NCBI RefSeq assembly: GCF_964213995.1
Contig: NW_027590137.1
Location: 744,001 to 808,000, forward strand
Direction: 5' to 3'
DNA from: Mustelus asterias
Taxonomy: Eukaryota
Length of the DNA stretch: 64,000 nucleotides
Part shown: piece by piece, positions 1 through 64,000 of the stretch
Position numbering within the stretch: position 1 is the stretch's first letter
How the letters are laid out: every line of letters starts with the position of its first letter
Program-made: the position numbers and the translations under genes
Notes under the pieces: generated by a model
Seen by the model: only the letters and a program-made list of their open reading frames with translations
Database searches by the model: none
Told to the model about the DNA's origin: nothing

Positions 1-780
1 TGGATAAATGCGAAGTGATGCATTTTGGAAGAAATAATGTCGGGAGGAGTTATACAATAAATGGCAGAGCCATCCAGAGTATAGAAACACGGACCTAGGT
101 GAGCAAGTCCACAAATCCTTGAAGGTGGCAACACAGTTGGAGAAGGTGGTGAAGAAGGCATATGGTATTCTTGCCTTTATAGGATGGGGTATAGAGTATA
201 AAAGCTGGAGTCTGATGATGCAGCTGTATAGAACGCTGGTTAGGCCACATTTGGAGTACTGTGTCCAGTTCTGGTCGCCGCACTACCAGAAGGACATGGA
301 GGCGTTAGAGAGAGTGCAGAGAAGGTTTACTAGGATGTTGCCTGGTATGGAGGGTCTTAGCGATGAGGAGAGATTGGGTAAACTGGGGTTGTTCTCCCTG
401 GAAAGACGGAGAATGAGTGGAGATCTAATAGAGGTGTACAAGGTTATGAAGGGGATAGATAGGGTGAACGGTGGGAAGCTTTTTCCCAGATCAGAAGTGA
501 CGATCACGAGGGGTCACGGGCTCAAGGTGAGAGGGGCAAAGTATAACTCAGATATTAGAGGGATGTTTTTTACACAGAGGGTGGTGGGAGCCTGGAATGC
601 GCTGCCAAGTAGGGTGGTGGAGGCAGACACGCTGACATCGTTTAAGACTTACCTGGATAGTCACATGAGCAGCCTGGGAATGGAGGGATACAAACGATTG
701 ATCTAGTTGGACCAATGAGCGGCACAGGCTTGGAGGGTCGAAGGGCCTGTTTCCTGTGCTGTACTGTTCTTTGTTCTTTG
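1..780 (+). mobile_element. CR1-type LINE, 3' part of ORF2 (RT C-terminus) plus 3' UTR, runs off window start
   Basis: ORF 119-706 has CR1 hallmarks (LYRTLVRPHLEYCVQFWSP, LERVQRRFTRM, LFSLERRR, FFTQRVVGAWNALP); ends in (GTTCTTT)n-like tail. Confidence 0.93.
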
Positions 781-782
781 AT

Positions 783-1250
783 ATAGAAACATAGAAGATA
801 GGAGCAGGAGGAGGCCATTTGGCCCCTCGAGCCTGCTCCGCCATTCATTACGATCATGGCTGATCATCCAACTAATCCTGCTTTTTCCCATAACCTGTGA
901 TCCCATTCGCCCCAAGTGCTTTATCCAGCCACCTCTTCAATACATTCAATGTTTTGGCATCAACTACTTCCTGTGGTAATAAATTCGACAGCTTCACCAC
1001 TCTTTGGGTGAAGAAATGTCTCCTCACCTCCGTCCTAAATGGTCTGCCCTGAATCCTCAGACTGTGCCCCCCGGTTCTGGACTCCATCGGGAACATCCTC
1101 CCTGCATCTATCCTGTCTCGACCTGTTAGAATTTTATAAGTCTCTTTGAGACTCCCCCCTCATTCATCTGAACTCCAACGAAAACAATCCTAACCTCGTC
1201 AGTCTCTCCTCCTACATCAGTCCCGCGATTCCCTGAATCAGCCTGGTGAA
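783..1250 (-). mobile_element. CR1-type LINE 3' fragment
   Basis: Minus ORF 872-1096 (RTGGHSLRI..FFTQRVV..LPQEVV); ATAGAAACATAGAA tail at 783. Confidence 0.85.
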
Positions 1251-2145
1251 CATTCTTTGCCCCCTCAGCTTAACACATTTATTTGTCTGTCTAAAAGGAT
1301 GGTCTCTTTCCTAATGTTCATAATTAAAGGGCAGCTTTCCCCAGGAGATGGCTGACATTTAAGGGGACAGTACATTAATATAGGACAGAGATATGTCTAG
1401 TGTTATTATATGGTACCCAGATTAGACATATTATTTATGTTTCTGTAATAAAATACATTTATTATTTCTTGCATTGTAATATGCTGCAGCGATGTTATAC
1501 ATTTCCAATCATAAAGTCATTACAGCACAGAAGGAATCCATTCGGTAACTCGAGTCCATGCTGACTCTCTGTATAACATTCCAGTCCCATTCCCACTCTA
1601 TATCCCATTTCCTGAAAGTTTATTTCGTTCAAGTGCCCATCCACTTTCATTTGTAAATAGAATCCATAGATATGGATGGAGATTTACAACTTTTTGGGAC
1701 TGAAATAGGAAAGAATGTTCCATAGAAACTAGAATTGTCTGCACTGAATTTATATCCTATACTGACACTGATGACTTTTGTAAACTCATTTTACAGGATA
1801 TTGAAAGAGGAATCACAGGCCGAAATCTCAAATGTCACGTCTAGACGTGACAGAGTCATATTCCTTGGGACCTCAATATCATCGGACTTTGAATCCAGAA
1901 GGAGAAATGATTGTCCAGTCTGTCGATTTGAAAAGATTTGAAATGTCAGTGTGAGTGAAAAAGCATCGACACACTGCCACACTTGAGTGAGAGTGTTCCA
2001 ATGCACTGACTAAAGAGCTTTAACCAGTTACACAATCTGAATAAATATCACACCATTCACAGCGGGGAGAGACTGTACCCGTGTTCTGTGTGTGGACGAA
2101 GTTTCAACTAATTGTCCACTCGAGAGTGGTAAGGACACCTGCACC

Positions 2146-2736
2146 ATGGAGAAACCATGGAAATGTGCGGACTGTGGCAAGAGATACAGAGCCCCATCTC
2201 AGCTGGAAATTCATCGGCGCAGCCACACTGGGCAGAGGCCATTCATCTGCTCTCAGTGTGGGAAGGGATTCACTGAGTCATCCAGCCTGCAGAGACACCA
2301 GCGAGTTCACACTGGGGAGAGGCCATTCACGTGTTCTCAATGTGGGGAGGGATTCACTCGATCTTCCGACCTGCCGGTCCATGAGCGCATTCACACTGGG
2401 GAGAGGCCGTTCACCTGCTCTCAGTGTGGGAAGAGATTCACTCAGTCTTCCAACCTGCGGATACACCAACGAGTTCACACCGGGGAGAGACCGTTCACCT
2501 GCTCTCAGTGTGGGAAGAGATTCACTCAGTCTTCCAACCTGCGGATACACCAGCGAGTTCACACTGGGGAGAGGCCGTTCACCTGCTCTCAGTGTGGGAA
2601 GGGATTCTGTGATTCATCCAACCTGCAGATACACCAGCGAGTTCACACTGGGGAGAGGCCGTTCACCTGCTCTCAGTGTGAGAAGAGATTCAGTCTTTCA
2701 TCCCACCTGCTGAGACACCAACAAGTTCACGAGTGA
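2146..2736 (+). CDS. Tandem C2H2 zinc-finger protein, 7 fingers (ZNF-A)
   Basis: ATG at 2146 (MEKPWKC...), 7 x C-x2-C-x12-H-x3-H with TGERPF linkers; candidate acceptor TTTTACAG ending ~1796. Confidence 0.88.
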
Positions 2737-3774
2737 TTCCAGGGGTTGGATTCTGCTGTTATTGTTTCTGCTCTCAATTACATCCAGGACTGCATTTTGT
2801 TCATTCTCACAGTTGGTCAATGGGGAGGGTCGGAGGGTTTCTTTCTGCTGGACTGGCTGGTCTCATGACTTTGCCTCCAGTGGGCTGATGCTCTTTGAGT
2901 CTGTTGCGAATACATGGTTTCAAATTTCTCAAGGATCACAGAGTGACAGGGTGTTAGGAAGTTAAGAGTCACTATTTCTGTTTGAAACCCCCCAAACGCC
3001 CATCCAATTTCCTTTGTAATTGTTCATTGTCTCCACTTCCTCCACCCTCGTACGCAGCGAGTTCCAGGTCATTACCATTCGCTGCATCAAAATATTCTTC
3101 CTCCCATCCCTCCCTGCATCTCTGACCCAAAACCATAAATCTGTGTCCCCCTCGTCCTTGTCCCATCAGCTAATGGGAACAGCTTTTCTTTGTCCACCTT
3201 TTCTAAAACTGCCAGAATCTTGTCCACCTCTATCAAATCTCCCCTCAACCTCCTTTTCTCCAAGGGGAACAACCCCAGCCTGACATTGACAATAAAGAAC
3301 AAACTACCAGAATATGTTAATACCTGAAATCAAATGGGATTGTTGAATTTTTGTTTTAAAGATATTGTGAATATATTGTCCTGGACAATAAAGGAATTGG
3401 AATAACTCACCTTGGGTGTGGTTGAATGGAATATATCAATCTGATATCCACCTACAGTCCAGTGAAAGTCTGGAATGTGTAGCTGGAAATCCCTCCCTCA
3501 CAGCACTGTGGATGTACCTACACCTCAAGCATAATAGCAGTGAAAGAAGGCAGTGTTGGGGTTGACCATGGCCGAGGCAGCTACATACAGCCACATATTC
3601 TGTTATAATTGAAGGACAGCAGATTGAATGTGAGGCATTATGGGACTGGACTATCTTGACCACATTCCTGTGACTGCTCAGTTTCTGCAATCACGGACCA
3701 TTAAAGCTGCTTAGCAGGGTCCCAACAGAGGACCTGGTGAAAATATTTACTCAGAATGAGTTCGAATTAAACTA

Positions 3775-4098
3775 GGGCGGCACGGTGGCACAGTGGTTAG
3801 CACTGCTGCCTCACAGGTCCAGGGATCCGGGCTCGATTCCCAGCTTGGGTCACTGTCTGTGTGGAGTTTGCACATTCTCCCCGTGTCTGTGTAGGTTTCC
3901 TCCGGGTGCTCCGGTTTCCTCCCACAGTCCAAAGATGTGTGGGTTAGGTGGATTGGCCATGCTAAATTGCCCCTTCATGTCAGGGGGACTAGCCAGGGTA
4001 AATGCGTGGGGTTATGGGGATAGGGTCGGTGGGATTGTGGTTGTTGCAGACTTGATGGGCTGAATGGCCTCCTTCTGCACTGTAGAGATTCTGTGAGA
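3775..4098 (+). mobile_element. HE1/V-SINE-type tRNA-derived SINE with CR1-like tail
   Basis: A box TGGCACAGTGG, B-box-like GGCTCGATTCC, central GGTTTCCTCCGGGTGCTCCGGTTTCCTCCCAC; absent from the paralogous site at ~10235 (empty site). Confidence 0.9.
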
Positions 4099-4434
4099 TT
4101 ATTGCAGGACCGGCTGGTGTTCAGCGGCTGAGATACCAGGATTCTAAAAATGGGGTCTGACTAATCAAAACTTGATTCTAATGATTATAATCTGACCCAT
4201 TTTCAGCCATGTTTAAATTATTTTATCATAAAGGACTGTGAGGGACTTGTGACCTGATTGTTGGTGAAGTGACGGTATACTCCAAGTAGTACTGGACTGA
4301 AAAGTAAAAATCTGAGTAGATTCTAATGATTATAATCTTACCCAAGCATAGCCAGTGAAAAATCAGAGCTCGAGTGGGGACCGGACAGGTCTCTTACCTG
4401 CCATTTGGGAACTAAGAACAAGAAACTTATCGAT

Positions 4435-4638
4435 TAAAATGATTAGAGAATAGAGCCAATCTTTCGAGTCTGGATGACACTTCATAAGAGCTCTTATAAA
4501 GGGTCATCCAGACTCGAATCATTGGCTCTATTCTCTCTCCACAGATGCTGTCAGACCCGCTGAGATTTTCCAGCATTTTCTGTTTTTGTTTCAGATTCCA
4601 GCATCCGCAGTATTTTACTTTTATGATAAAATGATTAG
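4435..4638. mobile_element. Short PLE-derived (family B) insertion with palindromic 5' part and ~12-14 bp TSD
   Basis: TAAAATGATTAG at 4435-4446 and 4627-4638; ~45-bp-arm palindrome centred on AAGAGCTCTT; degenerate hammerhead-like GGGTCATCCAGACTCGAA. Confidence 0.6.
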
Positions 4639-6831
4639 TTCTGATTGGAATCCCCAGGACCCTCCCGTAAAACAGAGGGAGTGGTGGCAGAAGGAGAAAA
4701 AGGATAAGGATGATAAAGTCTGGGTTCTGATTCTCCGAGCCCATGTAAAATAAACAAAATGAGTGAACCAGTTTATAAAGAACAGAAGTTACCCATCCCT
4801 AACAAAAACTGATCAAATAAAAATAATTAGGTTGAGGAATATAACAAAAAATTTAAGAGATGAAGTTTAAAATGATTTGTTTTGTTTTAAACTTGTGTAA
4901 AGTGATGTAATTGTGTGCCAAGTTTTTGCTGCTCACTCCCCATCCCTTTAGGTTCTGTAGAAAAGTTAACCCTTTCAGCAGACAGTTCATTTGTTTTTAA
5001 ATCGCCAAAAAACTTGTGTCTATTTTAGTTTATAATTGAAGATTTATGGGGGGCTAAGATGGGCTTTTGACATTTTTTAAGTATAAAAAAGTGGTCTTGA
5101 GAAGGCAATTTGGTAGAGAGAGGTGGAGGGAGAGATGTTTACAGAGAGGTGTTGAGAGCTGTTGGTTTTACAAGTTATCCACGTTTTTGGAGCGGTCACT
5201 TCATGTCCTGGTCTGAGAGGGATGGAGAGAAGTCTGTTCAATTGTTAAAGTTAAACTTTCTCTATTAACTGTTAATCGACACTCTGTTTTTTATCTTTCT
5301 GACTTGATACATTTTTAATGATTAATAAACTTTCTGAATTCACCATTTAAAGTGTTCTTTCTTGCCACATGGTCAAGACACTGGAACCTGGTGTGATTTA
5401 CGATGAGGGAGGTTTTTGTAAACAAGAGAACCCCCATAAATCTTAGTTCAAATAAATCAAAGTTCTTACAAATGGAATGCAATCTTTTATTACGAGAGAA
5501 ATTGACCGCAGAAGTAAAGATATTATGCTTCAGTTATACAGGGCGTTGCTGAGACTGCATCTTGAATACGTGCAGTTTTGTCTCCTATTTAAGAAATGAT
5601 ACAAATGCATTGAAAGTGGTTCAGAGGAGGTTTAATAGATTGCTTCCCAATTCTTGACCCTCACAGGATATATTTTGTCCGATTTTTCTTGTCTTCATCT
5701 CTGACAAAGAGTAATCCTGACTCAAAATGTTGCCTCTATTCTCTCTACAGATGCTGTCAGACTTGCTGAGATTGTCCAGCATTTTCTGTTTTTGTTTCAG
5801 ATTCCAAAAACAGCAGAATTTTGCCTTTATACTGATTCTTGTTCGATAAGGGCATCAAAAGTATCAGGTATAGCACGAGAACGCAACACAAAAAGATCAG
5901 CCATGATCTAAATAAACGGTGGAGCAGACTCAAAGGGCCAAATGGCCAATTTCTGCTCCGATGTCGAATGTTGGTCACAAATTCCTGAGAATTGTGAAAC
6001 AAGGCTGGAAGATTCGCCTTGCTTGTGTGAGTGGGAAAATGTCCAGGAGAACCATCACTGTGAAGGACAGTTCTGGGATTAAAGGTTGTCAGACTGGAAA
6101 AGGAAAACAATGGAAATAAACCCTTGAGGAGTGAAAAATCACTTTGGGCTGGTTTTTGGAGAAAGAGTGTCAACATTCCAAGGCAGAGTAAAATATATCC
6201 ATTGAGTGGATATTTAATGGTGTTCAGAGTAAAAGGGCAAAGTTTAATTTTACAGTTTAAGGACTATGTTCCCTTCAAAAAAGTGTTTAATCATTGTTGC
6301 CTCCAGTTTGTTGGAGTAAACATCAGAAAACTTGAAGTTTTGTCATGTGAATCTTTAATTTGTTTACTGGGTTCAGAATTCATTTTTAAAAATTGTTGAT
6401 CATCAGAGATCCTAACAGTTCATTTAAAGCCACACGTTTTGACTTCCCATTTGAGCCTGTGGCACCTTTCTGTCTCTCTATTGCTCGTGTCAATGACAGC
6501 CAGGCGACGGAGCTGAGGGCTGAATTTAGCTGAGAATAATGGGGCCTGCGTCCCAGTTGGGAAACTGCCCTGGGCGTCGCACTAATGGAGAGACAGGAAA
6601 GTGTTGGAGGACTGAGTGGGAAATGGGCCTCCAACCAATTGTTATATCAGTCACTCAGAACTAAAGAGAAACCTGTCTCTTTAAATACATATACAGGGAA
6701 GAGGCTGCACTGAAATCTGCCCTTCAAACCTGCACAAAAGCAGGAGGCTGAGATTGACAGGCTGCAGGAGGAGTCCATTCAGCCCATCATGTTCTGCTAT
6801 CTCTTTGAAAGGACTCTGATTCATCCAACTG

Positions 6832-6921
6832 CTCTGTTCTTTCCTGCTCTGTGCTTTTGCTACCAAATAAACCTGTTGGACTTTAACCTGGTGTTGTTAA
6901 ACTTCTTACTCTGTTCTTTCC
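6832..6921 (+). mobile_element. Tiny Penelope-like terminal fragment with 13-bp TSD
   Basis: GCTTTTGCTACCAAATAAACCTGTTGGACTTTAACCTGGTGTTGTTAAACTTCTTA flanked by CTCTGTTCTTTCC at 6832-6844 and 6909-6921. Confidence 0.75.
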
Positions 6922-7394
6922 CCACAGCCCTGCAAATTCTTCCCTTTCAAGTCTTTACCCTTTGGAAAGATTCGCTTGAATCTGCTTTCAGGCAGATCAG
7001 AACAACTCGCTGTGTCAAACAATAAAATAAAATCTCATCTCCCCCTCTGGCTCCTTTGGCAATTACCTTAGAGGGATTCACTTTCTGTTAAAGAGCCTGC
7101 CAACCCCTCTCACCCACTTTCCCTAAAGTGCATCAATTTCATCAGGAAAAATCCAGAACAGTCAAATATTTTTACTGATAAAAGTTTATCAATGAAACAG
7201 AACATGGTTAAAACAAAGAGAAAATGACTTGAGGATCAAAGACAACCAGAGTAAAAGGATGTTCACAATGTTCTGGACACAAATGGTTTCTCTTTATCTG
7301 TTCCCTGACCTCTTTGTGGTAAAGGCAGAATTCTCTGGATAGTAAATTTAAAAAGAAGTTTATTGAATGAAAAAGGTTCACTGAACAACTGAAC

Positions 7395-7670
7395 ACAGTG
7401 GCATAGTGGTTACTGCTGCCTTACAGCGTCCTGGCTTGGGTCCCTGTCTGTGTGGAGTCTGCACATTCTCCCCATGTCTGCATGGGTTTCCTCCGTGTCC
7501 TCCGGTTTCCTCCCACAGCCCAATGATGTGCAGGTTAGGTGGATTGGCTATGCTAAATTCTCATTCAGTGTACCTGAACAGGCGCCAGAGTGTGGCAACT
7601 CGGGGAATTTCACAGTAACTTCATTGCAGCGTGAATGTAAGCTTCTTTGTGACTGATAAATAAACTTTAA
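7395..7670 (+). mobile_element. HE1-like SINE, alternative AATAAA-ending tail
   Basis: V-SINE central motif plus tail ...CACAGTAACTTCATTGCAG...ATAAATAAACTTT. Confidence 0.8.
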
Positions 7671-8127
7671 GACATTGACTTTCACAGCTTCATGCGGGTG
7701 ATCAGTCTGTAGAAGAGTAACCCTCTCTGGCTCCTTCTTTGACAGGAATTCTTGTGGAATTCAGCTTTGGGAGTCTGGCTCCTTCTTTGACAGGAATTTC
7801 CTTGGAACTCAGCCTTTGGAGTTTTCAGAATTTGGTTCACAAGGAAGACCTTCAGAACCTCTACTTTTATCCCCAAAGTGACCGTTACCACACGTCAGAG
7901 TTGGGCCTGTTGTAACATGACAATTGGTCAATTTGGTCTCCAGATTAATTGAATTGGATCCTCAATTACTGACACCACTTTCTCTCATTATCTTAGACAG
8001 GAATACAAGAGAACTGGTTCATGCTCTCCCTTTATCTGATTCTATACAATCCCCTTATTCGCACATTTCAAATGTTGAGGCTAATCAGAGCTTGAAGATC
8101 TGTCTCGCCAGTACACTACGCCAGCTG

Positions 8128-8432
8128 CGGCACAGTGGCACAGTGGTTAGCATTGCTGCCTCACAGCGCCAGGGATCTGGTTTTGATTCTCAGCTTGGGT
8201 CACTGTCCATGTGGTGTCTGCATGTTCTTCCCGTGTCTGCGTGGTGTTCCTCCAGCTGCTCCTGTTTCCTCCCACAGTCTGAAAGATGTGCTGGTTAGGG
8301 TGCATTGGCTGTGCTAAATTCTCCCTCAGTGTAACCCGAACAGGCGCCGGAGTGTGGTGACGAGGGGATTTTCACAGTCACTTCATTGCAGTGTTAATGT
8401 GAGCCTACTTGTGACACAAATAAATAAACTTT
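8128..8432 (+). mobile_element. HE1-like SINE, alternative tail
   Basis: tRNA-like head GGCACAGTGGCACAGTGGTTAGCA, central motif, same tail as 7395 copy. Confidence 0.85.
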
Positions 8433-11252
8433 AAAAATTTATCTTCATTTCACATTTGTTACATACACAGCAATTAAGCTTTTACATTTTAACAGCAAAT
8501 AAAAACTCAGTCTTTTACTATAACGACTGATTCATTAATTGTAACTCAATTAAGTGTCACTGCTTATTCAATCACCATGATGCCCCCTCCGTGGCCAATT
8601 CCTGAACACCCCCCCCCGTGCACATCCATCCCCCTTGGCAGAGATTCACCCCCCCCCCAACCGATCACCCTCCCCCATGCAAAGCTCCCCCCTTGGCGTC
8701 CACCCTTCTTGCATAAGCCCCCAGTCATTATAAATACCCCTCCACTAAGCCCCACCCCCACCCATCCCCTTGGCACTGCCCATGGTACACTTATGGTGCT
8801 CAACTGGGCACTGCCAGGTTGCCAGGAGGGTACTGAATGTGGCGTTGCTCAATGGGCACTGCCCCTGACCACCATGGTGGCTTCAATGGCCTCCGATCCC
8901 ACACACACAGCCCCCCCACACAACACACCCAGTGTGGCCCAAGCACCTGGTCCCTGCTGGTGAAGACCAGTAGTGATTCTCGGCGATGTGACGTCTTGCC
9001 AGCGAGGGGGGGAAGCAGCCATGCTGAACCCACCAATCACATTGTAATGTAGGCAACTCTATGCAAATAGCCTTCACTCCCTTTCTGGGAATGAAGCCGG
9101 CAAAACACAGGCCGGAAAGATAGCAATCCTTTAGTCTCGCACGCTATCTTCCTGGCTCACCGGTCTAATCGAGCGGCGAGTCGAGCCGGTAAGATCGCCC
9201 CCTGTATCTTTCTTTCACACTCAGACTGAACAATCAGCCTTATTCTTGAGGCAGATTTCACAGAATATAATGTCCTCTCGCTGATCAAAATGAAAGAAGA
9301 AACTCTTAGTTTAAACAATTCCTGCTCGCTGCACAGATTCCACAAGCATTGAGGTGAATACAGTGTGGTAACAACAAAATGACAATACAGTTCAGTAACA
9401 ACAAAACAAACTTTTTTAAACGTCATCTTTTTTTGTTATACTCCTCAACCTAATTATTTTAATTTGATCAGTTTTTGTTAGGGATGGGTAACTTCTGTTC
9501 TTTATAAACTGGTTCACTCATTTTGTTAATTCTACATGGGCTCGGAGAATCAGAACCCAGACTTTATCATCCTTATCCTTTTTCTCCCTTTACCACCACT
9601 CCCTCTGTTTTGCGGGAGGGTCGTGGGGATTCCAATCAGAACTAATCATTTTATCATAAAAGTGAAATATTGCGGATGCTGGAATCTGAAACAAAAACAG
9701 AAAATGATGGAAAGTCTCAACAGGTCTGACAGCATCTGTGGAGAGAGAATAGAGCGGCTGGAAGATCTCAGCAGGTCTGGCAGCATCTTTGGAGAGAGAA
9801 TAGAGCCAATGTTTTGAGTCTGGATGAGCTTCTTACAAAGTGTCATCCAGAATCGAAACGTTGGCTCTATTCTCTAATCATTTTATCTGTAAGCTTCTTG
9901 TTCTTAGTTTCCAAATGACAGGTAAGAGACCTGTCTGGTCCCCACTCAAGCTTTGATTTTTCACTGGCCATGCTTGGGTAGGATTATAACTGTTAGAATC
10001 TACTCTCAGAGATCTGGTTTTGAGTCCAGTGCTACTTGGAGTATACCGTCACTTCACCAAATATCGGGTCACAAGTCCCTCACAGTTCTTCTCACAAATT
10101 GACGATAGGTTAAGCAATGGTTCAGAACGCTTTTTAACTTCTTAACCAACTACCTAGTACTGTTTGTTGATTGGTCAGACCCCCTTTTTACAGATTCAGG
10201 AATCTCAGCTGCTGAACACCAGCCGGTCCTGGAATAAGTTTAATTCTAACTCATTCTGAGTAAATATTCTCACCAGGTCCTCTGTTGGGGCCCTGCTAAG
10301 CAGCTTTACTGGTCCGTGATTGCAGAAACTGAGCAGTCACAGGAATGTGGTCAAGATAGTCCAGTCCCATAATGCCTTACATTCAATCTGCAGTCCTTCA
10401 ATTATAACAGAATATGTGGCTGTATGTAGCTGCCTCGGCCATGGTCAACCCCAACACTGCCTTCTTGAACTGCTACAATGCCTGAGGTGTAAGTACACCC
10501 ACAGTGCTGTTAGGGAGGGAGACTGTCAGTGGATACCAGATTGATATATTCCATTCAACCACACCCAAGGTGAGTTATTCCAATTCCTTTATTGTCCAGG
10601 ACAATATATTCACAATATCTTTAAAACAGAAATTAAACATTCCCATTTGATTTCAGGTATTAACATATTCTGTTGGTTTGTTCTTTATTGTCAATGTCAG
10701 GCTGGGGTTGTTCCCCTTGGAGCAAAGGAGGTTGAGGTGAGATTTGATAGAGGTGGACAAAATTCTGACAGGTTTAGATAAGGTGGACAAAGAAAAGCTG
10801 TTCCCATTAGCTGATGGGACAAGGATGAGGGGGGTCACAGATTTATGGTTTTGGGTCAGAGAGGAAGGGGGGATGTGAGGAAGAATATTTTGATGCAGCG
10901 AATGGTAATGACCTGGAACTCGCTGCCTACGAGGGTGGAGGAAGTGGAGACAATAAACAATTACAAAGGAAATTGGATGGGCATTTGGGGCGTTTCAAAC
11001 AGAAATGCTGACTAAATATCTCTGAACTTCCTCACACCCTGTCACTCTGTGATCCGTGTGAAATCTGAAACCAAGTATTCGCAACAAGACGCACAGAGCA
11101 TCAGCCCACTGTAGGCAAAGCCATGAGACCGGCCAGTCCAGCAGAAAGAAACCCTCTGACCCTCCCCATTGACCAACTGTGAGAATGAATAAAATGCAGT
11201 CCTGGATGTAATTGAGAGCAGAAACAATAACAGCAGAATCCAACCCCTGGAA

Positions 11253-11759
11253 TCACTCGTGAACTTGTTGGTGTCTCAGCAGGTGGGATGAAACTCTGAA
11301 TCCCTTCCCACACTGAGAGCAGGTGAACGGCCTCTCCCCAGTGTGAACTCGCTGGTGTGTCCGCAGGCTGGATAATTGACTGAACCCCTTCTCACACTGA
11401 GAGCAGGTGAACGGTCTCTCCCCAGTGTGAACTCGCTGGTGTGTCTGCAGGGTGGATAACCGAGTGAATCCCTCCCCACACTGAGAGCAGGTGAACGGTC
11501 TCTCCCCAGTGTGAACACGCAGGTGCATCTGCAGGCTGGATAATCGACTGAAACCCTTCCCACACTGAGAGCAGGTGAACGGTCTCTCCCCAGTGTGAAC
11601 TCGCTGGTGTGTCCGCAGGTTGGATAACTGAGTGAATCACTTCCCACACTGAGAGCAGGTGAACGGCCTCTCCCCAGTGTGGCTGCGCCGATGAGCTTCC
11701 AGCTCTGATGGGACTCTGTATCTCTTTCCACAATCCGCACATTTCCATGGTTTCTCCAT
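11253..11759 (-). pseudogene. C2H2 zinc-finger paralogue of ZNF-A, 6 fingers, premature stop in finger 2 (ZNF-B)
   Basis: ATG at 11759 ([10 protein letters not shown]); in-frame TGA at 11639-11637 (CGK*FTQ); frame otherwise open to 11253. Confidence 0.85.
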
Positions 11760-12257
11760 GGTGCAGGTGTCCTTTCCTCTCTCATGGGTGGCCAATCAGT
11801 TGAAGCCTTGTCCACGCACAGAACACGAGTACCGTCTCTCCCTGCTGTGAATGGTGTGATATTTATTCAGGCTGTGTAACTGGTTAAAGCTCTTTAGTCA
11901 GTGCACTGGAACACTCTCACTCGAGTGTGGCAGTGTGTTGGTGCTTTTCCAGTCACACTGATGTTTGAAATCTTTTCAAATCGACAGACCGGACAACCAT
12001 TTCTCCTTCTAGATTCAAAGTCCGATGATATTCAGCTCCCAAGGGATATGACTCTGTCAGATCTGACGTGACGTTTGAGATTTCGGGCTGTGATTCCTCT
12101 TTCAATATCCTGTAAAATGAGGTTACAAAAGTCATCAGTGTCAGTACAGGATAGAAATTCAGGGCAGGATTCTATATAAAAATGAAACTGGATGGGCACT
12201 TGAAGGAAATAAACTTTCAGGAGAATGGGGATATAGGGTGGGAATGGGACTGGAATG

Positions 12258-12901
12258 CAACCACATCCAAATTCCTCGTGCGCATTAAGGCCCCAAGTTC
12301 GTCTGTTTTACCTGCTACGCTCCTTGCATTGAAGTATAAGCACTCCAGACCCCCAGGCTCAGTGAGGTCGTCCTCCCCCAGAGTGCTCCTCTTCTTTGCC
12401 AGCCTTGTCCCAGCCCCAAGCTCGTCCCCAGCCACCACACTTATAGACCTAATAGTTTGATCCCCACCCCCCTGCCATACTAGTTTAAACCCCCCCGAAC
12501 TGCATTAGCAAAGCTCCCAGCCAGGATATTTGTGCCCTTCCAACTTAGTTGTGACACCTCCCTCTTGTACAGGTGCCATCCTCTCCTGAAAACCTCCCAT
12601 GTCTGGAGACAATACACATCTTTTTAGCCTGTCTTGATGCTCTCTCCACTCCCATTGTTTTGTTTCTTAAAGACTGGATTAGTTGTAAGTATTCGCATTC
12701 CAACCATTATTCATGTAAATTGAGTCTGTGTCTTTATAAGTTCTGTTTGTGAACAGAATTCCCACTCACCTGAAGAAGGGGCTTAGAGCCTCGAAAGCTT
12801 GTGTGGCTTTTGCTACCAAATAAACCTGTTGGACTTTAACCTGGTGTTGTTAAACTTCTTACTGTGTTTACCCCAGTCCAACGCCGGCATCTCCACATCA
12901 T
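12258..12901. mobile_element. Composite insertion: CR1 ORF2 N-terminal fragment (-) fused to Penelope-like terminus (+), 10-bp TSD
   Basis: GACTGGAATG at 12248-12257 and 12902-12911, single copy at paralogous empty site 1577-1586; CLYFNARS..KTDEL endonuclease start; PLE end ACGCCGGCATCTCCACATCAT. Confidence 0.8.
12763..12806 (+). ncRNA. Minimal type I hammerhead ribozyme motif in PLE terminus
   Basis: CTGAAGA-a-GGGGC ttaga GCCTC-GAAA-gc-TT with short stem I. Confidence 0.65.
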
Positions 12902-13280
12902 GACTGGAATGTTATACAGAGAGTCAGCATGGAATCGAGTTACCGAATGGATTCCTTCTGTGCTGTAATGACTTTATGACTGGAAGTGTACAACATCGCT
13001 ACAGCATTATATTACAATGCAAGAAATAATAATAAATGTATTTTATTACAGAAACATAAATAATATATCTAATCTGGGTACCATATAATAACACTAGACA
13101 TATCTCTGTCCTATATTACTTTACTGTCTCCTTAAATGTCAGCCATCTCCTGGGGAAAGCTGCCCTTTAATGTGAACATGAGGAAAAGACCATCCTTTTC
13201 GACAGACAAATAAATGTGTCAAGCTGAGGGAGCAAAGGATGTTTACCAGGCTGATTCAGGGAATCGCGGGACTGATGTGG

Positions 13281-13885
13281 AACCTTTGGATTGGAACCTT
13301 TGTAGGTCAAATAGTTCGGATGGGGCAGTTTTTGTGCAGTGTGTGCAGGAGGGTTTCCTGACACAATATGTGGATAGGCCGACAAGAGGTGGGGCCACAT
13401 TGGATTTGGTACTGGGAAATGAACTGGGCCAAGTGTTAGATTTGGTTGTGGGAGAGCACTTCGGAGATAGTGACCACAATTTGGTGTCTTTTGTTATTGC
13501 AATGGAGAGGGATAGGGCCGTACGGCAGGGCAAGATTTACAAGTGGGGGAGAGGTAATTATGATGCGATTAGGCAAGAATTAGAGGACATAAGATGGGAA
13601 CAGAAACTGTCAAGGAAAGGCACTAATGAAAAGTGGGACTTTTTCAAGGAACAAATACTGGGTGTCCTTGATAGGTATGTCCCTGTCGGGCAGGGAGGAA
13701 ATGGCCGAGTGAGGGAACCATGGTTCACAAAAGAGGTGGAATGTGAAAAGGAAGAGGGAAGCTTATGTAGGGATGAGGAAACAAGGTTCAGATGGCTTGA
13801 TTGAGGGTTACAAGTTAGCAAGGAATGAGCTGAAAAAGGGGCTGAGGAGAGCTAGGAGGGGACATGAGAAGTCCTTGGCGGGTCC
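13281..13885 (+). mobile_element. CR1 LINE internal fragment (ORF2 endonuclease C-terminal region)
   Basis: FLTQYVDRPTRGGATLDLVL..EHFGDSDHN motif. Confidence 0.88.
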
Positions 13886-13887
13886 TT

Positions 13888-14507
13888 GGGGGAGATCCCT
13901 CCGTAGAGAGACCTCCAGCGGGGACCTCCGCCGCCCGGCGGCAACAAGGCCCGCCAAGGTGTATCCGGGCGACAGGCGAGGCGGTGGTCGTGGAAGGTGT
14001 GCAGCAGCAGCCCGCACAGGAAACGCCTCCACGCGGTAGAAAAAGGCACGGAGGACATTTCCGCGAGGCGGCTCAGGCTGTGGGGCACCTCACCCAGGGA
14101 GGGGGGCTGAGGTTTTGGGCCAATGTGGAATTCCGCCCGAACAGGGGAACGCTCGGGCGGGATCCCACCGCACGCCTGCGCCGCCTCGACATTGCGTGCA
14201 GTTTCGGGGCCGAGCACGACCGTCCTAAGGTCGAGGATGGCTTTGGTCGCGTGCCGGACGGATGTCCCCGCGCGCTCAGCCAGCACGCGGGGACTCATCC
14301 AGCCCGCCCCTCCGCCATCGAGCACGTCCCTGATTCTGGTCACCCCGGCGTCCACAGCCCCCCTCTCCGCCAGCCACCTGAAGTTATATGGCTGGAGGAG
14401 TGGATTCCTGAGCAGCGGCTCTCGCACGAGAGCCGCTACTCCTGACGAGGGAGAGCTGCGTCGCGAGGCGACCTTGTTCCAGACAGTGAGGAGGTCCTGG
14501 TTAAAGA
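13888..14507 (-). mobile_element. Tx1/L1-like LINE ORF2 C-terminal fragment, GC-rich
   Basis: Minus frame VFNQDLLTVWNKV..REPLLRNP..GVTRIRDVL..PRWRSLY resembles the post-RT region of Tx1-clade ORF2 (recognised from memory, not searched). Confidence 0.6.
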
Positions 14508-14519
14508 CGGTGGCTGAGA

Positions 14520-15260
14520 CAGGATGGGGCCGTTAACCTGGGCCTGTTCCCGGGAGGGAGGGAGGGAGAAGCCCCGCAGCTGCAAACCAGGGAGCTGACA
14601 ATGATTCTGAAGGGTTTGCGGATCCACAAAGTGTTTCCAAATCCTCCCAGCCACCGCCTAACGCTGACTCCGCTTCTCCGGGACAAACAAGCACCAAGGA
14701 CAGCAATGACACTGCGCATGCTCCACATCACAATGCCCCGGGGACTGATTGACGGCCGCTTCGGACCAATAGGAAGAGGGGGCGGGGCTGGAGGACCGAG
14801 GAAGAGAAGCTGGTCCTCCAACCAATCGGAGTGAATGAGGGGCGGGGCTGAGGTGTCCCCATAAACGCACGGGAAGAGGTTCGCATGCGCAGTTATGTTA
14901 CAGTCTGGAGCATGCGCAGTAAGCAACGGCGTTTGCCGCACGCAGTGTGGGTGATAGCAATCGGAGAGAAGTTCCTCTGTCTCATCAGCAGCCGGTAAGG
15001 ATGCGGAAACATAGAGGGAGTAATGGAACCGGCGGATGGACGTAGAGGGTTTCTAAATACCTGGTCAAGGCCTCAAATCTCGAAAATGAGCCCGTCGGTC
15101 TGTGTTTGCAGCTTCCGGTCTTTTTCCCGAGACGAGGCTCAGGTTAACGGCCGCCATCTTGATTCAGCAGGGAGGAGAGCGCATGTGCGGTGTCTTGGTG
15201 ATGCAACAGCGAGTGGGCGGGGCTTCATGTTTCTGCTTCCCCTCCAGGTCCGAGCTCCCG
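14520..15260. promoter_or_regulatory. CpG-rich, probably bidirectional promoter between ZNF-B (-) and ZNF-C (+)
   Basis: Several NRF1-like GCGCATGCGC sites, CCAAT boxes (~14767, ~14822), GGGGCGGGGC boxes, YY1 GCCGCCATCTT 15150-15160. Confidence 0.75.
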
Positions 15261-15447
15261 GTCCATTAGCACAATGAGCAACAGGTTTCTAAACAGCTTC
15301 ACCCACCCTCAGGCTGCAGCTGCTGTTTGCAGCCTCGATGAGTCCATGGGCCATGTACATATTCAGTGTGAGAGTTGAAAACCCTGTATAGTTACCTAAA
15401 GCGGTTACACAGCTTTTGGTTACACTTCAGCCCCAGGCTCCTCATGT

Positions 15448-15591
15448 TTACATAGAAACATGATGTGGAGATGCCGGCGTTGGACTGGGGTGAACACAGT
15501 AAGAAGTCTCACAACACCAGGTTAAAGTCCAACAGGTTTATTTTGTATTTGCTACCAAGTAAACCTGGTGAGACTTCTTACATAGAAACAT
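15448..15591. mobile_element. Short Penelope-like terminus with internal inversion, 14-bp TSD
   Basis: TTACATAGAAACAT at 15448-15461 and 15578-15591 flanking GATGTGGAGATGCCGGCGTTGGACTGGGG... and a reversed piece. Confidence 0.75.
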
Positions 15592-15865
15592 ACATAGAAA
15601 ATAGAAGCTGGGAGTCGGCCGTTCGGCCCTTCGAGTGTGCGCCGCCATTCATTATTGTCATGGCTGATTATCAAATTCAATACCCTGATCCCTGTCGCCC
15701 CAAGAGATTTATCTCATTGAAATCAGACTCTACTTCCACTTTTGAAGAACGTGAATCCAAAGATTCATGACCCTCTGAGAGAAAAACATCTCATCTCTGT
15801 TTTCAATGGGCAATGCTGTTTTTTAAAACAGCGACTCCCGAGATTCTCCCCTGAGAGTAAACATC

Positions 15866-16290
15866 CTCTCCAGATCCAAAACAGAAAATGCTGGAAAATC
15901 TCAGCAGGTCAGGCAGCACCTTTTCTCCCCCTTTGCTTCACCTTTCCCCTTTTTTCTCCCTCCAATCCACCCTCCCCTCCCCCACATCTTCATCCATCAC
16001 AACTTCTTCAGCTTCTCTGCTGTTTGGCCATTCACACTTTCTATTCTCTCTATAGACTGCCATTAGCATCCTTTCCCCTGGTTCCTGTGGCTTGGACCCA
16101 TCTTTCATCCCCTCACAGTGTAAACATCTCCCACTTTCTATGCCTTTTTTATGCTTTGACAAAAGGTCATCTGGACTCGAAGCTTCAGCTCTTTTCTCTC
16201 CTCACAGATGCTGCCAGATCTGCTGAGATTTTCCAGCATTTTCTCTTTTGGTTTCAGATTCCAGCATCCGCAGTAATTTGCTTTAACCCT
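15866..16290 (+). mobile_element. PLE-derived family B element with inverted 5' piece
   Basis: 15868-15918 is the reverse complement of ~16209-16250; TTGACAAAAGGTCATCTGGACTCGAAG hammerhead-like relic. Confidence 0.55.
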
Positions 16291-17110
16291 TCTCTCCATA
16301 TCCACCCTGTCAAGAGTTTTCAGAATCTTGAAGGTTTAAATTAAGTTGCCTCTTACTCTTTTGAAGTCGAGCAGAAGCTGAACTCAAGCAGAGACTGTCT
16401 CACTGCTCCTCATCAGACAATCCACCCATTTCCAGGTATTAGTCTACTAAACCTTCTATGAACTGCTTCTCGTAAAGCAGTTAAGGAATAATATGCACTC
16501 ATATTTTTCCTGAAATAAGGAAACCAATAATGTACACACTGCTCCAGATATGTCTAACCAATGCCCTGTGCAACTGAAACATAACTTCCCTGCTTTTACT
16601 CAATTCCCCTCACAATAAATAATAGTTTTCTGAATTACTTGTACCTGAGACAATATTGCGATTTTCTATCGTGATGGATTTTGGATACTTTTTCTTAAAC
16701 AGGGGGTTAGAAAGGGAGGATTTACACACAATAAGCTCAAACCAAGAGAAAAATGTTGTCTCTTCTGATATGGGCTTTCTGAATGGGATAAGTCGGAGGA
16801 TGTGAATGGAATGTTTCCACTTGTTGGTGTTTCCAATACTGGGAACCATGAACAGACAACAGAGACGAATAAATCAAACAGGAGGAGATATTTATTTCTC
16901 GTTAGAATATGGAACTCACTGTGACTGGAAGTGGTTGAGACAAATACTTTAGATGCTTTAAAAAGGAAACCAGATGAGAACATGAGAGAAAAAGGATTAA
17001 AAAGTTGAGCTGAAAAGCTGAGTTGAGGTGAGCAGAATGAGAGGAGATTTGTGTGGATTAGAAATTCCAGTACAGATCAGGGCAGGGGTGGGGGGGTGAG
17101 GGGTGGCGGC

Positions 17111-17460
17111 GGAGGCAGTGGCACAGTGGAACTATCACTGGACTAGCAACCCAGAGACCCAGGATAATGTTCTGGGGACCGAGGTTCGAATCCCAGCACA
17201 GCAGATGGTGAAATTTAAATTCAATTAAAAGTCTGATGATGACCATGAAACCATTGTTGATTGTCGTAAAAACCCATCTGGTTCACTGATGTCCTTTAAG
17301 GATGGAAATCTGCCGTCCTTAACTGGTCTGGCCTACATGTGACCCACAGCAATGTGGTTGACTCTCAAATGCCCTGTGAAATGGAGGGCAGTTGGGGATG
17401 GGCAATAAATGCTGTCCCAGTCGGCGACGCCCACACCCCGTTAAAAATGAATTTAAAAAT
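17111..17460 (+). mobile_element. Second tRNA-derived SINE family
   Basis: A box TGGCACAGTGG, B box GGTTCGAATCC, body ..AAAACCCATCTGGTTCAC..; copies at 19618 and 45395. Confidence 0.8.
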
Positions 17461-17498
17461 TAGACTGGCCTGTTTGTGTTTTGTGTATCTCATGTATT

Positions 17499-17795
17499 CA
17501 TAGAATCTCTACAGTGCAGAACGAGGCCTTTCAGACCACCCCACCCAGGCTATTCCCGTAACCCCACATATTTACCCCGCTAATCTCCCTAACCTACATA
17601 TCTTGGGACAGAAAGGGGCAACCACCTAACCCAAACATCTTTGGAGAGTGGGAGGGAACCGGAGCACCCGGAGGAAACCCACACAGACACGAGGAGAATG
17701 TGCAAACTCCATACAGACAGGTAACCAAGGCCACAATCGAACCCAGGTCCCTGGTGCTGTGAGGCAGGAGTACTAACCACTGTGCCACTGTGCCA
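17499..17795 (-). mobile_element. HE1-type SINE
   Basis: Reverse complement of head and central motif. Confidence 0.85.
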
Positions 17796-18009
17796 TCCAT
17801 GTAATTCTTTGTAAACTTATTTTGCAGGAAATTGAAGGGAAGGATTTGCAGTCTGGATGATCGAATCTCACGTCAGACAGAGTCAATCGGTTCATCGGGA
17901 TCTGAAAATTTGTGCATCTGAAGGGATTTAATTGACCATCTCAGCAGGAAGCTGGTGAGAATCCATTCATCTGGTCCTCGTGTCGGAAGGGATTGATCAG
18001 CTGGAAAAC

Positions 18010-19551
18010 ATGCTGACACGACAGCGAGCTCGCAATAGTGAGAGTTCATTCACCTGCTCCGTGTGTGGGAAGAAATTCATGTGTTCGTCCAACCTGCTGG
18101 CTCACCAACTCGATCACATTGATGAGAAGCCTCTTCAAAGCTCTGATTCTGGGGACAGTGTCGAGACCTCTGAGGAACAGGCCCAACACCAGCTCCTTCA
18201 CACTGACGAGAGACCGTTCAGCTGCTCCCACTGCGGGAAGAGGTTCAGCCAGTCCTCCCGCCTTGCAGAGCACCAGCTCCTTCACACACACGAGAGACCG
18301 TTCAGCTGCTCTCACTGTGGGGAGTCGTTCAGCGACTCAGTGCATCTCACTGAGCACCAACAAGTTCACACCAAGGACAGGCCATTCAGCTGCTCCCAGT
18401 GTGGGAAGAGATTCACTCAGTCCTCCCACTGCACCGTTCACCAACTGGTTCATTCTCAGAAGAGACATTTTAAATGCTTTAAATGTGAGAAGACCTTCAA
18501 AAGAAGGATTAGTCTGCTGAGACACCAGGACACTCACACCGGGGAGAGGCCGTACCCCTGTTCTGTTTGTGGGAAGAGATTCGCTCATTCATCTCATCTT
18601 CTGACACACAAGCGAGTTCACACTGGGGAGAGGCCTTTCCTCTGCTCCCTGTGTGGGAAGAGATTCACTCGATTTTCACGCCTTTTGACACACAAGAGTA
18701 TTCACACTGGAGGGAAACCATTCACCTCCTCAATGTGTAGAAAGGAAGAAGTTCAATCAACTGACCAGCTGACACACCAGCAAGTTCACACTGGGGAGAA
18801 GCTGTTCACCTGCTCGGTGTGTGGGAAGGAATTCACTCGGTCTCACTATCTTCTGAGGCACCGGCGAGTTCACACTGGGGAGAGGCCATTCCTCTGCTCC
18901 GTGTGTGGGAAGATGTTTCCTTGTTCATCCCAGCTTGTGATGCACGAGCGTGTTCACACAGGGGAGAGGCCTTACGCTTGCCCTGTGTGCGGGAAAGCAT
19001 TTGCTTCTTCACAACACCTGCTGAGACATCGGCCTGTTCACACCGGGGAGAGGGCGTTCATCTGCTCCGAGTGTGGGAAGGCTTTCACCGAGTCATCCAG
19101 CCTCCGGACACACCGCCGCACTCACACAGGGGAGAAGCCGTTCTCCTGCTCCATTTGTGGCAAGAGATTCACTCAGTCGTCTGACCTGCTGAGACACCAA
19201 TACATTCACACAGGGGACAGGCCGTTCACCTGCTCTGTGTGTGGGAAGGGATTCATTGATTCATCCTGCCTGCAGAGACACCAGCGAGTTCACACTGGGG
19301 AGAGACCGTTCACCTGCTCTGTGTGTGGGAAGGGATACACTCAGGTATCCAGCCTGCAGAGACACCAGCGAGTTCACACTGGGACAGAACCGTTCGCCTG
19401 CTCCCTGTGTGGGAAGGGATTCACTGATCCATCCCGCCTGCAGAGACACCAGCGAGTTCACACTGGGGCAAAACCTTTCAACTGCTCCATGTGTGGGAAG
19501 GGATTTAATCAGTATTACAGCCTGCTGAAACATAGACGACTTCATGTGTGA
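18010..19551 (+). CDS. Tandem C2H2 zinc-finger protein, 16 intact + 2 degenerate fingers (ZNF-C)
   Basis: Open frame 17980-19551, first ATG 18010; candidate acceptor TTTGCAG ending 17827. Confidence 0.9.
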   Translation: MLTRQRARNSESSFTCSVCGKKFMCSSNLLAHQLDHIDEKPLQSSDSGDSVETSEEQAQHQLLHTDERPFSCSHCGKRFSQSSRLAEHQLLHTHERPFSCSHCGESFSDSVHLTEHQQVHTKDRPFSCSQCGKRFTQSSHCTVHQLVHSQKRHFKCFKCEKTFKRRISLLRHQDTHTGERPYPCSVCGKRFAHSSHLLTHKRVHTGERPFLCSLCGKRFTRFSRLLTHKSIHTGGKPFTSSMCRKEEVQSTDQLTHQQVHTGEKLFTCSVCGKEFTRSHYLLRHRRVHTGERPFLCSVCGKMFPCSSQLVMHERVHTGERPYACPVCGKAFASSQHLLRHRPVHTGERAFICSECGKAFTESSSLRTHRRTHTGEKPFSCSICGKRFTQSSDLLRHQYIHTGDRPFTCSVCGKGFIDSSCLQRHQRVHTGERPFTCSVCGKGYTQVSSLQRHQRVHTGTEPFACSLCGKGFTDPSRLQRHQRVHTGAKPFNCSMCGKGFNQYYSLLKHRRLHV

Positions 19552-19617
19552 CCGGCAAAGTTGGATTCTGTTGTTTCTGCGCCCTGAGATAAACAATAAC
19601 AATTGGATCAATAGTTG

Positions 19618-19968
19618 AGGCAGTGGCACAGTGGAATTATCACTGGACTCAGGGTAAGGCTCTGGGGACCCAGGTTCGAATCCCACCACAGGCAATGGTG
19701 AAATTTGTATTCAATTAAAATCTCGAATTAAAAGTCTAATGACAAACCTTAACCATTGTTGATCGTTGTCAAAACCACTCTGGTTCAGTCATGTCCTTTC
19801 GGGAAGGAAACCTGCCATCCTTACTTGGTCTGGCCTACATGTGACTCCAGACCCACAGCAATGTGGTTGACTCTCAAATGCCCTCTGAAATGGAGGGCAG
19901 TTAGAGATGGGCAAGAAATGCTGGCCCAGCCAGTGACGCCTATATCCAGTAAAAATTAATTTAAAAAA
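19618..19968 (+). mobile_element. Second tRNA-derived SINE family
   Basis: Homologous to 17111-17460. Confidence 0.8.
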
Positions 19969-21511
19969 GTTCCTCAGTATCTCAGTAACCTCCTCCAGCC
20001 CCACAACACTCTGTGTAAATACAAGTTGTTGCTGATTATGCCCTGAGATAGAAAATGTGAACCCGATTCCCCTCGTCCACCAACACAGCAACTTCTTCAT
20101 AAAAATTGAAGCACATGGGATTGGGGCGAATGTATTGAGATTGAAAACTTGTTGGCAGACAGGAAATAGAGTAAGATTAAACAGGTCTTTTTCCAACTGG
20201 CAGGCAGTGATTATTGGGGTAATGCAGGATCAGTGCTGAGACCCCAGCTAGTCACCTGCCATGGGTCTTCTGTTTTTCTTTCCCTGTTTACAATGCATCA
20301 TTTTTAAATTGTTGCTTCTTAATATTCTGATTTAAAACCATGGATAAGCTCAAACCACTTTTGGATAACCTGTGACTCCCTGATCAAGAATCTTACCGAC
20401 CACTGCATGCCATTCTGGTCACCGTATTATAAAAAAGATATCTCTGCACTGGAGAAGGGTACAGAGATGATTTTTAATGATGATACCAGAAATGTAGAAA
20501 ACAGCTCACCACCACCTTCTCAAGGTCAATCTGAGGTTAGCAATAAATGCTGGCCAAGCCAGCGATGTCCACATCCCATAAATGATTTTTAAACTGTGTG
20601 TTTGGTTCTCTATCAGGAAAGGATTGACACGCTCACGCTTTCTTGAAAAATTAAGGCTGAGGGGGAACCTAATAGAGGGCTTCAAAATTATAAAAGGTTT
20701 TGAAATAATGTTTCTTCTTTTGGAGAAAGGCAAAACTGGAGACCATCAATACAAGACAGTCGCCAAGAAACCCAATAGGAAATCCAAGATAAATTTCTCC
20801 ACCCAAAGAGTGGTGAGAATATGGAAATCATGACCACAGGGAGTGAAATGAACAGTATCGATGTCTTTCAGGGGAAGCTCAACAAGTATTTGTGTGTGAT
20901 TTTATAATTCATTCAGGATTTATTTCAAAAAAACTAAGAATAAAGTAACAGGAGATATTTTGAGGCATCTGAGAGTCTGTGTGTGTGTGAGGGTGTCTGT
21001 GAGTGTGTGTGTAAGGGTGTCTGTGAGTGTGTGTGTTACTTCTCATTGGTTTCACACCAACCTTCCTCTTTCTGAGCAGACATTCTGGCCCCTGATAAAC
21101 CCATTGAGTGATTTGAATGGTACAATTCAGAGATTCTTCATCCAGGGTGAAACCACAGGCTGACTGTGTGCTGTGTAAAACCTGACATCTACACAACCTA
21201 ATCCCACTTCTCCTGGAACAACGTGAAGTGACTACAATTTTCCAGATTCATTTCTTTGCTCTCAATATTCTTTCAGATAGTTCATAAATTCCATGAGTAC
21301 GTTATCCTTTAACACACCTGTGGTGTCCAGTTTAAATACTTTCCTCAGTCTGACCAACATATAGCAATGGGATTGTTGCTATTACAGGAATCCATTCTGT
21401 AAATCTGATTCCAAGGCACTCTGGAGTAATGCAGTGATCCAGACCTTCCCACTCAACACCAATCTATAGTTCCATCTGAGTTCCAGATTTTAACATGATT
21501 TTTCAAAACAC

Positions 21512-21915
21512 AGGCAGCAGGGTGGCACAGTGATCAGCAGCGCCAGGGACCTGAGTTCAATCCTGGGCTCAGGTAGTACGAGTAAGCTTACATTAACACT
21601 GCAATGAAGTTACTATGAAAATCCCCTAGTCGCCACACTCGACGCCTGTTTGGGTGTACTGAAGGAGAATTTAGCACGGCCAATGCACCGAACCAGCATG
21701 TCTTTCAGACTGTGGGAGGAAACCTGAGCACCCGGAGGAAACCCATGCAGATACGGAGAGAACGTGCAAACTCCACACAGTCACCCAAGACTGGAATTGA
21801 ACCGGATCCCTGGCACTCTGAGGTAGCAGTGCTAACCACCGTGCCACAGCTCTCTGTGTGGAGTTTGCACGTTCTCCCTGTGTCTGCATAGGTTTGCTCA
21901 GAGTGCTCCACTTTT
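21512..21915. mobile_element. Nested HE1-like SINEs (minus copy ~21580-21848 inside a split plus copy)
   Basis: Plus head at 21512-21572, full minus copy, then plus body resumes ~21853. Confidence 0.7.
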
Positions 21916-21959
21916 TGGAAGGAGTAATTTGACAAGGAAAAATTCAATGAACGGCATGA

Positions 21960-22225
21960 CACTAGTAAGCTCTGTGGAACAAAGGGACCTGGGTGTGATT
22001 GTCTATAGATCTCTGAGGACAGAAGTGTATGTTAGTAGGCTGGTGAAAAAGGCATGTAGGACACTTGCCTTTATCAATTGAGGTATAGATTACAAAAGCA
22101 AGGAAGTCATGTTGGAGTTGCATAGAACTGTGGTGAGGTCACTGCTGGAATACTGTGTGCAGTTCTGGTCGCCACATTATAAGAAGGATGTGATTGCATT
22201 GGAGGGGGTGCAGAGGAGATTTACC
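21960..22225 (+). mobile_element. CR1 LINE RT fragment
   Basis: LEYCVQFWSPHYKKDVIALEGVQRRFT. Confidence 0.8.
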
Positions 22226-22753
22226 AGTGAAGGTGAGTTACAGATGAGAGGGACAGTGTCAAAAGAGAGAACCATTGACAATATTAGATAATGTGGGGAA
22301 GTTGGGTTATCAGTGGTTTAGAGGGTAAAGGGAGATGAAGGGAGGTCTCATGGACAAGATGAGCAGTGAGAGGGTTTGATGGGAGATAGCAGAAGAATTG
22401 GAGAAAGATGTGAGTTCAGTACTTGGAAAAAGGGAAATTTCAGAGAGAGTTTTGTCTGGTGGTCCAGTGGAAGGGAGGGAGGCAGCTGATCAGATTGTCT
22501 CAATCTTAGAGACAAAGAAGCTCCACGAGCTCCTCACACTTGTTGTTGAAGATGAGGATGGAGGAGACGGGAGAGAGGCCCTTCAAAAGGAGAACCATTC
22601 ACACATTTTTAAAAAGACAACAGAGAATACATTAACACAAAGACGGTGTATTTGAATTTTGTCCAGAATATTCGCCTCTATAACTGGCCTGAAGTTTATT
22701 AACATCAGCAGGTGCAGACCACAGTGTGATTGACAACAACATCCAATCTCCAG

Positions 22754-23623
22754 TTATTTATGAACTTGCTGGTGTCTCAGCAATGCGGATGACTGAGTGA
22801 ATCTCTTCCCACACTTGGCGCAGGTGAATGGTCTCTCCCCGGTGTGAACCCGCTGATGTACAGTGAGATGAGATGATCGCCTGAACCCAGTCCCACAGCG
22901 AGAGCATCTGAATGGTTTCTCGTCAGTGTGAACTTGTTGATGGGACACCAGTTCCTGCGAGGTTTTAAAACATTTCCCACACTTCAGACACTTAAACGGT
23001 CTCTCATCAGTGTGGCCTCTTTGGTGTGTAATTAGGATGGATGAATTAACAAATCCCTTCCCACACTGGGAGCAGGTGAATGGTCTCTGCCTCGTGTGAA
23101 CTTGCTGGTGTGTCAGCAGGGTGGATTTGTGAGTGAATCCCTTTCCACACTCAGAGCAGGTGAATCGCTTCTCCCCGGTGTGAACTCGCTGGTGTGTCAG
23201 CAGCGTGGATGACTGAGTGAATCCCATCCCACACACAGAGCAGGTGAATGGTCTCTCCCCAGTGTGAATTAGTTTGTGTTTAATCAGGGTGGATGACTGA
23301 GTGAATCCCTTCCCACACAAAGAGCAGGTGAATGGCCTCTGCCCAGTGTGTGTGCGCTGGTGATTCTGCAGAGTGGATAACTTAGTGAATCCTTTCCCGC
23401 AGTCCGAGCAGGTGAACGGCCTCTCCCCGGTGTGACCACGCCGATGGGTTTCCAGCTGGGATGGGTAATTGAATCCCTTCCCACAGATGCCACATTTCCA
23501 CGGCTTCTCCCCATCATGACTGCATTTATGTTTGAACAGGCCAGATGACTGGTTGAAGTCTTGTCCACAAATGGAACACGAGTATGGTTTCTCCCCACTG
23601 TGAACGGTGCTTTTTCCTTCCAT
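22754..23623 (-). CDS. Tandem C2H2 zinc-finger protein, 10 fingers (ZNF-D)
   Basis: ATG at 23623 ([14 protein letters not shown]), 10 C2H2 units, intact frame. Confidence 0.9.
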
Positions 23624-24403
23624 GTTCAAAATCCGATGATATTCCGGTCACAAAAAATTAGGCGACTCTGAGATCCTGATGTGGAATTTGGTTTCAGTTT
23701 CCCAACTGCAAATCCTAATCTTCTAAGACACGATGAAATTGATTTAAAACAGAAAAAAAGGGAGTGAGAGAGAACACGCAAAAACAGGTTGTGAAATTGA
23801 GCTGAATGAATTTGTGGGGCCGGCATTAAGAAAAAGTGACCATGAAAGCTGCTGGATCGTCATAAAAACCCAACTGATTCACTAATGTGCTTCAGGGAAG
23901 GAAACCTGCCACCTGGTCTGGACTGACACATGAACCAATACCTATCGAAGGGGTGAGAGAGAGGTGGAAGAAGCAGAGGGTGAAGGAGAGGGTTTCTCTA
24001 CATCTACATCCTGACCAGAACTCTGACAGAATCTCCTAATATCTCAACCTCCACCATTTAGCTGGACCAGGGTAGTAGGTGCATGTGAAGATCATCACCT
24101 CCTAGTTCCCCTCCAACTCATACAACATCTTGACTTGTCTGACATCAATTACTGCATGAGCAGAAGTTTCCAGCATTTGAATATCGGGAAGACTGGAGTC
24201 ACTGTCTTCAGTCCCCACTACAAACTTCATCACCCTCACAACTGACTCCGCCCTCTCCATGTTAAATATCTGAAGCTGAACTAAGTTGTTCACAACCATG
24301 GTGTCTTACTTGAGAAGAGTTTTAGACCACATATCCACATCATCACCAAAATCATCTATTTCCACCTCAGTAACATCCCCCAACTCTGCCTTAGCCTCAG
24401 TTA

Positions 24404-24715
24404 ATCATAGAATCTCTACGGTGCAGAAGGAGGCCATTCGGCCCATAAAGCCCACACCGACAACAATCCCACCTCAGCCCTATCCCCAGCGCCCCATGTA
24501 TTTACCCTGCTAAACCCTGACACTAAGGGGCAACTTAGCATGGCCAATCAACCTAATCCACACATCTCTGGAGTATGGGAGGAAACTGGAGCACCCGGAG
24601 GAAACCCACGCAGACACAGGAAGAATGTGAAAACTCCACACAGACAGTGACCCAAGCTGGGAATCGAACCTGGGTCCCTGGCACTGTGAGGCAGCAGTGC
24701 TAACCACTGTGCCAT
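24404..24715 (-). mobile_element. HE1-type SINE inserted in a degenerate L2-like remnant (~24270-25290)
   Basis: SINE head, central motif and CR1-like tail; flanks resemble an L2 3' end (lower confidence). Confidence 0.8.
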
Positions 24716-25399
24716 TATGTCGCTGCAGAATCCATCATCCATTCCTTTCTTACCTCTCGACTGAACAATTCCAATACAGTTCCAACCGGCCTCCAACATT
24801 AAGCAACCCCCTCCAAACTATCCTAAACTGCCCATGTGCTTACTCACACCAAATCATGTTCACCCATCGCCCCTATGCTTGCTGATCTACAAATGCTTCC
24901 TTTTAAGAAGCATCAGAATTTTAAAATTCTCATCTTTGTTTTCCTCCATGGTTACAATCATTCCTGTGTCTGTAATCTTCTCCAGCCACACACTCCTCTG
25001 AGATCTCAACGATAATCTAATTCCTCTTGAGCATTCTCAGTTTTAATCATTATACCATTACAAATCATCCTTTCAGTTGCACAGGCCACAAGCTCTGCAA
25101 TCTCTTCTTTAAATCTCTCTGCCTGTCCATCACCTCTGCTTTCTTTAAAACCCACCTCTTTGACCAAACCTTTGGTCACCTGTCCTAATATAGCTCAGTA
25201 TCAAATGTCACTGTATAATATTTGTGAGAAAATGTCTGGGGCTGTTTTATTATGTTAAAGACACAATATGAATATAAATGATTGCAACTGCCCTGATATC
25301 GTTGTTCTCATCAGTAAGAAATTGGAAGTGAAAGGGTGAAGCAGTTAGATGGTCAAGTTATTCACATTCTGTCAGTGGTAATTCCAAAACATTGCCCCA

Positions 25400-25960
25400 A
25401 ACAAAGATGGCGACCGCGCATGCGCCGAGTTGCTAGTGCGCCGACTGAAGACGGCGACTGCGCACGCGCCGTGTTGCTCGTGCCCCGATGACGATGGCCC
25501 TGATTAACCCGGGTCTGTAACTGGGAGAATGCCGAGGCCCTGCTCTGCGCTGAGAGCTGGGACCATCCTCTGATATCGCTAGATTCTTTTTAAGAGATAG
25601 CAGTTTACGTAACATGTTTACGACGCCTCTCCAAACCCCCGCCTGGTCTATCGCGTCCTCCGCCCCGCCATTCCCACCTTTACTGATTGTGGATCCGAGA
25701 AAGAATGTCTCCACCGCCATGAATCACACTGCGCATGCTTCACTCAGCCCCGCCCCTCATTCACTCCGATTGGTCGGAGGACCAGCTGCTCCCTCGCGAC
25801 CGTCCAGCCTCCTCTCCCTCTATTGGCCCGGAACTGCCGTCAATCAGTCCCCGGGCATTGTGAGGTGTCGGGTGAGAGGTCAGTGCTGGGGGGGCGGGGT
25901 TTACAATGAACATTCTCCACTCTCCCTGTCCACCGCTTCCGGCTTCTCCCCACAAACCAT
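25400..25960. promoter_or_regulatory. CpG-rich, probably bidirectional promoter between ZNF-D (-) and ZNF-E (+)
   Basis: YY1-like AAGATGGCG ~25404, NRF1 GCGCATGCGC; 25740-25863 is an inverted homologue of 14720-14852. Confidence 0.75.
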
Positions 25961-26222
25961 CTCCAACAAAGAGAGAAGGGGACACACTGACCGAGTGACA
26001 ATGTCACTGCATTAGTAATCCAGAGAGACAGCACAATGTTCTGGGGACAGGGCTTCAAATCCATTCAATTAATACAATCTGCAATTTAAAGTTAGTCTCA
26101 GTGAGGGTGACTGAGGCTCCTCTGCGAAAATCTCCACACATTCCATTCTGGGCACAAGATTCAGATTCCTGTTTTGTCACAAGGTATGAATGAAATTATG
26201 TTCAGTTTGTTATTTTTGTTAA

Positions 26223-26565
26223 ATCATAGAAACCCTACAGTGCAGAAAGAGGCCATTCGGCCCATCGAGTCTACACCGACCACAATCCCACCCAGGCCCT
26301 ACCCCCATATCCCTACATATTTTTACCCGCTAATCCCTCTAATCTATGCATCCCAGGACACTAAGGGGCAATTTTTAGCATGGCCAATCAACCTAACCCG
26401 CACACCTTTGGACTGTGGGAGGAAACCGGAGCACCCGGAGGAAACCCACGCAGACACGAGGAGAATGTGCAAACTCCACACAGACAGTGACCCAAGCCGG
26501 GAATCGAACCCAGGTCCCTGGAGCTGTGAAGCAGCAGTGCTAACCACTCTGCTACCGTGCCGCCC
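26223..26565 (-). mobile_element. HE1-type SINE (young, CR1-like tail)
   Basis: Near-identical to copies at 36853, 41628, 53870. Confidence 0.92.
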
Positions 26566-26610
26566 TTAAAATTGGGTTTTTTTGTTAAATTTGTCAAAAA
26601 TTTGACAAAT

Positions 26611-26900
26611 GGTACAGTGGTTAGCACTGCTGCTTTTCAGCGTCAGGGACCTGGGTTCGTTTCCCAGATTGGGTCTGTGTGGAGTTTGCATGTCCTCCCC
26701 GTGTCTGCGTTGGGTTTCCTCCGGGTGCTCCGGTTTCCTCCCACAATCTGAAAAATGTGCTGGTTAGGTGCATTGGCCGTGCTAAATTCTCTCTCAGTGT
26801 ACCCGAACAGACGCTGGAGTGTGGCGACTCGGGGATTTTCATGGTAACTTCATTGCGGTGTTAATGTAAGCCTACTTGTGACTAATAAATGGACTTTACT
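26611..26900 (+). mobile_element. HE1-like SINE, alternative tail
   Basis: Head plus central motif plus ..TAATGTAAGCCTACTTGTGACTAATAAA tail. Confidence 0.85.
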
Positions 26901-27487
26901 TTAAAAGGATCTGGAAAAAATTATCTAAAACTTAATTTGGATATCCAGAGAGTGTGTGGGACGGGAATTTACAGATTTGGGGGAACAAGAGAGGATAAAA
27001 TGTTCCAGAGAAACTAGAATTACCTGTTCAGAGTTTCTGTCCTGGACTGACATTTGGTTACATTTGTAAACCCCATTGACAGAATATTAGAAGCTGAGGA
27101 TTTGTGGAGAAAATATTTAATTAAGGATCAATTCAGGGTCAAAGTCATTTGGGGGATGAAAGTGAAAAATATTCCACCAAATGAGAACTGTCTGTTCTGA
27201 ATTTCTATCTTGTACTGACAGTGATGACTTTTTAAACTCCTTTATCAGGTTATTAGAAGCAGAGGATTTGGAGATAGGAAATGCAAACCAAACATCGCAT
27301 CAACATCTGATACTCAATGAATCAGAGTGTGAGTATCATTGGCCTTTGAATGTGGAGGGAAGATTGTTTTAACAAGTTGCATAGCCTTTAAAACATTTCA
27401 ACATTTGAAGCAGATAGAATCCACATGTACTGTGTATGAGGCTTGAACTGATCAACCAACCTGGAGAGAAACAAGGATACCAGCCCC

Positions 27488-28162
27488 ACAGAGAAACCGT
27501 GTAAATGTGGGGATTGTGGAAAGGGATTCAAGTATCCATCCCTGCTGGAAATTCATCGACGCAGTCACACTGGAGAGAAACCATTCACCTGCTCTGTATG
27601 TGGGAAGGGATTCACTCAGTCAACCACTCTGCTGAGACACCAGCGATTTCACACAGGGGAGAGACCGTTCCCCTGTTGTGTGTGTGGGAAGGGATTCACT
27701 CAGTCATCTGAGCTTCTGATACACTGGAGAGTTCATACTGGAGAGAAGCCATTCACCTGCTCTGTTTGTGGGAGGGGATTCACTCAGTTATCCCAGCTGC
27801 TGACACACCAGCGTGTTCACACTAGGGAGAGGCCATTCACCTGCCCTGTGTGTGAGAAGCGATTCACTAATTCATCAAACCTGCTTACACACCAGCGAGT
27901 TCACACTGGCGAGAGACCATTCGTTTGTTCCATGTGTGAGAAAGGATTCACAACTTCATCCAACCTTTTGACACACCAGCGAATTCACACCCGGGAGAGG
28001 CCATTCACCTGTCCAGTGTGTGCAAGGGGATTCAGTCAGCTAGCCCACCTGCTGACACACCAGCAAGTTCACACCCGGGAGAGGCCATTCACCTGTTCAG
28101 TGTGTGCGAGGGGATTCAGTCAGCTAGCCCAGCTGCTGACACACCAGCAAGTTCACAAGTGA
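27488..28162 (+). pseudogene. C2H2 zinc-finger ORF, 8 fingers, family start codon replaced by ACA (ZNF-E)
   Basis: Frame open from TGA 27449-27451 to 28162; ACA-GAG-AAA-CCG where paralogues have ATG-GAG-AAA-CC. Confidence 0.7.
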
Positions 28163-28789
28163 CTGAAGGGTTTGGATTCCACTGATGTTGCTGGCGTTCA
28201 CTGTACCCAGGACTGAACCGTGTTCATTCTGACAATTCAGGTTTGTCTCTCTGATGTTACCAACCATAGTTCTGGCTGGAGTTTAAGATTCTAGTTAGTT
28301 TGCTGATTGTGTTCCTGGGCCTGCAGCCTCCCTTTAAGAATATGTGTCTGTGATCATTCCCCTGAATTCAGAGAATTCCACCAGCAATCAGTTTGCCACA
28401 AATATTGAACTTTTACTTCAATCCTAAATTGATCTTTGATTCAAACTCGACAATTCAGTGTCTGAGAGGTTCCACTGATGAACATCTCCAATTAGAAAGT
28501 GCTGATTAATCCTTGCTGACAATTCTTACTGACCTGCGCGTTACACACAGCGACACCTCCATTATCCCCCAGAAAGAAGGGGAATGGGAATTGGTGGAGA
28601 ATCAAGCGTTCCCAAATGTTACCCCTCCCGTCTGGTACAGAAATCCCCTCGGCTCGGGAATGAAGACAGGTCCAATTGAAATAACAAACTTGTGTATATC
28701 TTTCATGAAAAAGGGGCTACAAAATCATCAGATAGGAGAGATTGGTATCAATCTTATTGAGTAAACAAGTAAACTAAATCGAATTAACT

Positions 28790-29010
28790 GAGGAGAGGGG
28801 ATTGGTGTCAGTGACTGTGGAGTTTACATCAGTCAGCAGGAGATTGGTGTCAGTGTGGAGATTTATATCAGACAGGAGGAGATTGGTGTCAGTGTGGGGT
28901 TTATATCAGACAGGAGGAGATTGGTGTCAGTGACTGTGGGGTTTATATCAGACAGGAGGAGATTGGTGTAGGTGACTGTGTGTGTGTGTGTGTGTGTGGG
29001 GGGGGGGGGG
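28790..29010. repeat. Minisatellite (~36-41 bp unit AGGAGATTGGTGTCAGTG..TTTATATCAGAC, ~5 copies) ending in (TG)n and G-run
   Basis: Directly visible tandem units. Confidence 0.85.
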
Positions 29011-29041
29011 GAATGCCGGGGGGCCTGGCCAGGCTGGCGGC

Positions 29042-30000
29042 CTTGGCGAGATGTTCGTCTTCATCAATGACATGTTGAAGGCTCTGGAGGAGATGTCGTA
29101 GCTTCTCCGCATCTCCTCCAGAGCCTTCAACATGTCATTGATGAAGACGAAGATCTTGCCAAGTCCACACCCCCACTTCTTGCCTTCAAACAACCGCACA
29201 ACCTCAAACAGATCATTGTCCGCAGCAAACTACCCAGCCTTCAGGAGAACAGTGACCATGACACCACACAACCCTGGTACAGCAACCTCTGCAAGACGTG
29301 CCGGATCATTGACACGGATGCCATCATCTCACGTGAGAACACCATCCACCAGGTACATGGTACATACTCTTGCAACTCGGCCAACGTTGTCTACCTGATA
29401 CGCTGCAGGAAAGGATGTCCCGAGGCATGGTACATTGGGAAAACCATGACGCTACGCTACGACAATGGATGAATGAACACCGCTCGACAATCACCAGGCA
29501 AGACTGTTCTCTTCCTGTTGGGGAGCACTTCAGCGGTCACGGGCATTCAGCCTCTGATATTCGGGTAAGCGTTCTCCGAGGCGGCCTTCACGACACACGA
29601 CGGCGCAGAGTCGCTGAGCAGAAACTGATAGCCAAGTTCCGCACACATGAGGACGGCCTCAACCGGGATATTGCGTTCATGTCACACGATCTGTAATCCC
29701 CACAGCCTGCCTGGACTTGCGGAATTTCACTGGCTGTCCTGTCTGGAGACAATAGACATCTCTTTGACCTGTCTTGGTGCTCTCTCCACTCACATTGTTT
29801 GTACCTTTAAGACTTGATTAGCTGTAAGTATTCGCATTCCAACCATTATTCTGTAAATTGAGTTTGTGTCTTTATATGCCCTGTTTGTGAACAGAATTCC
29901 CACTCACCTGAAGAAGGGGCTTGGAGCTCTGAAAGCTTGTGTGGCTTTTGCTACCAAATAAACCTGTTGGACTTTAACCTGGTGTCGTTAAACTTCTTAA
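29042..30000 (+). mobile_element. Penelope-like element: GIY-YIG endonuclease region plus 3' terminus, 5'-truncated with inversion
   Basis: ANVVYLIRCRKGCPEAWYIG..(frameshift)..LRQWMNEHR..PVGEHF..EQKLIAKFRTHEDGLNRD; hairpin 29042-29163; hammerhead motif 29901-29944. Confidence 0.9.
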
Positions 30001-31018
30001 CAACCCTACAACTGGCTGAAGTTTAATAATCTGGAGATGTCCCTTTTTAAAGGCACTATCTGTGATCTTTCAGCTGAATTAAAGAACTGTCAACAGAAAC
30101 TTGGTTGCAATAAAATTATGAACTTTTTACTTCAATCCTAAATTGATCTTTGATGCAAAATCTACAACTCATTGTCTCCCAAAGGTGATGGGTTCCCATC
30201 AAGTGGAGGTGACTTTTCCAGCTCAGGTACATTCACAGGATGGAGGAAGGTCACTCCAGCAGCTCAGCAACAAGAGCCAACACTGAAAACAACAACCCAC
30301 AACCAGACCTGAGAACCGCTTCACTCGTGGCAAAACCTGCCCCTCACGGATTGGTCCCTTCAGCCATCAGTAACAGTGAAGCAGAGGGTGCGTGGGCCTT
30401 CAGAGTCTCAGTGACCAGGAGAGAAAACAATTCTGCACAGAGGGGCCTGAGAGCTGAACCCAGACAGAGTGGAGGGAGGGAGAAAACTGAGTGGAGAAAA
30501 GAATTGGTGGAGAGGGTGAGATGGGTTTGGATTTCAGCCCAGGGAGGGGGGAGAGTGTGTGAGATGGGGATTTACAGATTTGGGGGAAACGAGAGGAAAA
30601 AATGTTCCAAAAACAAAACTAGAATGATCTGTTCAGAATTTCTATCCTGGACTGACCGTGATTAATTTTGTAAACTCTTTTTCCAGGTATTAACAAGAGA
30701 AAGATTTGTAGATGCAAAACTCAAAACAAACATTTTGGTTTGAGTCACTCGACCATTCATCAATCTGTGAATGTGGAAGGAGAAATGTTTATCTCTTGAA
30801 GATTTTAAACATCGTGCAACTGGAAAAACACCGAGACACACACACACACCCGAGTGAGAGTGTTCCAGTGAACTGACTGTGGAAAGAGCTTTAACCAGTG
30901 ACACAGCCTGAGAAAACATCACACCATTCACAGCAGGGAGAAACTGTACATGTGTTATCTGCATGGACGAGGTTTCAACTGATCATCTAACCTGGAGAGA
31001 CACAAGGACACTGGCACC

Positions 31019-31819
31019 ATGGAGAAACCTTGGAAATGTGGGGAGTGTGGTAAAGGATTCAAGTCTTTATTCCGGCTGGAAATCCATCAACGCAGTCACA
31101 CCGGGGAGAAGCCATTCGTCTGTTCTGTGTGTGGGAAGGGATTTACCAAGACAACCTACCTGATGTTACACCAGAGAATTCACACTGAGGAGAGGCCCTT
31201 CAGCTGCACTCACTGTGGGAAGAGGTTCAACAGCACATCCAGCCTCGCTACACACCAGCGGATTCACACTGGGGAGAAGCCGTTCACCTGCTCCGTGTGC
31301 GGTGAGAGATTCACTCGGTCATCCAGCCTTTGGACACATCAGCGAATTCACACTGAGGAGAAACCGTTCAGCTGCACTTCCTGTGGAAAGAGTTTTGGAC
31401 AGTCATCCACCCTGAATGCTCACCAACGCACTCACACCGGGGAGAGACCATTCACCTGCTCCATATGTGGGAAGAAATTCTCTCAGTCATTCGATCTGGT
31501 GAGACACCAGCGACTTCACACCGGGGAGAGACCATTCACCTGCTCGGTGTGTGGGAAGGGATTCGCTCGGTTATTCACCCTCCAGTCCCACCACCGCACT
31601 CACACTCAGGAGAATCCATTCAGCTGCAGTACCTGTGGAAAGAGTTTCAAGCAGTCATCCAACCTTCTGACTCACCGACGCACTCACTCTGGGGAGAGGC
31701 CTTTCACCTGCTCCTTGTGTGGAAAGACATTCACAAGGTCCTCCAGCCTGCTGAGACACCAGCAAATTCATAATAGACTGCAAGGATTGGATTCTGCTTT
31801 TAATCACAGCCAGGATTGA
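31019..31819 (+). CDS. Tandem C2H2 zinc-finger protein, 9 fingers (ZNF-F)
   Basis: MEKPWKCGEC start, 9 intact fingers; candidate acceptor TTCCAG ~30686. Confidence 0.9.
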   Translation: MEKPWKCGECGKGFKSLFRLEIHQRSHTGEKPFVCSVCGKGFTKTTYLMLHQRIHTEERPFSCTHCGKRFNSTSSLATHQRIHTGEKPFTCSVCGERFTRSSSLWTHQRIHTEEKPFSCTSCGKSFGQSSTLNAHQRTHTGERPFTCSICGKKFSQSFDLVRHQRLHTGERPFTCSVCGKGFARLFTLQSHHRTHTQENPFSCSTCGKSFKQSSNLLTHRRTHSGERPFTCSLCGKTFTRSSSLLRHQQIHNRLQGLDSAFNHSQD

Positions 31820-32317
31820 TAGTCTGACAATATTGGTTCGATTTTGCTGATATTAACATCCCTATAAGTAGCTGGAGTTTAATATTCTGGAGATGTCACT
31901 GATTTTCGGAGCTGCAATGTCCCTTTTTAAAAACGCCTTCTGTGATCTTTCCCCTAAATTCAAGAATCCTTAACAAGAACCTGTTCAACATAAAATGATG
32001 AACTTTACTTCAATCCTAAATTAATCTTTGATGCAAATCAGTGTGTGAGAGGTTCCACTGATTAACATCTCCAATTAGAAAGTCCTGATTAATCCTTGCT
32101 GACAATTCTGACTGATGTCTTCACAGTGACACGTACATTATGAAATTAAATATGAAGGAACATAAACAAAATAGTGAAATATTATACAGGCACAGTTAAA
32201 TCTTACATAAAATCCTTAACAATCAATATTGAAGTTGATGAAACTTGGAGGTCTCTGAGTTCACTCATTTCTGACACAGCAGCAGCAGTTTCACGATCTT
32301 GCGATTAAAGTAATACA

Positions 32318-32582
32318 ATAAACAAAGAACAAAGAACAAAGAACAATACAGCACAGGAACAGGCCCTTCGGCCCTCCAAGCCCGCGCCGCTCCCCGGTCC
32401 AGGATTGAATCCTGAATCCAGGATCCCCGCCCAATTTTCCAGCCTATCTACATACCAATATCCTATCCACCGAGCTGTCCCTCACAGCTACGATGCTTTG
32501 TTCATTACAACCTATTAACTCACCCCCACCCCCCCATTCCAGACCATGTGATCTCCAGGGAGAGGCGAAAACCCAGAGTGAA
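32318..32582 (-). mobile_element. Young 5'-truncated CR1 3' UTR copy (same subfamily as 62720-64000)
   Basis: (AAAGAAC)n tail; almost identical to ~62725-62968. Confidence 0.85.
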
Positions 32583-32888
32583 TATCACCATCTGCTGGCG
32601 ACGTGCACTTACGGCAGGCGCTGGCATCTGTGAGTCTCGGGGAAGTTCAGTCACTGGACGGTTGGAACTGGCATCCGGTTGATGAAGTGCCAAAATTGAA
32701 TAACATTGTTCATTCCCTGTTGCAAACTTTCATTCCTAACATTGGAATGAAAGTTTGCAACAGGTTCTTGGGTGGCGCGTTCGCCCATTTGTCACCAGGC
32801 ACCGTATAAGAATTTTGTTCCCCATTCCCCATGGGAGATATTGTCTGGAGTTGCAGTTCGGGATTATTGTGTGCATTAGTATTTAAAA

Positions 32889-33085
32889 TAAATATTTATT
32901 GAAGATCTATAACACTGGAAATACGTTTCCAGATCTAGCGGAAAGATTTTCTTGCTGTTTTGCGCAAAGGAAATAAAACTGTTCTTTTTAATGTTGCCGG
33001 GATGCTTCTCTCTGACACCGCCGTGTATCACTGTGCCACGGAGCCCACACTGCTGCAGAGATAGAGCGGATCCCGGACAACAACC
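32889..33085 (+). pseudogene. TCR alpha/delta-like V pseudogene, 3' half only, with RSS (V0)
   Basis: KYLLKIYNTG..AERF(frameshift)..LSDTAVYHCATE; heptamer CACACTG 33046-33052, 24-nt spacer, nonamer ACAACAACC 33077-33085. Confidence 0.75.
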
Positions 33086-33111
33086 CCACACATGGGAGTT
33101 CCAGTTAGGTA

Positions 33112-33125
33112 CCACCAGAGGGCGC
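33112..33125 (+). promoter_or_regulatory. CTCF motif
   Basis: CCACCAGAGGGCGC matches the CTCF core consensus. Confidence 0.6.
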
Positions 33126-33901
33126 TCTTACGCTGATAAACAGAACCAATAATTCACTCTCCATGTGAGTCACAGGGACCTTCCCAAGATATCAGAAAAA
33201 AAACACAACCTCAACAAGAGGTGAGCAACATTTGAGGAGTTATATTAGTTTATTTTAACTTGCATTTGTGCTATCGCCGATCTTCTTAAATCTATTCCAT
33301 TTTGTTAGTTCAGTTGTTGCCCTTGGATGAAGTTTCCGTGTCTCTAATATTGAGCAACTCGATCCCCATCTCCCCAGACAGTTTCTGAAGTCTATTACCG
33401 CGGCCTGGTCACTGGGTTTATTTGATCCGAGAGATGTGCTGCTTCCGAGAAAGTGTAGACACAATGAAGAAATTTCACAATGAAGTGACTGTGATCATTT
33501 AAATAGACATTGAGCACAGAATTCCCCCAATGACCAGTGAACTTCAGAATGTTTCCGTAATGCTGTTTTGTTACTATAAGCAACCCAGAATTTGCAGCTG
33601 CTAATTAACAGAGCAGGGTTTCATCCCCGCAACCCCATCCGGAAAAGTGCACCCGTTCCCCTATCGAGGTGCTGAAATCAGCTCGGCTCGAGGGATTTCC
33701 TTTCGATATCAGCCAGTTCACAACTGAGAGATCTCACAGATTCATAGAGACACAATGATTGAAGTGGCAGGATACTGGACACACTTGGACTGATCACAGG
33801 TTAATGAGCAATCTTGCATAACTGACAGTCACATTATGGCTGCATCTGCCCGCGATTCTGAGCAACCCGCAGCAGACAGGATTTTCAACCTATAGTTAAA
33901 G

Positions 33902-34395
33902 GCAGTTTTTTCAGGGGTCACACTGCTTTCCATCACTGTGAGTTTCAGCGAGAGCGCAGTAATACAAGGCAGCGTCAGTCAGCTGCAGACCCCAGATGGT
34001 CAAACTGGTAAATTTACTCCATGCCTGAAGTTCTCCAGAGAAACGGCTTTGAGCGAAATCTGCTACATCGTCACCAAACATCGAGTTCTTCCCCACTGTA
34101 ACACAGGGTGTTGCCGGTACCAGTGTAAATTGTAGTTGCTCATTGTAGTATCATAGGTACAGTTTAAAGTCACAGTTTTTCCTTCTGTCTGTTATTCTGA
34201 GGACAGCGACTGAGTAACAATCTCCATGACCCAGATCTGAAAAACATGTTCGAACGGAAACAGATCAGACCGACTGAATCCGTAAAATTCAGTTCAAAAA
34301 CAAATTTGTAAAATTAAAGTAAATATGAAATGCGTTTGGTCCATAATTCCCTGTCAGGAATGTTCCCGCACAATCCAGAAGCTGAGTAGCAGCAT
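33902..34395 (-). pseudogene. TCR delta/alpha-like V pseudogene with decayed leader and RSS (V1)
   Basis: Leader MLLLSFWIV from 34395; VTQSLSSE*QTEGKTVTLNCTYDTT..LHWYRQ, frameshift, DFAQSRFSG..LQLTDAALYYCALAET; CACAGTG 33940-33934, nonamer-like GAAAAAACT after a 21-nt spacer. Confidence 0.85.
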
Positions 34396-34908
34396 CGTTG
34401 TTGTCTGCTCTGTAAAAGTGGAGTTGGATATTTGAAGACACCCTTTCCAAACTTCACCCTGTATATTTTGCTGTCGTGTCTCGGAATGCTCTCACTGCAT
34501 TTCCCTGTATCCGCGGTGGTGCTGTGGAGTTGGTAGCTGATGAGCTGTCTGCCAGTGAATGGATTCACCCCGAGCTGGGTTCACTCAGTGTTCTGATAGG
34601 GCGAATGGTTTCCTAGTTAGACACGTGGGAAGAGATTTGTAACCGGAAACATGGGGTCACTGATGGGGTTTATTTATTCCGGCTTCAATTCTTCATCTCC
34701 GATTCCAGTAGAATCGATGCCAGTGAATGTGGGCGGATAAAACCCGAGTCTCAGCTTCTTTCATCAGTTCGACAGAGAGACGCCTCAGTTGGACACGAAG
34801 CAGGCGTTTGACTCCTTGTAAACTCTTCCGAATATTAAACCCAGGTCCTGGTTCCAATCTGAACTCCTTGGACAACTGCTTCAGCAGAAATTTCATGTGA
34901 TCTGAAAA

Positions 34909-35280
34909 ATGTTCCGAATTCACAGACTCTGTTTGCTGTGTTTCGCTCTGACCTGCACTGGGGTGACTGGAGCAGATGAGGTAATGCAGCTTCCTCGGCG
35001 GAAGGTTGTTAGTGAAGGGGGAACCGTATCCATGAACTGCACCACGACCACTACACTTAACAACATATATTGGTACAGACAGTCCCCGAATCAGCCACCC
35101 CAGTACCTGGTGATGGCCACAAGAGAAACCGATCAACGCGGGAGGATCACTGCCTCAATCGGCGGAGGCAGCAAATTCAGCGCCCTGACTGTGAGAGACG
35201 CCGGAGTTACAGACACTGCCACCTATCTCTGCGCCGTGAGCCACAGTGTGACAAACATAGGGTGAGCCCATACAAAAACC
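34909..35280 (+). CDS. TCR alpha-like V segment, intact, leader apparently fused in frame, perfect 23-RSS (V2)
   Basis: MFRIHRLCLLCFALTCTGVTGA-DEVMQ..VSMNC..IYWYRQ..DTATYLCAVS; CACAGTG 35242-35248, 23 nt, ACAAAAACC 35272-35280. Confidence 0.92.
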
Positions 35281-36742
35281 TGCACAGACTGCGAGAGCAA
35301 GTCTGCTGAGTCCGGAGTATCGGCAGAGTGAATGGAATTATAAAAAGTCCATTAACAAAGGAAATGAGCGCAACACAAAATAAAATATAGAATCTAATTA
35401 TTAAAATTCGGTCAGAAATGAAGAGAGATGAAAACAGAGATGGAGAAGAAGAAAGAAGGAAGATGTAAACCGCAATGAGCGAGCAGCAAATAGAAATAGA
35501 AAAGTTTAATCTTCATAGGAGAAGTGGACAGAAAATGAGGAAACCATCGAAAGGGAAATGGAAGAGACTGAAAAGCACTGATTTTGATGGACAGATTGAA
35601 GATCAGATTAAATCATTAACAAAGAGAAGCTTTAATAAAGCAGCGTGTGATTTTTCCAGAACATCAACATTTACTTGCTATTTCAATAGTTGAATGGTCT
35701 GAAACATGTCACCGAAAGACCGGCCACTGGAAATTGCCCTATCGGTAAATTTGGGCTTTGCTCATTATCCCGACTAGGAGATTTCACATTAACTTCATTG
35801 CAGTGTTAATCTAAGCTTCCTTGTGACATTGGTGAATAAATTTTGCAACAAAAACGGAGAACAAGCTACCGATGGTATTGAACAGATGCAGCACCTGAGG
35901 TTTATTAACAACGACGCAGATTTCAGAACACAAGCGGACACGTGTAACCCTGTACACATCATTGTTGAGGACACAGTTCAAACACTTGGATCTGTGCAGT
36001 GACTCTTCGTTCCTTTAGCGTTAATCTCAGACACAATGTGTAAGACAGACTGGGAAAGATGAAGTGGGGATGAGAGAGAGAGCACAGTGCTCAGCGGAGA
36101 CTTGAGCAACTGGGGACATTTTCAATGGAGCTGCAATTCTGTTCAGAAGTGGTTGGCAGACTTGTACCCAATCGGAGCAGGTTTGGAAAAGGTTGAAAAG
36201 GAACTGGTCTCTCAGTGCGTGACTGGATAGCGGTATTTCTGGTGATCTTTATTAAACGGAGGGAGAAGACTTTTGTGTTCTGTGCAGTCGGCTGCTAGAT
36301 GGTTCATGCTAAACTGTAATGGGGACAGAATCTATAAGTAATTTGCAGAGACAAGTGGATAAATATTTGACCAGCAAACTGAAATTTTAAGTATATAAGA
36401 TACATCGAATGCAATCTGCTGATAAAGAATAAGTGGGGAACCCATCAACAGAGACAGTACTTGAGCAATGAGCCGAATGGTCTCTGTTAGTGCTACAACT
36501 GTCTACGATTCTAAGATTATGAACGGCTCTTTTCATTTAGAAAGGCACCAGAGCACAGCCGTTATGAAACAATTTACTCTGTTGTTACACACAGGAAGCA
36601 GATAGTGGTGACACGGTGGCTCATCAGAGTGTAAAGCTCTCGCCCCTCCTTCCCCTCTCCACCACTCAGAGGCTAGGCCTCGGCTGCAAGTACCAGTCTA
36701 GAAATGAGACCCGGACTGATCCTCCTGGGCATCTTCATCAAC

Positions 36743-37549
36743 ATGGAGAAGAACACCCGCAAAAACCGCTTTCCAGTTGGGACTCTGATGCTATTGATAT
36801 TGTGTGAGTTTATTTTTCTATTATTCATTATTTCAACACTCTCTTCATATTATCATAGAAACCCTACAGTACAGAAAGAGGCCATTCGGCCCATCGAGTC
36901 TGCACCGACCACAACCCCACCCAGACCCTACCCCCATATCCCTACATATTTTACCCACTAATCTCTCTAACCTATACATCCCAGGACACTAAGGGGCAAT
37001 TTTAGCATGGCCAATCTACCTAATCTGCACATCTTTGGACTGTGGGAGGAAACCGGAGCACCCGGTTGGAAACCCATGCAGACACGAGGAGAATATGCAA
37101 ACTCCACACAGACAGTGACCCGAGCCGGGAATCGAACCCAGGTCCCTGGCGCTGTAAAGCAGCAGTGCTAACCACTGTGCTACCGTGCCGCCCCATGCGG
37201 TTTGTGAGTGATTTTCTTCTGTTCACAGCCGTTCAGTGTGAGGATCAGAGCTCCCACCCTGAGCAGATGGTGTCTCGGGAAAGGGAACAGTTTGAACTGA
37301 ATTGTCGGCTCTCCATTGGTCCAGACGTTACCGTACTCTGGTACAGACAAACACTGACATGGGCTCCGACATTGATCGCCTCCATTTACGATGGAAGTGC
37401 GACCAAAGGACGTTACACACTGTCCTTTGACCGAGTAAAGAATTCAAAAACCATCTGTATTGATGACACCTCGGTCCAGGACTCCGGAATGTATCTGTGC
37501 GTGAAGCAGACACAGTGAGACAAAGAGCGGATCCGGATGAACAATATCC
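36743..37549 (+). CDS. TCR alpha-like V segment with leader exon (36743-36803), V exon (37229-37510) and 23-RSS (V3)
   Basis: MEKNTRKNRFPVGTLMLLIL then GTGAGT phase-1 donor; TTCACAG acceptor 37228; LNC..LWYRQ..DSGMYLC; CACAGTG 37511-37517, 23 nt, ACAATATCC 37541-37549. Confidence 0.85.
36853..37194 (-). mobile_element. HE1-type SINE inside V3 leader intron
   Basis: Full head-to-tail SINE match. Confidence 0.9.
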
Positions 37550-37985
37550 TGCTCACTGCCCTGCCTCCGCTGCATGTTTAAATTTACCCAAAACTGGTGC
37601 CTTTAGCAATGCCGGTGATATTAGAAGTATCAATTTTCCATTTTTAACCTTCCATCTGGATAGAGTTGCAATATCCGATAACTGTCAGTACAGGTGCAGT
37701 GTATGGAAACATATTAAGTAAACTCTCTTGTTTCCTTGTTCCACACACTGAGTAAAGAAACAAACAGGAAAAATAACTGCTTCTCAGACACCGAAGCGGA
37801 TAGAAATGCAACAGAAAGATGGCTAAACATGAAAAAAAGGAAGATAGAAAGATCTATAATAAGTAGATTTGTTCTTTGTTCTTTGGATAGATAGACGCAT
37901 AGATCAGTTAATTCTGTCTATGTACGCAAGCACTTTATTTATCCCTGTATGTATCTTCATGTTAATTGTATTCTTATTGTGACAG

Positions 37986-38305
37986 ATGTTCCTTTTCACT
38001 CGGAAACATTTCAGGTGTCGCTGAATCGGGTAAAACTGGGACAGACCGTCTCCCTTCACCACAATGTTACTGTCACTACAAATGACTTTGTATTCTGGTA
38101 CCGGCAATTCACCAATCAAGCTCCCGAGTATCTCGTATCCACATTCAGAGATGTAACAGTTGAGGGAAGGTTTAAAGCATTTGTGGACCGTGTGAAAGGC
38201 TTCACTGCTCTCACTGTTAACACGGTTGAGTTGTCAGACGCTGCGGTGTATTACAGTGCAGTGAGGCACGGTGAAACAGAGAGATGAGGAGCCTGTACAA
38301 TAACT
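37986..38305 (+). pseudogene. TCR alpha-like V ORF lacking both canonical cysteines, with 23-RSS (V4)
   Basis: GQTVSLHHN..FWYRQ..APEYLV..LSDAAVYYSAVR; CACGGTG 38267-38273, 23 nt, ACAATAACT 38297-38305; no convincing leader found. Confidence 0.82.
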
Positions 38306-38310
38306 CACTC

Positions 38311-38567
38311 ATGATGTGGAGATGCCGGCGTTGGACTGGGGTAAATACGGTAAGAAGTCTTACAACACCAAGTTAAAGTCCAACAGGTTTATTTGGTAGC
38401 AAAAGCCACTAGCTTTCGGAACAGGCTGTTCCTTCGTCAGGTGAGTGGGAGTTCTGATCACAAACAGGGCACAAAGACACAAACTCAATTTACATGAATA
38501 ATGATTGGAATGTGAGTCTTTACAGCTAATCAAGTCTTAAAGGTACAGACAATGTGAGTGGAGGGAG
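38311..38567 (-). mobile_element. Penelope-like terminal fragment with 13-bp TSD and hammerhead motif
   Basis: CAATAACTCACTC at 38298-38310 and 38568-38580; minus strand CTGACGA-a-GGAACA gcc TGTTCC-GAAA-gc-TA at 38405-38448. Confidence 0.85.
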
Positions 38568-39616
38568 CAATAACTCACTCGACATGGGGACAGTGGGCAC
38601 AACAGCCCATAGACTTTAGAAATGAGTGTGATGCAAGTAAAATCGACAGAAAATGTTCTTGGTCCGAGTAATATGATGGGATTGAAAATGCATGTTATTA
38701 TTTCTAATAATTGAACTTGCAGATTAACACTCAAAAGAAACATGTAAATCATTCTTTGATACATTGGCTGATTGAAATTTGGTTGTCATAATTGTTTTAT
38801 TGTCAGCGAGTTTTCAAAACTTCCGTTCGTTCGAAATGAACAATTCAAGCATATCAGTTGTGGATTTATGAGTTTATTAAAGCAAAATTCATCCATCTAC
38901 ACAGCTGAACATGCACTGTGCTAATGGCGCAGGCGCACCTGAAAACTGAGATAAATGATTTGTATCAATACTAAACAGCAAATGTAGCAAAATCAAAATG
39001 ACAAAGGCAGCAGATGTCGCAATAACATCAAAGTAATAAAACACATAATAAACTGCAACAATAAAAATCCTGCAATATGATGCAGCAACATAAACAAAAT
39101 TGAGAATCGCTGTATCACAGATGACGCCCCAAGACCTCATCTTTCGCTAAAACTTGCAGAACCGTCAGTTCCCCTGTCACAGGTGACAGCTGGAGCATTT
39201 TGACACCACCACAAACTACAGCGCAAGAGCCGATGTGTGAATTACGGAAGTTCTAAACCAGAAACTTTGGGATCTATCCCCAATTCAGGGCATTGTGGCA
39301 ACAGACATTATCCAGTCACAGAGGTTGATGATCTGTTTGTAAATTCTTCCAATAAGCCGAATGACAAATGATAAGAACAGGAGAGTTGCCTGGCCAGCCT
39401 TACTGCAGGAGGTGATGGAAACCACTGCAGGACTTTGCCAGGCATAATCATGGAGCAATCAAATGGAATTCTTTGATAAACCAGCTCCACCTCAAGTAAG
39501 AAAACATATCTTGTAATTAATAGTTTGAGAAATCACCAGGATTTCAGGTTTCATTTCAGACTCACTCTGATCATAATGTTTTCCTAACGCTCTGTTATGT
39601 TGAGCGAGCCTCTGAC

Positions 39617-40537
39617 AGTTTTTGTACAGGTTCAGCCCAGCTCTGTGTCTCTGTGGGTCTCAGTGCGCAGTAATAAACCCCGGAGTCTGCCAGCTCTGTT
39701 TTAGACACTTTCAGCGGGACGGTGCGGGTTGTATCATTGAGCTCCGCTAAAAAACGGTCCCCTGAGGATCTCCCTGTGTTTCCGCTGTATTTATTTGTCT
39801 GCAGCAGGAACTCCATGAATCCGCTGGGATACTGACGGTAACCAGAACAAGTATAGAGTGTTCGCACTTGTAGCTGAATAATTACAGAACAACCCTACAT
39901 TGACTCCTTCAGTGACGGCGACTGCAGGTGTCTGTGAAACAGAATCTCCTCGACAATGCCCTGTAAAAACACAAAGGAATATTAAGTTACACAATGCGTC
40001 TGCATTCTGTTTCCCCCAGGACTTGCTCGTCATCCTGAACATAACCTCAGAGAGAAATCAGACAGCTGAACAGAAGCATATTTTTCACAGTTCAGTGGCT
40101 GGAACGGGAAGGTGCTGGCGGTGATTAAATAAAACTTCCAACATAAACATTCTGTGCTTTCTAACGAGATTAGTTCCTCGCCTTCATTCCCTGTGACTGG
40201 AACGGGAAATTGCTCACTGTCTGTGTGTTTGAAAGTCTAGTGATTGTCAAATCATTTTTTGTTATCAGAGAAGTTTGAATCTCGGCCTAACTTCGAAAAT
40301 GTGTCGACTGCCATCAAACAGTGTTCAGTGTTGAAATCAGCGAGATCCGAATGACTATTCGAAGTTGGGATCAAGCCAATCCTCCGATCACCTACCCTCA
40401 CCCCCTTCCACTGAACGAACTGCCCGATATAATATAGTGTGAGGGAAACATGTGAAACACAGTGTTGAGCAACTTGTGAACTTACCAGTTAAAAGAGCTG
40501 CTGCTGTGAGGAATAAATATAGGGTAACAGGAGACAT
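39617..40537 (-). pseudogene. TCR alpha/delta-like V with leader exon (40537-40486), V exon (39960-39656), single +1 frameshift, 23-RSS (V5)
   Basis: MSPVTLYLFLTAAALLT then G-GTAAG donor; GHCRGDSVSQTP..LFCNYS..LFW[+T]YRQ..ADSGVYYCALR; CACAGAG 39655-39649, 23 nt, ACAAAAACT 39625-39617; TGAGTCA at 40616-40622 upstream. Confidence 0.88.
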
Positions 40538-40817
40538 GTTTGCAGAGAGCTCGCAGTGGATGTGACCAGAAAGGGTTGAAGCTGAAATTGTTTTCGTCAA
40601 GAGTTGGGAAGAAGTTGAGTCATATCCGGGCCCCTATTGATTGGTTCATTGCTGCCAACCTCATCATATGACATCCAATTGGCTTCAAATAATAAAATTC
40701 AGTCTCACCAATTCCAATTCAGAATTCTCGGAAGAAGATATTTGGTGAGGTATGTAAATCAACAAGCCCCAAAATGTTCTCAATGACCCCATTCCAAACC
40801 TGATTGAACAGAATCTG

Positions 40818-41338
40818 ATGTGGAGATGCCGGCGTTGGACTGGGGTGAACACAGTAAGAAGTCTCACAACACCAGGTTAAAGTCCAACAGGTTTATTTGG
40901 TAGCAAACACCATAAGCTTTCGGAGCGCTGCTCCTTCGTCAGATGGAGTGGAAATGTGCTCTCAAACAGTGCACAGAGACACAAAATCAAGTTACAGAAT
41001 ACTGAATTAGAATGCGAATCCCTACAGCCAGCCAGGTCTTAAAGATGCAGACAATGCAGATGCAGAAATAGGCAGAGCCCCCAGGATGGGTAATTAGCAG
41101 TAAAAAAAAATTAGCAGACAAGTCCCTCCACCCACATTGTCTCCATCTTTAAGATCTGGTTGGCTGTAGGGATTCGCATTCTAATCAGTATTCTGTAACT
41201 TGATTTTGTGTCTCTGTGCACTGTTTGAGAGCACATTTCCACTCCATCTGACGAAGGAGCAGCGCTCCGAAAGCTTATGGTGTTTGCTACCAAATAAACC
41301 CATTGGACTTTAACCTGGTGTTGTGAGACTTCTTACTG
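40818..41338. mobile_element. Penelope-like inverted-repeat insertion with 13-bp TSD and captured central sequence
   Basis: TGAACAGAATCTG at 40805-40817 and 41339-41351; arms ~40818-41056 and ~41125-41340 are inverted copies. Confidence 0.88.
41242..41282 (+). ncRNA. Minimal type I hammerhead ribozyme motif (mirror copy on minus strand 40908-40948)
   Basis: CTCCAT-CTGACGA-a-GGAGC agc GCTCC-GAAA-gc-TT-ATGGTG. Confidence 0.7.
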
Positions 41339-41627
41339 TGAACAGAATCTGCCAGCAGAGGGCACCAAATCCCTGCATGCTCATTAGAAGGTCACGTGGG
41401 TCCAACGCCGAAGCCAAAAGGGATGTGTTCCTGAGTGAGGTCACAATGGGGCTGGTCCCTGCATTGCGTCTCAATCATCCCATTCCCATTCACTGAGATA
41501 CTCAGTCAGACAGACTGGCGGCGCTATGTGACAGTAAGTGAAGAATTATGTTCATTAACACAGTTTAGCAGATTGACGACAATAGATTGTAATCTGATTT
41601 AATATAGTTCACGGTATATATGTATAT

Positions 41628-41977
41628 ATCATAGAAATCATAGAAACCCTACAGTACAGAAAGAGGCCATTCGGCCCATCGAGTCTGCACCGACCACAAT
41701 CCCACCCAGGCCCTACCCCCATATCCCTACATATTTTACCCACTAATCCCTCTAATCTACACATCTCAGGACACTAAGGGCAATTTTTAACCTGGCCAAT
41801 CAACCTAACCCGCACATCATTGGACAGTGGGAGGAAACCGGAGCACCCGGAGGAAACCCACGCAGACACGAGGAGAATGTGCAAACTCCACACAGACAGT
41901 GACCCAAGCCGGGAATCGAACCCAGGTCCCTGGAGCTGTGAAGCAGCAGTGCTAACCACTGTGCGACCGTGCCGCCC
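41628..41977 (-). mobile_element. HE1-type SINE
   Basis: Full match, (ATCATAGAA)n tail. Confidence 0.92.
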
Positions 41978-42078
41978 ATGTATATATATATGGACAGGTT
42001 GTAAAATGGAAACTTACGCACACATACAGATATATCGTTCCTCTTTAACCTTGGACTCTTATTTATCTACTTTTACAG

Positions 42079-42376
42079 GCGGAATATGTGCAGTAACTCA
42101 GTCTCTGGTGCCGTTAACTGTGCAAGAAGAAGGTTTAGCGCAGTTCGATTGTGAATAATCAGACCAACTATGCAATTGCATCAGCAGAAATAGGCAGAGC
42201 ACCCAGGATGGGTAATTAGCACTAAAAAAAATTAGCACTGGGAAAGGGAAAATCTCAGGAACATTTGTGATGGCTGTTGACGAGTCTGGTTCCTCAGTAT
42301 AGGCGGCATGAGCGCGGAGGATGGAACGGCCGATTACTATGCTGTGAGGCACAGCGTCAGGAAAAGCACATAAACC
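42079..42376 (+). pseudogene. Decayed TCR V pseudogene (V6)
   Basis: TTTACAG acceptor, AVTQSLVPLTVQEEGLAQFDCE*, ..GATTACTATGCTGTGAGG, CACAGCG 42350-42356, 11 nt, ACATAAACC 42368-42376. Confidence 0.72.
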
Positions 42377-43479
42377 TCAGCGCATTCAGTCAAATGTTTT
42401 TGGGGCCTTTACCTGAGACATTAGTTTCTTTCTAGCTTTACAGAGTCAGGTTTTTATATCAAACGTTTGGATTGCTGTCCCTGCCCTTGTTGAAATCAAT
42501 GGGGAGCCTGTCTGGGAAATCAGAATTCATAACTGTACCCCAAGTGATATCAGCTCAGTAAATAACTTGGAACATAGTGTGCCGGCCGAGGTGGAGAATG
42601 CCGACAGGCGTGCAGTAATGCCGCTCATTATGGGCTGTTCATCCTGCCAGTTAACTGAAAAGGATCCCAAGGCAGTGAGTCTGTGTCACTGGGTTCTATA
42701 TCAAAAACAAAATGTATAAAAGTCTGGGATTGAATTTAACCAATGAAGTGAAAAATTGTCCTTTAGAAAGCAAATCACCGAACAGCACAACCAGGACATC
42801 AGAAAGGTCCTTGGACAGCAACTGTGCCTGGTGTAGATTCGGACAGGCAATAACTCACATCTAACAGTATGTTGTTCCTTCTCGTCTGAAGTTAAATAAG
42901 GAATGCAGATCAGGAATATATTTCACTTACTGGGAGACTGGAGAAAGTTTTCCAGGGACAGCTTTATATAAATGCCCAGTTCTCTGATGAAGCACAGGCT
43001 ACAAACATGCCAGGACTGTTCTTCTGCCGGTTTTTATACGACCGATATTGATCTTCACTGCACAGAAATAGGTGGCGGTGTCTGTGATCTTGGCGTCGCT
43101 AACATTTAGAACGTTTCGAGTCCAGATGACCCTTCGTTAAATTGTTGTTGTGAGCTGCATTATTTGTGAGAATGAGAGTGACGGAGTGGGATTGATCCAC
43201 AGCCAGTGTCACCAGTTTGAGGACAGGAGGGGAGAGAACCTAGAGAGAAGACTAGAAACTGAATCGAGCAATGAGCAGAGAGGGAGAAGTGTGTGTGGGG
43301 CACAGAATTGTTTGCTCTGAATTTCTGTCCTGTACTTACACTGATAACTTCTGTAAACTCCTTTTGCAGGGAGTTCGAGGGAGAGAAGTTCCAGATGGGA
43401 AAGTCAGAACAAACATCATATCAAAATCTGACAGTCACTTGATTCATCAGGACCTGAATATCATCAACCTCTGAATGTG

Positions 43480-44704
43480 GAAGGAGAAATGTTTGTCTGT
43501 TCTGTCTGTGGGGAAAGATTTTAAACATCAGTGTAACTGAAAAAGCACCGAGACACACATACACCCGAGTGAGAGTGTTCCAGTGAACTGACTGTGGAAA
43601 GAACTTTAACCATTAAACAGCCTGAAAAAACATCATACCATTCAATGTGGAGAAATGTACAGGTGTTCTGTGTGAGGCTCCAACTGATCATCCAACCTGC
43701 AGAGACAAATGAATAATTGAATCGCGGAGAAAGCGTGGACATATGGTGACTGTGGAATGGGATTAATTTTCCCTTTTGAACTGGGACATGATCAATGCAG
43801 GGACCTTTCACCTTCTCCATGTGTGGAGATGGATTTACTCAGTTATCCAGTCTGTCGACACACCAGCCAGTTCATACCCAGGAGAGGCTGTTCAGATGTT
43901 CCACATGTGGGAAGGAATTTGCTGACTCATGTGACCTCCTGGCTCATGAGCAAGTTCACACTGAGGAGAGCGCATTCACCAGGCCTGTGTGTGGCAACGA
44001 ATTCACTCAGTCATCCCAGCTCACTGAACATCAACATGTACACAGTGATCAGAGACTTTTTAAATGTTCTGACTGTGAGAAGAGCTTTAAAAGCAAGAAG
44101 TATCTGCAAATACACCAGCGACTTCACACTGGGGAGAAACTGTTCATCTTGTGTGTGAGTGGGAAGAGATTTGTTCAGTCATTTGACTTGCTAATTCACC
44201 AGCGACATCACATTGGGGTGAGGCCATTCACTTGCTGTGTGTGTGAAAAGGGATTCACTCAACCACACCAGCGAGTTCACACTGAGGAGAGGCCATTTAT
44301 TTGCTGTGTGTGTGGGAAGGGATTCACTCAGACATCCCACCTTGTGACACACCAGCAGGTTCACACTGGGAACAGACCATTCATCCTCTGAGAGTGTGAA
44401 GGGATTCATTCAGTCATACCAGCTTCTGTTGCACCAGCGAATTCACATTGGAGAGAGGCCATTCACCTGCTCCATGTGTGCTAAGGGATTCATTCAGTCA
44501 TCAGACAGTCTGGTGCACCAACGAGTTCATACTAAGGAGAGGCTATTCACCTGCTCTGTATGTGGGAAAAGATTCTCTCAGTCTTCCCAACTCCTGAAAC
44601 ACCAGCGAGTTCACACTGGGGAGAGGCCATTCACCTGCTCTGAGTGTGGGAAGGGATTCACTCAGTCATCACACCTTGTGACACACCAGCGAGTTCACAA
44701 ATGA
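43480..44704 (+). pseudogene. C2H2 zinc-finger pseudogene (ZNF-G)
   Basis: Fingers split across ORFs 43795-44391 and 44396-44704 by stop/frameshift; several broken fingers. Confidence 0.85.
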
Positions 44705-45394
44705 CTGCAAGAATTAGATTCTGCTTTTAATCATATTGAAGACTGAATGTGTGGGTTAATCCTGATGTAAGAAAGCCACTCTCTTCCATGGTTTAGAGCT
44801 CCTAGATATGGAACAGAACCTCCTTTACAACTATGTTTAGAGTCAGGAAGAATGCTGGAAACATGATGTCAAATCAGAGATTGGTGTAAAACTGGGATCT
44901 GTTCCTGACAAAGTAAAACGGCAGGTTTAACTTTACCGTCTGAAAATAGTACGAAGATTGAAAATGTTTGTGTGAAAATCCTGCATCTACCAATGTAAGG
45001 TAATGATAACATCAAGTTACATTTCTATCTGGAACCTTTGGCCATCTCTCACCTTCCATTGACTTCAGTGATAGAAACTGACTGTTGAAATCTGTCAACA
45101 TTAGAAAACTATTTATAAATAATTTGAGGGTTTTTTACAGTTGGGATCTTTCTCTGTTCTCTCCACTCAAGATATTAGATACCAGACTTTCTCCTGTGAA
45201 TATCCAGCTGGAGTATTGGGCCCTGATATGTTCCTTTGTTCATCTTATTGACTCTAAATATTGAACCTTGTGGTTTCAGCCGCTGATAATCAAGCTCCCA
45301 ACAACAGATTGTCTTTTACTGACTTTATTAACAGCGCTGCAATAATACAGACAGAGTAATTCCTCACATGGTTCCAGTACTCAGTGAAGTACTT

Positions 45395-45778
45395 TTTAAA
45401 AATTCATTCATGTGATGTGGATGTCACTGGCTTGGCCAGCATTTAGTACCCACCCTAATTACCCTTGAACTGAGCGGATTGCTCGGCCATTGCAGAGGGC
45501 ATTTAAGAGTCAACCACATTGCTGTGGATCTGGAGTCAAAGATGTGCCAGACCAGGTAAGGACGGCAGATTTCCTTCCCTAAACACATTCGTGAACCAGA
45601 TGGTTTTTTTTACAACAATCGACAACAGTTTCATGGTCATCAGACTTTTAACTCCAGATTTTTATTGAATTCAGATTTCACCACCTGCCGTGATGGGATT
45701 CGAACCCTGGTCCCTGAAGTATTACCTGGGACTCTTGATTACTAGTCCAGCGACAATATCACTCTGCCACTGCCTGCC
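45395..45778 (-). mobile_element. Second tRNA-derived SINE family
   Basis: Reverse complement homologue of 17111-17460. Confidence 0.8.
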
Positions 45779-45855
45779 TTTTATATGAAATTTATATGCA
45801 TCTCCGAGCCTGTAATGGTGTATTGGTCTGTAATTTTAACAATCTAATTCAATAT

Positions 45856-48645
45856 TAAGACCATAAGACCATAAGACATAGGAGCGGAAGTAAGGCCATT
45901 CGGCCCATCGAGTCCACTCCACCATTCAATCATGGTTGATTTCAACTCCATTTACCCGCTCTCTCCCCATAGCCCTTAATTCCTCGAGAAATCAAGAATT
46001 TATCAATTTCTGTCTTGAAGACGCTCAACGTCTCAGCCTCCACAGCCCTCTGTGGCAATGAATTCCACAGACCTACCACTCTCTGGCTGAAGAAATTTCT
46101 CCTCATCTCTGTTCTAAAGTGACTCCCTTTTATTCTAAGGCTGTGCCCCCGCGTCCTAGTCTCCCCTGCTAATGGAAACAACTTCCCTACGTCCATCCTA
46201 TCTAAGCCGTTCATTATCTTGTAAGTTTCTATTAGATCTCCCCTCAACCTCCTAAACTCCAATGAATATAATCCCACGATCCTCAGACGTTCATCGTATG
46301 TCAGGCCTACCATTCCTGGGATCATCCGTGTGAATCTCCGCTGGACCCGCTCCAGTGCCAGTATGTCCTTCCTGAGGTGTGGGGCCCAAAATTGTTCACA
46401 GTACTCCAAATGGGGCCTAACCAGTGCTTTATAAAGCCTCAGAAGTACATCCCTGCTTTTGTATTCCAAGCCTCTTGAGATAAATGACAACATTACATTT
46501 GCTTTCTTAATTACAGACTCAACCTGCAAGTTTACCTTTAGAGAATCCTGGACTCGGACTCCCAAGTCCCTTTGCACTTTAGCATTATGAATTTTGTCAC
46601 CGTTTAGAAAATAGTCCATGCCTCTATTCTTTTTTCCAAAGTGCAAGACCTCGCACTTGCCCACGTTGAATTTCATCAGCCACTTCTTGGACCACTCTCC
46701 TAAACTGTCTAAATCTTTCTACAGCCTCGCCACCTCCTCAATACTACCTGCCCCTCCACCTATCTTTGTATCATCGGCAAACTTGGCCAGAATGCCCCCA
46801 GTCCCGTCATCTAGATCGTTAATATATAAAGAGAACAGCTGTGGCCCCAACACTGAACCCTGCGGGACACCACTTGTCACCGGTTGCCATTCTGAGAAAG
46901 AACCTTTTATCCCAACTCTCTGCCTTCTGTCTGACAGCCAATCATCAATCCATGTTAGTACCTTGCCTCGAATACCATGGGCCCTTATTTTACTCAGCAG
47001 TCTCCCGTGAGGCACCTTGTCAAAGGCCTTTTGGAAGTCAAGATAGATAACATCCATTGGCTCTCCTTGGTCTAACCTATTTATTATCTCTTCAAAGAAC
47101 TCTAACAGGTTTGTCAGGCACGACCTCCCCTTACTAAATCCATGCTGACTTGTCCTAATCCGACCCTGCACTTCCAAGAATTTAGAAATCTCATCCTTAA
47201 TGATGGATTCTAGAATTTTGCCAACAACTGAGGTTAGGCTAATTGGCCTATAATTTTCCATCTTTTTTCTTGTTCCCTTCTTGAACAGCGATTTTCCAAT
47301 CCTCTGGGACTTTCCCTGACTCCAGTGACTTTTGAAAGATCATAACTAACGCCTCCACTATTTCTTCAGCTATCTCCTTTAGAACTCTAGGATGTAGCCC
47401 ATCTGGGCCCGGAGATTTATCAATTTTCAGACCTTTTAGTTTCTCTAGCACTTTCTCCTTTGTGATGGCAACCATATTCAACTCTGCCCCGACTTTCCTG
47501 AATTGTTGGGATATTACTCATGTCTTCTACTGTGAAGACTGACGCAAAGTACTTATTAAGTTCCTCAGCTATTTCCTTGTCTCCCATCACTAGATTACCA
47601 GCGTCATTTTGGAGCGGCCCAATGTCTACTTTTGCCTCCCGTTTGTTTTTAATGTATTTAAAGAAACTTTTACTATCATTCCTAATGTTACTGGCTAGCC
47701 TACCTTCATATTTGATCCTCTCCTTCCTTATTTCTCTCTTTGTTATCCTCTGTTTGTTTTTATAGCCTTCCCAATCTTCTGACTTCCCACTACTCTTTGC
47801 CACATTATAGGATCTCTCTTTTGCCTTGATGCATTCCCTGACTTCCTTTGTCAGCCATGGCTGCCTAATCCCCCCTCTGATAACCTTTCTTTTGTTTGGG
47901 ATGAACCTCTGCACTGTGTCCTCAATTACTCCCAGAAACTCCTGCCATTGCTGTTCTACTGTCTTTCCCACTAGGCTCTGCTTCCAGTCGATTTTTGTCA
48001 GTTCCTCCCTCATGCGCCTGTAATTACCTTTATTTAACTGTAGAACCTTCACATCTGATTCTGCCTTCCTTCTTTCAAATTGCAGACTGAATTATGATCA
48101 CTGCTTCCTAAGTGTTCCCTTACTTTAAGATCTTTTATCACGTCTGGCTCATTACATAACACTAAGTCCAGAATAGCCTGTTCCCTCGTGGGCTCCATCA
48201 CAAGCTGTTCCAAAAAGCCATCCTGTAAACATTCAATGAATTCCCTTTCTTTGGGTCCACTGGCAACATTATTTACCCAGTCCACCTGCATATTGAAATC
48301 CCCCATGATCACTGTGACCTTGCCTTTCTGACATGCCCTTTCTATTTCGTGGTGCATTTTGTGCCCCTGGTCCTGACCACTGTCAGGAGGCCTGTACATA
48401 ACTCCCATTATGGTTTTTTTGCCTTTGTGGTTCCTCAACTCTACCCACACAGACTCCACATCGTCTGACCCTATGTCGTTTAGTGCTATTGATTTAATTT
48501 CATTTCTAATTAACAAGGCAACCCCGCCCCCTCTACCCACCTCTCTGTCTTTTCGATAGGTTGTGAATCCCTGGATGTTTAACTGCCAGTCCTGAACCCC
48601 CTGCAACCACGTCTCTGTGATGCCTACCACATCATACCTGCCAGT
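45856..48645 (-). mobile_element. CR1 LINE, nearly complete ORF2 (APE endonuclease + RT) broken by indels
   Basis: [67 protein letters not shown]; (TAAGACCA)n tail. Confidence 0.96.
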
Positions 48646-49639
48646 TTGTTAAGGTTCATCTTTCTGGGGAGTTAACCTTCCCTTGAGTCTTTGATTAAAG
48701 GCATTTTTGGAAGTTTAAAAACAGGATCACAAGAACGCTTAAGTAATTAATTTTGGTTATTGTTGTTGTAAAGCACATGCTAAGTTTCTCTGTTTGTGTA
48801 TGGATGATATTTGTGGGTTGAACGCTTCAAGCTTTGAGTTTTTCTGTCTGTGATTTAAATCAAACATTTAAAAAAGGAAGTGTAATTAATAAAATGTTTT
48901 TTTTCAAAAGTTATGAACTTGGAGCCATATTTACTGGACAGAGACACCTTTCCAGGATATTTTACTAAACATGCAGGAATTTTAATCCGGATAAAACTCA
49001 CATGTGAGAATGAGAGTTTTAATTTGTAATGGTTATTTAAAATATGGTACTTATGAAACGACTCTGACCAATCCTGTGTTGGATTGATCTTGGGTTAAAC
49101 TTCCTGTCAGGTCCAAAGATTTATTCCTGACACAACACAATGAAAAGGAAAATTCTGGAATTGGATACTGAAGAAAAGAGTTTAAAAGGAGAGATTATTA
49201 AATAGAAATGTTCCCAGACCGTGTGGTCATTAGATTGAAACAAAGGAAGGGTGCTGACATCCATTTGAAAACTTTTAATCCACCCCTTTCAAACTCAGTC
49301 TATGTACAAAGAAAACGCCAAGGATGGTAGATAAGGGGGTCTGGAAAACATCATGATGGTGGCATCTATCTGTTCATGAGATGCTCACAAAGCCCCATGA
49401 TGCCCAGATACTAATTTCATTGCACCTATATGTAATGTATGTAATCTATCACCATTCTGATTGGATTGTGTCCAGCCGGGATGGGCTGAGTAACTGGATA
49501 AGAATTGATGATATTCTGTGTTGGGTGGAGTTGCGCATGGTCAGCCCCTGTGGCTTCTCCCCGCTGGCGTAACTCAATGAACTGTTTGTCGATTGAATCA
49601 GGTTTGAGTGTTGAATGATTCTTCTGAGTTCATTCCCCC

Positions 49640-49800
49640 CCAACACACTGGGTACATTACCACTTCATCCTCGGGAGTGGCCTGATAGGCCGTGGTCCAG
49701 ACTACATGTGGCCCTTGGGGGGCCTTTCATGAATCACATGTTTTTGCTTGTTGTAGATGCACATTCAAAATGCTTGGAAGCACAGATCATGAGTAATATT
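49640..49800 (+). mobile_element. Gypsy-type LTR retrotransposon integrase remnant
   Basis: PLHPREWPDRPWSRLHVALGGPFMNHMFLLVVDAHSK resembles the Gypsy integrase core start (PLHPWEWP..PWSRLHVDFAGPF..VVDAHSKW). Confidence 0.7.
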
Positions 49801-50475
49801 ACAGGGCAATTAGGACTAGTTTAGTGGTAAAAACTGGGCGGCATGGACAAGTTGGGCCGAAGGGCCTGTTTCCATGCTGTAAACCTCTACGACTCTAACT
49901 ACCTTTTTTGTGCCCTGAAGTTCCCACAATTGGAAAGCAGCCAGATTAGTTAAATAGACAGCCTTAATTGTGAGACAATTAAATAATAAATGATTCATTA
50001 ATACATATGTTATAAAGGCTGGAAATGTAAATTTGAACACAAGTTTATAACTTAGAATTATAAACACATTAAGAATGGTTAAAATGCTGTGGGAATTATC
50101 AGATGTTCCCTTCCCATGCTGACAGAATAAAGAAAGATGAAAGGACTTGTTAACCTTGACTGGAGGGAATGAATCGGCTCCTGTTCAAGATGTCTCAACA
50201 TTGAATGACTGATGTGAACCAATTATCGGTCGACCCAATTATCAGGCTACCCCAAGCTAAGAGATATCGTTTGAGAGAAAGATATGTCTTAAAATTAAGA
50301 CAATGTGTGCAATTAGCTAAAAACCAAATCAATTTCATTATTGACAAGTTAAAGACCAATTCACTAATTCCTAACAATTAGCTGAGGATGGCTTTCTACA
50401 TTCTTAAAGTATAAAAAAGGGGATTCGAGAAACCAATTCAGTAAAAGTGTTTAAAAGTTAACTTTTTTTATAGTT

Positions 50476-50757
50476 TGTTTATTAGTGTCACACATAGACT
50501 TACATTAACATTGCAATGAAGTTACTCTGAAAATCCCCCAGTCGCCACAGTCTGGCGCCTGTTTGGGTAAACTGAGGGAGAATTTAGCATAGCCAATGTA
50601 CCCAACCAGCACGTCTTTCGGACTTTGGGAGGAAACTGGAGCACCCGGAGGAAACCTGCACAGACACGGGGAGAATGGGCAAACTCCGCACAGCCAGTGA
50701 CCCAAGCCGGGACTCGAACCATCTGCTGTGAGGCAGCAGTGCCTCACACTGTGCCCT
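50476..50757 (-). mobile_element. HE1-like SINE, alternative tail
   Basis: Reverse complement of head, central motif and tail. Confidence 0.85.
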
Positions 50758-51589
50758 ACAGAGAGACGTTGGGAGCTGTTAGTTTTACAAGTTATCCACG
50801 TTTTCAGAGCCATCACTTCATGTCCTGGTTTGAGAAGGATGGAGAAGTTAAAGTTCAGCTTTCCTCCTTTTGCTGTTGATCCATACTTTGCTTTTTTATC
50901 TTTCTGTCTTGTTACATTTTTAATGGTTAATAAACTTTCTGAATTCACCGTTTAAAATACCCTTTCTTGCCATATGGTTAAGTCACTGGAACCTGGTGTG
51001 ATTTACGATTAGGGAAGTTATTGTAAACAAGAGAACCCCCATAAATCTTAGTTCAAACAAATCAAAGTTCTTACAAATGGAATGTTATCCTTTATTCTGA
51101 GAGATATTGAACATAGAAGTAAAGATGTTCTGCTTCAGTTGTGCAGGGCGTTGCTGAGATTGCACCTTGAACACAGGGTACAATTTTGTCTCCTATTAAA
51201 CAAAGGATATAAATGCATTGGAAGCAGTTCAGAGGAGGTTCACAAGATTGATTCCCAATCCAGTAGTGTGAAACATTAACACTGTTTCTCTCTCCACAGA
51301 TGCTGCAAGACGTGTTGTGTTTTTCCAGTTCTTTCTGTATTTATTTTAGATCTACCTGTAGTGGGAGGAAAAACACTATTTACTATCCAGGATAAAATAA
51401 ATGTCCTTTCAGTGGAAATGTGCTCTCCCAGGCTCAAAGAGCATCAACCCACTGGAAGCAAAGTCGTGTGACCGGCCAGTCCAACAGAAAGAAACCCTCC
51501 GACCCTCCCACTTCACCTACTGTCAGAATGAACATGGTTCAGTCCTGGATGTGATCAACAGCAGCAATAACAGCAGAATCCAACCCCTG

Positions 51590-52172
51590 TCATCACTTGT
51601 GAACTCGCTGGTGTCTCCGCAGGCTGGATGGCTGAGTGAATCCCTTCCCACACACGGAGCAGGTGAACGGTCTCTCCCTGGTGTGAACTCGCTGGTGTTC
51701 CTGCAGGTGTTCACGCAGAGAGTGATGGGAGTGTGGAATGAGCTGCCGGATAAAGTGGTAAATGCGGGGTCACTTTTAACATTTAAGAAAAACTTGGACG
51801 GGTTTATGGATGAGAGGGGTGTGGAGGGACATGGTCCAAGTGCAGGTCAGTGGGACGAGGCAAAAAATGGTTCGGCACAGACAAGAAGGGCCAAAAGGCC
51901 CGTTTCTGAGCTGTGATTTTCTATGGTTCTAAGGTGGGATGACGTTCTAAATCTCTCTGTGCAGTGCTAGCAGCTGAACGGTCTCTCCTCAGTGTGAATG
52001 TGCTGGTGGATCATCACACCCCGAGAACTTTTGAAACCACTTCCACAATCCGAGCATTTAAAGGGGATCTCATTGGCGTGAGTGAGATTGTGGCTCAGCA
52101 GGCGAGATGAATGAGTGAATTCCTTCCCACACACAGAGCAGGTGAACTGTCTCTCCCTGGTGTGAACTCACG
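51590..52172 (-). pseudogene. C2H2 zinc-finger 3' remnant interrupted by a CR1 fragment (~51707-51932, +) (ZNF-H)
   Basis: Finger codons on minus strand ending HK*; inserted [15 protein letters not shown]1 piece. Confidence 0.75.
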
Positions 52173-52174
52173 GT

Positions 52175-52950
52175 GTGATCACACGGGTTGGATTCTGCTG
52201 TTATTGTTTCTGCTCTCAATTACATCCAGGACTGCATTTTGTTCATTCTCACAGTTGGTCAATGGGGAGGGTCGGAGGGTTTCTTTCTGCTGGACTGGCT
52301 GGTCTCACAAAGTTTGCCTCCAGTGGGCTGATGCTCTTTGAGACTTGTTGCGAATACCTGGTTTCAGATTTCACAAGGATCACAGAGTGACAGGGTGTTA
52401 GGAAGTTCAGAGATATTTAGTCAGCATTTCTGTCTAATACCCCTCAAACGCCCATCCAATTTCCTTTGTAATTGTTTATTGTCTCCACTTCCTCCACCCT
52501 CGTAGGCAGCGAGTTCCAGGTCATTACCATTCGCTGCATCAAAATATTCTTCCTCACATCCCCCCCCCGCCCCCCCCTGCATCTCTGACCTGAAACTTGA
52601 AATCTGTGTCCCCCCTCGTCCTTGTCCAATCAGCTAATGGGAACAGCTTTTCTTTGTCCACCTTATCTAAACCTGTCAGAATCTTGTCCACCTCGATCAA
52701 ATCTCCCCTCAACCTCCTTTACTCCAAGGAGAACAACCCCAGCCTGACATTGACAATAAAGAACAAACTAACAGAATATGTTAATACCTGAAATCAAATG
52801 GGAATGTTTAATTTCTGTTTGAAAGATATTGTAAATATATTGTCCTGGACAATAAAGAAATTGGAATAATTCACCTTGGGTGTGGTTGAATGAAATATAT
52901 CAATCTGGTATCCATCTACAGTCTAGTGAAAGGCTGGAATGTGTAGCTGG
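52175..52950 (+). repeat. Third copy of the ZNF-A/B 3' flank
   Basis: Direct match to ~2735-3490 including embedded CR1 relic. Confidence 0.85.
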
Positions 52951-53869
52951 GATGAATAAGTTGATCACTTTCTCTGGGAGATATTTGCATCTTTGTCCAT
53001 GAACTTTGTTTTTTAAAAATCCACATTTGAAAGCCCGGCCACTACATGAAATATCAGCACCATAACAGGGGGAGATAAGAAAGACAGACACTCACTTTGA
53101 TCTTTTCATCAGCACATCTGAGAGTTAAGAATGTGTGACATGATTTTGGGATACCGGAGTGAGTGTGCAGATGTGATTTGTTACATGTGAAAAATAGCAA
53201 GCCTAAATTCATGGTGAGATGGAGTGAAGAGCGGGTCCCAAACACACACAGCTACTTGAGACACAGCAGGAGATGAAATGGCTAATGTGGCCAGGGCATT
53301 GAGACAACATTGTGACATCATCAAGGCATTGACACACACTCCAGAGAGAAACTGAGTTCAAAACAATCAGGATCCAATTAAACACAATACACATGGACAC
53401 ACAGTGAGGAAAATTACAGTAAAATGGATAATCTATTCATCGAGAAGGAAAGAAGCTGGTGCAGAATGTAGTGTTACAGTCAGCGAGGGTGCAGAAAAAG
53501 ATCAACTGAATGCGAGGTAGGTCCATTCAAAGGTCTGATGGCAGCAGGGAGGAAGCTGCTCTTGAGTCAGTTGGTACGTGACCTCAGACTTTTGTGTCTT
53601 TTTCCCAACGGAAGAAGGTGGAAGAGAGAATGTCCGGGGTGGGCAGGGTCCTTAATTATGCTGGCTGCTTTGCCGAGGCAGCGGGAAGTGGATGGGAGGA
53701 GGGAGTGCCGAATGTAGTATTACAGTCATAGCAAGGGTGCAAAGAAAGATCAACTGAATGTGAGGTAGGTCCATTCAAAGGTCTGATGGCAGCAGTGAAG
53801 AAGCTGCTCTTGAGTCCATTAATATGTGTCCTGACCCTTTGTAGTTTATTGTGGTCTTGGGCAGAGCAG

Positions 53870-54195
53870 AATCATAGAAATCATAGAATCATAGAAACCC
53901 GACAGCACAGAAAGAGGCCATTCGGCCCATTGAGTCTGCACCGACCACAATCCCACCCAGGCCCTACCCCCATACCCTTACATATTTTACCCACTAATCC
54001 CTCTAACCTACGCATCTCAGGACACTAAGGACAATTTTAGCATGGCCAATCAACCTAACCCGCACATCTTTTGGACTGTGGGAGGAAACCGGAGCACCCG
54101 GAGGAAACCCACGCAGACACGAGGAGAATGTGCAAACTCCACACAGACAGTGACCCAAGCCGGGAATCAAACCCAGGTCGCTGGAGCTGTGAAGC
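53870..54195 (-). mobile_element. HE1-type SINE, 5'-truncated
   Basis: Central motif and tail match. Confidence 0.88.
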
Positions 54196-54778
54196 CATAC
54201 CAAGCTGTGAAGCCATACCAAGCTGTGATACAACCAGAGAGAATGCTTTCTCTGGTGCATCTGTAAACGTTGGTGAGAGTCATAGCTGATGTGCCAAATT
54301 TCCTTAGTCTTCTGAGAAAGTAGAGGCATTGGTGGGCTTTCTTAACTATAGTGTCAGCATGGGGGAACCAGGACAGGTTGTTGGTGATCTGGACACCTAA
54401 AAACATGAAGTTCTCGACCATTTCTGTATCGTCCCTGTTGACGTAGATAGGGGCATGTTCTCCACTATGCTTCTTGAAATCGATGACAATCTCCTTCATT
54501 TTGTTGACATTGAGGGAGAGATTATTGTTGTCGCACCAGTTCAGCAGGTTCTTTATCTCTTTCCTGCACTCCATCTTGTCATTGTCTGAGATCCGACCCA
54601 CTACAGTGGTGCCATCAGCAAATTTGAAAATTGAGTTGGAGGAGAATTTGGCCACACTGTCATAGGTGTATAAGGAATATAGGAGGGGCTGAGGACACGG
54701 CCTTGTGGGGCACCAGTGTTGAGGATGATCATGGTAGGAGGTGTTGCCTATCCTTACTGACTGTGGTCTGTGGTTAGG
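54196..54778 (-). mobile_element. Rex1/Babar-type non-LTR retrotransposon RT fragment (further 3' pieces ~53440-53820)
   Basis: PLLYSLYTYD..KFADGTTVVG..WCDNNNLSLNVNK..KKAHQCLYFLRRLRKF..ESILSGCITAWYG. Confidence 0.85.
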
Positions 54779-54789
54779 AAGACTCGGAT

Positions 54790-55835
54790 TCACGGTGACT
54801 TAGCCACTTGGATTCAGAATTGACTTGCCCATAGAAGTCAGAGAGTAATGATGCAAGGATGTTTTCTGGCTGGAGGTCCGTGACCAGTGGTGTTCCACAG
54901 GGATCTGTTCTGGGACTTCTGCTATTTGTGGTATATATATCAATGACTTGGCTGAAAATGTGGGTGTGTGGGTTAGTAAGTTTGCAGACGACACAAAGCT
55001 AGATGGAGTTGTAGATAATGTAGAAGGTTGTCAAAGGATACAGTGGGATGTAGATCAGCTGCAGATATGGGCAGAGAAATGGCAGATGGAGTTTAATCCA
55101 GACAAGTGTGAGGTGCTGCACTTTGGGAGATCAAATGTTCAGGGTAAGTATCCAGTTAATGGCAGACCCCTGAACAGCATTGATGTACAGTGGGATCTTG
55201 CGGTTCAAGTCCATAGCTCCCAAAGGTTGCCTTTATTGAGTACAAGAGTCAGGATGTCATATTGCAGCTTTATAAAAGTTAGGTTAGGCCACACTTAGAA
55301 TATTGCATTCAGTTCTGTTCGCTACATTACAGGAAGGATGTGGAGAATTTGGAGAGTATGCAGAAGAGGTTTACCAGGACGCTGCCTGGATTAGAGGGTA
55401 TGAGCTATGAGGACAGGCTGGACAAACTAGGGTTGTTTACTCTGACGCGGTGGAGGCTGAGGGGAAACCTGATAGAAGTCTATAAAATGATAAAAGACAT
55501 AGATTGGGTTGACAGTCAGAATCTTTTTCACAGAGTTGAAATGTCTATTACTAGGGGGCATGCACTTCAGGAGAGACGGGGAAAGTTCAAAGGAGATGTG
55601 AGGGGTAAGTTTTTTACACACAGAGTGGTAGGTGTCTGGAACGCACTGCTAGGAGTGGCGGTGGAGGCAGATACGATTGGGGTGTTCAATGGGCTTTTAG
55701 ATAAGCACATGAATTTGTAAGGAATAGAGGAATATGGACCAAGGGCAGGCAGAAGGGATTAGTTTAATTTGGCATCATGTTCGACACAACATGGTGGGCT
55801 GAAGGGTCTGTTCCTGTGCTGTATTGTTCTATTTG
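54790..55835 (+). mobile_element. CR1 LINE 3' fragment
   Basis: [41 protein letters not shown]. Confidence 0.9.
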
Positions 55836-55887
55836 TGATCTCCATTTAGAAAAAGGAGTGAGGCAGCAGTGCTAACCACTGGCACTG

Positions 55888-56188
55888 TGGCACGGTGGTC
55901 AGCACTGCTGCCTCACAGCTCCAGGGACCCAGGTTCAATTCCGCCCTCGGTTCTCTGTCTGCGCGGAGTCTGCACGTTCTCTCTGTGTCTGCGTGCGTTT
56001 CTTCCGGGTGCTCCGGTTTTCTCCCACATTCCAAAAATGTGTGAGTTAGGTTGATTGGCCGTGCTAAATTAACACTAATGTTTGTGGGGATTAACAGGGT
56101 AAATATGTGGGGTTGTGGGAATAGGGCCTGGGTGGGATTGTGGTCGAGGTAGACTCGATGGGCCGAATGGCCTTCTATGATTCTATGA
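55888..56188 (+). mobile_element. HE1-type SINE
   Basis: Head, central motif, TTCTATGATTCTATG tail. Confidence 0.85.
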
Positions 56189-56772
56189 AATAGAGGCACT
56201 GGAGAAAGGGCAAGAAAGATTCACAAGAATAATCCCAGAACTGTAATCACTTGTGAAAGCGCTGGTGTTTCACCAAGTTTGCTGACTGAGTGAATCCCTT
56301 CCCACAGTCAGAGCAGGTGAACAGCCTCTGCCCAGTGTGAACTCGCTGTGTACCTGCAGGTTGGATGACTGAGTGAATCCCTTCCCACGTACAGAGCAGC
56401 TGAATGGCCTCTCTCCAGTGTGAACTCACTGGTGGATCATCATTTCCCGAGAGCTTTTAAAGCCGCTCCCACAGTTGGAGAATTTAAAGGATCTCTGCAG
56501 AGTGTGAGTGATGTTCTGTCTCTGCAGTCTGGATAACCGAGTAAATCCTTTCACACTCACCGAGCAGGTAAATGGTCTCTCCCCGGTGTGAACTCACTGG
56601 TGTTCCTGCAGGTTGGATGACCATTTAAATCTCTTTGTGCAGTGAGAGTGTGCTGGTGGGACACCAATTAGCTTTTGAAGCCACGCCCACACACAGAGCA
56701 GCTGAACGGCCTCTCCCCTGTGTAAATGCACTGGTTGATCATCAGTTCCTGAGAGGTTTTGAGTCCGGCCTC

Positions 56773-58230
56773 TCAGTCAGAGCATTTAAAGGGTCTCTCC
56801 TTGGTGTGAGTAACATTGTGTCTCAGCAAGCTGGATGACTGAGTGAATCCCTTTCCACACACAGAGCAGGGGAATGGTTTCTCCCCAGTGTGAACTCGCT
56901 GGTGTATCCGCAGTGTGGATAACCTTTTAAATCTCTTTGTGCAGTGAGAGCAGCTGAACGGTCTCTCCCCAGTGTGAACTCGCTGGTGAATCAACAGTTC
57001 ATGAGAGCTTTCAAAACCAGTCCCACAGTCAGTGCATTGAAAGGCTCTCTCCTGGGTGTGAGTGCTTTTGTGCTTCAGCAGGCTGGACAACTGAGTGAAT
57101 CCTTTCCCACACACAGAGCAGGGGAATGGTTTCTCCTTAGTGTGAACTCGGTGGTGTTTCCGCAGATTGGATGAACTTTTAAATCTCTTTGTGCAGTGAG
57201 AGCAGCTGAACGGTCTCTCCTCGGTGTGAATGCGCTGGTGAATCATCAGATCCGCAGCACTTTTGAAGCCACGCCCACAGTCAGAGCATTTAAAAGGTCT
57301 CTCATTGCTGTGAGTGACTTTGTGTGTTGTCAGACCAGATGACTGAGTGAATCCCTTCCCACACACAGAGCAAGTGAATGGCCTCTTCCCAGTGTGAACT
57401 CGCTGGTGTACCCGCAGATTGGATGAGGTTTTGAACCTCTTTGTGCAGTGAGAGCAGCTGAACGGTCTCTCCTCACTGTGAATGCGCTGGTGGATATTCA
57501 GATCCGCAGCACTTTTGAAGCCGCTCCCACAGTCAGAGCATTTAAAGGGTCTCTCATTGCTGTGAGTGACTTTGTGATTCTGTAGGTGGGATGGCTGAGT
57601 GAATCCCTTTCCACACACAGAGCAGGTGAATGGTCTCTCCCCAGTGTGAACTCGCTGGTGTGTCTGCAGGTGGGATGACCGATTGAATCCCTTCCCACAC
57701 ACAGAGCAGGTGAACAGTCCCTCTGCAGTGTGAAAGCGTTTGTGGGACATCAGTTCACCAGAGCTTTTGAAGCCTCTCCCACAGTCAGAGCATTTAAAGG
57801 GTCTCTCCTGGGTGTGGGTGACTTTGTGTTTCAGCAGGCTGGATAATTGAGTGAATCCCTTCCCACACACAGAGCAGGTGAACGGTCTCTCCCCGGTGTG
57901 AACTCGCTGGTGTTGCCGCAGGTTGGATGATGTTCTGAATGTCTTTGTGCAGTGAGAGCAGCTGAACGGTCTCTCCTCAGTGTGAATGCGCTCGTGCTCT
58001 CTCAGATCCGCAGCACGTTTGAAATTGCTTCCACAGTCAGAGCATTTAAAGGGTCTCTCCTGGCTGTGAGTGACTTTATGTCTGAGCAGGTGGGATAACT
58101 GAATGTATCCCTTCCCACACACAGAGCAGGTGAATGGCCTCTCCCCGGTGTGACTGCGTCGATGGATTTCCAGGTCACAGGGGGCTCTGTATCTCTTCCC
58201 ACAGTCCCCACATTTCCACCGTTTCTCCAT
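56773..58230 (-). CDS. Tandem C2H2 zinc-finger protein, 17 fingers, decayed fingers continue to ~56247 (ZNF-I)
   Basis: MEKRWKCGDC start; stop inside finger 18 (CSD*); 3-finger periodicity. Confidence 0.88.
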   Translation of the reverse strand: MEKRWKCGDCGKRYRAPCDLEIHRRSHTGERPFTCSVCGKGYIQLSHLLRHKVTHSQERPFKCSDCGSNFKRAADLREHERIHTEERPFSCSHCTKTFRTSSNLRQHQRVHTGERPFTCSVCGKGFTQLSSLLKHKVTHTQERPFKCSDCGRGFKSSGELMSHKRFHTAEGLFTCSVCGKGFNRSSHLQTHQRVHTGERPFTCSVCGKGFTQPSHLQNHKVTHSNERPFKCSDCGSGFKSAADLNIHQRIHSEERPFSCSHCTKRFKTSSNLRVHQRVHTGKRPFTCSVCGKGFTQSSGLTTHKVTHSNERPFKCSDCGRGFKSAADLMIHQRIHTEERPFSCSHCTKRFKSSSNLRKHHRVHTKEKPFPCSVCGKGFTQLSSLLKHKSTHTQERAFQCTDCGTGFESSHELLIHQRVHTGERPFSCSHCTKRFKRLSTLRIHQRVHTGEKPFPCSVCGKGFTQSSSLLRHNVTHTKERPFKCSD

Positions 58231-58280
58231 GGTTCGGGTGTCCTTGTGACTCTCCAGGTTAAACAGTCAGTTAAATCTCA

Positions 58281-58370
<90 letters not shown>

Positions 58371-58827
58371 TCACTAGAACATTCTCACTCGGGTGTGTCT
58401 GCGCCTTGGTGCTTTTCCAGTCACATTGATATTAAAGACCTGTTTTCGCAGACGGAACAGAGAAACATTTCTCCTTCTAGATTCAAAGGCCGATAATATT
58501 CAGGTCCGATGAATTGAGTGAGGGTGTCAGATGCTGGTGTGATGTTTGTTTCAAGATTTTGGTCTGTTAATCCTCACCTTCTCATATCCTGTAAACGAGT
58601 TTGAAAAATTCAACAATGTCAGCACAGGATAGAAATTCAGAACAGACAATTCTAGTTTCTATGGAACATTCTTTCCTCTCTCATTCCCCAAAAGCTGTGA
58701 ATCTCCATCCCACACACTCTCCCTCCATTCTCACTCTGCTGTATCTAATATTCACCCTCCCAATTCTCCTGAAGGTGCTGATTGAGGCTGATTGACAGAT
58801 CCATGCTCACTGCTTCCTGTCCTGGGT

Positions 58828-58938
58828 AGTTTAACAACACCAGGTTAAAGTCCAACAGGTTTATTTGGTAGCAAAAGCCCCTAGCTTTCGGAGCCTTAAG
58901 CTCCTTCTTCAGGTGAGTGGGAATTCCTCACCTGAAAG
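58828..58938 (-). mobile_element. Penelope-like terminal fragment with hammerhead motif
   Basis: Minus strand CTGAAGA-a-GGAGC ttaag GCTCC-GAAA-gc-TA at 58877-58920; small terminal inversion. Confidence 0.8.
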
Positions 58939-59079
58939 GGGGAGAAAAGAAAGTGTTTTACTCACAGATGCTGGCCTCTTTTAAGGACTGTTTAACTGTG
59001 TCCATTGCACTACTGAACCCTTTAAAATCACAGAACGAGTTTAACAAAAGCAGTCCAACAGTTACTAACCCACAAGGCC

Positions 59080-59260
59080 TGGGGCTGCGCATGTCCAAGG
59101 GAGAGGGGAAGCTGCGCATGTGCAGTGGGGAGCTCTCCCCCCCCCCCCGCGAACATTCTAAGGTGCTGACCAATGGGAACTCTGGAGGACCGGAAGTTCT
59201 CTGCTCCTCCAGCCAATCAGAGCTCCCACATTGTCTGAATGCGGAAGTGGATAATGGACT
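59080..59260. promoter_or_regulatory. Promoter module between ZNF-I (-) and ZNF-J (+)
   Basis: Two TGCGCATG NRF1-like sites, paired CCAAT boxes with TGGAGGACC..CTCCTCCAGCCAATC similar to 14790-14830, ETS-like CCGGAAGT/GCGGAAGT. Confidence 0.65.
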
Positions 59261-59372
59261 TGTTCAGCTGCTCATTCCTGCCCAGCAAAGCTGCTGCTGC
59301 TTCTCTCTCTGAATGAAGATTGAGACTCAGACAGACTCAAACTCCTCCTGTCGGCACCATCTGTGAGAGTGT

Positions 59373-59445
59373 GGGCCAGTGGTGCAATGGATAACGCGTC
59401 TGGCTACGGATCAGAAGATTCCAGGTTCGACTCCTGGCTGGCTCG
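59373..59445 (+). tRNA. tRNA-Arg (anticodon ACG), two substitutions from the usual vertebrate sequence
   Basis: GGGCCAGTGGTGCAATGGATAACGCGTCTGGCTACGGATCAGAAGATTCCAGGTTCGACTCCTGGCTGGCTCG; ACG at 59406-59408; both changes give G-U pairs. Confidence 0.9.
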
Positions 59446-60491
59446 ATGTCAATTTGAAAAATAGTTTGTGAACTCCTTTTGACCGAAAAGAGGCCAACAT
59501 CTGTGAGTAAAACACTTTCTTTGTTCCCCTTTTGCGTTTCTTTTGCATTCTGGGGGAAATTGAGGATTTGTTGAATTTTTAACTTCCAGGTCACCACTCG
59601 CTGCCTAAATAAAAATCCTCCTCACATTCTTCATGTATCTGTAACCAGGTAATACAGTGTATTACACACAGCATCAGTCAGCTCATTTATGGCCAAATGT
59701 AAAACTTTAACGTGGCTGTCAGCTTGAAGATTAATCATGGATCATTTGCACTTCCACAACCCCCTGAGGCAGCGGCTTCCAGGTAATGACCTTTCTGCAC
59801 CAAAATAAAATTCTTCCCCACTTCCTTCTCCTTCTCCCAATCCAGTTATCCGGTCCCACATATGGCACAGATTTTAATTTCTAGCGTGTAGGCCGGTCGT
59901 TACACGTAGATTTTCAGATCTCTGTGTCCAGTACAGGAAGTAGTCAGTATGGATCCGTTAATCAGCCATAGACTTGGAGGTTGTATACTCAGGAGAGCAG
60001 AGTGAGAATGGGGAGAGAGTGTGTGGGATGGAGATTGACAGCTTTTGGGGAATGAGAGAGGAAAGAATGTTCCATAGAAACTAGAATTGTCTGTTCTGAA
60101 TTTCTATCCTGTACTGACAGTGATGTCTGTTGTAAATTCCTTTCACAGATATCAGGAGATGAGGATTTATAGACAGAAATTTCAAACTAAACATCACATG
60201 AAGATTTGACAGTCATTCGATTTATTAGGACCTGAATATCATCGACCTTTGAATCTAGAAAAGCAATGTTTGTCTGATCTGTTTGCTTAAGGAGATTTTA
60301 AACATCAGTGTGACTGGAACACACCCGAATGAGAGTGTTCCAGTCCAGTGATAGTGGAAAGAGCTTTAACCAGTTACACAGGCTGAAACAACATTGCACC
60401 GTTTACAGTGAAGAGAGATCGTACACGTGTTCTGTGTGGACAAGGATTCAACTGACCATCAAACCTGGAGAGTCACAAGGACACCCGCATC

Positions 60492-62018
60492 ATGGAGAAA
60501 CTGTGGAAATGTGACGATTGTGGACAAGGATTCATGTTGCCCTGTGATTTGGAAATTCATCAACGCAGTCACACTCGGGAGAGACCCTTCACTTGCTCAG
60601 TCTGTGGGAAGGGATACATTAAGTTCTCCCACCTGCTGAGTCACAATCTCACTCACACCAATGAGAGACCCTTTAAATGCTCTGACTGTGGGAGCGGATT
60701 CAAAAGCTCTGGAGAACTGGTGTCCCACCAGCGCATTCACAGTGAGGAGAGACCGTTCAGCTGCTCTCTCTGCACAATGAAATTTAAATGGTCATCCACC
60801 CTGCGGAGACATCAGCGAGTTCACACCGGGGAGAGACCCTTCAGCTGCTCCATGTGTGGGAAGGGATTCTCTCGGTCCTCCGAACTGCGGGCACACCAAC
60901 GAATTCACACTGGGGAGAGACCGTTCACCTGCAATCTGTGTGGGAAGGGATTCTTTCGGTCATCCGCCCTGCTGACGCACAAAGTCACTCACACCAATGA
61001 GAGACCCTTTAAATGCTCTGACTGTGAGAGTTGCTTCAAAAGTTCTCGGGATCTGATGTCCCACCAGCGCATTCACACTGAGGACAGACCGTTCAGCTGC
61101 TCTCTCTGCACAATGAGATTTAGATCATCATCAAACCTGCGGAACCACCAGCGAGTTCACTCCGGGGAGAGACCGTTCACTTGCTCTGACTGTGGGAAGG
61201 GATTCACGCAGTTATCTGCCCTGCTGACACACCAGCGAGTTCACACCGGAGAGAGGCCATTCACCTGCTCGGTGTGTGGGAAGGGATTCACTAATTTACC
61301 TAACCTGCTGAGTCATAAAGTCACTCACACCAGTGAGAGGCCCTTTAAATGCTCGGACTGTGGGAGTGAATTCAAAATTTCTGGGGAACTGGTGTCCCAC
61401 CAGCGCATTCACACTGAGGACAGACCGTTCAGCTGCTCTCTCTGCACAAAGAGGTTTAAGAGGTCATCCACACTGCAGAGACACCAGCGAGTTCACACCA
61501 GGGAGAGACCGTACATCTGCTCTGTGTGTGGGAAGGGATTCAGTCAGTCATTCACCCTGCTGACACACCAGCGCCTTCACACCGAGGAGAGACCATTTAC
61601 CTGCACCGAGTGTGGGAAGGGATTCACTCACTCATCCACCCTGCTGACTCACCAGCAAGTTCACAGCGGGGAGAGACCGTTCACCTGCTCCGAGTGTGGG
61701 AACAGATTCACACGGTTATCCAGCCTGCAGAGACACAAAGTCACTCACTCCCAGGAAAGACCCTTTAAATGCTCCGACTGTGGGAGTGGCTTCAAAATTT
61801 CTGAGCATCTGATAGATCACCAGCGCATTCACACTGGGGAGAGACCGTTCAGCTGCTCTCACTGCACAAAGAGGTTTGGAAGGGCATGCACACTGAGGAG
61901 ACACCAGCGAGTTCACACTGGGAGAGACCATTCACCTGCTCTGTGTGTGCGAAAGGATTCACTCGATACTCCAGCTGCTGAGACACAATGTCCCTCACAC
62001 CCAGGAGAGGCCCTTTAA
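60492..62018 (+). CDS. Tandem C2H2 zinc-finger protein, 17 fingers, then 1-bp deletion frameshift (~61920) and decayed fingers to ~62152 (ZNF-J)
   Basis: MEKLWKCDDC start; ACTGGGAGAG (3 G) where paralogues have ACTGGGGAGAG. Confidence 0.87.
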   Translation: MEKLWKCDDCGQGFMLPCDLEIHQRSHTRERPFTCSVCGKGYIKFSHLLSHNLTHTNERPFKCSDCGSGFKSSGELVSHQRIHSEERPFSCSLCTMKFKWSSTLRRHQRVHTGERPFSCSMCGKGFSRSSELRAHQRIHTGERPFTCNLCGKGFFRSSALLTHKVTHTNERPFKCSDCESCFKSSRDLMSHQRIHTEDRPFSCSLCTMRFRSSSNLRNHQRVHSGERPFTCSDCGKGFTQLSALLTHQRVHTGERPFTCSVCGKGFTNLPNLLSHKVTHTSERPFKCSDCGSEFKISGELVSHQRIHTEDRPFSCSLCTKRFKRSSTLQRHQRVHTRERPYICSVCGKGFSQSFTLLTHQRLHTEERPFTCTECGKGFTHSSTLLTHQQVHSGERPFTCSECGNRFTRLSSLQRHKVTHSQERPFKCSDCGSGFKISEHLIDHQRIHTGERPFSCSHCTKRFGRACTLRRHQRVHTGRDHSPALCVRKDSLDTPAAETQCPSHPGEAL

Positions 62019-62719
62019 CTGCTCTGACTGTGGGAATGGTTTCAAAAGCTCTCAGGAACTGATGATCCACCAGTCCATTCACAGCTGCTGTGTGTGGGAA
62101 GAAATTCACCAGTTCATCCCTCCTGCTGAGACACCAGCGAGTTCACAAGTGATGATAGGGGTTGGATTCTGCTGTTATTGCTGCTGTTAATCACATCCAG
62201 GACTGAACCATGTTCATTCTGACAGTTGGTGAAGCGGGAGGGTCGGGGGGTTTCTTTCTGCTGGACTGGCTGGTCTCACAATTTTGCTTCCAGTGGGCTG
62301 ATGCTCTTTGAGCCTGGGAGAGCACATTTCCACTGAAATGACCCACACAAACTGATGAAGAACATTTATTTTATCCTGGACAGTAAATAATGTTTTTCCT
62401 CCCACTACAGGTAGATCTAAAGTAAGTACATTTGTCTCTGTTCCATTGAGTCTACAGCACAGGGCCGGGCCAGTCGGCCCAATTGGTCTGTGTCAGTATT
62501 TATGCTCCACATGAGCCTCCACCCACCGCTCTTCATCTCCCCCCATCAGCATATCCTTCTATTCCTCTCTCCCTCATGTATGTATCCAGCTTCCCCTTCA
62601 ATGTATCCATGATGTTCACCTCAACCACTCGCTGTGGTAGTGAGTTCCACATTCTCACCACTCGCTGGTAAAGAGGTTTCTCACTGAAATCCTGGTGGAT
62701 TATTGAACCCCTTCATAAC

Positions 62720-64000
62720 AAACAAAGAACAATACAGCACAGGAACAGGCCCTTCGGCCCTCCAAGCCCGCGCCGCTCCCCGGTCCAGGATTGAATCCTG
62801 AATCCAGGATCCCCGCCCAATTTTCCAGCCTATCTACATACCAATATCCTATCCACCGAGCTGTCCCTCACAGCTACGATGCTTTGTTCATTACAACCTA
62901 TTAACTTACCCCCACCCCCCCATTCCAGACCATGTGATCTCCAGGGAGAGGCGAAAACCCAGAGTGAAAAACCCCAGGGCCAATATGGGGAAAAAAAATC
63001 TGGGAAATTCCTCTCCGACCCCCTGAGGCGATCGAAACGAGTCCAGGAGATCACAATGGCCCCGATCGGAAAATGCTTCCCAACCCTAGTCATTTCCACT
63101 TCCACGAACACCATATGAATTCCCTGCCCCCGAGACAGGTTCCCAACTATCCGCAGTCTCACTCTGTACTGGCACCAGCAAGATGATCATAGAATGAAGC
63201 CTTGAAACGAGAAACCAGGAACAATTAGCCCGCGCCGCTCCCTGGTCCAAACTCGACCACTCTTTTGTATCCCTCCATTCCCACTCCGTTCATATAGCTG
63301 TCTAGATAAGTCTTAAACGTTCCCAGTGTGTCCGCCTCCACCACCTTGCCCGGCAACACATTCCAGGCCCCCACGACCCTCTGTGTGAAATATGTCCTTC
63401 TGATATCTGTGTTAAACCTCCCCCCCTTCACCTTGAACCTATGACCCCTCGTGAACGTCACCACCGACCCGGGGAAAAGCTTCCCACCGTTCACCCTATC
63501 GATGCCTTTCATAATTTTATACACCTCTATTAAGTCTCCCCTCATCCTCCGTCTTTCCAAGGAGAACAACCCCAGTTTCCCCAATCTCTCCTCATAACCA
63601 AGCCCCTCCATACCAGGCAACATCCTGGTAAACCTCCTCTGTACTCTCTCCAAAGCCTCCACGTCCTTCTGGTAGTGTGGCGACCAGAACTGGACGCAGT
63701 ATTCCAAATGCGGCCGAACCAACGTTCTATACATCTGCAACATCAGACCCCAACTTTTATACTCTATGCCCCGTCCTATAAAGGCAAGCATGCCATATGC
63801 CTTCTTCACCACCTTCTCCACCTGTGACGTCACCTTCAAAGATCTGTGGACTTGCACACCCAGGTCCCTCTGCGTCTCTACACCCTTTATGGTTCTTCCA
63901 TTTATCGTGTAGCTCCTCCCTACATTATTCCCACCAAAATGCATCACTTCGCATTTATCAGGATTGAACTCCATCTGCCATTTCCTTGCCCAAATTTCCA
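62720..64000 (-). mobile_element. Young CR1 LINE 3' end with extended 3' UTR, runs off window end
   Basis: Open ORF 63225-63974 with CR1 RT C-terminal motifs; tail at ~62720. Confidence 0.94.

What the first reader, a model, noticed from the sequence alone, without database searches (positions are those of the whole stretch)
32580..42380. Island of seven TCR alpha/delta-like V segments embedded in a C2H2 zinc-finger gene cluster
Seen: seven V segments (V0+, V1-, V2+, V3+, V4+, V5-, V6+) with WYRQ and D-x-A/G-x-Y-x-C-type motifs and RSSs, packed in ~10 kb between ZNF-F and ZNF-G, in both orientations, with no D, J or C recognised in the window. Established: 23-RSS V segments of this type belong to TCR alpha/delta loci. 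Inference: this is either a shark TCR alpha/delta V array interleaved with a fast-evolving ZNF cluster and co-amplifying by the same duplications and inversions, or a dispersed orphon V cluster. If functional, the mixed orientation would need both deletional and inversional rearrangement.
Basis: partly seen in the sequence, partly recalled or inferred. Interest (0 to 1): 0.85.

Follow-up and report, generated by a model that had tools for sequence, protein, structure and literature searches.

The report
Shark T-cell-receptor V-gene island among zinc-finger genes
A 10-kb patch of shark DNA holds eight T-cell-receptor variable-gene elements, two of them apparently usable and six broken, lying in a gap of a zinc-finger gene cluster; it looks like an ordinary, decaying stretch of a receptor V-gene field, and which receptor chain it serves is still open.

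Summary
All seven V segments are present in the stated orientations between two C2H2 zinc-finger genes, and I found an eighth relic (V7). Six 23-RSS-like sites lie in the island, against 0.8 expected; five of them abut V ends.

- **Condition:** only V2 and V3 look usable. V4 is an open frame that has lost both cysteines. V1, V5 and V6 carry stops or frameshifts. V0 and V7 are truncated relics. All three minus-strand elements are dead, so no inversional joining is needed.
- **Chain type:** V2, V3 and V4 resemble TCR V-alpha in sequence; V2 also does so in predicted fold. However, the only expressed relative I found (nurse shark cDNA, 58% identical to V2) is joined to TCR-beta J-C. The alpha/delta label therefore rests on likeness only.
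- **Co-amplification:** not supported. The V segments are 20-39% identical to each other, the zinc-finger duplication units carry no V, and the repeat shared by V3 and V6 is a common SINE.
- **Locus or orphon:** the window has no J or C, so this remains open.
- **Not possible here:** reads and RNA could not be examined.

The scan has noted similar zinc-finger/V islands elsewhere in this genome. Verdict: an ordinary new member of a known kind, of moderate interest.

The parts
32908..33085 (+). V0: 3' relic of a V (end of CDR2 and FR3, with one frameshift; ...DTAVYHCATEP) plus its RSS, CACACTG-24-ACAACAACC, at 33046-33085. The 5' part is missing.
33904..34236 (-). V1: full-length V pseudogene. 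It has a canonical splice acceptor, a TAA stop in FR1 and a frameshift after WYRQHP, and ends YYCALAET. The heptamer CACAGTG is perfect; the nonamer is poor (about 6/9 at a 21-nt spacer).
34909..35280 (+). V2: intact V with the leader fused to the V region (no leader intron). C23, WYRQ and YLC are present. The RSS, CACAGTG-23-ACAAAAACC at 35242-35280, is perfect (16/16).
36743..36803 (+). V3 candidate leader exon (L-part1): 20 codons plus 1 nt, followed by a GTGAGT donor. Its phase 1 matches the V-exon acceptor. A further in-frame ATG lies at 36704.
   Evidence: read from the sequence; inferred, with no transcript evidence
37229..37549 (+). V3: intact V exon following the acceptor ...ttctgttcacag. 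WYRQ and YLC are present, plus an extra Cys in FR3. RSS CACAGTG-23-ACAATATCC at 37511-37549. The 425-nt leader intron holds a SINE.
37949..38305 (+). V4: an open frame related to V2 (38% identity), with a V2-like fused leader. Both canonical cysteines are lost (C23 to H, C104 to S). RSS CACGGTG-23-ACAATAACT. A repeat copy starts about 6 nt after the nonamer.
39617..39960 (-). V5: V pseudogene with a canonical acceptor and a 1-nt insertion between W41 and Y42; it ends YYCALR. RSS CACAGAG-23-ACAAAAACT. The candidate leader exon at 40079..40046 ends in an in-frame TGA.
42079..42376 (+). V6: badly decayed V pseudogene. It has a canonical acceptor and the FR1 cysteine, then stops, frameshifts and a shortened middle; it ends YYAV with no cysteine. 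Its RSS-like site, CACAGCG-11-ACATAAACC, has an 11-nt spacer.
   Evidence: not detected by tblastn
43056..43125 (-). V7: a 70-nt relic of a V2-like FR3 (...DTATYFCAVK). The heptamer and part of the spacer are deleted, and the nonamer ATAAAAACC is kept.
31019..31819 (+). Left flanking C2H2 zinc-finger ORF (ZNF-F): 266 aa, with 9 zf-C2H2 stretches.
43304..44391 (+). Right flanking zinc-finger gene (ZNF-G). Its 5' unit (43304-43800) is 72-75% identical to the 5' regions of six other zinc-finger genes in the window. Its finger ORF (43795-44391) is partly degenerate, with 3 clean zf-C2H2 stretches.

Best explanation
This is a stretch of a shark T-cell-receptor V-gene field. Eight germline V elements belonging to at least six old, mutually distant V subgroups sit in a 10-kb gap of a tandem C2H2 zinc-finger array riddled with SINE and LINE copies.

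Two elements appear usable. V2 has no leader intron and a consensus-perfect 23-RSS. V3 has the canonical two-exon structure with a SINE in its leader intron and a good 23-RSS. Both lie on the + strand. I infer that RAG would join them by deletion to a 12-RSS partner (a J, or a D) outside the window, downstream on the + strand. The other six are decay products: one open frame without cysteines, three pseudogenes and two relics cut by insertions.

The V segments were not copied together with the zinc-finger genes. The zinc-finger array and the transposons expanded around an older V array.

By sequence the V segments are V-alpha/delta-like, and I think the TRA/TRD V field is the most likely home. 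That assignment is an inference, not something shown here.
For: Shown by tool results:
- Anatomy and RSSs.
- RSS excess: 6 sites in the island against a mean of 0.8 in 100 shuffles.
- V-set hits.
- TCR alpha chains are the best single-domain matches for V2, V3 and V4. The nearest Atlas cluster is 'TVA11' for V2 and V3. The V2 model (pLDDT 72) matches TCR alpha chains at TMq 0.84-0.86.
- The V2 lineage is conserved in other cartilaginous fishes: Chiloscyllium punctatum 64%, a JGI contig 59%, nurse shark cDNA 58%, Scyliorhinus torazame 41%, Callorhinchus milii 43%. A relative is expressed in a rearranged transcript (P0008).
- V2 has an intact frame and a 16/16 RSS, while every defective neighbour with an RSS has a degraded one. 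This fits selection on V2.
- Pairwise V identity is 20-39%. The zinc-finger units carry no V, and the repeats shared between V flanks are ordinary SINE or repeat families.

Supporting context:
- Functional fish TRA/TRD loci show the same traits. In Atlantic salmon, 123 of 239 TRAV are pseudogenes, there is an inverted block of 29 TRAV and a V-free gap of more than 300 kb (PMC8559430, passages).
- Shark V exons of alpha/delta type are reported scattered between IgH clusters (PMC12227049, section 6).
- Unchecked scan notes report another V 329.5 kb upstream on the same piece and many zinc-finger/V islands on other pieces.
Against: - There is no J, D or C in the window, so linkage to any constant gene is unknown.
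- Six of the 8 elements are defective, a higher share than in the salmon locus.
- The only expressed relative of V2 that I found carries TCR-beta J-C, not alpha or delta.
- V3 has no relative at all in the word-indexed protein collection.
There is therefore no evidence that V2 or V3 are transcribed or rearranged, and the V5 frameshift was not checked against reads.
- The V3 leader exon is inferred from splice signals alone.
- The half-domain of V5 gave no chain-specific matches.
Confidence: 0.5

Rival explanations
1. Inert orphon cluster. A piece of a V array was carried into a zinc-finger region, away from any J-C, and is decaying. V2 and V3 are simply not yet broken.
For: - Six of 8 elements are defective.
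- No J or C lies within 64 kb.
- Transposon insertions lie in and beside the V segments.
- Neither homologous-protein search with a window V (V2; V3) found a relative; V2's relatives came only from the full HMMER scan.
- Unchecked scan notes place similar islands on many separate pieces. If those pieces are different chromosomes, that would fit dispersal.
Against: - V2 keeps a perfect 16/16 RSS and an open frame, and V3 an open frame and a perfect heptamer (nonamer 7/9), beside neighbours with several lesions each.
- The V2 lineage is conserved across cartilaginous fishes and is expressed in nurse shark.
- High pseudogene shares, inverted blocks and long V-free gaps also occur in working fish TRA/TRD loci.
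- The many 'pieces' may reflect a fragmented assembly of one large locus.
Confidence: 0.3
2. The island, or at least V2 and its relative V4, serves the TCR-beta chain. Sharks would have a V-alpha-like V family in, or available to, the TRB locus.
For: - P0008 (UniParc UPI0001F848D4) has a V 58% identical to V2, including the leader.
- Its J-C stretch is identical to that of nurse shark 'T-cell receptor beta chain' ADW95893.1.
- That reference aligns with mammalian TCR beta chains across V, J and the start of C.
- Both cDNAs have a 'DR' in CDR3. This could come from a shared D-beta, but that is my inference.
- Unchecked scan notes mention non-beta-type V families inside beta-type arrays of this genome.
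Against: - This rests on one cDNA from another species at 58% identity. It could be an inter-locus trans-rearrangement or a cloning chimera.
- V2, V3 and V4 score best against V-alpha. The true nurse shark V-beta scores best against V-beta and shows little likeness to the V2 group over the V part in the alignment.
- There is no D-beta, J-beta or C-beta in the window.
Confidence: 0.15

Closest known systems
TRA/TRD V-gene arrays of fishes (Atlantic salmon, rainbow trout; PMC8559430, passages read)
   Same: - Many V subgroups side by side.
- About half of the V genes are pseudogenes or ORF-class.
- There are blocks in inverted orientation and long V-free stretches.
- 23-RSS V segments join to a distant J-C cluster.
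   Different: - Here the array is broken up by a C2H2 zinc-finger tandem cluster; 'zinc' has 0 occurrences in that paper's main text.
- The defective share is higher (6 of 8).
- Linkage to J-C is not shown.
- One family (V2, V4) lacks the leader intron.
Shark antigen-receptor complex: TCR alpha/delta locus linked to IgM, IgW and IgNAR clusters (PMC12227049, section 6 read)
   Same: - Elasmobranch genome.
- Alpha/delta-type V exons are scattered well away from the core locus, between other gene clusters.
- Unchecked scan notes for this genome also place IgM constant genes beside alpha/delta-type V arrays.
   Different: - No Ig cluster, UrIg2 or PSMB5 lies in this window.
- Zinc-finger genes are not mentioned in that paper's main text (0 occurrences of 'zinc' or 'ZNF'). 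Its table S1 could not be seen.
Unrelated multigene families embedded in TCR V regions (trypsinogen genes in TRB)
   Same: A tandem family of unrelated genes sits between groups of V segments without stopping locus function. [quoted passage not shown] The mammalian cases are recalled.
   Different: The embedded family here is C2H2 zinc-finger genes, and function of the locus around it is not shown.
V-gene orphons (for example human IGK, IGH and TRBV orphons; recalled, not checked here)
   Same: A cluster of V segments with RSSs but no J-C nearby, mostly defective.
   Different: Orphons are defined by lying outside the main locus, which cannot be judged from this window. V2 also keeps a perfect RSS and belongs to a conserved, expressed lineage.

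Membership tests
Germline rearranging V gene segment (IG/TR V-GENE) | V-set Ig domain with the first cysteine, the conserved Trp (WYRQ) and the second cysteine | tested here: met
   - Met fully by V2 and V3.
- V4 lacks both cysteines.
- V1, V5 and V6 are broken by stops or frameshifts.
- V0 and V7 are fragments.
- Pfam V-set was hit by 5 of 6 pieces.
Germline rearranging V gene segment (IG/TR V-GENE) | RSS (heptamer, 12- or 23-nt spacer, nonamer) starting directly at the 3' end of the V region | tested here: met
   - V2: 16/16 matches with a 23-nt spacer.
- V3, V4, V5: 13-14/16 with a 23-nt spacer.
- V0: 14/16 with a 24-nt spacer.
- V1: perfect heptamer, poor nonamer.
- V6: 11-nt spacer.
- V7: heptamer deleted.

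Germline rearranging V gene segment (IG/TR V-GENE) | Split leader: L-part1 exon, phase-1 intron, then a V exon starting with the last leader residues | tested here: inconclusive
   - Canonical acceptors are present at V1, V3, V5 and V6.
- The V3 donor and acceptor phases agree.
- V2, and apparently V4, have the whole leader fused to the V region.
- Relative P0004 is also one continuous frame from the leader through to the RSS.
- There is no transcript evidence.
Germline rearranging V gene segment (IG/TR V-GENE) | Somatic joining to (D)J and splicing to a constant region | not testable with these tools
- No RNA run was on record.
- Only a 58% relative from another species is seen rearranged.
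TRA/TRD-locus V (TRAV/TRDV) | Sequence and fold closest to V-alpha/V-delta | tested here: met
   - V2, V3 and V4 have TCR alpha chains as their best single-domain PDB matches.
- Atlas first hit is 'TVA11' for V2 and V3.
- Foldseek: alpha chains at TMq 0.84-0.86 for V2.
- V5's half-domain was not discriminating.
- V0, V1, V6 and V7 were not scored.
TRA/TRD-locus V (TRAV/TRDV) | Physical linkage to TRAJ/TRAC or TRDD/TRDJ/TRDC | not testable with these tools
   There is no J or C in the 64-kb window, and the rest of the chromosome is not available. Scan notes give only another V 329.5 kb upstream.
TRA/TRD-locus V (TRAV/TRDV) | Expressed with C-alpha or C-delta | tested here: inconclusive
   - I found 0 relatives joined to C-alpha or C-delta.
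- The one rearranged relative found (P0008) carries C-beta.
- The protein collections hold few shark cDNAs.
TRB-locus V (TRBV) | Sequence closest to V-beta | tested here: not met
   None of the named single-chain TCR rows among the 60 best matches listed for V2, V3 or V4 is a TCR beta chain; a few scFv or bispecific rows contain a V-beta next to a V-alpha. The control nurse shark beta chain P0152 does give beta chains as its best single-chain matches.
TRB-locus V (TRBV) | Expressed with D-beta/J-beta/C-beta | tested here: inconclusive
   One nurse shark cDNA of the V2 lineage (58% identity) has a J-C identical to ADW95893.1. This V2 itself was not tested.
Orphon V cluster | Lies outside the main locus, with no J-C in reach | not testable with these tools
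   The window alone cannot show this. There is no J or C within it.
   - The zinc-finger 5' units are 72-75% identical in DNA across 7 genes, and none of the other six has a V beside it.
- The V segments are only 20-39% identical in protein.
- The V3/V6 shared repeat is a SINE with 10 or more copies.
C2H2 zinc-finger tandem cluster (context) | Neighbouring ORFs are arrays of C2H2 fingers | tested here: met
   Eight of 8 ORFs scanned hit zf-C2H2 above the Pfam cut-off. No other domain type stood out.

The most novel reading that the evidence does not exclude
Sharks keep an ancient V lineage that looks like V-alpha and lacks the leader intron (V2/V4 here; relatives in bamboo shark, catshark, nurse shark and elephant shark), and this lineage is not tied to one chain. 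It would be used on TCR beta in nurse shark while sitting among alpha/delta-type V segments here. On this reading, V pools are shared or exchanged between TCR loci, and the many zinc-finger-embedded V islands of this genome are working parts of one dispersed, multi-megabase receptor field.
Probability: 0.12. Interest if true: 0.7.

Novelty: new member of a known kind. Interest (0 to 1): 0.38.

Why it matters
The germline layout of shark TCR loci is still poorly described. The nurse shark alpha/delta locus was reported as unassembled in 2018 (PMC5931798, passages).

If such zinc-finger-embedded islands belong to the working locus, RAG has to reach V segments across long stretches of unrelated, fast-evolving genes. 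The usable V repertoire would then be much smaller than the count of V-like elements; here it is 2 of 8.

The beta-chain cDNA with a V2-like V is a warning against naming shark V segments by likeness to mammalian chains. If the island is instead an orphon cluster, it is an ordinary by-product of genome turnover.

Tried and rejected
- **Co-amplification of V with zinc-finger genes:** rejected.
- **V3 and V6 as duplicates because they share a 340-nt upstream repeat:** rejected. It is a SINE family with 10 or more copies in the window.
- **V5's long 'leader-to-V' open frame as a second intron-less V:** rejected. A canonical acceptor lies inside it, and the upstream frame is intron read-through.
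- **V4's nonamer as part of the downstream repeat:** rejected. The repeat begins about 6 nt after the nonamer.
- **Ig light chain as the identity of P0008:** considered, because its J-C stretch scored best against lambda chains. Rejected, because the same stretch is identical in a nurse shark chain that aligns with TCR beta throughout.
- **Searches that gave nothing:**
  - The search for homologous proteins with V2 and with V3.
  - The search for related loci in metagenome contigs with V2.
  - PDB search with the V5 half-domain, which was not chain-specific.
- **Not in print as far as I could search:** zinc-finger genes interleaved with shark TCR V segments. Searches were made, plus term look-ups in PMC12227049, PMC12698447 and PMC8559430. 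These cover open-access text only.
- **Papers and files I could not see:**
  - The key shark locus papers were not held: PMID 20488795 / PMC3222143, PMC7039070 and PMC7909615.
  - Supplements, such as table S1 of PMC12227049, are closed and may bear on this.
  - The abstract of the 2010 nurse shark paper is recalled, not seen.

Full report
**Anatomy.** Between the C2H2 zinc-finger ORFs at 31019-31819 and 43795-44391 lie eight V-like elements.
- The eighth, V7 (43125..43056, minus strand), is a 70-nt relic found by tblastn and read.
- With 153 probe proteins, V-like matches occur only between 32.9 and 43.1 kb of the 64-kb window. In this window the V segments therefore form one island and are not interleaved gene by gene.

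**More than chance.**
- At a fixed threshold (heptamer at least 6/7 with CAC, nonamer at least 6/9, spacer 22-24) the window has 10 sites.
- Six of them lie in 32900-43200. In 100 dinucleotide shuffles the same stretch held 0.8 on average and 4 at most.
- Five of the six begin exactly where a V coding region ends, three or four codons after the Y-x-C motif.
- Pfam V-set was hit by 5 of 6 pieces scanned.

**State of each element.**
- **V2 (34909-35241)** is intact. Its signal peptide is contiguous with the V region, so there is no leader intron. Its RSS, CACAGTG-23-ACAAAAACC, is perfect.
- **V3** has an intact V exon (37229-37510) behind a good acceptor and the RSS CACAGTG-23-ACAATATCC.
  - A leader exon can be proposed at 36743-36803. 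It has 20 codons plus 1 nt and a GTGAGT donor, and its phase matches the acceptor.
  - The 425-nt intron holds a SINE. This gene model is inferred from splice signals only.
- **V4 (37949-38266)** is an open frame 38% identical to V2 with a V2-like fused leader. Both structural cysteines are replaced (His and Ser). By IMGT usage, as quoted in PMC8559430, it would be class 'ORF'.
- **V1** has a stop in FR1 and a frameshift in FR2.
- **V5** has a 1-nt insertion between W41 and Y42, and a TGA at the end of its candidate leader exon.
- **V6** has several stops and frameshifts, no second cysteine and an 11-nt spacer.
- **V0 and V7** are 3' relics.
- In total, 2 of 8 are potentially functional. The three minus-strand elements (V1, V5, V7) are all dead.

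**Kind of V.**
- phmmer against PDB sequences gives TCR alpha chains as the best single-domain matches for V2 (from E about 7e-14), V3 (about 7e-9) and V4 (about 4e-9). The higher-ranked rows are multi-V constructs whose scores add up.
- The Atlas feature search puts 'TVA11' first for V2 and V3.
- An AlphaFold model of V2 (mean pLDDT 72) matches human TCR alpha chains at TMq 0.84-0.86 and 34-39% identity.
- The C-terminal half of V5 gave only weak, mixed matches.
- V0, V1, V6 and V7 were not scored. My impression that V1 and V5 look alpha-like rests on recalled motifs.

**The beta twist.**
- A full HMMER scan with V2 found close single-V relatives:
  - P0005, Chiloscyllium punctatum, 64%.
  - P0004, a 1001-nt JGI contig, 59%.
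  - P0008, UniParc UPI0001F848D4, 58%.
  - More distant relatives in Scyliorhinus torazame and Callorhinchus milii.
- The lineage is therefore old and conserved in cartilaginous fishes.
- P0004 is one continuous frame from the leader through the V into the RSS, so the intron-less form occurs in germline DNA elsewhere too.
- P0008 is a rearranged transcript. After the V come a short junction, a J (…FGAGTKLTVLE) and the start of a constant region.
- That J-C stretch is identical to the one in 'T-cell receptor beta chain [Ginglymostoma cirratum]' ADW95893.1. That protein aligns with mammalian TCR beta chains over V, J and the start of C.
- A V of the V2 lineage is thus expressed on C-beta in nurse shark. 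This is one cDNA from another species at 58% identity. It may reflect a true V-beta family, a trans-rearrangement or a chimera.
- It does mean the alpha/delta label for V2 rests on likeness alone.

**Context and the co-amplification idea.**
- All 8 zinc-finger ORFs scanned are C2H2 arrays.
- The 5' unit of the right-hand zinc-finger gene (43304-43800) is 72-75% identical to the 5' regions of six other zinc-finger genes in the window. None of those has a V beside it.
- The V segments are 20-39% identical to each other in protein. They are distinct, old subgroups and not recent copies.
- The 340-nt repeat upstream of both V3 and V6 has 10 or more copies in the window. The repeat after V4, which recurs as an inverted pair at 40850-41340, also has copies elsewhere and begins about 6 nt after V4's nonamer.
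- The picture is of an old V array into and around which zinc-finger genes and transposons spread. V7 is cut off at its 5' side, where unrelated sequence follows; that this is an insertion is my inference. V0 is also truncated on its 5' side.

**Linkage.**
- The window has no J: one F/W-G-x-G-T/S motif was found in six frames, without an RSS. No constant-domain match was found.
- Unchecked notes from this scan say that another intact V sits in a zinc-finger cluster 329.5 kb upstream on the same piece.
- They also report similar zinc-finger/V islands on several other pieces, NAR-TCR and IgM constant genes abutting alpha/delta-type V arrays, and beta-type arrays containing non-beta V families.
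- These are leads only. They show that the scan has met this arrangement before on other DNA of this genome.

**Literature.**
- In PMC8559430 (passages) Atlantic salmon has 239 TRAV: 104 functional, 12 ORF and 123 pseudogenes. It also has an inverted block of 29 TRAV and a V-free gap of more than 300 kb, and 13 of 14 inverted functional TRAV are expressed.
[quoted passage not shown] - I found no paper linking zinc-finger clusters with TCR V arrays. Three key shark papers were not held.

**Reading.**
- Most likely (0.5), this is a decaying stretch of a working TCR V field, probably TRA/TRD. V2 and V3 would be usable by deletional RAG joining to a 12-RSS partner outside the window. The intact frame and perfect RSS of V2 beside heavily damaged neighbours, together with the conservation and expression of its lineage, argue for selection.
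- The orphon reading (0.3) fits the 6 of 8 defective elements and the absence of J-C.
- The beta reading (0.15) rests on one cDNA.
- Shown: the anatomy, the RSSs, the state of each V, the likeness to V-alpha, the C-beta relative, and the lack of co-duplication.
- Inferred: use in rearrangement, the partner and its direction, the V3 leader exon, and the chain.

**Limits.**
- No RNA run was on record.
- The species is coded, and I can say only that it is an elasmobranch. This rests on the nearest relatives and on the scan's unchecked NAR-TCR notes.
- The single-base lesions of V5 and V1 were not checked against reads.

Noticed in passing
window 34909-35241 (V2) and 37949-38266 (V4): V2 has its whole signal peptide fused to the V region, with no leader intron, and V4 appears to share this. 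A 59%-identical relative on a JGI contig (P0004) is also one continuous frame from the leader to the RSS. The intron-less form is therefore a trait of the lineage and not a local accident.
   Followed up: partly
window 40850-41340 and 38312-38569: A near-perfect inverted repeat (156-nt arms, 99% complementary) shares sequence with the stretch just after V4's RSS. The shared part is a repeat family with further copies at about 12640-12920, 15460-15547, 29780-29999 and 58828-58926. It starts about 6 nt after V4's nonamer, so I see no captured V fragment.
   Followed up: partly
window 36852-37193 and 41637-41977, with copies elsewhere: A roughly 340-nt SINE family has 10 or more copies in the window at 75-96% identity. 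One copy sits in V3's leader intron and another directly upstream of V6.
   Followed up: partly
window 42350-42376: The decayed V6 carries an RSS-like site with an 11-nt spacer (CACAGCG-11-ACATAAACC) instead of 23. This could be a 12-nt deletion in a pseudogene or a V of another RSS type.
   Followed up: no
window 32335-32590 versus 62721-62976: A 256-nt stretch is 98% identical between the left edge of the island and the far right of the window. It looks like a young repeat or a recent small duplication.
   Followed up: no
window 43795-44391: The zinc-finger gene to the right of the island looks partly degenerate. Several fingers have lost their cysteines or histidines, and only 3 clean zf-C2H2 stretches remain, against 9-16 in its neighbours.
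   Followed up: partly
protein P0008 (UniParc UPI0001F848D4), not in the window: This nurse shark transcript joins a V-alpha-like V of the V2 lineage to TCR-beta J-C. It is either an unrecognised V-beta family or an inter-locus rearrangement.
   Followed up: partly

Follow-up and report, generated by a model that had tools for sequence, protein, structure and literature searches.

The available text of PMC12227049 describes a split leader for all antigen-receptor genes. The closest described exceptions are chicken TRAV1 (V-alpha-1) and TRGV1, in which, according to the accessible portions of PMC10972964 and PMC8456604, leader and V lie in one exon. TRAV1 comprises 48 genes, 12 of them pseudogenes, and its layout is called unique in the accessible part of PMC10972964. 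Marsupial TRMVj also lacks the leader intron; the available section of PMC2275272 proposes retrotransposition for this gene, with genomic intron deletion as the alternative. For sharks, the full-text literature searched, which leaves most subscription papers on shark TCR loci beyond reach, contains no report of a single-exon V gene. None is mentioned in the available parts of PMC5931798, PMC5278385, PMC12698447, PMC2193156 and PMC10322711, and the word 'intron' is absent from the main text of PMC5931798 in its available form.

Here we describe an intact shark TCR V gene that starts at position 34909 of a 64-kb stretch of DNA, analysed over its full length (the window), together with the family to which it belongs. 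The gene lies on the forward strand in a stop-free open frame, 34909–35244, with a 22-residue leader in frame with the V domain. The first part of the fused leader (34909..34960, 17 codons plus one base) occupies the place of a separate leader exon, and the first base of the second part (34961..34974) corresponds to the start of exon 2 in a sister clade of split-leader genes. The V domain (34975..35241) has its first Cys codon at 35038, Trp at 35071 and second Cys at 35230. It is classed as TCR alpha/delta type on its Pfam V-set match (E=1.9e-11), on PDB matches that are mostly TCR alpha chains among the 60 listed, and on the nearest atlas clusters, which are TRAV (0.96–0.97). A 23-spacer recombination signal follows at 35242..35280; its sequence, CACAGTG-23-ACAAAAACC, is the exact consensus and the sole exact match within the window, and none of 100 shuffles yields one. 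Frame, domain and signal bear out the preliminary description, which had claimed an intact TCR V with a leader fused without an intron and a perfect RSS. Protein database searches found no relatives of the gene, a result that is uninformative for a vertebrate gene.

The forward-strand segment 34810..34908 is a probable 5' UTR. Probable-RNA contigs of a relative, organism A, align from 34830; 20 further, more diverged contig letters match the family's own 5' flank, and upstream of the UTR there is no contig depth on to 34556. Inside this segment an out-of-frame ATG-TGA lies at 34895–34900, 14 bases ahead of the start, and most other copies of subfamily A have ATG-ATC-TGA at the site matching 34895.

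Similar to chicken TRAV1 and TRGV1, as these appear in the available sources, the shark genes are unrearranged TCR V genes with ATG, leader and V in one open frame and a 23-RSS behind, amplified into a large family. The chicken genes belong to a bird rather than a shark, and we assume that the two layouts are independent in origin. A large single-exon family of TCR V-alpha genes is well supported as real, and its kind is already known from birds. TRMVj is likewise a TCR V without a leader intron, but it is pre-joined to D and J and its RSS is gone, whereas the shark genes remain unrearranged and dependent on RAG, and an intact RSS stands behind the 34909 V. The supporting V of NAR-TCR has no leader of its own and is entered through a splice acceptor; the 34909 gene has its own ATG and leader and no acceptor. 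Split-leader antigen-receptor V genes, the sister clade included, share with the single-exon family the V-set domain, the 23-RSS, the 14-base second part of the leader and the genomic field, and differ from it in their phase-1 leader intron.

The preliminary description had also offered an alternative, in which the 34909 copy is a pseudogene whose CAG acceptor mutated recently and whose pyrimidine tract translates as an open leader by chance. The setting is of the kind this predicts: the gene stands among zinc-finger genes (102 C2H2 finger motifs in the window), within a 10-kb island whose other V segments are broken, and 22 of the 71 family copies counted below are broken. Against it, the phase-1 acceptor position, 34959–34960, reads TG, without AG. 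Between −75 and +12 of the mature start, AG occurs only at −49 (phase 2), −2, +1 and +6, each preceded by at most 8 pyrimidines in 15 bases, and 33400–34900 contains no candidate leader exon (ATG...GT).

A census of the genome bears on the same point. A DNA search of the gene's own genome gave 42 matches; in a protein search the best 150 of 1270 candidates were scored, so all family counts are lower bounds. With flanks fetched and duplicates removed by coordinate, the set holds at least 71 family copies on 40 contigs, some of which may be alternative haplotypes, and 16 sister copies; L103–L105, where the junction was lost by deletion, were left out. The acceptor AG for phase 1, expected directly before −14 of the mature domain, occurs in none of the 71 family copies and in all 16 sister copies. 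An in-frame ATG lies at −21 to −24 codons in 67 family copies; the other four have AAG instead and are also frameshifted. The leader is open in 66/71 family copies versus 0/16 sister copies, and 49 family copies combine an open leader with an intact V by the script's criteria. In every sister copy a leader exon of 19 codons is followed by a GT-AG intron (166–189 bases), in phase 1 and at the position matching the family junction, and this canonical split leader is found in 0/71 family copies. The intact 34909 gene is therefore a member of a large family and not one odd copy. Recent decay of this copy is extremely improbable and is rejected: no family copy has the AG, the position of the ATG is fixed across subfamilies, no leader exon lies upstream, and contigs of organism A run contiguously across the junction, one of them joined to a J segment.

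The head-to-head neighbour of the 34909 gene at 33886..34395 on the reverse strand, part of a duplicated cassette, is a broken V of TCR alpha type, in which a leader intron occurs together with a frameshifted leader, GG at the donor and stops; an organism A contig there skips 174 bases and has 60 letters in between, a pattern consistent with a spliced leader. Phase-1 AG acceptors are present at the neighbours at 34188(−), 37511(+), 38267(+) and 39655(−). The earlier statement that neighbours have a normal phase-1 leader intron therefore stands for the acceptors; their leader exons or donors look decayed. Another broken V at 42080–42376 carries an RSS with an 11-base spacer (CACAGCG-11-ACATAAACC); a deletion has probably shortened what was once a 23-RSS.

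In a tree of 66 rows and 86 columns, the single-exon family forms one clade (92/92, below the starred level), the sister clade is supported at 99/94 and the two together at 97/91; one family copy was entered twice under 'other', which is the source of the tree's '2 changes'. The simplest reading is one intron loss at the base of the family. Protein identity to the 34909 V is 57–67% for the four subfamilies; the sister clade is distant, at 45–51% protein identity. As the loss predates the split of the four subfamilies, the 34909 copy arose by segmental duplication rather than as a new retrocopy in its own right.

Several features indicate that the leader is maintained as coding sequence. First, leader identity between subfamilies A, B/C and D/E is 63–83%, close to that of the V (70–80%), and identity over the 65 bases upstream of the leader is only 42–58%. 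Second, a stop occurs in the leader of 1/71 copies and in the 66 bases before it in 55/71. Third, dN/dS is 0.71 for the leader and 0.69 for the V, a weak comparison because the copy pairs are not independent. The leader has a basic N-region, a hydropathy of 2.1–3.2 over 9 residues and a Gly/Thr/Cys C-region, with small residues at −3/−1 in the 34909 copy. By rule-of-thumb criteria it fits a predicted signal peptide, and its 22 residues would be cleaved as one.

Expression was followed in four runs of organism A from one study, available as contigs only; the runs are presumed to be RNA, none is recorded as such, and X1/X2 and X3/X4 look like duplicates. The contigs are 85–94% identical to the 34909 region and together cover 34830–35241 with overlaps, and they derive from relatives of the 34909 copy rather than the copy itself. 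Contigs matching 34909–35098, 34913–35098, 34909–35089 and 34922–35089 are ungapped across 34960/34961, with 39–52 letters on the leader side, and no splice joint into ~34960 is found among the joints listed for organism A contigs. The contiguity over the leader–V junction that had been proposed as a check is thus seen in probable RNA of organism A. One X3/X4 contig departs from the genomic sequence at 35241, just before the heptamer, into sequence that reads as a J segment, with one mismatch in 23 to the genomic J clusters. Joining of a TRAV-type V to a J-alpha-type segment is in this way seen through relatives and not through the 34909 copy. A low-depth contig of X3/X4 also spans the RSS and downstream flank (35267–35396), either an unrearranged read-through transcript or library DNA.

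A second locus allows the two gene types to be compared. Contigs cross the family junction of a B-type copy there (X1, 977–1140, gapless; X3, 833–1139, with 6 gap letters). At the sister gene of the same locus, probable-RNA contigs end at 5440 and 5441, where exon 2 starts at 5440, and DNA contigs run on into the intron; no explicit GT-AG joint for this gene is among the joints listed, in a table swamped by repeats. Rearranged TCR alpha cDNAs of nurse shark labelled aV9.1 add a further comparison, within the available part of PMC5931798 and its supplement 3. Seven of the 19 aV9.1 rows (391–394 and 400–402) resemble the family by eye and one resembles the sister clade, and over the first 22 mature residues of the 34909 copy one cDNA is identical at 15. 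Unlike the genes described here, these rows come without leader or genomic structure, and the label also covers unrelated V sequences. In the available supplement, rows 385–403 under this label span at least four unrelated V sequences.

These contigs and cDNAs indicate that the single-exon family is used, and they do so in relatives only. RAG would join the family's 23-RSS to J-alpha, and the resulting transcript would need no 5' splice. The earlier proposal of an intronless V lineage is upheld by the absence of the acceptor from all 71 copies, by the single clade and by the contiguous RNA-type contigs, one of them J-joined. That the shark has a functional single-exon family of TCR alpha-type V genes is, in our judgement, very probable.

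Whether the 34909 copy itself takes part is a narrower matter. It is possible, though doubtful, that the structure is real and the family works while this copy, as a stranded duplicate, never undergoes rearrangement. Consistent with this, no J motif was found in the 64-kb window or in 10 kb on either side, the contig of the copy is separate from the J-cluster contig C71, and a near-identical copy on another contig (99.4% over 3.4 kb) carries a frameshift. Neither Pfam PF09291 nor a motif search located C alpha. Set against stranding are the copy's perfect frame, Cys/Trp residues and RSS, the presence on C71 of family copies that lie as far as 11 Mb away from its J cluster, and the scattered TCR alpha/delta V exons described in sharks in the available text of PMC12227049. 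A stranded copy concerns only the use of this gene and is compatible with the best explanation of the family.

That explanation is that the 34909 gene is an intact member of a large single-exon family which probably arose once, most plausibly by retroposition. On this view a V transcript that was spliced but not rearranged would have been reverse-transcribed and reinserted in the alpha/delta V field. Within a functional family, retroposition to a new site is a tentative reading, not far from evenly balanced. More tentative again is the full scenario, in which a sterile unrearranged V transcript was retroposed in the early shark germ line with its RSS kept and founded the large V-alpha family, one branch of which later took the promoter of another V gene, in parallel to the chicken case and independently of it.

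Retroposition would account for the kept RSS, and the first part of the fused leader has the length of a leader exon (52 bases, with control leader exons at 34–58). The 3' flank offers a further trace, an A/purine-rich tract at about 35335..35630 on the forward strand, which is common to all subfamilies and is a candidate decayed poly(A) relic. Its A fraction is 0.50 at the 34909 gene, where the window mean is 0.27 (sd 0.05) and only 0.2% of 200-base windows reach 0.45. Behind the RSS, the family clusters average 0.44 and 0.51 and 15 other V clusters 0.24–0.36. In all subfamilies the tract starts ~50 bases past the nonamer and is ~300 bases long; it is homologous and alignable between subfamilies and is shortened in the tandem array described below. 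The polyadenylation hexamer, A[AT]TAAA, occurs in its first 150 bases in A and B copies and in 0/11 C and D copies. A dispersed transposon was considered as the source of the tract and is unlikely, since the tract matches almost only behind family copies (37/40 places inspected). As regards the poly-A relic that had been suggested as a check, the A-rich tract is specific to the family, but its longest A run is 4–9 bases and none exceeds 9. The tract could instead be an old remnant of low-complexity sequence or of an intron. We identified no target-site duplication, and the ends of the insertion cannot be delimited for an event of this age.

The 5' flank points the same way. A TGACGTCA-type (CRE-type) motif, which we take to be a mark of TCR V promoters, lies upstream of 16/16 sister copies and 0/63 A/B/C copies, counts that are not independent because all of the flank evidence descends from one ancestral event. 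As far as sequence comparison goes, the A-rich tract and the absent motif lean toward retroposition. The same observations bear on loss of the intron in place, whether through cDNA-templated gene conversion or through an exact genomic deletion, with ancestral promoter, RSS and flanks retained. The gene would function identically under in-place loss, which needs no new insertion to explain why the RSS is still there and the promoter works, and which maps to the exact phase-1 position; the homologous proximal 5' flank shared by A and B/C (E down to 5e-11) also agrees with it. Loss in place does not account for the CRE-type motif missing from all 63 copies, nor for an A-rich tract found only in the family. 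No homology of the family to sister 5' or 3' flanks was found either; given how distant the sister clade is (45–51% protein identity), all of these comparisons have little power. We regard in-place loss as unlikely if the family is functional, and slightly more so overall.

The ancestry of the leader is less decisive. Mean identity of the fused leader is 0.35–0.42 to the sister leader exon and 0.30–0.41 to the sister intron end (z at most 2.1 for each), and an unrelated control reaches 0.41; the L093 exon control was disregarded as mis-cut. As the leader matches the sister exon no better than the intron end, descent from a spliced leader is not established. This equal similarity is what would be seen if the acceptor was lost in the family ancestor and an ATG within the pyrimidine tract of the intron came to start a new leader, then kept by selection, which is the alternative of the preliminary description moved to the root of the family. 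Recruitment is also consistent with sister intron ends that translate as hydrophobic runs and with a junction that is one base off a CAG acceptor in some copies. It is opposed by the absence of a relic leader exon or donor upstream of the 34909 copy, by a profile of sister promoter, exon and intron that matches nothing in the family 5' flanks, and by the signal-peptide-like basic N-region and Gly/Thr/Cys C-region of the leader (a rule of thumb), and it leaves the 3' tract unexplained. Such recruitment is improbable even if the family's function is granted, and marginally more so without that premise.

Subfamily D/E (L051–L054, L075, L087–L092) shows a separate rearrangement of its 5' part. Just upstream of the single-exon ATG, the 5' part of a foreign V has been fused; it lies about 600 bases upstream of the V and contains, from an unrelated V family that has the intron, the promoter, a dead leader exon, the intron and framework 1. 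This flank is ~76% identical to fuller copies of the host V family (L093, L095, L096). Insertion of a retrocopy into a host V exon was considered and set aside, as the host V 3' half was not found within ~7 kb downstream of the D/E copies. The host flank moreover lacks homology to the A/B/C flanks, and D groups with A only weakly (89/68). For these reasons the D/E fusion is probably secondary, and it looks like a later promoter swap.

The family has spread by segmental and tandem duplication. Contig C71 carries 17 family copies and a J cluster; 12 of the copies stand in a tandem array with a period of ~2.45 kb, ~1 Mb from the J cluster. The array (G000:C71:19.36-19.40 Mb; L021, L077–L080, L108) holds at least 12 intact B-type copies, whose differences concentrate in CDR1. 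Its strand is opposite to that of the J cluster at 18.40 Mb, so that the two would have to join by inversion. J-alpha-like clusters of tandemly repeated J types occur at G000:C546:181-237 kb and G000:C71:18.40-18.415 Mb, the former much longer than the stretch seen on C71, which may reflect a haplotype or an assembly difference. Elsewhere, L031 and L032 (C315, C240) are tandem pairs with framework 2 and CDR2 missing from one copy through an in-frame deletion of 84 bases, and L073 (G000:C14:97.89 Mb) is a fragment of the family 3' half on a 107-Mb contig, apart from the other copies.

A split leader counts as a hallmark of antigen-receptor genes; the printed exceptions found, in the available parts of their sources, are those of birds and TRMVj of marsupials, which is pre-joined. 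An expressed family of this size in sharks indicates that even in the oldest TCR-bearing lineage the leader intron can be dispensed with. Single-exon and split-leader genes at one locus provide a natural comparison for the role of the leader intron in expression, in V usage and in the somatic hypermutation reported for shark TCR alpha. Annotation rules that insist on a splice acceptor would overlook or misassign dozens of intact V genes in sharks. Should the RNA route hold, germline V transcripts can seed new rearranging segments, and retroposition would be a source of V genes.

Follow-up and report, generated by a model that had tools for sequence, protein, structure and literature searches.

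The window, the whole 64,000-nucleotide stretch of Mustelus asterias DNA analysed here (contig NW_027590137.1, positions 744,001 to 808,000), carries six TCR-like V segments between positions 32700 and 42380, amid arrays of C2H2 zinc-finger-like genes. Some V segments of this cluster have open frames and a 23-bp RSS (e.g. 34963-35241). An insertion made of two inverted ends of a Penelope-like element (PLE) lies upstream of the pseudogene V6, and a short piece of non-PLE sequence, the filler, is found between the two ends (Table 1).

Table 1. Features of the inverted PLE insertion and of its surroundings, in window positions.
Feature	Positions	Strand	Basis or remarks
Segmentally duplicated block with insertion, V6 and zinc-finger genes	39549..64000	.	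99.1% over 24.5 kb to C71:6571465-6595953
Left TSD copy, 13 bp (first 2 nt ambiguous with PLE end)	40805..40817	+	unduplicated at the L059 empty site
Left arm, 5'-truncated PLE 3' end, antisense on top strand	40818..41056 (about)	-	alignment
PLE 3' tail extension, 32 nt, left arm only	40818..40849	-	arm alignment
9-nt patch repeating left-arm 41043-41051	41058..41066	+	last 5 nt = first 5 nt of V6 match (microhomology)
55-nt filler copied from V6, in V6 orientation	41062..41116	+	sequence match
8-nt patch repeating left-arm 41047-41054	41114..41121	+	first 3 nt = last 3 nt of V6 match
Right arm, 5'-truncated PLE 3' end, sense, without tail	41123..41340 (about)	+	alignment
Right TSD copy	41339..41351	+	present in 10/10 group-A copies, 0/8 group-B copies
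SINE-like interspersed repeat between insertion and V6	41630..41977	+	short AT-rich duplication on both sides
V6, TCR alpha/delta-like V pseudogene exon	42078..42350	+	stop codon, frameshifts, degenerate RSS from 42350
Donor stretch within V6	42184..42237	+	includes 5-nt insertion not in four paralogues

A sequence-only reading of this locus had described a target-site duplication (TSD) around two inverted PLE termini, and this architecture is confirmed. The duplicated sequence is TGAACAGAATCTG. Its first two nucleotides are compatible with the PLE end and its length is therefore 11-13 bp. The two arms are arranged head-to-head, with both 3' ends pointing outward. Their central ends are uneven, the left arm being ~17 nt shorter in the arm alignment. 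The left arm is 97-98% identical to its nearest PLE relatives, and the window copy contains no ORF. The right arm holds a minimal core with a 5-bp stem at 41248-41272, which from its motif may be hammerhead-like (fold z -1.2); an Rfam search for a ribozyme in this arm returned no match. The empty site is represented by a diverged paralogue, L059, with one copy of the TSD sequence. A contig from a related organism, judged from the contig alignment rather than from its letters, starts exactly at 41339 without continuing into the arm, which fits an empty site as well.

Long relatives of the arms encode a reverse transcriptase (RT) followed by a GIY-YIG-like domain (in L078, RVT_1 with E 3.6e-9 and GIY-YIG with E 4.7e-4, the latter at 20.9 bits and below the 22.6 cut-off). 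The arms are thus the 3' ends of an EN+ PLE. In a random sample of six 200-kb stretches (1.2 Mb), picked regardless of content, we found 116 PLE pieces and 44 head-to-head pairs, 30 of which are flanked by a TSD of 9-16 bp (mostly 12-14). Given how frequent TSD-flanked inverted pairs are, the outer architecture of the window insertion is ordinary in this genome. It is also that of the EN+ PLEs, for which the available text of PMC8557442 and PMC3846280 names as typical a truncated copy in inverted arrangement, a 30-40-bp tail on one side only and a short TSD: the window insertion has the same head-to-head 5'-truncated pLTR arms, a one-sided tail (32 nt here), a short TSD and the same family of RT plus GIY-YIG. 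A small inverted PLE insertion with a TSD also occurs at window positions 15461-15578. The alignments to the C71 paralogue end at both of its edges, which suggests that this paralogue has an empty site there.

The filler is identical to the donor stretch of V6 at 52 of 55 positions, the differences being two substitutions and an additional A, exactly as first noticed in the sequence-only reading (E value of 6e-19 in a search of the window). The donor lies 833 bp past the TSD, or at ~480 bp if the SINE-like repeat arrived after the insertion. An assembly-wide search (3.68 Gb) with the 55-mer retrieved V6 and fillers only, which bears out V6 as the best source. The next-best V segment reaches only 73%, and another paralogue was rejected as the donor. 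An equally long exact match to the filler was found in 0/100 random 10-kb windows, and the 1.2 Mb of random genome does not contain the filler, its best match there having an E value of 0.05. A PLE library built from this genome, with copies up to ~2.1 kb, contains no match to the filler longer than 9 nt. The claim that the filler lies outside the PLE sequence stands accordingly, and a PLE origin of the filler was rejected. The insert thus matches unique nearby DNA, as is expected of a locally templated insertion.

V6 aligns with V paralogues over its length, and the spacer of its degenerate RSS is shortened. The closest paralogue (73%) is intact, matches the Pfam V-set with an E value of 1.4e-14 and ends in YYCAV. 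An Atlas search with the V sequence returned a top cluster named TVA4, and the neighbours of the paralogue are TRAV-like by name; a PDB search led to antibodies without settling the V chain type. The filler is V framework sequence, collinear with the intact paralogues, and has neither RSS nor leader. Because it is V framework sequence, the direction of copying was from V6 to the filler. Moreover, the filler shares the frameshifting 5-nt insertion of V6, which is missing in four paralogues, and was therefore copied from V6 after the frameshift. The local copying claimed at the outset is thereby upheld.

The filler occurs in at least 18 places of the assembly, always within copies of this insertion. 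Ten of these copies, including that of the window, form group A and comprise the whole insertion with V6 ~1.1 kb away; all 10 near-identical V6 copies lie ~1.1 kb from a filler. The eight copies of group B kept the left flank and the filler, but their right arm ends near 41217 and V6 is gone. Around the insertion the two groups diverge by 3.1%, and copies within each group by ~1.5%. All 18 copies have a common insertion site and left flank. They consequently derive from a single event that was later segmentally duplicated, and 18 independent captures are ruled out. No copy of the insertion devoid of filler was found among the 18. The insertion has spread by segmental duplication and not by remobilisation, as gene capture or transduction would have it. 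The comparison of copies also dates the mismatches. At position 41079 the filler has C, like 4/4 paralogues, while V6 copies have A in 10/10 cases; at position 41100, the C of V6 is present in 8/8 group-B fillers. Both substitutions hence arose after copying, and apart from the length of the A-run the filler originally had the sequence of V6.

That the 55-mer is found in at least 18 places might suggest that it belongs to the PLE family, is a dispersed repeat or results from misassembly. This is extremely improbable, since all 18 places share the insertion site and left flank, neither PLE copies (of up to ~2.1 kb) nor the 1.2 Mb of random DNA contain the 55-mer, sample contigs span the filler and the copies carry nested substitutions. 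Contigs from three samples, all from one study and one of them possibly the assembly's own sample, cross from arm to filler, and two of the three run from arm through filler to arm. Misassembly of the locus, raised as a doubt in the sequence-only reading, is ruled out by these spanning contigs. The 55-mer is not a single-copy sequence, but all of its copies are duplicates of one event in one insertion.

Other rearrangements are visible in the duplicated copies. In group B (e.g. L011, L013, L037) the right arm is cut at the window equivalent of 41217, and in 5/6 copies inspected the cut arm is followed by a ~80-bp unrelated piece and then by a V4-like paralogue. This rearrangement begins inside the inverted PLE and removed V6. 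At G000:C71:6.507-6.596 Mb, two group-A copies in inverted orientation, separated by ~60 kb, are part of a larger palindrome-like arrangement. Segmental amplification has spread parts of the V cluster, in mosaic form, over many contigs, with related loci on C71, C89, C131, C157, C178, C210, C232, C306, C353, C420, C591, C726, C741, C818, C1036 and C1085.

Both junctions of the filler carry short patches derived from the left arm, tied to the V6 match by microhomologies of 3-5 nt. When random 12-nt windows were compared to the 20-nt arm end, an 8-nt match was obtained in 0.3% of cases, in a test chosen post hoc. Among 14 other inverted centres with 7-37 extra bases, exact arm matches of 11-18 nt were detected in five, and none of the 14 resembled its flanking DNA more than random windows did at the 5% level. 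Either a repair polymerase or the RT could have left such patches by template hopping.

To place the filler among other PLE insertions, 78 further inverted centres were compiled: 30 from the random sample, 19 from a set of 29 loci and 29 from a set of 43, the targeted loci being searched with 1.5-kb flanks unless extended. Eight duplicates of the window insertion, nine of another window copy and L254, which consists of two adjacent insertions, were left out of the count. Non-PLE sequence of at least 40 nt was present in 2 of the 78 centres, L214 and L280, and in none of the 30 TSD-flanked random centres. At L280 (G000:C2, ~154,087,500), the centre contains a 132-nt piece of a SINE, matched best by a SINE 1.7 kb upstream (92.4% identity to the local copy vs at most 87.2% to all others). 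L280 is a plausible local capture and a weak candidate at that, the SINE being only 92% like its local match despite the youth of the PLE. L214 contains a full SINE with its best match elsewhere and does not represent a local capture. Of the 78 inverted centres, one is thus a plausible case of a filler from within a few kb, and long local fillers at inverted PLE centres are rare.

Several other candidates were dismissed on inspection. L293 contains a later LINE-like insert with a 98.9% match elsewhere; the long gap on C18 and L266 are further PLE sequence; L256 and C18:25,041,202 were judged by eye to be short tandem or low-complexity sequence; and C1:100,148,304 is an insertion into a tandem duplicate. 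At G000:C8:60011675-60013116, a composite local duplication lies ~0.5 kb upstream of a nearby inverted PLE. It is made of an inverted flank copy joined to a copy of the right arm, TSD and flank of that element, and was rejected as a later local duplication of the PLE end plus flank. A scan of PLE 5' junctions flagged local matches at 4/35 junctions vs 11/600 random positions; only one of the four survived inspection, and we do not claim an enrichment. At G000:C1:100011944-100013769, sequence from ~0.6 kb downstream recurs in inverted orientation behind a PLE 5' junction, as a copy of 496 bp (94%). A closing TSD was looked for and not found, and this is a weak case of local templating. The donors of the 132-nt SINE piece and of the 496-bp copy are repeats, not genes.

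These data lead us to propose that the window filler was probably produced by patching from local DNA while two cDNA-extended ends were being joined. In this scheme, the GIY-YIG endonuclease would cut both strands ~13 nt apart. Both 3' ends would then prime reverse transcription on PLE RNA, one starting at the tail and the other 32 nt further in, yielding two truncated inverted arms. A nascent end would hop from an arm end to V6 and back to an arm end through the 3-5-nt microhomologies, after which the ends would be sealed and the gaps filled, leaving the TSD. The initial steps are close to what is reported for the Poseidon PAc protein in vitro, which in the part of PMC11167929 describing these assays cleaves and extends both strands and starts reverse transcription internally, as proposed here. 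Twin priming of L1, in which both ends prime reverse transcription, and three L1 insertions that include sequence copied from genomic DNA close by are likewise described in the available text of PMC11702581. The recurrence of short arm-templated patches at other PLE centres also speaks in favour of local patching.

Alternatively, the insertion could have formed without filler, its palindrome breaking centrally at a later time and the gap being filled during repair with copies of V6 and of the arm ends. Long inverted repeats are fragile when nearly perfect. The arms do end unevenly at the centre, with the left ~17 nt shorter, and the arm-derived patches could be generic end-joining scars. Nevertheless, such a later repair is unlikely. 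The filler is present in all 18 copies and is older than their 3% divergence, a figure close to the age of the insertion (97-98% identity to relatives). Furthermore, uneven centres with short patches are common elsewhere, which suggests that they form at insertion.

The sequence-only reading had also considered a V transcript as the template. The PLE RT extending the right arm would then have jumped onto a V6 transcript, either nascent or germline, and back. The orientation is suitable, as a bottom strand synthesised from the right arm would have sense V6 RNA as its template. Two-RNA chimeras of L1 have been reported (PMC11702581), and PLEs can mobilise host sequence (PMC3846280), as far as the accessible portions of these papers go. 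Against this, V6 was already frameshifted and is surrounded by zinc-finger genes, and the remaining candidate donors are repeats. In addition, a centre made as one strand from the right arm would need cDNA, either that of the other arm or its own, as the template of the patches, and this template would be DNA. We therefore consider an RNA template quite unlikely. Since a single exon contains the whole donor stretch and extension could have started from either end, the sequence of the filler itself is equally compatible with DNA and RNA templates.

Local patching from DNA can be compared with known modes of end joining. Templated insertions of TMEJ, as presented in the relevant part of PMC11541566, resemble the window centre in its 8-9-nt patches from less than 20 bp of the junction and in the priming and resolving microhomologies; both arm-derived patches are of this kind. 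However, the templates used by Pol theta are most frequent at up to ~20 bp from the break (PMC11541566), whereas the 55-nt piece comes from 0.5-0.8 kb, well outside the reported peak (833 bp past the TSD, ~480 bp minus the SINE). Although the short patches look like Pol theta scars, the distance of the donor, far beyond the ~20-bp peak, keeps us from classing the event as TMEJ. A donor at 0.5-0.8 kb needs resection or strand invasion and points to no single enzyme.

The comparison with L1 is closer in some respects. As in the L1 insertions covered by the available text of PMC11702581, both ends are RT-extended, the TSD is kept, ends are joined through microhomology and local pieces are occasionally included. 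In contrast, the two arms of L1 represent neighbouring segments of the RNA and a minority of insertions are inverted, whereas here both arms are the same 3' end and inversion is very common. The window filler is a further case of a known by-product of retrotransposition, like the L1 insertions with nearby-templated pieces. Among EN+ PLEs, the accessible sections of PMC8557442 and PMC3846280 mention captured host DNA in the case of the Pen1 spacer and between solo pLTRs. The published PLE inversion centres covered by such text are palindromes or overlaps, whereas the window centre is a piece templated from less than 1 kb away. Our literature search, of incomplete coverage, retrieved no paper describing fillers of local origin at the inversion centres of PLEs.

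As a single locus, the insertion is a neutral scar that neither created nor moved a gene. The view of the event as retroelement-mediated copying of immune-gene sequence is correct in that V6 sequence was copied, but overstated as a framing, for the copy is 55 nt of framework from a frameshifted pseudogene. Lacking RSS and leader and coming from a dead gene, the filler adds little from the immune-gene angle, and its relevance for immunity is unlikely. The V/zinc-finger orphon array may be more interesting than the filler; a literature search of incomplete coverage found no paper on shark TCR V orphons in zinc-finger arrays. For the V/zinc-finger block, the filler provides an order of events: frameshift of V6, insertion, split of groups A and B, and amplification.

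The formation of PLE inverted structures is described as unresolved in the text available from PMC8557442. The two arm-derived patches together with the local filler suggest that the inversion was assembled at the target site, and the filler centre supplies a testable junction signature. A broader proposal is that the telomerase-related RT of the element closes the centres by jumping among cDNA, RNA and exposed local DNA or RNA, with two-ended priming being routine for PLEs. We regard this proposal as doubtful. If true, the inverted PLE insertions of this genome would record past template jumping by PLEs in fossil form, and such jumping would be a steady source of short local duplications, those of TCR V sequence included.
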